Below are positions 1-44,710 of a DNA stretch of 44,710 nt, one piece after another (the first letter of the stretch is position 1; every line of letters begins with the position of its first letter). The DNA lies in contig JBGAKG010000005.1 of assembly GCA_044224495.1 (NCBI GenBank), positions 1 to 44,710 of the forward strand, given 5' to 3'. Source of the stretch: Polyangiaceae bacterium (GTDB lineage Bacteria > Myxococcota_A > Polyangia > Polyangiales > Polyangiaceae). The translations under genes and the position numbers were made by a program. Below the pieces are notes generated by a model. That model was not told where the DNA came from, made no database searches, and saw only the letters and a list, made by a program, of their open reading frames with translations.

Positions 1-124
1 ATCCTTCATCCGTGGCCCGAACGACGCTTCGCTGCCCGATGACCTGAGGTGGGAGCCCGGTGCGGGAAATCCGCTCGCCGGGTTCTGTCCGGGGGGCGGT
101 CCGAAAGGACCGTCCCTACCGGAA

Positions 125-210
125 CACGGGAACGGGAATGCACGGCGGGAGCTGCGCTCCGTTCCGCGTTCCCGTTCCCGTTCTCTACTCCGGATTCGTC
201 TTTCCTAACG
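125..210. repeat. Copy A of an intergenic hairpin repeat. It has a 12-bp perfect inverted repeat cgggaacgggaa / ttcccgttcccg, followed by a shared 45-nt core at 159-203 (ccgttccgcgttcccgttcccgttctctactccggattcgtcttt) that is identical to 28109-28153.
   Basis: Read directly from the sequence. Exact 45-nt identity with copy B, plus the shared upstream motif cacgggaac. Lies just beyond the bamA stop codon. Confidence 0.8.
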
Positions 211-213
211 AGG

Positions 214-2886
214 TCAGAAGAAGTTGCCGATGGTGAACTCGAAGACGTAGGTCTCCTCGTACGGCAACCTGTACAGCGGAAAGCCCCACTCGAAGCGGAG
301 CGGGCCGAGCGGCGAGAACCAGCGGATGCCGAAGCCCGAGCTCGTGCGCAGGTAGCCGAGGCTGTCCGGCGAGAAGCAGGGGCTCACGACCTTGCTGAAC
401 TGCGGCGCCGGCGTCGTCTTGCAGAACTGGTCCTCGGTGTTCCACGAGTTGCCGGCGTCGAAGAACACGACGCCGCGGATGCCGACCTTGTCCAAGATCG
501 GGAACTCGAGCTCGAGGTTCATGTACGCCTGCAGGTTGCCGCCGATGTTCGCGCCGTTCGTGATCGGCGGCGCGTTCGGATCGAGGCCCTGGTTCAGCGG
601 GAGGCGCGGACCGATCGTGCGCAGGCGGTAGCCGCGGACGTCGAGGATGCCGCCGATGAAGAAGCGCTGGTAGATGGGCACGCCCGCCGGGTTCGGCGAC
701 GTGATGAGACCGAGCTCCGTGTTCATCTTCAGGACGAAGCCGGAGCCGGGCTGGCCCGGCGTGTTGCCGCCGAGCGGGTAGTAGAAGCGGCCCGTGAAGC
801 GGTGGCGCCAGAACTCGACCTGGCTGCCGAAGACGTCGCTCGCGAGCTCGGTCGACGCCTGGAGATAGACGCCCGACGTCGGGAAGAGACGGTTGTCGCG
901 CGTGTCGAACACGATCGCGGGGCGAATCGAGACCGTACGGCCGGCGTTGAAGAGGTTCGCGAGCGGCAGGCGCGTGAAGAGCCCGCTCACGCCGGTCGGC
1001 GTCGTGCCGAAGAACGTGGTCGTCGACGTGTCGACGGTGTCGTACTGGGCCGTCCCCGTGACCGACAGGCGCAGCCACGGCTGCACGAGCGCGTAGCCGA
1101 ACGTGAGCGACCCACCGATCGAGCGGCGCGCGAAGTCGGTGTAGATGTAGAGCTGGTCGTAGAGCTCGGCGCTGGTCGACCAATCGGTGCCGAAGAAGTA
1201 CGGCTCGAAGAAGCGCAGTGAAATGATCTGACGCAGCGAGCTGATCTGGGCCTGGAGCGCGAGCGACTGCCCGTTGCCGAACAAGTTCGCTTGTTGGATC
1301 TGGGCCGTCGCGATGAAGTTTTCGATCGAGCTGAAGCCCGCGCCGATCTGGAACGTCCCGGTCGGGCGCTCACCGACCTCGAAGTAGACGATGACCTTGT
1401 CGGGCCCCGACCCGGGCTCGGTCGTGTAGTCGACGCGCTCGAAGTAACCGAGCGCGGTGATGCGCCGCTTGGACGCTTCGATCCCCGACTCGGAGTAGAG
1501 CTGCCCCTCCGCGATCTCCATCTCGCGCCGGAACACGGCGTCGCGTGTCTTGGTGTTGCCCTTGATCTCGATGCGCTCGATGCGCACGGGCACCCCGCGA
1601 TGGATCGGGATGATGATGTCGACCTCGGCCTTGGTCGGGTCGACCTCCGTCAGTGGGTCCGCTTCGACGTTGTAGAAGCCGGCGTCGCGATAGAGCGTGC
1701 GGACGGCCTGAAGGTCTCGGACGACCTCGGCGCGGTTGAACCAGTCCCCCGTGTGCGCATGGACCATCTCGCGGAGGGCACGCCTCCCGCCGAGAGGCTC
1801 GACCTCGTTCCCGCTCGGATCCTCCTCGAAGATCTTGAGCTGCCGGATTTTGTAGCGGGGCCCCTCGTGGACGAGGATCGTGATCTCGATCCCGTCCCGA
1901 TCGGTCGTCAGCATCACGCGCGGGATGCCGATCTGCACCGTCATGTAGCCCTTGTCGTAATAGAGCGAGCTGATCAGAAGGAGGTCGCGCTCGAGGATGT
2001 CCTTGCGGTACGGGCCGCCGGACCCGAACGCGAAGAAGCCGCCGTTCCCCGTCTGCATCACGTCGCGCAGCTCGGAGTCGGGGATGTGATCGTTGCCGAT
2101 GAACGTGACGCGGCGAACGGTGACCGGGTTGTGCTCCGCGACCTTGAAGCGGATGATCACCTCGTTGTCGCGCTGCGGATCGAGCGTATAGGTGACGTCG
2201 GCGAGGAAGTACCCCTTCTCCTCGTACGCATCCTTGATCTTGGTGACGCTCCGCTTGACCGCGGGCACGCTCAAGATCGTGTTGGGCTTCACCTCGATCG
2301 CCTCGAGGAGCTTGTCGGTGTCGATCTCCGCGTTGCCCTCGAAGTCGATGCCCTTCACGTTCGGGCGCTCGGTCACCTTGAAGCGCAGGCGAACGCCGCG
2401 CCCCGTCGGCGCGAGGTCGACCTGAATGTCCTCGAAGAAACCCGACTCCCAGAGGGAGCGCACGTCGGTCGCGAGACCTTCGACGTGGAAGTTCTGCCCG
2501 ACGCGCTCGCGCAGGTAGAGCACGACGTCTTCCTGCGAGATGCGGCGGTTGCCCTCGACCTCGATCGCGACGATCGGAGCGCCCTCGGACTTCTCCGCGT
2601 CGTTCTGGGGGAGGCGGATCTGCGGTGTGTCGACGCTCGGGATGTTGGGCCCCGCGTCGAGGTCGGGGGCGCCGCCGTCGCTCGCGAGCGGCGCTCCGGC
2701 GTCGGTCGCCAGCGGGGCGCCCGCGTCGCTCGGCTTCGCGCCCGCGTCGCCCACGGCCGTGGGACGCGCGCCCGCATCCCCCGCGCCCGCATCGGCGCGC
2801 GTCTGCGCGACCGCCGTGCGCTCGGTCAGCGTCATGCCCACGACGAGCGCGGCGATGACGAGGAGGCACGTCCCCAGCCACGGCAA
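214..2886 (-). CDS. bamA: Outer membrane protein assembly factor BamA (Omp85 family), 890 aa.
   Basis: The 890-aa ORF has a signal peptide (MPWLGTCLLVIAALVVG), a low-complexity DAGA/P-rich linker, POTRA-like repeats, and a C-terminal beta-barrel region typical of Omp85 (…GFGIRWFSPLGPLRFEWGFPL…NFF, with a terminal aromatic residue). Confidence 0.85.
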   Translation of the reverse strand: MPWLGTCLLVIAALVVGMTLTERTAVAQTRADAGAGDAGARPTAVGDAGAKPSDAGAPLATDAGAPLASDGGAPDLDAGPNIPSVDTPQIRLPQNDAEKSEGAPIVAIEVEGNRRISQEDVVLYLRERVGQNFHVEGLATDVRSLWESGFFEDIQVDLAPTGRGVRLRFKVTERPNVKGIDFEGNAEIDTDKLLEAIEVKPNTILSVPAVKRSVTKIKDAYEEKGYFLADVTYTLDPQRDNEVIIRFKVAEHNPVTVRRVTFIGNDHIPDSELRDVMQTGNGGFFAFGSGGPYRKDILERDLLLISSLYYDKGYMTVQIGIPRVMLTTDRDGIEITILVHEGPRYKIRQLKIFEEDPSGNEVEPLGGRRALREMVHAHTGDWFNRAEVVRDLQAVRTLYRDAGFYNVEADPLTEVDPTKAEVDIIIPIHRGVPVRIERIEIKGNTKTRDAVFRREMEIAEGQLYSESGIEASKRRITALGYFERVDYTTEPGSGPDKVIVYFEVGERPTGTFQIGAGFSSIENFIATAQIQQANLFGNGQSLALQAQISSLRQIISLRFFEPYFFGTDWSTSAELYDQLYIYTDFARRSIGGSLTFGYALVQPWLRLSVTGTAQYDTVDTSTTTFFGTTPTGVSGLFTRLPLANLFNAGRTVSIRPAIVFDTRDNRLFPTSGVYLQASTELASDVFGSQVEFWRHRFTGRFYYPLGGNTPGQPGSGFVLKMNTELGLITSPNPAGVPIYQRFFIGGILDVRGYRLRTIGPRLPLNQGLDPNAPPITNGANIGGNLQAYMNLELEFPILDKVGIRGVVFFDAGNSWNTEDQFCKTTPAPQFSKVVSPCFSPDSLGYLRTSSGFGIRWFSPLGPLRFEWGFPLYRLPYEETYVFEFTIGNFF

Positions 2887-3066
2887 AGTGGCGCGAGCGC
2901 GGACGAAGAGCGCGTGGCAAAGAGGAAGCGGGCTCAGAGCGCCTAGGCTCGTAGCCCACCATTCGCCTCGGGGTCAACGAAGGAATCGAGTGATTCCCAA
3001 GCACCTTCGCGGCGGTAGGCCCGAGCAAGAAGCCAACGCGGGGCGGGAGCCGAATGTTCCCGAGTT

Positions 3067-4374
3067 GTGGTACCGCTCGACCCGATGATCCGCCGCCCCG
3101 CCTTGATCCTCGCGATCCTCACGGGGTTGAACCTCCTCAACTACATGGACCGGACGATCCTCGCGGCGGTCCTCGCGCGGATCCAAGACAAGTCCCAGCT
3201 CGACCTGGACGAGCTCCAGGGCGGGACCCTCGCGACGGCGTTCCTCATCGGCTACTTCGCGACGAGCCCCATCTTCGGGGCGCTCGCCGACCGAGCGACC
3301 AAGAGCGAGGGGCTCTTCGGCGGCCGCAAGGTCCTCATGGCGTTCGGCGTGCTCGTCTGGAGCGCCGCCACCTGGGCGACCGGCCACGCGCACTCGTACG
3401 CGACGATCCTCCTCGCGCGCGCCGTCGTCGGCGTGGGCGAGGCGAGCTACGCCGCCGTCGCCCCGACGATCATCGACGACCTCGCCCCGGCCGAGAAGAA
3501 GGGCCGCTGGCTCTCGGTCTTCTACCTCGCGATCCCGATTGGGTCCGCGGTCGGGTACCTGCTCGGCGGGTTCATCGAGAAGCGCTTCGACTGGCGCACG
3601 GCGTTCTGGTTCGCGGGCGGGCCGGGCGTGGTCCTGGCGCTCGCGTGCCTCCTGATCGTCGAGCCGCCGCGCACGCCGCGGAAGCGGGAGCCGGTCCTCG
3701 CGATGCTGCGCCCGCTCGGTCAGCAACGCCTCTACCGCCGCGCCGTCGCCGGGTACTGCCTCTCGACCTTCGCGCTCGGAGGCTTCGCCCACTGGGCGCC
3801 GAAGTTCATCCACGTCGAGTACGACATGAAGCTCGACAAGGCGAACTACGTGTTCGGGCTCGTCCTCATCGTCGCGGGGGCGCTGACGACGAGCCTCGGC
3901 GGCTGGCTCGGCGATCGGGCGGGGAAGCGGATGGCGGCGCGCGGGGGTGTCCCAGAAGGGGACAGCCTCCCGCTCGGCCACCTGCGCGTGTGCGCGATCG
4001 CGAGCTTCCTCGGGGCGCCGTTCGCGGCGGCGGCCTTCCTCTCACCCACGCCCCAGATCTTCTTCGTCTTCATGTTCCTCGCGATCGCGAGCGTGTTCCT
4101 GGGCAACTCGCCCATCAACGCCGCGCTCCTGAGCTCGGTGCCACCGCACCTCCGCGCGAGCGCGATGGCCCTCTCGATCTTCGCGATCCACATCCTCGGC
4201 GACATGTGGAGCCCGCCGATGGTGGGCGGCCTGATGAAGGTGCTCGGCTCGCGACCGCTCGCGATGGAGCTCCTGCCGCTCGCCATCCTGGGGTCCGCGT
4301 GCTTCTGGTGGATCCGGGCGCCGAAGCCCGCGCCGACCGCCAGTCCAGCGAGTCCGACAAAGCTGGTTCCTTGA
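3067..4374 (+). CDS. MFS transporter (spinster-like major facilitator).
   Basis: Twelve hydrophobic segments. MFS signature around GALADRATKSEGLFGGRKVL, with D-R-x-G-R-like loops. The start may instead be the ATG at 3085. Confidence 0.75.
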   Translation: MVPLDPMIRRPALILAILTGLNLLNYMDRTILAAVLARIQDKSQLDLDELQGGTLATAFLIGYFATSPIFGALADRATKSEGLFGGRKVLMAFGVLVWSAATWATGHAHSYATILLARAVVGVGEASYAAVAPTIIDDLAPAEKKGRWLSVFYLAIPIGSAVGYLLGGFIEKRFDWRTAFWFAGGPGVVLALACLLIVEPPRTPRKREPVLAMLRPLGQQRLYRRAVAGYCLSTFALGGFAHWAPKFIHVEYDMKLDKANYVFGLVLIVAGALTTSLGGWLGDRAGKRMAARGGVPEGDSLPLGHLRVCAIASFLGAPFAAAAFLSPTPQIFFVFMFLAIASVFLGNSPINAALLSSVPPHLRASAMALSIFAIHILGDMWSPPMVGGLMKVLGSRPLAMELLPLAILGSACFWWIRAPKPAPTASPASPTKLVP

Positions 4375-4406
4375 CACTTGTTCACCCCATGGGATAGGTC
4401 GGACCG

Positions 4407-6398
4407 ATGGCGAAGAAGTCCAAGGCCACCCCCCCGCCGAAGCAGCCGAAAACGCCTGCCGCGAAAGCGAAGGCCGCTCCGGCGCCGGCAAAACCCGCCC
4501 CGGCGAAGAACGCGAAGGCGAAAGCGGCGGAAAAAGCACCGCCGCCGAAGGCCGCTCCGGCGAAGGCCGCCCCGGCGAAGGCCGCTCCGGCGAAGGCCGC
4601 TCCGGCGAAGGCCGTCGCCGCGCCGCCGCCGCCGCCTGCTTCCGAGCCGCCGCCCGCCTCCGAGCCGGAGCCGAAGGCCGCCCCCAAGCGGCGCGCCACC
4701 GCGGAGACGATGGGGGCGAAGCAGCGCGAGATCTCGGTCTCCGAGTTCTTCACCAAGAACCGCCACCTGCTCGGGTTCGACAACCCGGCGAAGGCCCTCC
4801 TGACCACGGTGAAGGAAGCGGTCGACAACTCGCTCGACGCCTGTGAAGAGGCGGGGATTCTTCCGGAGATCAAGGTCGAGATCACGGAGCTCGCGGAGAG
4901 CCGCTTCCGCGTCGCGATCGAGGACAACGGGCCCGGCATCGTGAAGCCGCAGATCCCGAAGATCTTCGCGAAGCTCCTCTACGGGTCGAAGTTCCACCGC
5001 CTGCGCCAGTCGCGCGGACAGCAGGGCATCGGCATCAGCGCCGCGGGTCTCTACGCGCAGCTCACGACCGGCAAGCCGGTGACGATCACGTCGAAGACGG
5101 GGAAGGGGCGCCCCGCGTTCAAGATCGAGCTCCGCATCGACACGAAGCGCAACCAGCCCGACGTCGTGAAGGACGAGACGGTCGACTGGGAGAAGGAGCA
5201 CGGCACGCGCGTCGAGATGGATCTCGTCGCGGCGTACCGCGGCGGCCGCACCGGCGTGCAGGAGTACTTGGAGCAGACGGTCGTCGCGAACCCGCACCTC
5301 GGGCTCACGTACAAGCCGCCGAAGGGGGAGACGCTCGTCTTCCCGCGCGTCTCCGATGACCTGCCGCGCGAGCCGCAAGAGATCAAGCCGCACCCGCATG
5401 GGATCGAGCTCGGCATGCTCCTCAACATGCTCTCGGACTCGCCGGGCAAGAACGTGAAGCAGGTGCTCGAGGACGACTTCTCGCGCGTGAGCCCCGCGAT
5501 CGCGAAGCAGATCCTGGACATCGCGAAGATCAACCCGAAGACGCGCGCGGACTCGATCATCGGCGAGGAGCTCGATCGGCTCTACAAGGCGCTCGGCGAG
5601 GTCAAGGTGATGGCGCCGTCGGCGAACAGCGTCGTCCCGATCGGGGAAGAGCTGCTCGTGAAGGGGCTCTTGCGCCGGTTCCCGAAGGCGGAGTTCAGTG
5701 TATCTTGCACGCGTCCGCCGAGCGTCTACCGCGGCAACCCGTTCGTGGTCGAGGTCGGGCTCGCGTACGGCGGCGACCTGCCGCTCGACGAGCCCGCGGA
5801 CGTCATGCGGTTCGCGAACCGCGTGCCGCTCCAGTACCAGCCGAAGGCGTGCGCGATCTCCGAGAGCGTGTACGACACGAACTGGAAGAACTACGAGCTC
5901 GCGCAGCCGCGGGGCTCGCTCCCGGTCGGGCCGGTCGCGATCGCGGTGCACCTCGCGAGCGTGTGGGTTCCGTTCACGAGCGAGGCGAAGGAAGCGGTCG
6001 CCCACTACGACGACCTGCTCCGCGAGATGAAGCTCGCGATCCAGGAGTGCGGGCGCAAGCTCGCCGCCCACCTACGGGCGCGCATCCGCGCGAACGCGGA
6101 GTCGAAGCGGCGCGGGATCTTCGAGCGCTACATCCCCGAGGTGAGCCGCGCGATCGCGGCGCTGCTCGACGTCGAGGCGGGGCCGATCGCGAAGCACTTC
6201 ACGACGGCGCTCCCCAAGTTCGTGAACGTGGAGCTGATCGACAAGGTCGAGACGGATGCCCCGAAGCGCGGTGGCGGCTCCGCGCCGCCGCCCCCGCCGT
6301 CCGAGGCACCGCCCCCCATGCCGAAGGTGCCCGCGGCGAAGGCCAAAGTGAAGGGGAAGACCAAGGGCAAGGACGACCGCCAACTGTCGCTGATGTAG
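4407..6398 (+). CDS. top6B: DNA topoisomerase VI subunit B (GHKL ATPase), with Lys/Ala/Pro-rich N- and C-terminal tails.
   Basis: Bergerat-fold boxes are present: N-box [13 protein letters not shown]1 IEDNGPGI, G2 [16 protein letters not shown] transducer-like region follows. The ~100-aa N-terminal tail (AKAAP repeats) and the K-rich C-terminal tail (…[11 protein letters not shown]) are low-complexity. Confidence 0.85.
4546..4614 (+). repeat. 15-bp tandem repeat, cgaaggccgcYccgg in 4 full copies plus a partial one, encoding (AKAAP)n inside top6B.
   Basis: Four full copies read directly at 4546, 4561, 4576 and 4591, then a partial ninth-nucleotide copy. Confidence 0.85.
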
Positions 6399-6414
6399 CC
6401 AAGGAACGAACACG

Positions 6415-7542
6415 ATGGCCTCCAAGAAGACGGCAGCAAAAGATTCGGCGAAGGAACGCGATCAGAAGACGCTCGCGAAGCTCCAGAAGCTCGCGGCGCA
6501 AGCCCTGGCGACGGTTCGTGGCGGTCGCAATCCGGCGCTCGAGATCCGCATGCGCGCGCTCTCGAACGTGTCGTTCAACGAGAAGAAGCGCATCATCGAG
6601 CTCGGCGACAAGACGCAGTCGCGCGAGTTCTTCAACACCGCCATGGCGCGGAAGTTCATGCAGACGTTCCTCCTCGCTCAGGGCTGCAAGGGCCTGATCG
6701 AAGAGGACAAGACGGTCAGCATTCGTCAGCTCTATTACATCTCGAAGCACACCGTCGAAGGCACCAGCGAGAACACCTTCGAAGATCAGAAGGAGAGCGA
6801 TCCGATCATCGAAGACCTCGAGGTCGCAGCGGACGCACTCCGCGAGGAGCTCCACCTCTTCGCGGCGAAGCGTGGCTCGATCGCAGGGGAGCTCGTGATT
6901 CGCGACAGCGGTGACGAGATCGATCTCTCGCGGCTCGGGAGCGGCGGGTGGTCGATCCCGGGGATCTGCGAGCCGAGCAAGGTGCAGTTCGTCCGCAACA
7001 AGGCGAAGTACGTCCTCTTCGTCGAGAAGGACGCAATGTTCAATCGCTTCAACGAGGACAAGTTCTGGCGCAAGAACGAGTGCATCGTGATGACGAGCGG
7101 AGGGCAGGCGACGCGCGGAGCGCGCCGACTGCTCCAGCGCATCGCGGGCGAGCTGAAGATCCCCGTCTACGTCCTCGTCGATAACGATCCGTGGGGGCTC
7201 TACATCTACTCGGTGCTCAAGCAGGGGAGCATCAGCCTCGCCTACGAGTCGATGCGGCTCGCCGTGCCGAACGTCCGGTTCCTCGGCATGAGCGCGTTCG
7301 ACTACAAGAAGTTCAACCTGTCCAAGTCGGTCATCATCAACTTGGAGAAGGAAGACATCGCGCGCGCGAACCAGATGAAGGCGTATGCCTGGTTCAAGGA
7401 CAAGAAGTGGCAGCGCGAGATCCAAGGCATCGTGGACAACGGCTTCAAGATGGAGCTCGACTCGTTCCTCACGAAGGGCGTCAGCTTCATCAGCGAGGAG
7501 TACGTCCCGAAGAAGCTCCGCGACCGCGACTGGATCGAGTGA
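6415..7542 (+). CDS. top6A: DNA topoisomerase VI subunit A (Spo11 / Top6A family).
   Basis: CAP-like domain with the catalytic-tyrosine motif RQLYYISK. Toprim domain with the acidic DxD motif (YVLVDNDPWG). Starts 16 nt after the top6B stop codon and is preceded by aaggaacgaacacg, a plausible SD. Confidence 0.85.
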   Translation: MASKKTAAKDSAKERDQKTLAKLQKLAAQALATVRGGRNPALEIRMRALSNVSFNEKKRIIELGDKTQSREFFNTAMARKFMQTFLLAQGCKGLIEEDKTVSIRQLYYISKHTVEGTSENTFEDQKESDPIIEDLEVAADALREELHLFAAKRGSIAGELVIRDSGDEIDLSRLGSGGWSIPGICEPSKVQFVRNKAKYVLFVEKDAMFNRFNEDKFWRKNECIVMTSGGQATRGARRLLQRIAGELKIPVYVLVDNDPWGLYIYSVLKQGSISLAYESMRLAVPNVRFLGMSAFDYKKFNLSKSVIINLEKEDIARANQMKAYAWFKDKKWQREIQGIVDNGFKMELDSFLTKGVSFISEEYVPKKLRDRDWIE

Positions 7543-7720
7543 GCTGGCTCGATTGAGATAGCGGGATCGTTCGCCCAGGGCCAGTTTCGGCTCGGGGTGG
7601 ATAATTCTTGATCCAACTCCGTGACGTTTTCGTGCAGGCACGGCCATACGGTCCGTGCTATTTGCACAGCGCCGGGCTTTGGGTGCGATGGCACCGTACA
7701 TGCACGGCGAAGAGGTATCC

Positions 7721-8899
7721 ATGCGCTCGCTTCTCTTCGTCTCCTCCCTCGCGGCATTGGCCATCATCGCGCAGGGATGCAGCAGCAAACCGACCTCCCC
7801 GTTCACCGGCGACGCCGGCGACACCACCGACGGCGGCTTCGACCCGTTCGACGGCGGCGATCCCTTCGGTGAAGCCGGCGGCGATGCATCGCAGCCGCCC
7901 GCCTGCAACCCGGACCCGAACAACTTCGACGTCCCGAACAACAACTGCGACGACGACGGCGACGGCACGGTCGACAACGGCACCACCGCCTGCGACCAGG
8001 GCCTCTCGATGACGGGAGACGCGGCGGCGTTCGCCAAGGCGATCGGCCTCTGCAAGAGCGCGTCGCAAGGCGGCTGGGGCGTCGTCTCCGCGACCTACAG
8101 CGACGGCTTCGGCTCTTCGAGCCCGCCCGCCACCGAGCAGCACGGCATCCTCTCGAAGTTCGGCAACGTCCTGAAGCCGCGCCAGGGCGGCTCGCTCGGC
8201 GTGCTGAGCTCCGGCTTCGCGCGCGAGTACGACCAGTGCTTCGGCACGACCGACCCGTTCAAGGGCGGCTGCCCGATGAGCGGCCCCGGCACGGCGCCGA
8301 CGGGCTTCCCGAAGGCTTCGCCGACGTGCGGCAACGTCTCGATCTCGAACACCGTCAACGACGTGATCGATCTGAAGCTCGTCGTGAAGGTCCCCGCCAA
8401 CGCGAAGGGCATCTCGTTCGACTTCAACTTCCTCAGCGGCGAGTGGCCCGAGTACGTCTGCACGCAGTTCAACGACTCGTTCATCGCCTACCTGAAGTCG
8501 AGCGCCTTCAACAACGGCAAGGCCGACAACATCTCCTTCGACAGCAAGAAGAACCCGGTCAGCGTCAACAACGGCTTCTTCGACCGCTGCTCGCCGAAGA
8601 CCCTCAACTGCCTGAACTTCCCGAGCGGGTATCAGGCTTGCAACGGTGGGGACTCGGAGCTCAAGGGCACCGGCTTCTACGATCCGCAGGACAGCTGCTT
8701 CTCCGGTCAGACCGACTCGGGTGGCGGCGGCACGGGCTGGCTGACCACGAAGGCTCCGGTCACGCCGGGCGAGACCATCACGCTCGAATTCCTGATCTGG
8801 GACACGGGGGACGACGCTTACGACTCGAGCGTTCTTATCGACAACTGGAGTTGGGAGACGACCGACACGTCCGTCGGCACCGTCCGTCCCCCGAACTGA
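7721..8899 (+). CDS. Secreted lipoprotein, paralog 1 (hypothetical; Cys/Asp-rich N-terminal region).
   Basis: Signal peptide plus lipobox (LAIIAQGC). About 60% identity to the next gene over the whole length. The ORF in the track begins at 7655, but a signal-peptide start at 7721 is more likely. Confidence 0.7.
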   Translation: MRSLLFVSSLAALAIIAQGCSSKPTSPFTGDAGDTTDGGFDPFDGGDPFGEAGGDASQPPACNPDPNNFDVPNNNCDDDGDGTVDNGTTACDQGLSMTGDAAAFAKAIGLCKSASQGGWGVVSATYSDGFGSSSPPATEQHGILSKFGNVLKPRQGGSLGVLSSGFAREYDQCFGTTDPFKGGCPMSGPGTAPTGFPKASPTCGNVSISNTVNDVIDLKLVVKVPANAKGISFDFNFLSGEWPEYVCTQFNDSFIAYLKSSAFNNGKADNISFDSKKNPVSVNNGFFDRCSPKTLNCLNFPSGYQACNGGDSELKGTGFYDPQDSCFSGQTDSGGGGTGWLTTKAPVTPGETITLEFLIWDTGDDAYDSSVLIDNWSWETTDTSVGTVRPPN

Positions 8900-8920
8900 C
8901 ATCCCAACGAGGTACAAGCC

Positions 8921-10087
8921 ATGCGTTCGCTCCTCCTCGCGTCGTCCATCGCCGTCGTCGTGTTCGCGGCTGGTTGCAGCTCGCCCCCGCCCAACGTCTT
9001 CGCGGACGGTGGTCAGCTTCCCGGTGACGACTCCGGCACCGTCATCCCCGGCGACGATAGCGGGAACCCGTTCGATCCCGACGCGACCACCGGCGACGGC
9101 GGCGGCACGCCCCAGTGCAACCCGAGCCCCGACAACTTCGAGGTACCCGGCAACAACTGTGACGACGACGGGGACGGTCAGGTCGACAACGTCGCGGGCC
9201 CCTGCGACAACGGCCTCGCGATCACGGGTGATGCAGCTGCGTTCGCCAAGTCGATCGGCCTCTGCAAGGGCGTCGTCAGCGCGACGTTCACCCAGGGCTA
9301 CAACAACACGACCGCGCCCTCGAACGATCAGCACGGCATCCTCACGAAGTTCGGCAACGTCATCAAGCCGAAGCAGGGCTCGAACCTCGGCGTGCTGAGC
9401 TCCGGCTTCGCGCGCGAGTACAACGGCCTCTCCGGCACGGCGGTGTTCCGCGGCTTCAGCGGCGCGATGACCGGCACCGGCGCTGCGCCGCCCGGCTACC
9501 CCAAGGCGTCGCCGGCGTGCCCCAACGCGTCGATCAGCACGACCGTGAAGGACGTCATCAACCTGAAGCTCCAGGTGAAGGTGCCCGCGAACGCGAAGGG
9601 CTTCTCCTTCCAGTTCAACTTCTTCAGCGGCGAGTGGCCCGAGTTCGTCTGCACGCAGTTCAACGACTCGTTCATCGCGTACCTCACGTCGAAGGCGTTC
9701 AACAGCGGCAAGCCCGAGAACATCTCTTTCGACGCGAACAAGAACCCGGTCAACGTCAACAACGGCTTCTTCGATCGCTGCTCGCCGTCGTCGCTCACGT
9801 GCTCCAACTTCCCGCCGAACTACAAGGCGTGCGCGAGCGGTGACTCTGAGCTCCAGGGTACCGGCTACTTCGCGTCGGGCGCGCACTGCAGCGGGACGAC
9901 CGACTCGGGCGGTGGCGCCACGGGTTGGCTCCAGACCAAGGCGCCGGTGCAGCCGGGCGAGACGATCACGATCGAGTTCATGATCTGGGACACCGGCGAC
10001 CAGGCGTGGAACTCGAGCGTTCTCCTCGACTCGTGGGCATGGGAAGCGACCGACACGCAGGTCGGTACGGTCCGCGGCCCGAACTGA
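8921..10087 (+). CDS. Secreted lipoprotein, paralog 2 (tandem duplicate of 7721-8899).
   Basis: Signal peptide plus lipobox (VVFAAGC). Shared motifs with paralog 1: NNCDDDGDG, HGIL(S/T)KFGNV, GVLSSGFAREY, FNDSFIAYL, and the C-terminal GTVR(P/G)PN. Confidence 0.75.
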   Translation: MRSLLLASSIAVVVFAAGCSSPPPNVFADGGQLPGDDSGTVIPGDDSGNPFDPDATTGDGGGTPQCNPSPDNFEVPGNNCDDDGDGQVDNVAGPCDNGLAITGDAAAFAKSIGLCKGVVSATFTQGYNNTTAPSNDQHGILTKFGNVIKPKQGSNLGVLSSGFAREYNGLSGTAVFRGFSGAMTGTGAAPPGYPKASPACPNASISTTVKDVINLKLQVKVPANAKGFSFQFNFFSGEWPEFVCTQFNDSFIAYLTSKAFNSGKPENISFDANKNPVNVNNGFFDRCSPSSLTCSNFPPNYKACASGDSELQGTGYFASGAHCSGTTDSGGGATGWLQTKAPVQPGETITIEFMIWDTGDQAWNSSVLLDSWAWEATDTQVGTVRGPN

Positions 10088-10123
10088 GGCGGCAATCGTC
10101 TTTTTCTGTTAGGTGGAGGAGCC

Positions 10124-11533
10124 ATGCCGCTCTTCCAGAAGGTTCTCATCGCCAACCGCGGAGAGATCGCTCGCCGCGTCATTCGCACCTGCAAGCGCCT
10201 CGGGATCGCGACGGTCGCCGTCTACTCCGAGGCGGACGCCGAAGCGCCGCACGTGACCGACGCCGACGAAGCCGTCGCGATCGGACCGGCGGCAGCCAAG
10301 GACTCGTACCTCTCGATCCCGGCGATCCTCGCCGCGATCGAGAAGACGGGGGCCACCGCAGTCCACCCCGGCTACGGCTTCTTGAGCGAGAAGAGCGCGT
10401 TCGCGCGCGCGCTCGCCGAGAAGAACGTCACCTTCGTCGGGCCGCCGCCCAACGTGCTCGACTCGTTCGGCGACAAGATGCGCGCTCGTCACGTCGCGCT
10501 CGCCGCGGGCACGTCGCCGGTGCCGGGCTCCGACGAGCCGCTCCCGATCGACACGCCCGAGGACATCGCCGCCGTGCGCACCCTCGTCGCAAAGGTCGGT
10601 TTCCCGATCGTCGTGAAGGCGGTCGGCGGCGGTGGCGGCATCGGCATGCAGGTCGTCCGCGAGGACGGGCAGCTCGAGCGCGCGCTCAAGAGCTGCTCGG
10701 ATCGCGGCAAGGCGTCGTTCGCCGACGCGCGCGTCTACCTCGAGCGCTACGCCTCCGAGCCGCGCCACATCGAGGTGCAGATCTTCGCCGACACCCACGG
10801 CAACTTCCACGCGCTCGGCGAACGGGAGTGCAGCCTCCAGCGGCGCCACCAGAAGATCGTCGAGGAGTCACCGTCGCCGGCGGCCTTCTTCGAGGGACCC
10901 GCCGGGGCCAAGCGCCGCTCGGACCTGCACGAAGCCGCGCTGCGCGTCGTCCGGCACGTCGGCTACGTGGGCGCGGGGACGTGCGAGTTCATCGCCGACG
11001 CCGAGGGCAACCTGTACTTCCTCGAGGTCAACGCCCGCCTCCAGGTCGAGCACCCGGTGACCGAGATGGTGACCGGTCTCGATCTCGTCGAGCTCCAGCT
11101 CCGCGTCGCCGCGGGCGAGAAGCTCCCGGATCTGTCGCAGCTCCAACGCAATGGCCACGCGATCGAGGCCCGCATCTACGCGGAGGACCCGAGCAAGGGC
11201 TTCATCCCCAAGCCGGGCCCGATCGACGAGCTCGTGTGGGCCGGCAAGAGCGGCGCCGAGGCCGACGTGCAGTCGAAGACCCTGCGCGTCGAGTCCGGCG
11301 TGCGCCCGGGCAACAAGGTCACGCCGTTCTACGATCCGATGATCGCGAAGCTCGTCGCGTGGGGCGAGACGCGAGCGGCAGCGATCGCCGAGCTCGATCG
11401 CGCGCTCGAAGGCTCCCGCGTCGCGCCGTGCACGACGAACATCGCGTTCCTCCGCAAGGCGCTCGCGTCGGAGGAGTTCCGCGCCGGCAAGTACGACACG
11501 AGCTTCGCCGAGATCCTCGCGAAGCGCCCGTGA
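10124..11533 (+). CDS. accC: Biotin carboxylase (ATP-grasp; the AccC-like subunit of an acyl/acetyl-CoA carboxylase).
   Basis: The N-terminus MPLFQKVLIANRGEIARRVIRTCKRLGI is canonical for biotin carboxylase. ATP-grasp and C-terminal BC domains are present. No BCCP or carboxyltransferase gene lies adjacent. Confidence 0.85.
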   Translation: MPLFQKVLIANRGEIARRVIRTCKRLGIATVAVYSEADAEAPHVTDADEAVAIGPAAAKDSYLSIPAILAAIEKTGATAVHPGYGFLSEKSAFARALAEKNVTFVGPPPNVLDSFGDKMRARHVALAAGTSPVPGSDEPLPIDTPEDIAAVRTLVAKVGFPIVVKAVGGGGGIGMQVVREDGQLERALKSCSDRGKASFADARVYLERYASEPRHIEVQIFADTHGNFHALGERECSLQRRHQKIVEESPSPAAFFEGPAGAKRRSDLHEAALRVVRHVGYVGAGTCEFIADAEGNLYFLEVNARLQVEHPVTEMVTGLDLVELQLRVAAGEKLPDLSQLQRNGHAIEARIYAEDPSKGFIPKPGPIDELVWAGKSGAEADVQSKTLRVESGVRPGNKVTPFYDPMIAKLVAWGETRAAAIAELDRALEGSRVAPCTTNIAFLRKALASEEFRAGKYDTSFAEILAKRP

Positions 11534-12388
11534 CTACGCCGACTGCGCTCGGCGCTTCACCCCGTGCGTCGATACGACACCCACGACGGTGAAGACGACG
11601 GCGAGCACGACGACGACGATCGTCGTCGTGGTCGTCGCTCGCCCACCCACGTGCGAGACGATGACGGCGGACGCGTTGTTCACGGCGTGCGCGGCGATCG
11701 CCCAGCGGATGCTGCCGGACTTGGTCGCCAACCACCCGAGGTAGAGCCCTACGAGCACGGCGAACGATCCTTGGAGCAGGTCGCCGTGGGTGATCCCGAA
11801 CATGAGCGCGGAGATCCCGATCCCGACCGCGGCGCCCCAGCGTCGCGCGAACACCGGGAGCAGGAAGCCTCGAAAGAGGAGCTCCTCGGCGACCGGTGCG
11901 AGCCCCCCGATCACCACGACCGACAGCACCCACACGAGCGGCGAAGCACGCTCGAACGCGCGGTTCATGATCGCGCTGTTGGAGTTCTCTCCGAACCCGA
12001 TCAGGTGGGCGGCGGTGTTGACGCCGAAGCTGATCCCGAGGACCCCGAGCGAGGCACCCGCGCCGCGGAGCCAGCCGAACGAGCTCGGCCCGAGCTCGAG
12101 CGGCGCTCCGAGGGGAGGGGGCTTCGCCCGCCAACGCTGGAGGAAGGAGCCGGCGACGGCGGTGGCCGCCAACCCGGCGCCGCTCCCGAAGGCGCTCGCG
12201 ACGAGCACGGGCGCCGAGAGCAAGTAGCTCGACACCTCTTCGCCGAAGACCCCGGACGAAGGAAGCCCGTCCCAGAAGTGGACGGCCAGCATCGCGCCCG
12301 CGGTGGGGATGGAGAAGAGCACCGACGCGAGCACGCCTGCGATCCACGCGACGAATCCGGGCCAGACCGCCGGCCGCTTCGGGTCCAT
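11534..12388 (-). CDS. CPBP-family intramembrane metalloprotease (CAAX protease / Abi-like).
   Basis: Multi-pass membrane protein with the EELLFRG motif, FGITHG, and a conserved His-containing helix (AHAVNN). Confidence 0.75.
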   Translation of the reverse strand: MDPKRPAVWPGFVAWIAGVLASVLFSIPTAGAMLAVHFWDGLPSSGVFGEEVSSYLLSAPVLVASAFGSGAGLAATAVAGSFLQRWRAKPPPLGAPLELGPSSFGWLRGAGASLGVLGISFGVNTAAHLIGFGENSNSAIMNRAFERASPLVWVLSVVVIGGLAPVAEELLFRGFLLPVFARRWGAAVGIGISALMFGITHGDLLQGSFAVLVGLYLGWLATKSGSIRWAIAAHAVNNASAVIVSHVGGRATTTTTIVVVVLAVVFTVVGVVSTHGVKRRAQSA

Positions 12389-12406
12389 CGCCCTACGGTA
12401 GTGGCG

Positions 12407-12979
12407 TCAGCGTGTCACGTCGACGTTGTACACCGCGTCACCGGACGTGGCCGTGCCGGTGATGTGGGTGGTGCCCGGTTTGCGCTCGACGATCTTCGGG
12501 TCCTGCGCGTTCGCCTGGAGCGTGCCCGAGAACGTGAGGTTCAGGGTGACCGAGCCCTTCAGGTCGCCGTCCATCGCGTAGGTGCCGACGAGCGTGCCGT
12601 TCAAGGTCCCGGTCGGGATGTTCTTCAGCTGCATGTCGAGGTGCGGGGGCGTCGCATCGCTCGTCGCGAACGTCAGCTTGCCGTCGTCCGAGTAGGTGAC
12701 GAGCTTCTCGACCAGGCGCATCCCCTTGTTGGCGGACGCGCCTTGGTCGACCTGTCCCGTGATCGTCATCGTCCCGGACTTCGCCCCGTTCGCGTTCTGC
12801 GGATCGATGTTGGCGCTCTTCGCCGCGTTGAAGCCGGCGAACCCGAGCGTGATGGCCTTGTCGATCGACGGATCCAGCCCGAGGTAGGCCTGCTGGGCCT
12901 CCTCGGTGGAGCTCACCCCCGAGCTGCTGCATGCAGCGACGACGACGAGGGCGAGCGAGGCGAGTCCGAAGCGATTCAT
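12407..12979 (-). CDS. Hypothetical lipoprotein (190 aa).
   Basis: Signal peptide plus lipobox (LVVVAACSS). Start confirmed at the ATG at 12979. The upstream in-frame Ala/Arg-rich portion of the 450-aa ORF in the track is rejected. Confidence 0.6.
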   Translation of the reverse strand: MNRFGLASLALVVVAACSSSGVSSTEEAQQAYLGLDPSIDKAITLGFAGFNAAKSANIDPQNANGAKSGTMTITGQVDQGASANKGMRLVEKLVTYSDDGKLTFATSDATPPHLDMQLKNIPTGTLNGTLVGTYAMDGDLKGSVTLNLTFSGTLQANAQDPKIVERKPGTTHITGTATSGDAVYNVDVTR

Positions 12980-13022
12980 GAAGGAGACCTTTCGCGGTTG
13001 GGGTGAAGAAGAGCGCACACGC

Positions 13023-14432
13023 TCAGTTCGGCGGCGGAACCACGCAGCGGCCGCCGGTGCACGGCACGCCGTTGCAGCAGTCACCCGAGACCGTGCACGC
13101 CTGGCCGTAGAGGGCGCAGCCCGCGTCGGTCGTGGTGCCGCTGTCGGGCGGGAACCCGCAGATGCCGCCCGTGCAGGGGAGGCCCTTGCAGCAATCGCCG
13201 TTCGTCGTGCACTTCTGGCCTTCCGGCACGCAGCTGCCGCCGCAGATGAACGGCGGGTTGCCGCTCGGGTTCGGGACGCAGGGGAGACCGCAGCAGTCCG
13301 CGCTCGACGAGCACGCCTTGCCGGCGAGGCTTCCGCCGTCGGGCGACACGCCCGCGTCCTGGCACTGGCCGACGCCGGTGCAGCGCGGGATGCCGAGGAG
13401 GTCCTGCTGGCAGACGAGCGGGTTCGTGTTGACGTTGCCCGAGCAGCAGTTGTTTTCGGCGTTGCAGCTCGACGTCGCGAGCTTGCAGATCGCGCCCGCC
13501 GGGCGACACGCCGTGCCGTTGTCGCAGCGACCCGCGCCCGCGTCCGGGGTGGCCTTGCTGCAGATGACGCTGCCGTTCGCGCCGCCCTTGTTGTTCTTGG
13601 AGCCGCAGCAATCGTCGTCGTTCGCGCAGATCTCGCCGGTCGGCTTGCAGCCGCTCGGCGGCTGGCAGATGCTGATGTTGGGGACCAAGCCCGGCGCGCA
13701 CGCGCGGCTGCAGCAGTTGCCGCCGCACGGCGGGATGCCGCCGTCACCGATGCCACCATCGAAGGTGCCGCACACGGTCCCCGCGATGTCGCACTGCGTT
13801 CCGCCGGGGGCCGGCGGGACGCCGCAGATGCCGACCGAGGCGTTCGGCGCGATCACGCAGCTGTTGCCGCAGCAATCGGCGTTCTGCTTGCAGATGTCGC
13901 CGGTCTGGCCACAGAACGAGACCTGCTGGAGGCAGATGCCGCCCTGGCAGACCTTCGAGCAGCACTCACCGTTCGCGGTGCAGGCGTTGCCCGACGTCTT
14001 GCACGAGAGGTTCAGCGGCTGGCAGACCTTCGCGCCGCCGTCCACGCCGGCGCACTTCTGTCCGCAGCACTCCCCGTCGCTCGAGCACGCTTGGTTGTCG
14101 CCCGTGCACTTGGTGCCGCACTTGCCGCCGACGCACCCGAGCGAACAGCACTCCGTGCCGGTCGTGCAGCTGTCGTTGGCGGGCTTGCAGTTGTTCACCG
14201 GGGCGCCGCAGACGCCGAGGTTCGTGCAGTTCGAGCTGCAGCAATCCGTCGGCTTCGTACAGACCGCGCCGGTCAGGCCACACTGGCCGCCGTCGCCCGT
14301 CGAGCCTTCGGTGTCGCCGTCCGTCGTCGAGGCATCGACCGTCGCGTTGTCGTCACCACCGCAACCCCCGACCCACGCTGCCATCCCAATCGCCGAGCAG
14401 GCGAGGGCCACGACCCAAATTCGACGCATCAT
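13023..14432 (-). CDS. Secreted cysteine-rich repeat protein built from ~11 tandem ~30-aa modules with a C-x5-C-x5-CC-x3-C-xn-C framework.
   Basis: Signal peptide MMRRIWVVALACSAIGMAAWVGGCGG, then repeated modules such as CTKPTDCCSSNCTNLGVC, CSSDGECCGQKCAG and CTTNGDCCKGLPCTGGIC. Confidence 0.8.
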   Translation of the reverse strand: MMRRIWVVALACSAIGMAAWVGGCGGDDNATVDASTTDGDTEGSTGDGGQCGLTGAVCTKPTDCCSSNCTNLGVCGAPVNNCKPANDSCTTGTECCSLGCVGGKCGTKCTGDNQACSSDGECCGQKCAGVDGGAKVCQPLNLSCKTSGNACTANGECCSKVCQGGICLQQVSFCGQTGDICKQNADCCGNSCVIAPNASVGICGVPPAPGGTQCDIAGTVCGTFDGGIGDGGIPPCGGNCCSRACAPGLVPNISICQPPSGCKPTGEICANDDDCCGSKNNKGGANGSVICSKATPDAGAGRCDNGTACRPAGAICKLATSSCNAENNCCSGNVNTNPLVCQQDLLGIPRCTGVGQCQDAGVSPDGGSLAGKACSSSADCCGLPCVPNPSGNPPFICGGSCVPEGQKCTTNGDCCKGLPCTGGICGFPPDSGTTTDAGCALYGQACTVSGDCCNGVPCTGGRCVVPPPN

Positions 14433-14540
14433 GTCGACCTCCCGATGCCAACCATCGAAGGGTTAGGTACGACCACCTCGAGCGATCCGGCGTCTTGGCC
14501 CGCGATTCGGTGCGATACGCACCCACCTCGGTACCGTGGC

Positions 14541-15692
14541 TCAGTGCACCAGTGGGGTGCAGCGGAGGGCACCGGAGACGTGCGTGCACGTCGAGCTCGC
14601 GTTGCAGCAGTCGCCACGCACCGAGCAGAGCGCGCCGTCCGGCACGCAGCCGATCGTGCAACGCAGGTTGCCTTCGCCGTCGGGAGCGCAGCGGCCCTGG
14701 CAACACTGCGCGGTCAACGCACACGGCGAGCCGTCGCTGAAGCACGCGGAGGTGGGCGAGCAGCGCTTCACGCCGGAGCTCGTCGGCTCCGGCGCGCACG
14801 GGCCGGTGCAACACTCGCTGGCTTTGGCGCACGCCTCGCCGAGGGCGCCGCACGACTTCAGCGCGCAGCGAGAGATCCCATCGCTGTCCGCGGCGCACGC
14901 ACCGGAGCAGCAGTCCGCGTCCTTCGTGCAGGTCTCGCACGTCGGGCGGCAGCCGCCGAGCGGTGCGCAGCGGCGCGTGCCGTCCGATGTGGGTTGGCAC
15001 CGGCGCGAGCAGCAGTCGTCGTCGAGCGTGCAGACCTCTTCGGCCACGGCGGTGCACCCGGTCCCGTCGTTCGTCGCGCACTGAGCGGCCGGCGCGCACC
15101 GACCCACGCCGTCGCTTCCGGTCACGCAGCGGCTCGAGCAGCAGGATGCGCCCACCGAGCACAGCTCGCCCGCGACGCGGCACCCCTGGAGGAGCGCGCA
15201 CCGCCGCTCGCTGCCCTTCTTCTCGCACACCCGCCCGCAGCACTCGCTGTCCGCGGTGCAGAGCTCGCCGGCCGGGCTGCACGTCGGCGCCGCCACGCAG
15301 AGCTGGTTCGCACAGCGCCCGCTGCAGCAGTCGGGCCCTCCCGCGCAGGCCGTGCCCGCCGCGCCGCAGATGCCGCTCGTGCACGTGCGGCTGCCCTCCG
15401 TCCCCGCGCACGAGAGGGAGCAACAGTCGCCCGCGGTGGAGCAGCTCGCCCCGAGCGCCTTGCACCCGTTGGGTTGCCGGCACGTGAGCTGCCCCAGCGT
15501 GTCGACCGCGCACAGGCCACTGCAGCACTCCGCGGACTCGGCGCAGGCTTGGCCGATGTCCTTCTTGTTCGTGCAACCGGCGTCGCCGCTGTCGGGCGAG
15601 CCGGGCGGCGGGCGGTCGAGCACGGCCAGGTTCGACGCTTCGCAGGCGACGACGAACGCCGCGACGGCGAGGGTGGTCAGAAGGTGGCGCAT
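14541..15692 (-). CDS. Secreted cysteine-rich repeat protein, a paralogous architecture with 10 modules of the C-C-CC-C-C framework.
   Basis: Start confirmed at the ATG at 15692 (MRHLLTTLAVAAFVVACEAS). Modules include CAESAECCSGLCAV, CSTAGDCCSLSCAG and CTKDADCCSGACAA. The upstream part of the 651-aa ORF in the track is Arg-rich junk. Confidence 0.8.
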   Translation of the reverse strand: MRHLLTTLAVAAFVVACEASNLAVLDRPPPGSPDSGDAGCTNKKDIGQACAESAECCSGLCAVDTLGQLTCRQPNGCKALGASCSTAGDCCSLSCAGTEGSRTCTSGICGAAGTACAGGPDCCSGRCANQLCVAAPTCSPAGELCTADSECCGRVCEKKGSERRCALLQGCRVAGELCSVGASCCSSRCVTGSDGVGRCAPAAQCATNDGTGCTAVAEEVCTLDDDCCSRRCQPTSDGTRRCAPLGGCRPTCETCTKDADCCSGACAADSDGISRCALKSCGALGEACAKASECCTGPCAPEPTSSGVKRCSPTSACFSDGSPCALTAQCCQGRCAPDGEGNLRCTIGCVPDGALCSVRGDCCNASSTCTHVSGALRCTPLVH

Positions 15693-16720
15693 GCGCCGAG
15701 CCCTCCTCCCACGCCCGGACCGCCGACGCCCACCACCGTGCTCGACGCGTCGAGCGCGCGAACGGGGCGCAACGGCAGCACGAACGCGACGTCCGCATAG
15801 AGACGCACCCAGCGCCCCAGCGCGAGCCAACCCTGCATGCCGACGTCGATCAGCGTCGTCACGTCGCTCTGCGGGTTCGCCGTCGCGCCGGGCGCCGCCG
15901 TCGCGCCGTACGCGATGCGCGCCACCGTCGCGCGGGCGGTCGCATCGAGGCCGAGCCGACCTGCCGGCGGTGTGAGGGTCAGCGCGGCGCCGAGCCCGCC
16001 CCCAATCGCGCTCGGCGAGACGCGCCCGTCGCCGGACGACGCAGAGAGCCCACCGCGGAGCGCGAGGTGCAACGCGAGCGAGAAGCGCGGGATCACCCAG
16101 AGCGAGGCCACGACGTCGCCGCCGATCAACGTTGCCCCTTCGGCGAAGTGCTCGATCGCGGCGCGCGCTCCGAGACGCGCGCGCGGGGTCGACGGGCCCG
16201 GCGGCGGCGGACGCCGGATCCCGTCGTCGACGGCGTCGCGGACGGCCTTCGGGGGCGGCTCTGCCGGGGGCGGCGCGTCCGCGAGCGCGAGCTCGGCCCA
16301 GCTCGCGCGCAGGAGCTCGTCCATCGCGACGGCGACGAGGAGCGGGCGCGCGTCGGCGGGGTAGCTCCCGACCGGAACGTCGCGCTTCACCTCCTTCGCC
16401 GTGATGCGGTCGCGCACCTCGATCGTCAGCGTGACGTCGTTCTCGTGCGTGACCAGGTGCACCGCCGCGATGGGGCGTCGCTCTCCGCCGGAGCACAGCT
16501 GGAGCCCGCGTGACTCGAGCTCCGTCCGGAGCAGCCGCAGCAGCCTGTCCCGATCGATCTGGACGTCGTCGTCGACGACTGCTTCGACGGCGGGCAGGTC
16601 CGGCTTGCAGGGCTCCGCCAGCGCTTCGGAGGCGGCACCGAGAGTCACCCCGAGCGGCGCGCCGATCAGCGCCGCCCGCGCGAGCCCTTCAACGACAACG
16701 GTTCGCCACGTCCGCTGCAT
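15677..16720 (-). CDS. Hypothetical secreted protein (possibly an outer-membrane protein; the C-terminus ends …GLGACATF).
   Basis: Signal peptide MQRTWRTVVVEGLARAALIGAPLGVTLGAASEALA. The start was chosen at 16720. The Arg-rich extension up to 16975 overlaps the anti-sigma gene and is rejected. Lies between the anti-sigma gene and the Cys-rich genes. Confidence 0.5.
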   Translation of the reverse strand: MQRTWRTVVVEGLARAALIGAPLGVTLGAASEALAEPCKPDLPAVEAVVDDDVQIDRDRLLRLLRTELESRGLQLCSGGERRPIAAVHLVTHENDVTLTIEVRDRITAKEVKRDVPVGSYPADARPLLVAVAMDELLRASWAELALADAPPPAEPPPKAVRDAVDDGIRRPPPPGPSTPRARLGARAAIEHFAEGATLIGGDVVASLWVIPRFSLALHLALRGGLSASSGDGRVSPSAIGGGLGAALTLTPPAGRLGLDATARATVARIAYGATAAPGATANPQSDVTTLIDVGMQGWLALGRWVRLYADVAFVLPLRPVRALDASSTVVGVGGPGVGGGLGACATF

Positions 16721-17702
16721 GCACACCGTTCGGATACCGAGCAGCGTACGCGTCCCGAGCCGAGACGCAACGGGAGTCATGGGAGCGCTCCAGCGCCTCG
16801 ACGCGCCGCGCCTCCGCGTCCTCGCGGAACGACGCGTTCGGCGCGAGCACGAGCGCATCGTCCAACGCCTCCACCGCGCCCTTCGGATCGCCGAGCGTGT
16901 CGAGCCGCAGGCGGCCGAGCTCGAACGCCGCGATCCCTGCGCGCGGGTCCGAGCGGTACTGGCGGCGGAGCGCATCGAGCGCCGCGGCCGCGTCGCGCGG
17001 CTTGCCCGAGATCCGCGCTTCGTCGGCCTGCTCCATGAGCTCCTTCGCCGTTGCGCGCGGCTTCACCGCGACCGTGGCCGTGACGGTCGGCTCCACCTGC
17101 GTCGCGCTCGGCGGCGCGGTGGTCGTCGGGGCAACGTCGATCCGTCCCGCCTCCACGTCGGCCGTGCCGTCCCAGCTCTCGTGCGCAGCGACCACGCGGA
17201 CGAGCACGCCGTCGCGCCGGACCTCGACCGCACCCTCGCGCACCTCGACGTGGACGGCCCCCGGCGTCCGCTCGACGCGGAACGTGGTGCCGACGTCGAT
17301 CACGTCGTAGGGACCGGCGTGGACGACGAAGCGACGCGTCTCGACGTGCGGCACGACGAAGTCGGCCGCGCCGTGGTCGATCGTGAGGGCAATCGTCTCG
17401 CGCGCCGCCATGTCGACCCGGACGTCCGCATCGGCGTGCGGGGTCACGCGCGCACCATCGGGGAGGACGATCGCGGCATCGCTCGCGGCGGGAAGGGGCG
17501 CTTTCGCCGTCGCGATCGGCGCCGGCTTGTCGTGGAACGCGAAGAACAGGGCGACCGCCGCCGCCGCCGCCAGCGCACCGCCGCCGGCGACCCACCCGAT
17601 TCGGCGCGGGGGAGGGCTCGCGACGACGGCGAGCGCGCGATCGATCCGCGCCTCGTCGACCTCGCTCCGGACCCAGTGACTCAGGTCTTGCGGTTCGCTC
17701 AT
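16689..17702 (-). CDS. FecR-domain anti-sigma factor (single transmembrane segment; periplasmic FecR domain plus a TPR-like tail).
   Basis: Start MSEPQDLSHW at 17702, overlapping the sigma-factor stop codon by 4 nt (ATGA). A TM helix (WVAGGGALAAAAAVALFFAF) and FecR-like beta region (DGARVTPHADADVRVD…VHVEVREGAVEV) are present. Confidence 0.75.
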   Translation of the reverse strand: MSEPQDLSHWVRSEVDEARIDRALAVVASPPPRRIGWVAGGGALAAAAAVALFFAFHDKPAPIATAKAPLPAASDAAIVLPDGARVTPHADADVRVDMAARETIALTIDHGAADFVVPHVETRRFVVHAGPYDVIDVGTTFRVERTPGAVHVEVREGAVEVRRDGVLVRVVAAHESWDGTADVEAGRIDVAPTTTAPPSATQVEPTVTATVAVKPRATAKELMEQADEARISGKPRDAAAALDALRRQYRSDPRAGIAAFELGRLRLDTLGDPKGAVEALDDALVLAPNASFREDAEARRVEALERSHDSRCVSARDAYAARYPNGVHAADVANRCR

Positions 17703-18430
17703 CGGTCCCCCCGCTCGAGCTCGATGAGGAGCTCGTCTTCGGCCGCCTCGACCCAGCGCTTGGCGGAGCGCGGGGAAGTATCCATCAACCGAGCGATGTC
17801 GTCGTAGGACGCGCCGTCGATCCGGCGGAGGACGAGCGCCACGCGTTCCCGCGCCGGCAAGCGCTCGAGGCAACGGAACACGGCGGCGAGCTCGCTCCGT
17901 ACGTCGGGCGGGGCCTCGCGGCTGATCAGGAGATCGACGTCGATGGTGGGGCCGCGGCGACGCAACCCGAGCCGCGTCGCGATCCCGCGCCGCCGGATGA
18001 CCTTGCACGCCGTCCGCACGACGATCGCCGACAGCCACGAACCGAACGCCTCGGGCGCCTCGAGTCGGTCGAGCGCCCGCACCGCCGCGAGCATGCTCTC
18101 CTGGACGAGATCGTCGACCTCACCATCGGTGCGACCGAGCAGGCGCTGCGAGAGCCCGAACACCGAACGCGCGTGGCGGCGGAAGAGCTCCTCCCGCGCG
18201 CGCGTATCGCCCCCGCGCGCCGCGAGCACGAGCGACGCATCGATGCTCCCCGAGCCGGACGATCGCGTGAGCGGGTTGCTCGGCCGCGAGCTGCTCTCCG
18301 GGCCGGGCTCGGCGGCATCGTCTCGCACGGTCGAGCTCACCGGAGCTTCCTCCGTGGGCGTGACGAGCGCGAGGTGGGTGCGGCGATGCTCCATGGCCTC
18401 GTAGCCCAAGGTACCGCATGGCCTCTCCAC
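17699..18430 (-). CDS. ECF (sigma-70 family, group 4) RNA polymerase sigma factor.
   Basis: Region 2 (ELFRRHARSVFGLSQRLLG…DLVQESMLAAV) and region 4 (LERLPARERVALVLRRIDGASYDDIARLM). The ATG at 18430 is preceded by a ggagagg SD. An alternative start lies at 18394. Confidence 0.8.
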   Translation of the reverse strand: MERPCGTLGYEAMEHRRTHLALVTPTEEAPVSSTVRDDAAEPGPESSSRPSNPLTRSSGSGSIDASLVLAARGGDTRAREELFRRHARSVFGLSQRLLGRTDGEVDDLVQESMLAAVRALDRLEAPEAFGSWLSAIVVRTACKVIRRRGIATRLGLRRRGPTIDVDLLISREAPPDVRSELAAVFRCLERLPARERVALVLRRIDGASYDDIARLMDTSPRSAKRWVEAAEDELLIELERGDR

Positions 18431-18485
18431 CCGGCGTTTTCCTGCGAAAACCGTGGGTCGATGAAGTGAGCGCGCTTACGGTGTC

Positions 18486-18510
18486 CCACCTGACCTGACC
18501 TGACCTAACC
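18486..18510. repeat. Pentameric tandem repeat (ccacc tgacc tgacc tgacc taacc) lying between the dehydrogenase stop codon and the ECF sigma start.
   Basis: Read directly from the sequence: five NNACC units abutting the stop codon at 18511. Confidence 0.7.
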
Positions 18511-19479
18511 TCAAACGCCCGGATACGGGGTGGGCAACGGCGCACCGGAAATCCAGGCCAACACGTTGGCGACGGCGAGGCTCGCCATCGCTTCGCGCGT
18601 CGCGCTCTCCGCGCTCCCGACGTGGGGGGTCAGCACGGCGGTCGGGGCGCGAAGGAGCGCCGGATCGACCCGCGGTTCGTCGGCGAAGACGTCGAGCCCT
18701 GCCGCCCCGACCCGGCCGCTCGCGAGCGCATCCGCCAGCGCCCGCTCGTCGACGCAGCCCCCACGCGCCGTGTTCACGAAGATCGCCCCCGGCTTCATCT
18801 TCGCGAATCGTGCCGCGTCGAACAGGCGCCGCGTCTCCGCGGTGAGAGGGCAGTGGAGCGAGACCACGTCGGACCGTTCGAGGAGCTCGTCGAGCTCGAC
18901 CCGGGTCGCGCCGAGCTCTGCTTCGCGCTCGGCGGGGAGGGCACTCCGTTGATGGTAGAGTACATGCATCGCGAAGCCGCGTGCGCGGCGCGCCACCGCC
19001 TGCCCGATCCGGCCCATCCCGACGAGCCCGAGGGTGCGGTGGTGGACCGCCGCGCCCAACATCGTCCCGAGCGTCCACCGCGGGAACGCTCCCTCGTGCA
19101 CGAGCCGGTCGCCTTCGCAGACCCGCCGCGCCGCCGCGAGGATCAAGGCGAACGTCAGATCGGCGGTGGCGTCGGTCAGGACGTCCGGCGTGTGCGTGAC
19201 GCGCACGCCGTGGGCGCGACACGCGTCCAGGTCGACGTGATCGACGCCGACGGCCACGTTGGCGACGAGGCGGAGGCGCGGCGCACGCGCGAGGAGATCT
19301 TCGTCGATCCGGTCGGTGAGGAGCGCGACGAGCGCATCGACCCGCGCGAGCTCGTCGGCCCCGAGGGCGGAGACGCCCACGCCGGTCTCGCCGACCGTCA
19401 CGTCGGCCACGGCTTCGAGCCGCGCCACGCCGTCGCCGAGGAGCGGGGCGCTCACGAAGACCCGCGGGCGGGCGTTCAT
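18511..19479 (-). CDS. D-isomer-specific 2-hydroxyacid dehydrogenase (glyoxylate / hydroxypyruvate reductase-like).
   Basis: NAD-binding motif GLVGMGRIGQAV, catalytic-region motifs, and the start MNARPRVFVSAPL at 19479. The upstream part of the 474-aa ORF is Arg-rich junk. Confidence 0.8.
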   Translation of the reverse strand: MNARPRVFVSAPLLGDGVARLEAVADVTVGETGVGVSALGADELARVDALVALLTDRIDEDLLARAPRLRLVANVAVGVDHVDLDACRAHGVRVTHTPDVLTDATADLTFALILAAARRVCEGDRLVHEGAFPRWTLGTMLGAAVHHRTLGLVGMGRIGQAVARRARGFAMHVLYHQRSALPAEREAELGATRVELDELLERSDVVSLHCPLTAETRRLFDAARFAKMKPGAIFVNTARGGCVDERALADALASGRVGAAGLDVFADEPRVDPALLRAPTAVLTPHVGSAESATREAMASLAVANVLAWISGAPLPTPYPGV

Positions 19480-20798
19480 GGGGCGTCGAACGCGATGATA
19501 TCGGTCTTGGTGAGCCCGGGGATCGCCGCCTGAACGGCCGACAGGAGCTCGCCGGCGGTGCCCACGACCGTGATCACCAAGTCGTCCTTCGTGAGCCGTG
19601 CCTTCAGCGCGTCGTTCGCGGTGGCCGGCGTGACCGCGCGAACGCGATCGAGCCAACCCGAGTGGTAGTCGCGCGGGAGGCCGAGGAGCTCGATGTCGAG
19701 CTCTTGATGAACGCGCTTCTGCGCGGTGTCGATCTCGAAGGCGTGCGAGCGGACCAAGAAGCGCTGGATGAACGAGAGCTCGCGCTCCGTGATCCCGCCG
19801 CCGAGGAGCGTCTCCAGGAGCGACAGCTCGAGCCCGATGCACGCGGCAGCGTCCTTCGCCGCCGGGAAGGTCCACATCGCGAACGAGTGGCGGTGCCGCT
19901 CCAGCGAGAGGCGCGCGCTCGCGCCGTAGGACCACCCGCGCTTCGAGCGGACCTCCTTCATCAGGCGGGACGTGAACGTGCCGCCGAAGATCGCCGTCGC
20001 CACGCTGAGCGGGACATGATCGGGATCGAGCGCGGTGGTCCCGAGGCTGCCGATCAGGATCTGCGTCTGCGTGCGGTCGGGCTTGTCGACGAAGACGAGC
20101 CGCCGCCCTGGCACCGGCTTCGGCTCCGGCACCGGATCCGCGGGCGATGCCCCCTCCGAAACACCAGAGAGAACGAGCTGCGCGAGCTCGCGCGCCGTCG
20201 GTTCGTCGACGTCCCCCGCGAACGCGACGACGGCGTCCGAGCGGCGGAGGTGGAACGCGTGCGCCGCGCGCACGTCCGCGTCACCAAGGACATCGAGGCT
20301 GGCCTCCGTGCCGCGGACGGTGCGCCCGTAGGCGTGTTCCTCGAAGAGCGCGCGGCGGAAGAACTTGTCGCAGAGGCCGCGGTCGTTGTCGCGCGAGTCG
20401 ATGATCTCGGCCTTCGTCTCGCGGAGCAGCCGCCCGAGCTCGGCCGCGGGGAACTCGGGCTCGGCGAGGATGCGGCGCACCAACTCGCAGAGCGGGCGCA
20501 GGTTGCGGCTGAGGACCTGCGCGTAGAACACGATCGAGGAGGTCGAGACCTCCGCCCCGAGCTCGGCGCCGAGCCGATCGAGCGCAGCTTCGGTCGCGGC
20601 GGCGTCCATGCCGCGCGTCCCGCGCCGCAGCATCCGCGTCATGAGCCGCGCGCGCCCCTCGCGCCCGGGCGGGTCGTGGGCCGCGCCGCTGCGAAACGAG
20701 ATGACGAGCGAGACCAGCGGGAGCACGCGCGACGTCTCGAGGACGAGCGTGGCGCCGCCGTCGGTCGCGATGCGGACCGGTCCGGTGGGGGCGGTCAT
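19476..20798 (-). CDS. M16-family peptidase, non-catalytic partner subunit (no HxxEH motif).
   Basis: M16 fold (MTAPTGPVRIATDGGATLVLE…) with the zinc-binding motif absent. There are 4-nt ATGA overlaps with both neighbouring genes. Confidence 0.7.
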   Translation of the reverse strand: MTAPTGPVRIATDGGATLVLETSRVLPLVSLVISFRSGAAHDPPGREGRARLMTRMLRRGTRGMDAAATEAALDRLGAELGAEVSTSSIVFYAQVLSRNLRPLCELVRRILAEPEFPAAELGRLLRETKAEIIDSRDNDRGLCDKFFRRALFEEHAYGRTVRGTEASLDVLGDADVRAAHAFHLRRSDAVVAFAGDVDEPTARELAQLVLSGVSEGASPADPVPEPKPVPGRRLVFVDKPDRTQTQILIGSLGTTALDPDHVPLSVATAIFGGTFTSRLMKEVRSKRGWSYGASARLSLERHRHSFAMWTFPAAKDAAACIGLELSLLETLLGGGITERELSFIQRFLVRSHAFEIDTAQKRVHQELDIELLGLPRDYHSGWLDRVRAVTPATANDALKARLTKDDLVITVVGTAGELLSAVQAAIPGLTKTDIIAFDAP

Positions 20799-22147
20799 TC
20801 GGCTTCTCCCGCAGCCGCGGCGGGCGCGGCGCTGGGGACGACGAGCACCACGGTGCGCGCGCTCGTGACGAGCCAGCGGCGCGCCACGCGGCGCAGGTCC
20901 GAGGCGGTCACGCGCCGGTAGGCTTCGAGGCGCCGGAAGATCCCCGCCGCGTCGCCGAGCACGGTGTCGTAGAAGCCGATCTGCTCGGCCTTGCCGAAGG
21001 TGGTGTCCAGGCCTTGGAGCGACCCGAGCTCGAGGCGCGCCTTCGCGCGCAGGAGCTCGTCGTCGGTGACGACGTCCCGCCGCACGCGCTCGAGCTCCTG
21101 CTCGAGGACCTCGAGGATCGCGGCGCTCCGCACGCCTTCGCGGGCGGTGAAGTACATCTCCCAGAGCCCCGGCTCCGCGAACGTGCTCACCCAGCCCCGG
21201 AAATCGCTGACGAGCTCGCGCTCGACCAGCAGCGCTCGGTACAGGCGCGAGCCGCGCCCCCCGAAGAGGATCTCGGAGAGCACCGACAGCGGTACGTGAT
21301 CCGTATCCCCGAGGGCCGGGCCCTTGTAACCGAGCACGATCTTCTCCGTCGGCGTGGGCTTCTCGAGCACGACGCGCCGCTCTTCGCTCTGGTACGGCTC
21401 GGGCTCGGCGTCCTCGGGCGGGATCGGCGACGACGGGATCGCGCCGTAGGCGGCCTCGATCTTCTTCAGCGCATCGCCCTCGCGCACGTCTCCGACGAGG
21501 ACGATCGTCGCGTTGTTCGGCGCGTAGTAGGTGCGGTAGAAGGCGGCGCAATCCTCGGGGGTGAAGCCCTCGATGTCGGTCATCCAGCCGATCGTCGGCC
21601 AGTGATACGGGTGGCGGGTGAACGCCGTCTTGTAGAGGACCTCGTTCGCGGTGCCCTCGACGTCGTCGTCGACGCGGAAGCGGCGCTCGTTGGCCACGAC
21701 GTCCTTCTCGCTCGCGACCTGCGGCTCACGCAGGACCAAGCGCGCCATGCGCTCCGCCTCGAGCTTCACGACCAGGCCGAGCCGGTCCTTGGGGAGGGAC
21801 TCGTGGTAGTAGGTCCAGTCGAGCCACGTCGCGGCGTTCGACTCCGCGCCCGCCTCTTCGAGCTTCCGATCGAACGCGCCGGCGCGCAGGTTCTCGGTCT
21901 CGTTGAACATGAGGTGCTCGAACAGGTGCGCGAGGCCCGTCTTCCCCGGCCGCTCGTGGCGCGAGCCGACGCGGAACCACGTCGCGTAGGTGAGGACGGG
22001 CGCGGCGCGGTCCACGAGCAGGAGAACGCGGAGACCGTTCGCCAGCACGTGGCGGCGCACGAAGGCGCCACCGCCGAACGTGACGTCGGCCTCGCGCGTC
22101 GTGGTGGACGGAGCGGAGGAGGAGGATTGGAGTTCGGTCGTTGCCAT
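20795..22147 (-). CDS. M16-family zinc peptidase (pitrilysin-like), catalytic subunit.
   Basis: The HLFEHLMFNETEN zinc-binding HxxEH motif is present. Start MATTELQ at 22147. Confidence 0.8.
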   Translation of the reverse strand: MATTELQSSSSAPSTTTREADVTFGGGAFVRRHVLANGLRVLLLVDRAAPVLTYATWFRVGSRHERPGKTGLAHLFEHLMFNETENLRAGAFDRKLEEAGAESNAATWLDWTYYHESLPKDRLGLVVKLEAERMARLVLREPQVASEKDVVANERRFRVDDDVEGTANEVLYKTAFTRHPYHWPTIGWMTDIEGFTPEDCAAFYRTYYAPNNATIVLVGDVREGDALKKIEAAYGAIPSSPIPPEDAEPEPYQSEERRVVLEKPTPTEKIVLGYKGPALGDTDHVPLSVLSEILFGGRGSRLYRALLVERELVSDFRGWVSTFAEPGLWEMYFTAREGVRSAAILEVLEQELERVRRDVVTDDELLRAKARLELGSLQGLDTTFGKAEQIGFYDTVLGDAAGIFRRLEAYRRVTASDLRRVARRWLVTSARTVVLVVPSAAPAAAAGEAE

Positions 22148-22149
22148 GA

Positions 22150-23982
22150 TCAGAAGTCGCGGACGTCGAGCACGGTCATCGCGCCCGCCTGCCAGCTCCA
22201 GAGGTGCGGCCCGGCGAGGACTACGATGGCGCTGGTCTTCGGATCGTCGCGCCCGACGCGCGCGAGGCGGGCCGGCTCGGCGGAGCGCGGGGCCTCGTAG
22301 AACACCGGATCGCCGCTTCCGACGACCACCACCCCGCCGTCGCTCGCGAGGATGGCGCCGCCATCGATGCCCTTGATGCCGCGGAGCGGGCGCGGGGCGC
22401 CACCGTCCGTTTGGAAGGCTTCGTGCTCCATGTCCCAGAGGACCGGGCGCGGCGTGCCGCCTTCCACGCGGAAGACGCCGCCGTCCTTGCCGAGCACCAC
22501 CGTGACGTTTCGCCAGTGATCGAGATCGACAGGAAGGCCCTGGAGGACGTCGCTCTCGCGGATCGGGAGCCATTTCTGGCCGTCGAAGCGACCGACGGCG
22601 GCCGCGTCGCCGCCCGCGACGAGCATCACGAGCTCGCGCGGGGAACCCGCGAGCGCGAGGACGGACTCGGTCGGCTCCAGGCCGGACTCCGGGCGGAACG
22701 GAACGAACCGCTTCCCCTCGAACTCGAGGAGGGTGCCCGCGCCCCACACCAGAACGCGCCCGGCGGCGCTGCCGATCCCGTAGAACGACGCGCGCCCGTG
22801 GCTCGGGCGGGCGAGGGGGAAGACCTGGAGGTCACCGCCCATGAGGCGGAGCGCGTTCCCGTTCGCGGAGAGGCCCCACAGGATGCCCTCGTCGGTGACG
22901 TGGAGATCGGTGAGAGGCTCCTCCACCGAGTGCGCGCTCTGCACGGCGCCCCCGACGACGTGGAGCAAGAGGCTCGTCGCGTGCTCGGACGTCGAGTGCG
23001 TGCGACCGAGGACGTAGAAGTCGTGCGCCGACGTCCCGCTCGCCGAGCGGAACGAGTGGCGCGTGGACGGGAGCGCGGAGACGGTGATGACGCCGCGGAG
23101 CACGAGCGGGGGCTCGCGCGGTGCGCGCCGGAGATCGCGGACCGTGTCCGGGCGCTTCTCGCGCGGCGCGGAGCGCTCGGCGTCCCCGAAGAAACTCTCG
23201 TCGCGGAACGTGCGGAGCCAGCGGAAGACGTCCTCGGCGCCGAAGACGTAGATGCCGGTGCGGAGGCTGCACGCGATCGTGTACTCGTCGACGTTGAGCG
23301 TGAGCGAGGCTTTGCCGCTCGAGTCGAAGAGGCGGTTGTGGGGACCACGGATCTCGCTCGCCAGCTCCTCGCCCACGAGCGCGACGACGGCGCCGACGTC
23401 CCCCGTCTCGAGCCGACCGACGATCGGATCGTCGAACGTGAAGCCGAGTTGGTAGAGGAGCGTCTTCAGCTGGGCGGGCACCTTGGCGGCGCTCGCGATC
23501 GACTCCTCGCGCCCATCGGCCACGCCGTCGAGCCAATCCCCGAACGTGCGCGCGACGACCGAGCCCTTGTCGCCTTGCATCTCGACGACGGTCGGCTCGC
23601 CGTCGGCGGCGACGTTGCGCTTGTCGAACGCGAGGATGGTGCCGTCCGCGGCCTGGCCGAACGGCGCGTAGTTGGGCGCTTCGATGAGCTGCTTCGCGCG
23701 GGCCATCCCTTCGGCGTCGAAGAGAACCTCGGGGGGACCGAAGTCGGTCGCGACGTGCATCGCGGCGACGTAGCTCGGCGGCAGCTCGAGGCGGAGGATC
23801 CGGGCGCGGTCCGCCATCTCGGCGTCCGTGACGGGGCGACCGAGCTTCTTGCCCTTGCGCTCGGCGACGCTGCGGATGCGTTCGACGCTCGCGAGCGCGG
23901 CACGGGTCGGATCGACGTTCGCGCGGGCCCGCGGTCGAGAAGCGGCAGGCGAGCGAGCGGATCTCTTCGTCGGCCTCTTCAC
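22150..23982 (-). CDS. Hypothetical 610-aa protein with an N-terminal SMI1/KNR4 (SUKH)-like domain and a C-terminal beta-rich region.
   Basis: The N-terminal region ILRLELPPSYVAAMHVATDFGPPEVLFDAEG…APFGQAADGTILAFD resembles SUKH-1 immunity-type domains (assignment by eye). Co-directional with the M16 pair, 2 nt upstream of it. Confidence 0.5.
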   Translation of the reverse strand: MKRPTKRSARSPAASRPRARANVDPTRAALASVERIRSVAERKGKKLGRPVTDAEMADRARILRLELPPSYVAAMHVATDFGPPEVLFDAEGMARAKQLIEAPNYAPFGQAADGTILAFDKRNVAADGEPTVVEMQGDKGSVVARTFGDWLDGVADGREESIASAAKVPAQLKTLLYQLGFTFDDPIVGRLETGDVGAVVALVGEELASEIRGPHNRLFDSSGKASLTLNVDEYTIACSLRTGIYVFGAEDVFRWLRTFRDESFFGDAERSAPREKRPDTVRDLRRAPREPPLVLRGVITVSALPSTRHSFRSASGTSAHDFYVLGRTHSTSEHATSLLLHVVGGAVQSAHSVEEPLTDLHVTDEGILWGLSANGNALRLMGGDLQVFPLARPSHGRASFYGIGSAAGRVLVWGAGTLLEFEGKRFVPFRPESGLEPTESVLALAGSPRELVMLVAGGDAAAVGRFDGQKWLPIRESDVLQGLPVDLDHWRNVTVVLGKDGGVFRVEGGTPRPVLWDMEHEAFQTDGGAPRPLRGIKGIDGGAILASDGGVVVVGSGDPVFYEAPRSAEPARLARVGRDDPKTSAIVVLAGPHLWSWQAGAMTVLDVRDF

Positions 23983-23995
23983 GCCCCCACTCCCT

Positions 23996-25810
<1,815 letters not shown>

Positions 25811-25837
25811 GTGGGGGCGAGCGGCGGTGAGCCGGCG

Positions 25838-26134
25838 TCACTCGTCGGCGTCGAACGCTTCCGCTTCGGCGCGGGCGGCTCGTTCGACCGACGTGCTGCT
25901 CCCGCGTGCGCTCGCCTTGCGCTTGGGGCCGTCTTCGGAGACGGCGGGCGCGGGCGGCGTCACGTCGAGCGGGAGCTGACCCGGCAAGAGGTGAGAGTAA
26001 TGACGGAGGACGAGATCGATGCCTTCACGGATGTAGACCGCGACCGGGACCTTCGTACGATCGTGCAGGAGCTTGAGCTTGTCGCTCTGCTCCGGCGTCA
26101 CGTAGATGGTGGTGGAGATCTTCTTCCGAGACAT
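25838..26134 (-). CDS. Ribbon-helix-helix (CopG/Arc-like) DNA-binding protein.
   Basis: N-terminal beta-strand plus two helices (TTIYVTPEQSDKLKLLHDRTKVPVAVYIREGIDLVL), followed by a disordered acidic tail. Confidence 0.55.
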   Translation of the reverse strand: MSRKKISTTIYVTPEQSDKLKLLHDRTKVPVAVYIREGIDLVLRHYSHLLPGQLPLDVTPPAPAVSEDGPKRKASARGSSTSVERAARAEAEAFDADE

Positions 26135-26448
26135 GACGCGTCAGCTCCGCTTACCTAGTCGACTCGAACGCCCTTTGCCATGTCGCTTTGGGGAGTTTCC
26201 TCACCGCGATCGACACCGCTATACACTACGTGAACATACGTCAGGTTTCAAGGGTCACCCCGAAAGATTCCTGAGAAAATAGAATCCAGTTTTCAATGAG
26301 TTAGCGGGTCGCCTGGGGGCTCGGGCCCCCATTTGGAGCCCAACCGGCCGGCATGTCGGGTAACGTGGGTAAAGAGATGACCTGCGGACGAGTGATCCGT
26401 TTGCGTTGGTGAGGCCTCCACCGCTATGGTGAGCCCCGGAGTGGACCT

Positions 26449-27309
26449 TTGAAGATGGCCTTTCGTTCGCGCGCCGCGCTTGCCTTCGTGGCGTCTCTGG
26501 CGCTTCCGACCTTCGTGCTCTGGGCGGGGAATGGATGTGGGGGGAGCGACACCGGATCGACCCCGACCGACAAGACGCCCGCCTCCGAGGTTCAGACCGC
26601 CCCCCCGCTGAAGCACGAGCCGTGCGAGGACAGCCAGGGTCGGGTGGAGACCGTCGACATCAACAACGACGGTAAGCCGGACATCCGCCGCATCATCGAC
26701 AAGGGAAGCGGGCGCGAGCTCTGCCGCGTCGCCGACCTCAACCATGACGGCAAGCCCGAGATCATCAGCTACTACGACGAGAAGGGCGACCTTCGTCGGC
26801 GCGAGGCGAGCTACGAGACGAGCGACGCCGTCAGCGCCATCGAGTACTTCGAAGGCGGCAAGCTGGTTCGGCGCGAGCTCGACACCACCGGCCAGCGCAA
26901 GGTCGACACGACCGACACGTTCGATCCGGCGAGCGGCAAGCGCACGAAGCGCGAGCGCGACACCAACGGCGACGGCAAGGTCGACCAGTGGTGGGTGTGG
27001 GAGGGCGACAAGCTCACCATCGACCAGGACAAGAACTTCGACGGCCAGCCCGACCCCGACGCGACGCTCGTGAGCGGTCCGAACGGCACGCTCATCCCGC
27101 TCGCATCGCTCGCCGAGGCAGGTGCTGCCGAGGCCTCCGGGCCGAGCGCCCCGCCGCCGCCCACCCTCGGGGATGCCGGTGCGGGCGAAGGCGGAGCGAT
27201 CGACATGTCGCTGAAGATGCCGCCGCCTCCCGTCGTCTACCCGAACGGGCAGACCATCGCGTTTGACGCGGGCGTCGACTCGGGCAAGAAGAAGAAGGGG
27301 ACCCGATGA
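26449..27309 (+). CDS. Lipoprotein with repeated DxNxDGKxD (EF-hand-like calcium-loop) motifs.
   Basis: Signal peptide plus lipobox (LWAGNGC). Repeats: DINNDGKPD, DLNHDGKPE, DTNGDGKVD, DKNFDGQPD. Confidence 0.7.
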   Translation: MKMAFRSRAALAFVASLALPTFVLWAGNGCGGSDTGSTPTDKTPASEVQTAPPLKHEPCEDSQGRVETVDINNDGKPDIRRIIDKGSGRELCRVADLNHDGKPEIISYYDEKGDLRRREASYETSDAVSAIEYFEGGKLVRRELDTTGQRKVDTTDTFDPASGKRTKRERDTNGDGKVDQWWVWEGDKLTIDQDKNFDGQPDPDATLVSGPNGTLIPLASLAEAGAAEASGPSAPPPPTLGDAGAGEGGAIDMSLKMPPPPVVYPNGQTIAFDAGVDSGKKKKGTR

Positions 27310-28091
27310 CCCGACTGCGCGCGCTCCTGCTTTCGACGGTTCTGGCGGGCGCTGCCTCGGCGATCGCGATCGCCTGCGGCGGCAACCAGCCGCCGCCCGT
27401 CACGGCGAAGTCGGCCCCCGGCGGCACGAAGGATCAAGCGGCCTGGCCGCTCGACGACAAGTCGATGTGCAACTGGCACAACCACCCCGAGCTCGAGGTC
27501 AGCGAGACCGCCGGGCCGGGCGCGCTCAAGCCCAACATCCGCCGCGTCTACAAGACGTTGGGGGAGGGTGAGAACCGCCGCAAGACGCTCATCTGCCGCG
27601 AGGTGGACACCAACCTCGATGGGATCAAGGACGTCGTCCGCATCTTCAACGCCAAGGGCGAGGCCCAGCGCGAAGAAGCCGACACCGACTACGACGGTCG
27701 GCTCGACCACTGGCTCCTCTTCGCCGACGGGCGCGTGGTGGAGGAAGACACCGACACGAACGGTGATGGTCGTCCCGACGAGTGGAAGGTCTACGTCAAC
27801 GGCCAGCTCTCGCGCATCAAGCGCGACCGCAACGGGGACGGCAAGCCGGACGTCTGGGAGATCTACGTGAAGGGGCGCCTCGAGCGCATGGGCGTGGACG
27901 ACGGCAACGACGGCCACGTCGACCGCTGGGATCGCGACGAGCTCCTCCGCCAGCAGCAAGAGGCCGAAGAAGCCAAAACGATGGCCAAGATGGACGGCGG
28001 AGCCCCGACGGGCCCGTCGACGACCCCGGCCGACGCGGGAATCTCCGACGCCGCGACGGACGGGAAGGTCAAGCGAGTGGAGAACCGCTGA
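27306..28091 (+). CDS. Lipoprotein, a paralog of 26449-27309 (DxDxDG repeats).
   Basis: Signal peptide plus lipobox (IAIACGG). Repeats: DTNLDGIKD, DTDYDGRLD, DTNGDGRPD, DRNGDGKPD, DDGNDGHVD. The ATGA overlap with the previous gene indicates translational coupling. Confidence 0.7.
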   Translation: MTRLRALLLSTVLAGAASAIAIACGGNQPPPVTAKSAPGGTKDQAAWPLDDKSMCNWHNHPELEVSETAGPGALKPNIRRVYKTLGEGENRRKTLICREVDTNLDGIKDVVRIFNAKGEAQREEADTDYDGRLDHWLLFADGRVVEEDTDTNGDGRPDEWKVYVNGQLSRIKRDRNGDGKPDVWEIYVKGRLERMGVDDGNDGHVDRWDRDELLRQQQEAEEAKTMAKMDGGAPTGPSTTPADAGISDAATDGKVKRVENR

Positions 28092-28096
28092 ATCGC

Positions 28097-28160
28097 CACG
28101 GGAACTCTCCCGTTCCGCGTTCCCGTTCCCGTTCTCTACTCCGGATTCGTCTTTTTCTTC
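28097..28160 (+). terminator. Copy B of the hairpin repeat, acting as a likely intrinsic terminator: stem acgggaac/gttcccgt, the shared 45-nt core, then a ctttttcttc T-tract.
   Basis: Read directly. Identical to 159-203. Followed by a T-tract, and lies at the convergent junction of + and - genes. Confidence 0.6.
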
Positions 28161-28161
28161 G

Positions 28162-28515
28162 CTACGGCGCGTTCGTTCCCTCACGCCCGTAGCTGTCTTC
28201 CAGCCGCACGACGTCGTCCAGCTCCGGCGTCGACGCCTCCAGCACGTCCACGTCCGTCACCGCGACCATCCGGTGGATCGTGTTCGGCTTGCAGTGGAAC
28301 GAGTCCCCGGCGTTGAGGCGCAAGGTCCGGAGCTCGGCGCCCTGGCCAATCTCGAGGTCCATCTGGCCGGACTGCACGTAGAACGTCTCGTCCTTCTTCT
28401 CGTGGTACTGGCGGGAAAGCTTGTGCGAGGCCTTGATGTGGAGGATCTTGCCGACGTAACGCTCGGTCTCGGCCCACACGATTTCCCAACCCCACGGTTT
28501 GTCCACGCGGCGCAT
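28162..28515 (-). CDS. Cupin-domain protein (117 aa).
   Basis: MRRVDKPWGWEIVWAETERYVGKILHIKASHKLSRQYHEKKDETFYVQSG is a typical cupin / mannose-6-P-isomerase-like small barrel. The start was chosen at 28515. Confidence 0.65.
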   Translation of the reverse strand: MRRVDKPWGWEIVWAETERYVGKILHIKASHKLSRQYHEKKDETFYVQSGQMDLEIGQGAELRTLRLNAGDSFHCKPNTIHRMVAVTDVDVLEASTPELDDVVRLEDSYGREGTNAP

Positions 28516-29626
28516 GAAGCAGAACGATAGCAAGGAGGCTCCCCAAAAGGGAGAGCGCCTCCAGAAGATCCTCGCCCGGGGCGGCATCGCCTCGCGCCGC
28601 CACGCAGAGTCGCTCATCTCGGCGGGGCGCGTGCGCGTCAACGGCCGCGTCGTGTCGGAGCTCGGCACGCGCGCCGATCCGCGGAAGGACAAGGTCGAGG
28701 TCGACGGCAAGCGCGTCGTCGCCGAGAGCTTCGTCTACGTGCTGCTCCACAAGCCGCGCGGCGTCGTCTCCACGATGAGCGATCCCGAGGGTCGGCCCAC
28801 CGTGCGCACCTACCTCGAGGGCGTCGGCGCCCGCATCGTCCCGGTCGGGCGGCTCGACTTCGCGACCAGCGGCGCGCTCCTCATGACGAACGACGGAGAC
28901 TTCGCGTTCGCGCTCCTGCACCCGAAGAAGGACGTGCCGAAGAAGTACGTCGTGAAGGTCGCCGGGCGCATGGAAGAGCGGGACATCGAGCGCTGGCAGC
29001 GCGGCGTTCGCCTCGACGACGGCCCCACGAAGCCGGCCGAGGTCGTGCTCGTCCGCTACGAGCAAGGGGACCGTGCCTCGCAAGAGAAGACGTGGATCGA
29101 GGTCGTGCTCCGCGAAGGGCGCAACCAGCAGATCCGGCGCATGGGCGAGGCGACGGGCTTCCCGGTCATGCGCCTCTCGCGCACGCACTTCGCCGGTGTC
29201 GGTACGGAGGGCCTGCGCCCTGGAGCGTGGCGCTTCCTCACGAAGGACGAGCTCCGCGAGATGAAGCGCGTCTTCGGCGTTCCGAAGCACGTCCCGTCCG
29301 ACGCGCCGAAGGCCGTCGTGTCGTCGATCCGCGCGCCGCGCGGCGGGCGTGTCGACCCGCACGGGCGCGCGAGCGGGCGCGACGAGCCCGGCCCGCGCTA
29401 CGGCATGGGTTCTCCCGGCCGGCGCAGCTTCGACGTCGACGAGGACTACGGCGGCACCTCGGGCCGCGGCTCGAGCGGTCAGCGCGATCGTCCGGTCGAA
29501 GATCGCGGTCCGCCGGGGCGCGGCGGTCGCTCGCGCACCACCGGCTCGGGCGGCGGCATCGGCGCGGGCCACGGCAGCTTCCGGATGGAGCGCGGCCGGC
29601 GCGGTCGCAACGACAAGAAGCGCTGA
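28499..29626 (+). CDS. rluB: 23S rRNA pseudouridine synthase, RluB/RsuA family (S4 domain plus catalytic domain plus Arg/Gly-rich tail).
   Basis: S4 motif (LQKILARGGIASRRHAESLISAGRVRVNG) and catalytic motif (VGRLDFATSGALLMTNDG). The R/G-rich C-terminal tail is typical of RluB. An alternative start lies at 28514. Confidence 0.85.
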   Translation: MSTRRMKQNDSKEAPQKGERLQKILARGGIASRRHAESLISAGRVRVNGRVVSELGTRADPRKDKVEVDGKRVVAESFVYVLLHKPRGVVSTMSDPEGRPTVRTYLEGVGARIVPVGRLDFATSGALLMTNDGDFAFALLHPKKDVPKKYVVKVAGRMEERDIERWQRGVRLDDGPTKPAEVVLVRYEQGDRASQEKTWIEVVLREGRNQQIRRMGEATGFPVMRLSRTHFAGVGTEGLRPGAWRFLTKDELREMKRVFGVPKHVPSDAPKAVVSSIRAPRGGRVDPHGRASGRDEPGPRYGMGSPGRRSFDVDEDYGGTSGRGSSGQRDRPVEDRGPPGRGGRSRTTGSGGGIGAGHGSFRMERGRRGRNDKKR

Positions 29627-29643
29627 GGCGCTCGGCGCGCGAC

Positions 29644-30039
29644 TCAGGCCCGCGAGAACTCGCGGTCCACGAGCTCTCGCAGCTCGTCGATGACGCTCTC
29701 CGGAGCTCCACCGGCGGTCACCGTGGCGAGGAGCGCACGCGCGCGCGCCACGGTCGCGAATCGGCCCGCAGAGGCGCTGGGGTCGCTTCGCTCCGCAGCG
29801 AGGAGCCGGCACTCGAACGCCCGACACGAGGCCGGACGCTCGGCGTGGATCGCACACGGCCGGCGCGCGCCGCTCCCGAGGGCGCCGCACGGCTGGACGA
29901 GCATGCGGTCGTGGAGCAGCACGAGCCCGTGGCGCCGTGCGACCGCGACCTCGGCGTCCCGGAGTGGGACGAGCCCGAAGAGCGAGCCGTCGCAGCAGAG
30001 CCCGCACGCGAGGCAGAGCTCGGTCCCGGGCTCGGTCAC
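29644..30039 (-). CDS. YkgJ-family (UPF0153) cysteine-cluster protein.
   Basis: CLACGLCCDG…C motif. A GTG start at 30039 overlaps the S9 peptidase stop codon (GTGA). No in-frame ATG is available. Confidence 0.5.
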   Translation of the reverse strand: MTEPGTELCLACGLCCDGSLFGLVPLRDAEVAVARRHGLVLLHDRMLVQPCGALGSGARRPCAIHAERPASCRAFECRLLAAERSDPSASAGRFATVARARALLATVTAGGAPESVIDELRELVDREFSRA

Positions 30040-33035
30040 GGCAAGTAGCTCGTCGCGTCGTGCTCGGTCTTCGCGGCGGGCCGGACCACGCCCGCGTAGG
30101 GGTCGTCGACCTTCTCGGGGAGCGACCAGTCGTTCTTGAAGAAGCCACCCGCGAGCACCATCCCGGCGCTGAGCAGCATCTGCCCGCGCGCGGGGGCGAT
30201 GCGCTCGTCCCACACGACGAAGTCGGGCACCAGGTCGGGGAGCGAGAGGGCGCGCCACGTCCCGAGCGCGCTCGTGCCTTCGACGACCGCAAGGTACCGA
30301 TCGGGCCGCTTCGGGTTCGGCCGCACGAACGCCGTGCCGAGCTGGTTGCCGGTGTACCGGGTGCCGCCCATCACGAGCGCGTCGCCGTCCAGCTTGACCG
30401 GCAGCTCGTCCTCGAACGCGCGGACGACCTTGTTCGAGCGCGCGTTCCCGACGAGGAAGAGGGAGCGCGCGTTCGCCAGTGCGTCGCCGCGCGCCTCGAA
30501 CTCGAGGTCGCTGACGACCTCGTACTTCACGTGGACGCCGTAGCGCACGGCCGCGAAGGCGCGGGCGACCTCTTCGTTCGCGCGCGCCTGGCTCGGGTCC
30601 GAGGCGCCCCAGACGAAGAGGATGTTGCCGTGGAACACGTCCCGGAAGGGACCGGTGACGAGCCCGCGCTTCCAGGGCCCCGCGTGGACGGCCGGGCCGG
30701 GCTTCCACGCGCCGCCCTCCTTGTGGAGCTCGAGCTTGGTGTCCGCGTCGAACGCGAGCGCGGTGCCGTCGGCGACCACGGTCACGGCGCCGGCGTCGAC
30801 GAGCTTGGGATCACGATCGAAGCGAAGCTCGTCGATGCCGCTCGTGGTGGCGCTGAGCGTGTGCTTGTCCTTCACCCGGGCCTCGATCTGACCCCAGCCG
30901 TCGGGCGTGGCGAGGCCGACGACGTGGACCCACGCATCGTCGCCGTCGCGCAGCCGGATCGTGCGGAACTTCACCCGCGTGGGGTGGGGGTCCCGCGCGT
31001 GCTCGAGGAGCCACTTGGCGCCTTTGAGGTCCTCGTACGTGGTCTGCCAGACGTTGTGTCCCAAATTGGGATGCTCGTGCCGGACCGAATACTTGAGTGC
31101 GTCGTACTTGTCGATGAGGACTTGGCTGTTCTCGACCGGCAGATCCTGCGTCCCGTGCACGATGTAGAGGGGGAGCGCCGCGCCGTTCAGCGCCCACTCG
31201 ACGTTCGAGCGCTCCTCGGCGATCGTGCGCTCCCACGGCCGGATCAAGCGACCGAGGAAGTCCCGCCGGACGAAGTAGCTGTGGTAGCCGCACAAGGGCT
31301 CCGCGGCGGCGAAGCGATCGGGGTGGCGGAGCGGGATCGCGGCCGCGCCGATGCCGCCCATCGACGGCCCGGTGATGGTCACCTTGGTCTCGTCGATCGC
31401 GTAGCGGGCGACGATGCGGTCGAGGACGCGCATCACGTCGTCCTCCCCCATGTCGCGGTACATCGCGTTGCCGTGCGCGTCGGGCGACACGACGAACGCA
31501 TCGAGCGCGCTCGGCGGATCGATCGGGTGGCGGTCCTCCCACTCGTTCTCGCGGTTCGGGTCGTCGCCGCCGAAGAGGTAGCGGATCATCGCGAGCGGCT
31601 TCCCGTTCAGCCCGTGGAGGGTGACGATGAGCGGCCACTTCTTCGCCGAGCCCGGCTTGTACCCCGGCGGGACGTAGAGCCCGTACTCGCTCAGATCGTC
31701 GTCGACCGGCGAGCGGTAGGCCATGCGGAGCACGCCGGTCGCCCCGACGTAGGGATCCACGCCGGACGCCACCTTCGCGAGCGCGGCGTCGAGCGCCTTC
31801 GCCTCGGCCACGAGCGCGTCGCCGTCCACGTCCCCGCGCGCGACGAACCCGGCGAGGCGACGGGCCGCGAGCTGCATCGTCTCGAGCGAGTCCGGCTTGA
31901 GGAACGCGGGCGGCGCCGCCGCGAGCTTGGGGAGCGCCACGTCGGCCTTCGCCCAGACCTCGCGCACGAGCTTCTTCGGGAAGAAACGGGAGGTCACCTC
32001 GCGCCCGGCGACCTTCACGACGATGCTGGACGCGCGATCCTCGAGGAGCGGCAGATCGGCGCCGCCGAGGCGGGGGAGGGTCACCTGGAGCTCGCCGCTC
32101 GGCGGGACCTCTCCGGCATCCACGTCGAAGACGGGCGCGGGCTTCGGATCGGTCGGCTTCCCGTTCGCGGGCGCGTCGAGGCGCGCGGTGACGCGAAGGG
32201 GGATCCCGAGCGGGACGCCCTCGGGGTAGCGAACGGTGACCTTCGGCGCGTAGCCGTCGGCGGCGAGCGCGCGATCGACGGAGACCCACGACATCTTCGC
32301 GGCGAGCAGGGCGGACTCGCTCGGTCCCGTCCCGGGGAGGGCCAGCCAGGCGCCCTCGGGCGGGGCGAGCTCCGAATCCACGACCCGGGCGCGGAAGCTC
32401 CACGCGCCCTCGCGCTGGTGAAGCTTCAGGAGAATCGTGTGGTCGCCTGCGCCGAGGTCGAGCGGGACCAGATCGTCGTCGTCGCGCTGCGGACGCGCTT
32501 CGTCGCGCGAGAAGACGGGCTTCTTGTCGACGAAGACCCGGACGCCGTCGTCGGTGCCGAGGAGAAGCAGGAGCTTGGCCGGGCGTGCGAGGTGGAGCGT
32601 ACCGGCGGCGTAGGCGATGACGTCCGCCGTGCGCGCGGTCAGCGCTGCCTTCACGTCGATCGCACCGTCGCCGCTCTGGGCGAGGGTCCACCTCGGCGGG
32701 TCCTTCATGCCGGTCTGCTTCGGGCCTTCGCCGCCGAGCGTCGGCGCGAGCGCGGCCTCGTCCACGTCGGGGGGAGGGACGAGGAGCGGATCGGGCGCCT
32801 TCTGCTTGATGCCGTTGCTCGCCGACTTGTACGCGCCGAGGAGGAGCCACGCGCCGAGGTGCCCGTCGGCCGACGGCCCCACGCGCGCGACCGGCGGCGG
32901 CTGCGGTGCGGCCTCCTCCGCGTGCGCGGGCGTGAAGCCACGCGTCGCGAGCGCGACGAGCGGACCGAGCGCGAGCGCGAGCCGCACGCCGGCGCGCGCG
33001 CGGCGCGAGGCTCGCGCAGCCGAAGGCGTGGTCAT
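30036..33035 (-). CDS. Secreted S9-family serine peptidase (prolyl oligopeptidase / dipeptidyl peptidase-like alpha/beta hydrolase), 999 aa.
   Basis: Signal peptide, a long beta-rich N-terminal region, and a C-terminal hydrolase domain with the nucleophile elbow GPSMGG plus downstream D and H residues. Confidence 0.8.
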   Translation of the reverse strand: MTTPSAARASRRARAGVRLALALGPLVALATRGFTPAHAEEAAPQPPPVARVGPSADGHLGAWLLLGAYKSASNGIKQKAPDPLLVPPPDVDEAALAPTLGGEGPKQTGMKDPPRWTLAQSGDGAIDVKAALTARTADVIAYAAGTLHLARPAKLLLLLGTDDGVRVFVDKKPVFSRDEARPQRDDDDLVPLDLGAGDHTILLKLHQREGAWSFRARVVDSELAPPEGAWLALPGTGPSESALLAAKMSWVSVDRALAADGYAPKVTVRYPEGVPLGIPLRVTARLDAPANGKPTDPKPAPVFDVDAGEVPPSGELQVTLPRLGGADLPLLEDRASSIVVKVAGREVTSRFFPKKLVREVWAKADVALPKLAAAPPAFLKPDSLETMQLAARRLAGFVARGDVDGDALVAEAKALDAALAKVASGVDPYVGATGVLRMAYRSPVDDDLSEYGLYVPPGYKPGSAKKWPLIVTLHGLNGKPLAMIRYLFGGDDPNRENEWEDRHPIDPPSALDAFVVSPDAHGNAMYRDMGEDDVMRVLDRIVARYAIDETKVTITGPSMGGIGAAAIPLRHPDRFAAAEPLCGYHSYFVRRDFLGRLIRPWERTIAEERSNVEWALNGAALPLYIVHGTQDLPVENSQVLIDKYDALKYSVRHEHPNLGHNVWQTTYEDLKGAKWLLEHARDPHPTRVKFRTIRLRDGDDAWVHVVGLATPDGWGQIEARVKDKHTLSATTSGIDELRFDRDPKLVDAGAVTVVADGTALAFDADTKLELHKEGGAWKPGPAVHAGPWKRGLVTGPFRDVFHGNILFVWGASDPSQARANEEVARAFAAVRYGVHVKYEVVSDLEFEARGDALANARSLFLVGNARSNKVVRAFEDELPVKLDGDALVMGGTRYTGNQLGTAFVRPNPKRPDRYLAVVEGTSALGTWRALSLPDLVPDFVVWDERIAPARGQMLLSAGMVLAGGFFKNDWSLPEKVDDPYAGVVRPAAKTEHDATSYLP

Positions 33036-33505
33036 CCGCCCAGGTTGTGGGCGAGCTTCCGCGGCTCGTCGCGGAAGAGGACCTCGATCTTCTGCTGATC
33101 GAGCACCGTCGTCACGATGCCATCGCCGAACTTGGCGTGCTTGAGGAGGTCACCCACCTTGAACGACTTCTTGGGCTCGTACTTCACGAAGTCCATCGGC
33201 GACTTGCCGTTGACGGCCTTCTCCCAGCTCTGCTCGCGGTCGCGGCGCTCTTGCTCGGCGCGCGTGACCGACGACACCCGCGTGGTCCCGGAGGCGACCC
33301 GGCGCACGACGCCGGTCTCACTCCGCTCGACCTTCTCGCCCGGCGGGCGCTCGCGGAAGTTGTGCTGGGAGCGGCAGGTTTGGCACTCCACGCGCACCGG
33401 CTTCGGACCCATCATCGCGACGATGCGGTGGGTGAGGAAGAGCTTGCACTTGGTGCACCACGAGTCGACTTCACCGCCGACCTTGAGGGGCTTCGACACG
33501 GTCAT
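33032..33505 (-). CDS. Hypothetical zinc-ribbon protein (157 aa).
   Basis: CTKC…CQTC pairs. Coupled to the S9 peptidase by a 4-nt overlap. Confidence 0.55.
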   Translation of the reverse strand: MTVSKPLKVGGEVDSWCTKCKLFLTHRIVAMMGPKPVRVECQTCRSQHNFRERPPGEKVERSETGVVRRVASGTTRVSSVTRAEQERRDREQSWEKAVNGKSPMDFVKYEPKKSFKVGDLLKHAKFGDGIVTTVLDQQKIEVLFRDEPRKLAHNLGG

Positions 33506-34035
33506 CCTTCCTTGCTGATCTTCTTCTTCTTGCCGTCGCGTTTCGCGAAGACGTCCATCGTGACCTCGGGCTTGACCTTGCCCTCGCGGCCCTCTTCGCC
33601 TTCGTCCGCTTCGTCCTCCGGCGCAGGCCGGAAGCGAATGGTGGTGTTCACCTCGAACTGGAGGCTCGTGAGCATCTTCTGCATCTCGCCGGAGAGGTTC
33701 GTGTGCTCGAGGAAATCGCGCACCTCGCGCGCGACGACGCGGAACACGCCGTTCTTCGTCTCTTCGACCTGGGAGAAGATGTAGTTCGCGGCTTCCTTCG
33801 GGAGCTTCCGATCCGCGACGAAGTGCTTGAGCGTGTCGGGGGCCTCGGTGGCCTTCTCGACGCCCAGTTCGACCGCGCGCTTGAAGAGCTCGGAGATGAC
33901 GCTGTCGAAGCGGCCCCGGCGGCGGCGGTGCTCGCCTTCGCCCTCGTCCGACTCGGGGACGTCGTCGACGGGCGGGTCGTCATCGGGCGGATCGGGGGCG
34001 ACGTCGGACTCGGGCTTGGGATCGTCGCCAGTCAT
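33502..34035 (-). CDS. Hypothetical acidic protein (177 aa).
   Basis: Start MTGDDPKPES at 34035. Asp/Pro-rich N-terminus, then a helical region. The upstream part of the 369-aa ORF is rejected. ATGA overlap with the downstream gene. Confidence 0.5.
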   Translation of the reverse strand: MTGDDPKPESDVAPDPPDDDPPVDDVPESDEGEGEHRRRRGRFDSVISELFKRAVELGVEKATEAPDTLKHFVADRKLPKEAANYIFSQVEETKNGVFRVVAREVRDFLEHTNLSGEMQKMLTSLQFEVNTTIRFRPAPEDEADEGEEGREGKVKPEVTMDVFAKRDGKKKKISKEG

Positions 34036-34111
34036 CGCACCTTGCGTAGCCGGGGACGCGCCTTCGGTCAACGTCGGCCAGGGGTGGAAGGAAGTGCTAG
34101 TGTCACCGCCG

Positions 34112-34963
34112 ATGGAACCGATGAAGGCTGCCGTCGTCCAGCTGAGCTCGCAGGGCGACGTGGAGCAGAACCTCCGCCGTGTGCGCGCGCTGGTCGGTGC
34201 GGCCGCGGGCGAGGGCGCCGAGCTCGTCGTCCTGCCGGAGAACTTCGCGTTCCTCGGCGAGTCGGAGGAGGACAAGCGCCGGGTCGCGGAGCCGGTCGCC
34301 TCGCAGCTCCCTCCGGGAGAGCGTGGACCGATCCTGCAGACGCTGGTCGAGCTGGCCACGAAGCATCGGGTCCACCTCGTCGGCGGCGGCATGCCGGAGC
34401 GGAGCGAGGATCCCGCGCGCCCGTACAACACGTCGGTCCTCGTCGCACCCACGGGCGAGCTCGTGGCGACGTACCGCAAGATCCACCTCTTCGACGTCGA
34501 CCTGCCCGACGGGACGTCGCTGAAGGAGTCCAATGGCTCCTCCGCGGGTGCGGTCCCCTCGATCGCACCGCTCCGCCGCTCCGGTCCGGTGGGCGACGTG
34601 CCGCTCGGCATGACGGTCTGCTACGACCTCCGCTTCCCCGAGCTCTTCCGCAAGCTCGTCGACGGTGGCGCGCGCGTCGTGAGCGTCCCCGCGGCGTTCA
34701 CGCTCACCACCGGGAAGGACCACTGGCACGTGCTCCTCCGCGCGCGCGCGATCGAGGATCAGGTCTTCGTGCTCGCAGCCGCGCAGCACGGCAAGCACCC
34801 GCGCGGCCGCCAGACGTACGGCAAGAGCCTCATCGTCGACCCGTGGGGCGACGTGCTGGCGCAGTGTGGGGAGGGGGAAGGCATCGCCGTCGCGCGGCTC
34901 GACTTCGCCTACCAGGACCGCGTCCGCGCGGCGCTCCCGTGCCTGGCTCACCGCCGGTTGTGA
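34112..34963 (+). CDS. Carbon-nitrogen hydrolase (nitrilase superfamily, Nit / omega-amidase-like).
   Basis: MEPMKAAVVQLSSQGDVEQNL…LVVLPENF…, a catalytic-Cys region (MTVCYDLRFPELF), and the E-K-C triad context. The Ser-rich upstream part of the ORF in the track is rejected. Confidence 0.8.
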   Translation: MEPMKAAVVQLSSQGDVEQNLRRVRALVGAAAGEGAELVVLPENFAFLGESEEDKRRVAEPVASQLPPGERGPILQTLVELATKHRVHLVGGGMPERSEDPARPYNTSVLVAPTGELVATYRKIHLFDVDLPDGTSLKESNGSSAGAVPSIAPLRRSGPVGDVPLGMTVCYDLRFPELFRKLVDGGARVVSVPAAFTLTTGKDHWHVLLRARAIEDQVFVLAAAQHGKHPRGRQTYGKSLIVDPWGDVLAQCGEGEGIAVARLDFAYQDRVRAALPCLAHRRL

Positions 34964-34985
34964 TCCTCACGGATCTTCGTGACCG

Positions 34986-36002
34986 TCAGAGGTGCTTCTT
35001 CGCGATGTCGGCCCAGGCGCCGTTCGGCTCGAGATCCAAGTAGCGCCGCCAGTGGAAGCGCGCCTTCGCGCGCTCGCCGAGGTGCTCGTACGCCATCGCG
35101 AGGTTGAAGTGCGCGTCGGCGAAGCGCGAGTCGCGCTCGATCGCCGCCTCGAACGCCGCGGCGGCGCCCTTCGCGTCGCCGCGCTCGAGCATGACGTAGC
35201 CGAGGTTGTAGTGGGCCTCGGGTTGGCGGTCGTCGAGGGCGAGCGCGCGCGCGTAGTAGGTCTCGGCGCCAGCGGCATCGCCCTTGCGGAAGAGGATGTT
35301 GCCGAGGTTCGTGTACGCAATCGCCAAGCGCGGGTCGAGCTCGATGGCCTTCCGGTACAGGTCTTCGGCGGCCGCGTACGTCGCCGGGTCTTCGTCGAGC
35401 GCGCTCGCTTGCACGTAGAGGTCGTAGGCCGTGCGCGTGCGCGCGGACGGGTTCTCGGGGCGGAGGACGCGCACGACGTCGCGGCGGAGAGTCCCGACGT
35501 CGAAGTCGAGGACCATCTGGCCCGTGATCGGCTCGTAGGCCCCTTCCTGCGCCCGAACGACGACGCGCCGCCCGTCGCTCACGATCCGGAGCTCCTGGAG
35601 CGGACGGGTCACCTTGGGCAGGTTCTGGCGGAGCGCGCCGATGGCGCGGGCGACGTCGCGGAGCTTCACGTCGCGGGCGAGCAGCATCGTGGCGCGGAGC
35701 GCGATGAGATCCTGGAACGTGTATGCCCGCCGGCCAGCCCGCCCGGCGACGCCCGAGGGGGAGACGATGCCGGCGCGGTCGAGCGTCCGGAGACGCGCCT
35801 CGGGCAGACCGAGGAGCTTCGCGACCTCTTTCGCCGAGAAGACATCCGTGACGGGCTCGCGCGTCGAGCTCGGCATCGGCTCGTCGGGCGCGGCGTCGGG
35901 TGGTGGGGGCGGCGGGGTGAGCCGGCCGCCCCCAGGGCCGAACTGCACGTGGATGACGTTGGTCGGGCCGTCTTCGCCCGCGCCGCTTTTCTTCTTCGCC
36001 AT
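34986..36002 (-). CDS. MerR-family HTH transcriptional regulator fused to TPR repeats.
   Basis: MerR HTH (FSAKEVAKLLGLPEARLRTLDRAGIV) and C-terminal TPR units (AIAYTNLGNILFRKGD…AHYNLGYVML…AHFNLAMAYEHLG). Confidence 0.75.
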   Translation of the reverse strand: MAKKKSGAGEDGPTNVIHVQFGPGGGRLTPPPPPPDAAPDEPMPSSTREPVTDVFSAKEVAKLLGLPEARLRTLDRAGIVSPSGVAGRAGRRAYTFQDLIALRATMLLARDVKLRDVARAIGALRQNLPKVTRPLQELRIVSDGRRVVVRAQEGAYEPITGQMVLDFDVGTLRRDVVRVLRPENPSARTRTAYDLYVQASALDEDPATYAAAEDLYRKAIELDPRLAIAYTNLGNILFRKGDAAGAETYYARALALDDRQPEAHYNLGYVMLERGDAKGAAAAFEAAIERDSRFADAHFNLAMAYEHLGERAKARFHWRRYLDLEPNGAWADIAKKHL

Positions 36003-36031
36003 GTCTCGCCGAGAGGTCAGGTCGAGCCGGC

Positions 36032-36469
36032 TCAGCGCCGGGCTCGGGTTCTGCTTCTCCCTATCAACGGTGCTTGGACGTCGACGTCAATCCTCACGGC
36101 TCCGGAAGTTGCCTCGAACCGGACGTCGCACTCCAGGCGACCGAGGGGCGCCGGGGCACGAAAGCTCGCTTCCCGGTGCGCGACGCGCACGATTCGGGCC
36201 CGCGCGTGGAGATCGCGGGTCAGGAGCACGTGAAAGGTGGGGTGGAGCTCCAGCGGCACGCCGCCCAGGCCCACGAGCATGCTGGTGGTGCCGAACCAGG
36301 TCGCGCCCTCGTCGTCCTCGCGCACGGCGCCCTCGCTCACCGCGTCCGCCTCTTCGATCCGACGACGCACGTCGGGGGCGAAGGCGCGGAAGAAGCGAAC
36401 GGCGCGCTCCTCGATCGGGCTCGGGACGCGTGCTTTGCGGAGACCGGGCCCCAGGGCATGTGCGCTCAT
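36032..36469 (-). CDS. Hypothetical protein (145 aa).
   Basis: GC3 frame check on 36241-36300: 20 of 20 wobble positions are G/C in this minus-strand frame. No recognisable domain. Start at the ATG at 36469. Confidence 0.4.
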   Translation of the reverse strand: MSAHALGPGLRKARVPSPIEERAVRFFRAFAPDVRRRIEEADAVSEGAVREDDEGATWFGTTSMLVGLGGVPLELHPTFHVLLTRDLHARARIVRVAHREASFRAPAPLGRLECDVRFEATSGAVRIDVDVQAPLIGRSRTRARR

Positions 36470-36521
36470 GTAGGATAAGCGTGCCGCGTCGGGGCCTCCG
36501 CTGACAACAAATGCGCAGCGT

Positions 36522-37196
36522 TCAGTCGAGGGGGATGGCGATCTGCTCGACGACGACGCCGTTCGGGCTCGTCTCGATCCAGGTCGCGTGCGCGACCTTG
36601 GGGCGCGCGCCCGGCTCGACGCCGTCGGGGGCCTCGCCCACGCTCCCGACGTTGACGATGCGCATGTCGGCGATGGTTCGCTCGAACGCGACGTGCGTGC
36701 GCCCGCAGACGAACACGTCGCCCGGATCGTCGGCGACGAGGGCGAGGAGCTCCTCGTCGTCGAGATCGTGCGACATCCCCTCGGTGGGGTCCGCCGGCGA
36801 GCCGTGGACGAGCACGAGCTCGCCGCCGTCTTCGAGCGGGATGCGCTCGACCGCCGGCAAACGGCGCAGGCGCTCGAGCACGAGCTCGCCGAGCTCGGTC
36901 CGCACCGCGCGCATGCGCTCGACCATGCGCTTCTCGTGGTCCGTCTTGGCGGGCATCGTGGCCGGGTCGAGCATCGCGAGCGCGCGATCGGTCGTGCCTT
37001 GGACCATGATGGCGCCGGCGGCGGTGAGGCGCCGCCACGTCTCGAGCGGCTTCGCGTGCGACGCATCGGTCAGGCCGGGGAACACGATGTCACCGGCGAC
37101 GAGCAGCTTGTTGAACGAGCGCCGCTCGGCCGTCGCGAGGACGGCTTGGAGGGCGTCGAGGTTGCCGTGGACGTCGGAGAGGCAGAGCAGGCGCAT
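36522..37196 (-). CDS. Metallophosphoesterase (calcineurin-like, YfcE/MJ0936 family).
   Basis: MRLLCLSDVHGNLDAL…VAGDIV…GTTD…LVHGSP…CGRTHV metal-ligand motifs. Confidence 0.8.
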   Translation of the reverse strand: MRLLCLSDVHGNLDALQAVLATAERRSFNKLLVAGDIVFPGLTDASHAKPLETWRRLTAAGAIMVQGTTDRALAMLDPATMPAKTDHEKRMVERMRAVRTELGELVLERLRRLPAVERIPLEDGGELVLVHGSPADPTEGMSHDLDDEELLALVADDPGDVFVCGRTHVAFERTIADMRIVNVGSVGEAPDGVEPGARPKVAHATWIETSPNGVVVEQIAIPLD

Positions 37197-37198
37197 GG

Positions 37199-38200
37199 TC
37201 AGGGCTTCGGGTTCTGGTCGAAGAAGGTGACGACCTCGGTGCCCCAGTCGAGCCCGGTCACGCCATCGCAGCGCAGGCCGGACCAGATCCCGGGGGCCGA
37301 GGGCCCGCCGCCGGGCACGCAGTGGCCGGCGTTGCCGACGAGCGCTCCGGAGGCCGTACCATCGTGGGACACGAGGTCGAGCGTCACGCCGGTGCCGGTG
37401 TAGCGGTCACGCCGCCAGCCAGTGCCGCTCGCGACGGGCGCCTTCGCGCCGAGGCCCCACCCGGTGACGATCGCATCGCGCTCGGGGTCGGTGCACGACG
37501 CCGGGACCAACGCGTCCTTCGTGCCGACCATGTAGAGCAGCGGCCGCTTCGTGGCGGGCGAGCCGGAGGTGAACGGGCAGCTGCCGTTGAGCGTGCTCGC
37601 CGGGCAGTTGGCGGTGCCGGCGAGCGCGGGTGCGGCGGACGCGATCACGTCCGAGTGCGCGCAGAAGAGCCGGAACGTCATGAACCCGCCCTGCGACAAG
37701 CCCGTCACGTGGAGCCGGTGCGGATCGATCGGGAACGCACGCTGCACGTCTTGGACGGAGGCCCACACGGCCGCGTCGTCGGAGTCGAGCCAGGCCGGAC
37801 CCTGCGGAACCCGCCCCGACGGCGCCGTCGGCTGGACCACGACGTAGCCCTTGGGGATCGCGAGCGCGCGGAGGTGCGTCATCGCGTCTTCCACGTCCGC
37901 ATCCATCAAGAACCCGTGGACGTCGAGGACGAGCCCGCACCCCGCGGCCGGGCATGTCGCCGGAGCGGTGACGGTGACGGAGAGGCCGTTGCACGTCACG
38001 ACCTGGGTACCCCCGGTGTGCGCCACGCACGAGCCCCCGTCGGCCTTGGTGCCCGTGTCGGACCGGGCGTCTTCACCGCCGCCCGCGTCGACGGGATCGT
38101 TGCCGGCGTCGGGGCTGACGGTGCTCGCGCCGCAGCCGCCGAGGACGGTGGCGCAAGCGACGAGCGAGGCGCCGAGGAGCGCGCGGGGGAACGGGTTCAC
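37199..38200 (-). CDS. Secreted esterase lipoprotein (PHB-depolymerase / feruloyl-esterase-like alpha/beta hydrolase).
   Basis: Signal peptide plus lipobox (LVACATVLGGC). GxSxG nucleophile motif (TGLSQGG). Multiple Cys pairs. Confidence 0.7.
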   Translation of the reverse strand: MNPFPRALLGASLVACATVLGGCGASTVSPDAGNDPVDAGGGEDARSDTGTKADGGSCVAHTGGTQVVTCNGLSVTVTAPATCPAAGCGLVLDVHGFLMDADVEDAMTHLRALAIPKGYVVVQPTAPSGRVPQGPAWLDSDDAAVWASVQDVQRAFPIDPHRLHVTGLSQGGFMTFRLFCAHSDVIASAAPALAGTANCPASTLNGSCPFTSGSPATKRPLLYMVGTKDALVPASCTDPERDAIVTGWGLGAKAPVASGTGWRRDRYTGTGVTLDLVSHDGTASGALVGNAGHCVPGGGPSAPGIWSGLRCDGVTGLDWGTEVVTFFDQNPKP

Positions 38201-38264
38201 GCCCGCCGTTTAGCACGGCCTCCCGTGAATGCATGGGGAATCGGGGGCATCGGATGGGGTCGAG

Positions 38265-38750
38265 ATGCAGAGAGAACGGAAACGCGGTCACGCACCGCGC
38301 GCCGCCGTCGCCCTCGCGCTCGTGGCCTTCGCCGTCGCGCCCTCTGCGGGTGCCGACGAGAGCGGCGACGTGCGCGCGAGCGCACGGGGCGCGGTATCAG
38401 CGATGAGCGGGAACTCCACCCGCGTCCACGACATGCTGCGCCGCGCCCGCGCGGAGCAGCGAACGGCGGCGGTCAGCTGCCTCGACGCCAGGCTGTCGCG
38501 CGTCGATGCGGCGCTTCGCTCCGGCCGAGAAGAGGCGCGCTTCGTCGACGTCGCGCTCGCCAAGAACGACGTGCCGAGCGCGCGGCGGTCGCTCGCCACG
38601 CTGCTCGGCTACCGCGAGGCAACCCGCGTCGCCGCGGTCGAAGCCGACGCGTGCATCGTCACGGTGGACGTCGCCCCGAGCGATGGGACCGTGGTGCGCA
38701 TCGTCGTCGACCCGGGGTTGCCGAGCGACCGCGCCGTGTTCGGGCGCTGA
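38265..38750 (+). CDS. Hypothetical secreted protein.
   Basis: Signal peptide AAVALALVAFAVAPSAGA. No recognisable domain. The start may be 38229. Confidence 0.4.
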   Translation: MQRERKRGHAPRAAVALALVAFAVAPSAGADESGDVRASARGAVSAMSGNSTRVHDMLRRARAEQRTAAVSCLDARLSRVDAALRSGREEARFVDVALAKNDVPSARRSLATLLGYREATRVAAVEADACIVTVDVAPSDGTVVRIVVDPGLPSDRAVFGR

Positions 38751-38753
38751 GCG

Positions 38754-39515
38754 TCACCACTTCGGTGCGCGGCGCGAGAAGTAGGCCTCGACGGCCTCCT
38801 CGTGCGCCGGGCTCGACCACGTCCGGATGAACGCGTCGCGCTCGAGCGGACGGATCCGCCGGTAGTGCTCGGCCTCGGAGGCGCGGAGCAGGCGCTTCAT
38901 CTCGGCGACGGCGCTCGGCGCGGCGGCCTCGATGTCGGTGCACCACGCGATGGCCGTCGCCATCGCGGCGCCGGGATCGGCGACCAGATCGACGAGCCCC
39001 ATCGCGCGCGCCTCGACCGCGCGCAGCTCTTGCGCGGTGTAGAGCAGGCGCGCCGTGGCGGACGTCCCGACGAGGGACAAGAGGCGCGGGAGGGTTCCCC
39101 AGGCCGTCGTCACCCCCATCCGTACTTGCTTGAAGCAGAGCTTGGCGCGCTCCTCGGCGATGCGGAGATCGCACGCGACCGCCAGCTCCGCGCCGCCGCC
39201 GATCGCCGCGCCCGTCAGCACGGCGATGACGGGGAAGGGGGCCTCGCCGATCACGCGGCAGAGCTCTTCGCCCAGATCCGACAGGGCCGCCGCGTCCGTC
39301 GCGCTGTGGCGCCCGCGGAGCTCGCGCAGGTCGCCGCCCGACGCGAAGCTCCCACCCGCTCCGGTGAGGATCGCCGAGCGCACGGTCGCGTCGCGCGAGG
39401 CCTCGACGATCGCCAGGGTGAGCTTCTCGACCAGCTCGCCGGAGAGGGCGTTGCGCGCCTCGGGCCGATCGAGCGTCCAGACGACGGCCCCGCCGTCACG
39501 ACTGACGCGCAGCAT
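38754..39515 (-). CDS. Enoyl-CoA hydratase / isomerase (crotonase fold).
   Basis: MLRVSRDGGAVVWTLDRPEARNALS…, an oxyanion-hole region (GAGGSFASGGDLRE), and a GAAIGGGAELAVACDLRIA motif. Confidence 0.85.
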   Translation of the reverse strand: MLRVSRDGGAVVWTLDRPEARNALSGELVEKLTLAIVEASRDATVRSAILTGAGGSFASGGDLRELRGRHSATDAAALSDLGEELCRVIGEAPFPVIAVLTGAAIGGGAELAVACDLRIAEERAKLCFKQVRMGVTTAWGTLPRLLSLVGTSATARLLYTAQELRAVEARAMGLVDLVADPGAAMATAIAWCTDIEAAAPSAVAEMKRLLRASEAEHYRRIRPLERDAFIRTWSSPAHEEAVEAYFSRRAPKW

Positions 39516-40464
39516 CTCTTCCTCGGAGGCGGCGCCCGCGGCGTTCGTGCTCGATCACGGGGTCCTTGCGCTTGCGACGCGAGAGCTTGCGACGCACGAA
39601 GCGCTCGGCGTGGGCGACGATGGCGCCCGCGACGTCGATCCCGCTCGTGCGCTCGATGCCCTCGAGGCCAGGCGAGCTGTTGATCTCGAGGATCTTCGGG
39701 CCGGAGCGGCTCTCGAGCATGTCGACGCCCGCGACCTCGAGCCCCATGACGTGGACGGCGGCGATGGCGGCCTGCGCGTAGCGTGCGTCGAGGTTGACGC
39801 GCACGCCGTTGCCGCCGCGGTGGAGGTTCGAGCGGAACTCGCCCGCGCGCGCCTGGCGCCGCATGGCGGCGACGACCTTCTTGCCGACGACGATCGCCCG
39901 CAGATCGCGGCCGCGGGACTCGGCGATGTACTCCTGGAGGATGATGTCCTGGCCCATCGCCCAGAGCGTCTCGAGGAGCGAGGACACCGCTTGCGGCGTT
40001 TCCGCGATCATCGTGCCGATGCCCTGCGTCCCCTGCTGGAGCTTCACGATCGCCGGGGTCCCGCCGATGAGCCGGAGCGCGAGGTGCACGGCGTCGGGCG
40101 TCTTCGCGCAGACCGTGGTGGGGACGTCGATGTCCTTCTTGGTGAGGAGCTGCATCGCGCGGAGCTTGTCCCGCGAGCGCGCGATGGCCACCGCGGTGTT
40201 GAGGACGGGGACCCCCATCATGTCGAACTGGCGGACGACGGCGAGCCCGTAGTTGGTGATCGACGCGCCGATGCGCGGGAGCACGAGATCGGCGCGGGGA
40301 GCCTCGGCGTCGCCCAGGTAGAGCGAGGGACGCCCGCGCGACACGACGACGTGGAAGTCGAGCGGGTCCGCGACCGTGACGTCGTGGCCACGCGCGCGCG
40401 CGGCGAGCACGAGGCGGCTCGTCGAGTACAGCGACGCGTTGCGCGAGAGGATGAGGAAGTGCAC
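39496..40464 (-). CDS. rimK: RimK-family alpha-L-glutamate ligase (ATP-grasp).
   Basis: RimK N-domain (ILSRNASLYSTSRLV…GHDV) and ATP-grasp core (PAIVKLQQGTQGIG…ILQEYI…RAIVVG). A GTG start at 40464 is inferred because there is no in-frame ATG. The remainder of the 1090-aa ORF is an antisense artefact. Confidence 0.7.
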   Translation of the reverse strand: MHFLILSRNASLYSTSRLVLAARARGHDVTVADPLDFHVVVSRGRPSLYLGDAEAPRADLVLPRIGASITNYGLAVVRQFDMMGVPVLNTAVAIARSRDKLRAMQLLTKKDIDVPTTVCAKTPDAVHLALRLIGGTPAIVKLQQGTQGIGTMIAETPQAVSSLLETLWAMGQDIILQEYIAESRGRDLRAIVVGKKVVAAMRRQARAGEFRSNLHRGGNGVRVNLDARYAQAAIAAVHVMGLEVAGVDMLESRSGPKILEINSSPGLEGIERTSGIDVAGAIVAHAERFVRRKLSRRKRKDPVIEHERRGRRLRGRDAARQS

Positions 40465-40548
40465 GAGGAGCTGAGACGCTACGTGCGAACTCGGGACCCG
40501 CGCAAGCCACAAGACGAAAGCCCTTTGTCGCGCTAGCTTTCGAGACGC

Positions 40549-41505
40549 ATGGATCCGGTTCGTGACGAAGACGGGCTCGTTCTTCCGCCGCTCGACGGCG
40601 AGGAGACCGAGGGTGCGGGCTCCGAGTTCGAGGACCCGCTCGCCGCTCCGCGCGAAGACGGCCACGATCCCTACGACGACGCCACCGCCGAGGGCGAGCA
40701 CGACTTCGCGGCGGACGAGGCGGTCGAGGCGCTCGACGGCGCCGAGTCGGCCCTGGACGACACCCCCGCCGACGTGGAGCTGGAGGCTCCCGCCATCGTC
40801 GAGCGCCTCGCGGCGATCGCCACGGCCGACGACGACGGGACGGGCGTCGACGACACCGGCGTGATCTTCGAAGACGATCGTCAGGTGACGCTCGGCGTGG
40901 ACCGGGGCGAGGAGGGCTTCTCCGAGCCCGAGGAGCCCCTCGACGAGGGCGCGCTCCCCGCGCTCGACGCGGACGAAGAGGGCGAGGCCGAGGACGGTCT
41001 GTTCTACGAGGACGAGCGCGAGGCGCCGGGGGACGAGCTCGTCTTCAGCGAGCGCGCGTGGCCGGTGAAGGTGAAGATGCCGCTCGGCGACGTGGTCCAC
41101 GTGGCCGTCGCCGGGCTCCGCGTCGATGTGCGGCTGGCGAGCGGCGCCGCCGTTCGCTCCGTGGACGGGGGGAAGTCGTTCGCGGCGTCGGACCTTCCGC
41201 CGACGTCGCTGCCGCCGCCGCGCGGGACCACGGTCCGCCTGCCGGGAGAGCGCGTGGTGAGCATCCGGAGCGGCTTCGATCGGTGCCTCGTCGTCTGCGG
41301 TGGCACGACCGCCGCGCCGAGGCCCCCTCGGATCGTGTGCGACCTCTCGATCGAGCTCGACGCCGACGCGAGCGACGTCGGGGTCCAGGCGATGGCGTAC
41401 GACGTGGGGACCACCACGCTGTGGATCGGCTGTCGGTGGGGGATCGTCGGGATCGAGGTCCCTAGAGACGACGTCATGGATGGCGGGAAAGTCAGCGTCT
41501 CCTGA
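40549..41505 (+). CDS. Hypothetical acidic protein (Asp/Glu-rich N-terminal 180 aa, then a Cys-containing C-terminal domain).
   Basis: Composition consistent with a real protein. Transcribed divergently from rimK. No domain recognised. Confidence 0.45.
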   Translation: MDPVRDEDGLVLPPLDGEETEGAGSEFEDPLAAPREDGHDPYDDATAEGEHDFAADEAVEALDGAESALDDTPADVELEAPAIVERLAAIATADDDGTGVDDTGVIFEDDRQVTLGVDRGEEGFSEPEEPLDEGALPALDADEEGEAEDGLFYEDEREAPGDELVFSERAWPVKVKMPLGDVVHVAVAGLRVDVRLASGAAVRSVDGGKSFAASDLPPTSLPPPRGTTVRLPGERVVSIRSGFDRCLVVCGGTTAAPRPPRIVCDLSIELDADASDVGVQAMAYDVGTTTLWIGCRWGIVGIEVPRDDVMDGGKVSVS

Positions 41506-41616
41506 GGACTTTTCGGCGGTGACACGGGAATCACGCCCGGCGCCCGGCCCGCCCGTTACTTGGCCCCCGGAACGGCCGCGTGGTAGCGGAGCGTTGGGTA
41601 CAGGGAGGTCCACTCC

Positions 41617-42786
41617 GTGAGCATCATCGTCCAGAAGTACGGGGGATCGTCGGTCGCGGACGTGGAGAAGATTGGCCTCGTCGCCGACAAGGTCGTGGCG
41701 GCGAAGCGGAGCGGGCACGACGTCGTCGTCGTCGTGAGCGCGATGGGGAAGACGACCGATCAGCTCCTCGCGCTCGCCAAGGGCGTGGCGAAGGACCCTC
41801 CGCGGCGCGAGCTCGACATGCTGGTCTCGACCGGCGAGCGCGTCTCGATGGCGCTCCTGGCGATCGCGATCCAGAGCCGCGGCGAAGCGGCGATCAGCTT
41901 CACCGGGAGCCAATCCGGCATCATCACCAACGATCGCCACTTCGATGCGCGGATCATCGAGGTTCGCCCGCACCGGATCGAGGACGAGCTCCACCAGGGC
42001 CGCATCGTCATCATCGCCGGCTACCAGGGCATGAGCTACAAGCGCGAGATCACCACGCTCGGGCGAGGCGGGTCGGACACGACCGCCGTCGCGGTCGCGG
42101 CGGCGCTGGGCGCCGAGCGCTGCGAGATCTACAGCGACGTCGACGGCGTGTACTCGGCCGACCCGCGCGTGGTGGCCGACGCGAAGCACCTGCCCGAGGT
42201 CGACCTCGCGATGCTCCAGGAGCTCGCCGAGGCGGGCGCCAAGGTCCTGAACGCGCAGGCCGTCGAGTGGGCGCGCAAGGCCAAGATCACGCTCCACGCT
42301 CGCAAGACGGCCGATTTCCCGGTCGCCCCCGGCGCGGCGGCGAAGGAGACCGTCGCTCGCGAGGGCGCCCCGGTGACCGGCGCGCGCGCCGTGTCCTCCA
42401 TGAACCGCATCGCGCTCGCCGAGTGCGAAGCCGCCGCGCTCCCCGACCTGCTCGAGGCCCTCGGTGAGCTCGATCTGCCGCTCTACGACGCCACCGCGTG
42501 CGGCGCCGCCGGCTCGGTCGTGCTCCCGCTCCTGAACGTCCCAGATTGGGATAAGCGCCGTGCGTCCCTCGTGAAGCGCGTGGGAGCGGCGCTCCGCCTG
42601 AGCGACGGTCTGGCGCACGTCAGCGTCGTCGGGGACGGGCTCGGGGGTCACGCCGCGCAGGCCTACAAGGCGTTCGGGGGCACGCTCCGCGCGTTCCACG
42701 GCGGCCCGCTCCGGCTCTCGGGGGTGGTCGCGGCGGACGAAGAGACGAACGTCGTTCGCGCGCTCCACGAGCGCTTCTGCGTCTGA
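41617..42786 (+). CDS. lysC: Aspartate kinase.
   Basis: [19 protein letters not shown]…[15 protein letters not shown]…, the amino-acid kinase fold, and a C-terminal regulatory region. Confidence 0.9.
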
Positions 42787-42801
42787 GCTGGCACGGCGAG
42801 C

Positions 42802-43482
42802 TCAGCGCCGCGCTGCGCGGGCGATGAGGGGACGGAGGCCCCGCGCACCGTCCGGGTTGGCGACCGGATCGGTCGGCCCGACCACGAGCGCGAGCGCGCG
42901 GACCATCCCGCGCGCTTCGCCGAGGCGGGGGTCCTGGCCGCGCTCGAGGAGCGACACAATCCGGCGCCAGATGCCGAGCCGCGCGGGGACCTGGTCGTGC
43001 GCGGCGAAGAAGTCGTCGAGGCGATGGAGGGCGTCCAGAGCCGCGCGCAGGCCCGCGTCGTCCGCCGGGTCCGTCTCGCCGAGCAGCCGCAGCTCGGTCA
43101 GCCCCTCGTCCTCGCGCCCGAGGAGGAGCCGCACCGAAGCCCGGCGCACGTAGACGTCGCGCGCCGAGGGCAGGTGCTCGATCGCGAGCGAGTAGACCCG
43201 CTCGGCCTCGCGGTAGTCGTGGCGCGCCTCGCGGATGGCGCCGAGACGGACCCAGGCGTCGTGGCAGGTGGGATCGAGCCCGATCGCGTCGTTGTAGGCG
43301 CGGAGCGCGCGGTCGGGGTCGCCCCCGGCCTCCATCGACCGACCCGCACGGACGAGATCCTCGCAGGTGCCGGCGCTCGCCGCGCGCGATGCGCCCACGA
43401 CCGCGAGGAAGGCGGCGAGGGCGAGCGGCACGACGGTCGGACGCACGCTTCCTACTCTTGCTGGACCGGAGGCGTCCGTCAA
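42802..43482 (-). CDS. TPR-repeat secreted protein.
   Basis: Signal peptide (VVPLALAAFLAVVGASRAASA) and TPR-like helices (ALRAYNDAIGLDP…AERVYSLAIEHLP). Confidence 0.55.
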   Translation of the reverse strand: MTDASGPARVGSVRPTVVPLALAAFLAVVGASRAASAGTCEDLVRAGRSMEAGGDPDRALRAYNDAIGLDPTCHDAWVRLGAIREARHDYREAERVYSLAIEHLPSARDVYVRRASVRLLLGREDEGLTELRLLGETDPADDAGLRAALDALHRLDDFFAAHDQVPARLGIWRRIVSLLERGQDPRLGEARGMVRALALVVGPTDPVANPDGARGLRPLIARAARR

Positions 43483-43515
43483 ACGGGCGCCTCCGCGTGC
43501 TCCCGATGGGGGAAC

Positions 43516-44710
43516 TCAGACGCTCTGGGCGTCTTCGATCGCTTCGGAGCGGCGCGGGCGCAGGTTCGTCTGGAGGATCTGCTTCCGGACGCGGATTGCG
43601 TCGGGCGTGACCTCGACCAGCTCGTCCGCGTCGATCCACTCCATGGCCGTCTCGATCGAGAGGACCTTGGGCGGCGCGAGCATGACGTTCTCGTCCTTGC
43701 CGTGGTTGCGGACGTTGGAGAGCTTCTTCTCCTTGATGACGTTCACGTCCGTGTCGTTCGGGCGGTTGTGCTCGCCGACGATCATGCCTTCGTAGACGGC
43801 GGCGCCGGGGTTCAGGAAGAAGATGCCGCGCGGCTGGAGGTGGTGGAGCGCGTACGGCGTGGCTTCGCCCGCGCGGTCCGCGACGATGGCGCCCGTGGCG
43901 CGCTTCATCATCGGGCCGCCCCAGGGGTCCCAGCCCTCGAACATCGTGTTGAGGAGGCCGGTGCCGCGGGTCGCGGTGAGGAACTCGCCCCGGAAGCCGA
44001 TGAGGCCACGGCTGGGGATGCGGTACTCGAGGCGGGCGCGGCCGTAGCCGGGGTTCGACATCTTCACCATGCGGCCGCGCCGCTCGCCCATGCGCTCGGT
44101 GACGACGCCGATGTATGCGTCGGGCACGTCCACCACGACGAGCTCGACCGGCTCGTGGGGCTGCCCGTCGATCGTCTTCGTGACGACCTCGGGGTTGCCG
44201 AGCTGCATCTCGTAGCCCTCGCGGCGCATCGTCTCGACCAGGATCGCGAGCTGGAGCTCGCCGCGGCCGAGGACGGTGAACGTGTCGGGCGAGTCCGAGT
44301 CCTCGACGCGGATCGCCAGGTTGCGGCGCGTCTCGCGCATGAGGCGCTCGCGGAGGTGGCGGCTCGTGAGGAACTTGGACTGCTTGCACTTGCCGGCGAA
44401 GGGCGACGTGTTGACGCCCAGCTTCATCTTGATCGTCGGCTGCTCGACGTGGATGCGGGGGAGCGCACGCGTCTCCCAACCCGGATCCTGATCGACGACG
44501 GTGTCGCCGACGTACACGTCTTCGATGCCGGCGATCGAGATGATCTCGCCCGCGGAGGCCTCGGCCGTGGGGACGCGCTTGAGGCCCTCGAACGTCGAGA
44601 GGACCTTGATCGCGCCCTTCACCGTCTGGCCGTCCTTGATGACGCCGACGGACTGGTTCTGCTTCACGGTGCCGGCGACGACGCGCCCGACCGCGAGGCG
44701 GCCGGTGTAG
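43516..44710 (-). CDS. typA: GTP-binding protein TypA/BipA. The N-terminus lies beyond the window end (partial).
   Basis: EF-G-like domains II-V with the BipA-specific C-terminal domain (…NVRNHGKDENVMLAPPKVLSIETAMEWIDADELVEVTP). The frame continues open to 44710. Confidence 0.85.
   Translation of the reverse strand, partial: YTGRLAVGRVVAGTVKQNQSVGVIKDGQTVKGAIKVLSTFEGLKRVPTAEASAGEIISIAGIEDVYVGDTVVDQDPGWETRALPRIHVEQPTIKMKLGVNTSPFAGKCKQSKFLTSRHLRERLMRETRRNLAIRVEDSDSPDTFTVLGRGELQLAILVETMRREGYEMQLGNPEVVTKTIDGQPHEPVELVVVDVPDAYIGVVTERMGERRGRMVKMSNPGYGRARLEYRIPSRGLIGFRGEFLTATRGTGLLNTMFEGWDPWGGPMMKRATGAIVADRAGEATPYALHHLQPRGIFFLNPGAAVYEGMIVGEHNRPNDTDVNVIKEKKLSNVRNHGKDENVMLAPPKVLSIETAMEWIDADELVEVTPDAIRVRKQILQTNLRPRRSEAIEDAQSV

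Follow-up and report, generated by a model that had tools for sequence, protein, structure and literature searches.

Topoisomerase VI (Topo VI) is generally viewed as the type IIB enzyme of archaea and plants, and its efficiency in vivo is puzzling (PMC8837201). The presence of a top6B-top6A gene pair in a window of 44,710 nucleotides (the whole stretch of DNA analysed, contig JBGAKG010000005.1 of a Polyangiaceae bacterium) raises the question of which enzyme the locus encodes, whether it belongs to its host, and what the long extensions of its subunit B are for.

The first gene, top6B (4407..6398, forward strand), starts with ATG and encodes Topo VI subunit B of 663 aa, while top6A (6415..7542, forward strand), also with an ATG start, encodes the 375-aa subunit A, a Spo11 homolog. 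Both ORFs lie exactly where the initial annotation had placed them, as a B-then-A operon in a high-GC bacterium. The spacer between B and A is 16 nt long, and a ribosome-binding site for top6A, AAGGAA (6401..6406, forward strand), was read from the sequence within it. The promoter and terminator scan of positions 2900-7800 showed no signal exceeding shuffle expectation, and the operon call is therefore based on the 16-nt spacer, the ribosome-binding site and the kept adjacency of the two genes. Among 80 related loci, most have A directly 3' of B, and the gap is mostly only a few nucleotides.

The family assignment proposed in the initial annotation, an archaeal-type Topo VI, was borne out by Pfam and NCBIfam profile matches far beyond chance that exceeded the curated cut-offs. 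Top6B scored 684.7 bits against the equivalog model NF003218 (cut-off 274, aa 97-616) and 525 against TIGR01052 (cut-off 381), and Top6A scored 549.2 bits against the equivalog model NF003333 (cut-off 465), which spans aa 12-375. The Pfam domains were PF09239 (Topo-VIb_trans, 5.4e-52) and PF02518 (HATPase_c, 3e-11) in Top6B, and PF21180 (TOP6A-Spo11_Toprim, 4.3e-56), PF04406 (TP6A_N, 7e-16) and PF20768 in Top6A. The best PDB matches were 2q2e_B from M. mazei for Top6B (E=7e-146) and 2zbk_A from S. shibatae for Top6A (E=3e-79). The product of the locus is thus almost certainly Topo VI, as judged from its sequence, and by homology the enzyme would be an A2B2, ATP-dependent type IIB topoisomerase that passes one duplex through a transient double-strand break and acts chiefly as a decatenase.

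Every catalytic motif quoted in the initial annotation was found in B and A. The GHKL/Bergerat ATPase domain of Top6B (about aa 127-300; 4785..5306, forward strand), recognised by the HATPase_c match, its motifs and invariant columns, carries EAVDNSLDA (137-145), EDNGPGI (172-178) and GQQGIG (204-209). These motifs are invariant in 34 homologs and align with 2q2e_B and 2zbk_B, and the key residues are E137, N141, D144, D173-G175-G177 and the lid G204-G209. The domain is preceded by a conserved N-terminal strap motif of 17 aa (aa 93-109; 4683..4733, forward strand), in which P93, R95, R96, A99, E100, M102, Q106, R107 and I109 are invariant (34 sequences), and which aligns with M. mazei Top6B from residue 5 onward. 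The transducer domain (aa 404-567; 5616..6107, forward strand) covers positions 1-158 of the 159 of PF09239. Its K528 (SEAKEAV) is the switch lysine and aligns with the corresponding lysine region in solved structures, and the AlphaFold model shows a long helix at 526-587. WKNY (493-496) and the invariant RGGR (278-281) sit at positions matching the KGRR/WKxY DNA-sensing elements, which are not mentioned in the available text of PMC7614492 or PMC8837201.

In Top6A, the active-site pair Y107-Y108 (6733..6738, forward strand) is located in the CAP/winged-helix domain within RQLYYISK (104-111), which was aligned with tirdLYYrgkh of S. shibatae; a YY/FY signature marks type IIB enzymes, according to the available part of PMC4117785. 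The Toprim metal-binding residues are E204 (FVEKDA) and D256/D258 (VDNDPWG, 255-261), all within 7024..7188 on the forward strand. The Pfam Toprim model is matched over its full length (1-170/170), and the region aligned to 2zbk_A and 1d3y_A.

The locus therefore shares with archaeal Topo VI (2q2e from M. mazei; 2zbk from Saccharolobus/Sulfolobus shibatae) the two-subunit design, the adjacent B-then-A genes and, in a full-length alignment, the GHKL, helix-two-turn-helix and transducer domains of B and the CAP-Tyr and Toprim domains of A. The catalytic core is unchanged, whereas B adds tails of ~92 aa at the N-terminus and ~47 aa at the C-terminus together with a terminal QLSLM. In comparison with M. 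mazei Top6B, the last ~120 residues of the archaeal protein have no counterpart, and the alignment ends at residue 498/621. It is worth adding that Top6A is far closer to the A subunit of S. shibatae (3e-79) than to that of M. mazei (2e-37), while Top6B is closest to M. mazei B.

The two genes are also at home in their chromosome. Their GC3 values (0.94 for B and 0.90 for A) are close to those of the neighbouring genes (0.91-0.95), and the flanking genes encode the housekeeping-type products BamA, an MFS transporter, a biotin carboxylase, LepA and BipA. The gene order is the same in an ortholog ~88.5% identical at the DNA level (P0001, with a ~91%-identical Top6B, served as the synteny reference). 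The exact-sequence lookup of Top6B from the window returned no identical record, and the nearest genome is a Polyangiaceae MAG whose B and A are 91% and 99% identical. Recent horizontal transfer was ruled out by GC3, gene context and synteny. Top6B-top6A is a complete, chromosomally native topoisomerase VI of a Polyangiaceae-type myxobacterium, and the description "laterally acquired" holds in the deep evolutionary sense only, not for a recent event, as the coherence of the clade also indicates.

Topo VIII/Mini-A, also a type IIB family in bacteria, was considered and rejected. According to the available text of PMC4117785, Topo VIII is a remote relative of Topo VI found on plasmids or integrated elements, whereas the present locus has two separate canonical subunits and host-like GC3 in a housekeeping chromosomal setting without a mobile context.

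Within this lineage Topo VI is not a rarity; the initial annotation had described it as only sporadically distributed in Bacteria. Close homologs number in thousands, and at least 554 GTDB species, from several bacterial phyla and archaea, have a relative. The search of a representative library returned 800 clusters at E<=1e-30, a measure of family size that says little on tails, as the entries of this library have no taxonomic labels and few clusters represent all the bacterial clades. In a rough, midpoint-rooted NJ tree of Top6B cores, which serves only to judge clade coherence and not the direction of transfer, the Polyangiaceae-type clade was coherent.

What sets this enzyme apart lies outside the core. 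The N-terminal tail of B (aa 1-92; 4407..4682, forward strand) is polycationic and built mostly of K, A and P: over 96 aa it contains 19 K, 35 A and 27 P, with a net charge of +17, and AlphaFold gave it pLDDT ~43-55 without secondary structure. The "AKAAP x4-5" repeat noted earlier corresponds to 4.9 tandem copies of a 15-bp unit (4542..4614, forward strand; TRF score 132, 94% matches) that encode (PAKAA)n. The C-terminal tail (aa 617-658; 6255..6380, forward strand) consists of a proline-rich stretch followed by a K-rich stretch. The net charge of aa 617-663 is +6. The C-tail was modelled at pLDDT 37-44, and segment 614-663 is below 45 with no secondary structure, so that both B tails are disordered in the AlphaFold check.

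The tails are real and not mis-called starts. From the upstream stop (4395-4397) as far as codon 102, the only in-frame ATG, GTG, TTG or CTG is ATG 4407, and this single possible start lies upstream of the invariant P93, R95, R96, A99 and E100, just downstream of the tail, which rejects an annotation artefact. They are also foreign to the archaeal enzyme, which has N-extensions of 16-30 aa and no basic C-tail. The likening of the tails to histone H1 or AlgP holds for their K/A/P composition but not for homology: Pfam and NCBIfam gave no matches to aa 1-96 or 617-663, and both tails fall outside every family model matched. The basic "tail" attributed to subunit A (start MASKKTAAKDSAKERDQK) proved to be an ordinary N-terminus, as the equivalog model covers the protein from aa 12, and archaeal Top6A N-termini are of similar length and many are basic.

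Across relatives, the sequence of the B tails is unalignable, and their length varies: the N-tail is 91-109 aa long among ~91%-identical orthologs, and in 120 relatives the homologous N-tails span 8-145 aa and the C-tails 28-168 aa. Net positive charge is held in nearly all 120 homologs, the MAKK start is conserved far over shuffle expectation, and a proline element, [ST]xPPP, is present in the C-tail of 67/120 relatives versus 4.6 in shuffles.

The most informative feature of the C-tail is the terminal pentapeptide QLSLM (aa 659-663; 6381..6395, forward strand), a candidate beta-clamp-binding motif that the initial annotation did not mention. It sits at the extreme C-terminus, accessible and without predicted structure. 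The pattern Q[LIMV]x[LIMV][FLIMVP] occurred no more than 3 aa from the C-terminus in 98/121 members of the clade, compared with 0.45 in composition-matched shuffles, and most of the remaining proteins have related forms, for example QLSLA or QTSLPL. The clade variants of the terminal peptide also include QLSLL, QLSLV, QLSLI and QLTLI. Likewise, unbiased k-mer enrichment ranked QLSL first among all 4-mers (59 vs 0.08), and the peptide is preserved via synonymous codon changes while the linker diverges. The motif is confined to the C-terminus in this clade (N-tail, 0/121), and it is absent from a few Polyangiaceae-type loci (L013, L014 and L016).

Equivalent motifs were detected at the opposite end of Top6B in other lineages, namely the Acidobacteriota-type clade, Anaeromyxobacter and some Planctomycetota. 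In the independent Acidobacteriota-type clade, QxxLF lies ~14 residues from the N-terminus in 110/120 proteins versus 0.59 in shuffles. A further count of the clamp-type motif gave 27/69 versus 0.32 in shuffles; the N-extensions of other bacterial proteins contain QLDLF (L056), QLGLF (L033, L043) and QLSLL (L018, L060, L062). In these fetched loci the start of the N-extension was set by the first ATG, with which independent gene calls agree. The Pirellulales/Phycisphaerae-type group has a K-rich N-tail only, with no recognisable motif, and the small sample of archaeal Top6B loci has neither the motif (0/8) nor long tails (0/8). The conservation of the motif is strong, lineage-wide and restricted to bacteria, the organisms that have the beta clamp, and its pattern would fit a single copy in each subunit, at the N- or the C-end.

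The published clamp-binding motif is QL[S/D]LF, QxxLF or QLxLxL, with QLSLPL as a tight binder (consensus from PMC12309361), and such motifs are usually terminal, unstructured and located at differing positions in homologous proteins. QLSLM fits this consensus at positions 1-4, with M in place of F at position 5. Known beta-clamp clients, such as PolC with its C-terminal QLSLF, the QLSLPL peptide and IS transposases, likewise have a short, unstructured terminal Q-L-x-L-hydrophobic sequence; unlike in these clients, the motif here belongs to a topoisomerase of type IIB, position 5 in the clade is usually filled by L, V, I or M and not by the canonical F, and binding is predicted. Judging from sequence, the terminal QLSLM-COOH is probably a motif for binding the beta sliding clamp (DnaN), and the Topo VI of this locus is, with similar probability, a replisome-tethered decatenase. 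The literature search found nothing linking Topo VI to a clamp motif and no precedent of a type II topoisomerase binding the beta clamp directly.

The way in which such an enzyme might work can be outlined. In the available text of PMC8837201, Topo VI is described as a distributive, slow and preferential decatenase that binds linear DNA weakly and for which accessory factors have been postulated. The polycationic tails would raise the local DNA affinity or the processivity of this weakly DNA-binding, distributive enzyme, and we infer from their composition that they are non-specific DNA tethers. A parallel is known in actinobacterial TopA, which also combines a topoisomerase core with lysine-rich low-complexity repeats: its lysine-repeat tails stabilise the enzyme-DNA complex and give processivity (PMC5714199), although TopA is a non-homologous type IA enzyme for which no clamp motif is described (PMC5714199). 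QLSLM at the end of the C-tail would then dock onto the beta clamp, and the heterotetramer would present two such motifs, one on each B subunit. The flexible basic linker may let the enzyme hook clamps remaining on newly replicated DNA, and this would gather the decatenase at the precatenanes and catenanes that trail the fork. The initial annotation had suggested that the enzyme could serve as a second decatenase beside gyrase and Topo IV, or could act in sporulation.

A possible but rather unlikely alternative is that the tails are generic, H1-like DNA-binding extensions, as in the initial annotation, and that the terminal peptide does not bind the clamp, docking instead onto Top6A or Top6B as a latch or an autoregulatory element, or contacting another partner, for instance an SMC or segregation factor. 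The K/A/P composition and charge of the tails would fit this account, as would the lack of F at position 5 and the relatives that have basic tails without the motif (L016, the C-tail of L018, L021 and the Pirellulales group). However, one motif class recurs at either terminus across lineages that share only 31-38% identity in subunit A, and docking on the enzyme itself is hard to reconcile with such placement in distant lineages. Moreover, AlphaFold puts the terminus nowhere on B (pLDDT <45), and the fit to the published clamp motif is close, including the QLDLF, QLGLF and QLSLPL-like forms.

Reading the C-terminal [S/T]-L-hydrophobic-COOH as a degradation or PDZ-type signal that controls the turnover of Topo VI is very doubtful. 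Many termini, such as QLSLL, QLSLV and QLTLI, do match X-[S/T]-X-hydrophobic-COOH, but in 49/98 of the motif-bearing clade proteins the C-terminal register is broken by 1-2 residues beyond the motif. A signal of this kind would give no account of why Q and L are invariant at positions 1-2, and in other clades the corresponding motifs are internal and N-terminal. That most PDZ proteases of bacteria are periplasmic also counts against it. Finally, the tails can hardly be functionless, that is, either neutral low-complexity expansions, produced when repeats slip in a genome rich in GC, or 5' and 3' sequence that was wrongly annotated: the 15-bp repeat, the variable length in close orthologs and the lack of alignability would agree with this, but the single possible start codon, the charge kept in nearly all homologs, and the excess of the MAKK start, the proline element and the terminal motif over shuffles do not.

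The clamp-binding reading extends beyond the single locus. Topo VI is present in some bacteria and branches with the archaeal enzymes (Gadelle et al. 2014, PMC4117785; McKie et al. 2022, PMC8837201, as far as their available text goes). In the same parts of these earlier surveys bacterial Topo VI is described as indistinguishable from the archaeal one, whereas here the B extensions systematically bear a clamp-type motif. On balance, we lean slightly towards the view that a clamp motif of subunit B ties bacterial Topo VI directly to the replisome and was gained after an archaeal-type enzyme had entered Bacteria.

This locus and its hundreds of relatives reveal a large bacterial Topo VI population that is systematically unlike the archaeal one. 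If the clamp reading is true, this would be, within the literature found, the first canonical clamp-binding motif in a type II topoisomerase, and the "missing accessory factor" that makes a slow, distributive decatenase efficient in vivo would be supplied. A functional motif would offer a simple way to couple decatenation to replication, and a horizontally acquired enzyme would have been plugged into the replisome of its host via five residues. The Polyangiaceae-type and Acidobacteriota-type bacteria and some Planctomycetota are where it can be asked why a type IIB enzyme is kept beside type IIA.

The top6B and top6A genes were located on the plus strand at positions 4407..6398 (663 aa) and 6415..7542 (375 aa), in exact agreement with the initial annotation, and all of the peptides quoted there were found in the two translations. 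Motifs read in the sequence are EAVDNSLDA (aa 137-145), EDNGPGI (aa 172-178) and GQQGIG (aa 204-209) in Top6B, and RQLYYISK with its YY pair (aa 104-111), the Toprim glutamate E204 and the DxD motif in VDNDPWG (aa 255-261) in Top6A. In Pfam, Top6B matched Topo-VIb_trans (5.4e-52) and HATPase_c, and Top6A matched TOP6A-Spo11_Toprim (4.3e-56), TP6A_N (7e-16) and Topo_VI_alpha. Both proteins exceeded the cut-offs of their NCBIfam equivalog models (685 bits against 274 for Top6B, 549 against 465 for Top6A) and aligned end to end with Topo VI subunits of known structure (2q2e_B, E=7e-146, and 2zbk_A, E=3e-79, respectively). The family models and catalytic motifs confirm the identity proposed earlier, and the assignment of both ORFs to Topo VI is unambiguous. 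The genes are separated by a 16-nt spacer, with an AAGGAA ribosome-binding site ahead of top6A, and the pair is of an already known kind that is annotated automatically by pipelines.

More than 8000 database proteins are related to Top6B at E<=1e-10 and about 800 clusters (50% identity) at E<=1e-30. Relatives are encoded in at least 554 GTDB species genomes, and the enzyme is not rare; two publications already report bona fide Topo VI in some bacteria (PMC4117785; PMC8837201). According to GTDB, the bacterial relatives belong to Myxococcota, Planctomycetota, Acidobacteriota, Eisenbacteria, Krumholzibacteriia and Bacteroidota, and the archaeal ones (53-58% identity) to DPANN and Methanosarcinales. 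Two classes of A subunit were found: one, 57-99% identical to that of the window, in Polyangiaceae-type loci, Anaeromyxobacter and a few others, and a second, 31-38% identical, in Planctomycetota, Acidobacteriota, other Myxococcales and Eisenbacteria, with B identity of about 50-60% alongside both. The window clade is coherent in a rough tree of Top6B cores. Among PDB entries, the window Top6B is nearest to that of M. mazei (7e-146), whereas Top6A is far closer to that of S. shibatae (3e-79) than to that of M. mazei (2e-37). This discordance and the two A types (loci L003-L082) may reflect subunit reassortment or very unequal evolutionary rates. In nearly all loci top6A directly follows top6B, except in seven Acidobacteriota-type loci (L025, L027, L038, L040, L044, L053 and L063), which have no top6A homolog within about 6 kb 3' of top6B and may carry it elsewhere in the genome. 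Many Top6B representatives are 1000-1570 aa long (P0122, P0129, P0130, P0138, P0163, P0176 and others) and matched the query in two or three separated stretches, a pattern that large insertions, inteins for example, could produce.

The nearest genome, with identities of 91% for B and 99% for A, is a Polyangiaceae MAG; among named homologs the sources are Polyangiaceae, Myxococcaceae and Pendulispora. In the orthologous locus L001 (DNA identity about 88.5%) the neighbourhood is kept, in the order BamA/Omp85, MFS transporter, top6B, top6A, two paralogous secreted proteins, biotin carboxylase and Rce1-like protease. The remainder of the window is housekeeping in character, including LepA, BipA, a pseudouridine synthase and an amino-acid kinase, and GC3 is 0.94 for top6B and 0.90 for top6A, with 0.91-0.95 for the neighbours. 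There is therefore no sign of the lateral acquisition suggested earlier, if taken as a recent event. The tandem Cys-rich paralogs directly 3' of top6A (7655-8899 and 8921-10087, + strand), also kept in L001, apparently carry N-terminal signal peptides; they gave no Pfam match at 1e-4, while their L001 counterparts have a precomputed match to PF26766 (Choice_anch_L). Positions 15000-23000 have a G + C content of 0.71-0.75, above the rest of the window, and a simple filter on GC3/GC2 yielded few gene calls in this stretch; an ECF-type sigma factor is encoded at 17699-18430 on the minus strand.

The Top6B equivalog model spans residues 97-616, and the basic tails noticed earlier at both ends of the protein indeed lie outside it. 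The N-terminal ~96 residues include 19 K, 35 A and 27 P (net charge +17), and the C-terminal 47 residues have a net charge of +6. The only ATG, GTG, TTG or CTG codon between the in-frame upstream stop (4395-4397) and codon 102 is the ATG at 4407, and residues P93, R95, R96, A99 and E100 are invariant across homologs; translation must therefore start at 4407, which rules out the tails as an annotation artefact. Many orthologs share the MAKK start (29/120 by k-mer count). In the AlphaFold2 model, based on an alignment of 34 homologs, the core consists of the expected GHKL, helical and transducer domains, and residues 1-~95 and 614-663 are without secondary structure (pLDDT roughly 40-55), showing that the tails are real and disordered. 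A 15-bp tandem repeat (4542-4614, 4.9 copies) encodes the (PAKAA)n stretch of the N-tail. N-tail length ranges from 91 to 109 aa among ~91%-identical orthologs, which suggests that repeat expansion and contraction are still ongoing. The Top6A tail described in the initial annotation proved to be an ordinary N-terminus, as the equivalog model spans residues 12-375 and archaeal Top6A N-termini are comparably long and in many cases basic. However, the Top6A ORF of a Polyangium MAG (L014, about 7788-9191, 469 aa) has a long K/A/P-rich N-terminal extension; some lineages can therefore have basic tails on the A subunit as well, though that of the window has none.

What had been missed is a conserved peptide at the very end of Top6B, QLSLM (aa 659-663) in the window. 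Among the 120 closest homologs, the C-tails are unalignable and vary from 28 to 168 aa, yet they end in the same peptide: Q-[LIMV]-x-[LIMV]-[FLIMVP] lies no more than three residues from the C-terminus in 98 of 121 proteins, the window protein included, whereas composition-matched shuffles of the tails gave 0.45 per 121 (maximum 3). The commonest forms are QLSLL, QLSLV, QLSLI, QLTLL and QLSLM, and the exceptions are mostly variants such as QLSLA, QLSL and QTSLPL. QLSL was also the top k-mer in an unbiased enrichment (59 sequences against 0.08 expected). In close orthologs the last codons vary only synonymously (CTG/CTC, CGC/CGT, CAA/CAG) while the linker diverges. A second, semi-conserved element, GGS-x-PPP...PS-x-PPP (window 6273-6326, Top6B aa 623-640), lies within these tails after the transducer end and before the K-rich stretch; [ST]xPPP was counted in 67/120 homologs, where shuffles gave 4.6, and G[GS][ST]xPP in 30/120, where they gave 0.6. 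The element might serve as a stiff polyproline spacer or as another linear motif.

In other bacterial lineages a peptide of the same kind is found in the N-terminal extension: QLDLFG in Planctomycetota (L056), QLGLFGG and QLGLFAG in Deltaproteobacteria MAG and Myxococcales loci (L033, L043), RQLSLLD and RQLSLLE in Anaeromyxobacter and a Myxococcales MAG (L060, L062, L018), QLELV in other Anaeromyxobacter-type loci (L048, L059, L065, L071) and QxxLF forms such as QASLF and QGSLF in Acidobacteriota (L027, L038, L040, L042, L044, L053, L063, L066). The strict motif was matched in 27/69 bacterial loci, against 0.32 expected from shuffles; the eight archaeal loci had neither the motif (0/8) nor long tails (0/8). 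An independent search with an Acidobacteriota-type Top6B found QxxLF (QPGLF, QQGLF, QASLF, QLGLF) in 110 of the 120 best homologs, with a median distance of 14 residues to the N-terminus (0.59 in shuffles), and most of the 10 exceptions resemble truncated gene calls. Relatives without any such motif include loci L013, L014 and L016 and the Pirellulales/Phycisphaerae group, whose sole extension is a K-rich N-tail. As no N-tail in the window clade carries a copy (0/121), the data fit one motif per subunit, at either end.

The peptide resembles the published binding motif of the beta-sliding clamp (DnaN), whose consensus is QL[S/D]LF, more generally QxxLF, with QLSLPL as a tight binder (PMC12309361). 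QLSLM agrees with it at positions 1-4, and the fifth residue in the window clade is L, V, I or M where the consensus has F. Clamp motifs are often C-terminal, in unstructured sequence, and occupy distinct positions among homologous proteins (PMC4549789). Four properties fit a functional short linear motif engaging DnaN: restriction to bacterial orthologs, location where a disordered linker ends, switching between termini, and presence in two lineages whose A subunits differ greatly. Docking of the peptide onto a partner or the enzyme itself, unrelated to the clamp, is weakened by the free position of the motif, the divergence of the A subunits and the AlphaFold model, which leaves the peptide undocked on B. 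A role as C-terminal degron or PDZ-type ligand is likewise weakened, since in half of the sequences the motif is followed by further residues and other clades have N-terminal equivalents. Given the start-codon analysis and the enrichment over shuffles, the tails can be neither neutral low-complexity sequence nor an annotation artefact.

By analogy, clamp tethering also fits what is known of related enzymes. Archaeal Topo VI is described as a preferential decatenase that is slow, distributive and poor at binding linear DNA, and help from accessory factors and a part in removing precatenanes have been proposed for it (PMC8837201); actinobacterial TopA gains processivity from lysine-repeat tails (PMC5714199). 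We found no paper that ties Topo VI to a clamp-binding motif or that describes these Top6B tails. The motif resemblance and this functional context make a native Topo VI bearing two additions the best model, from which we infer that the polycationic Top6B tails would increase DNA tethering, and that the enzyme would latch onto clamps of newly replicated DNA through its terminal motif, and so couple decatenation to replication. The clamp-motif idea offers a sharp and cheap experimental test, and it is relevant to the way cells use type IIB topoisomerases.
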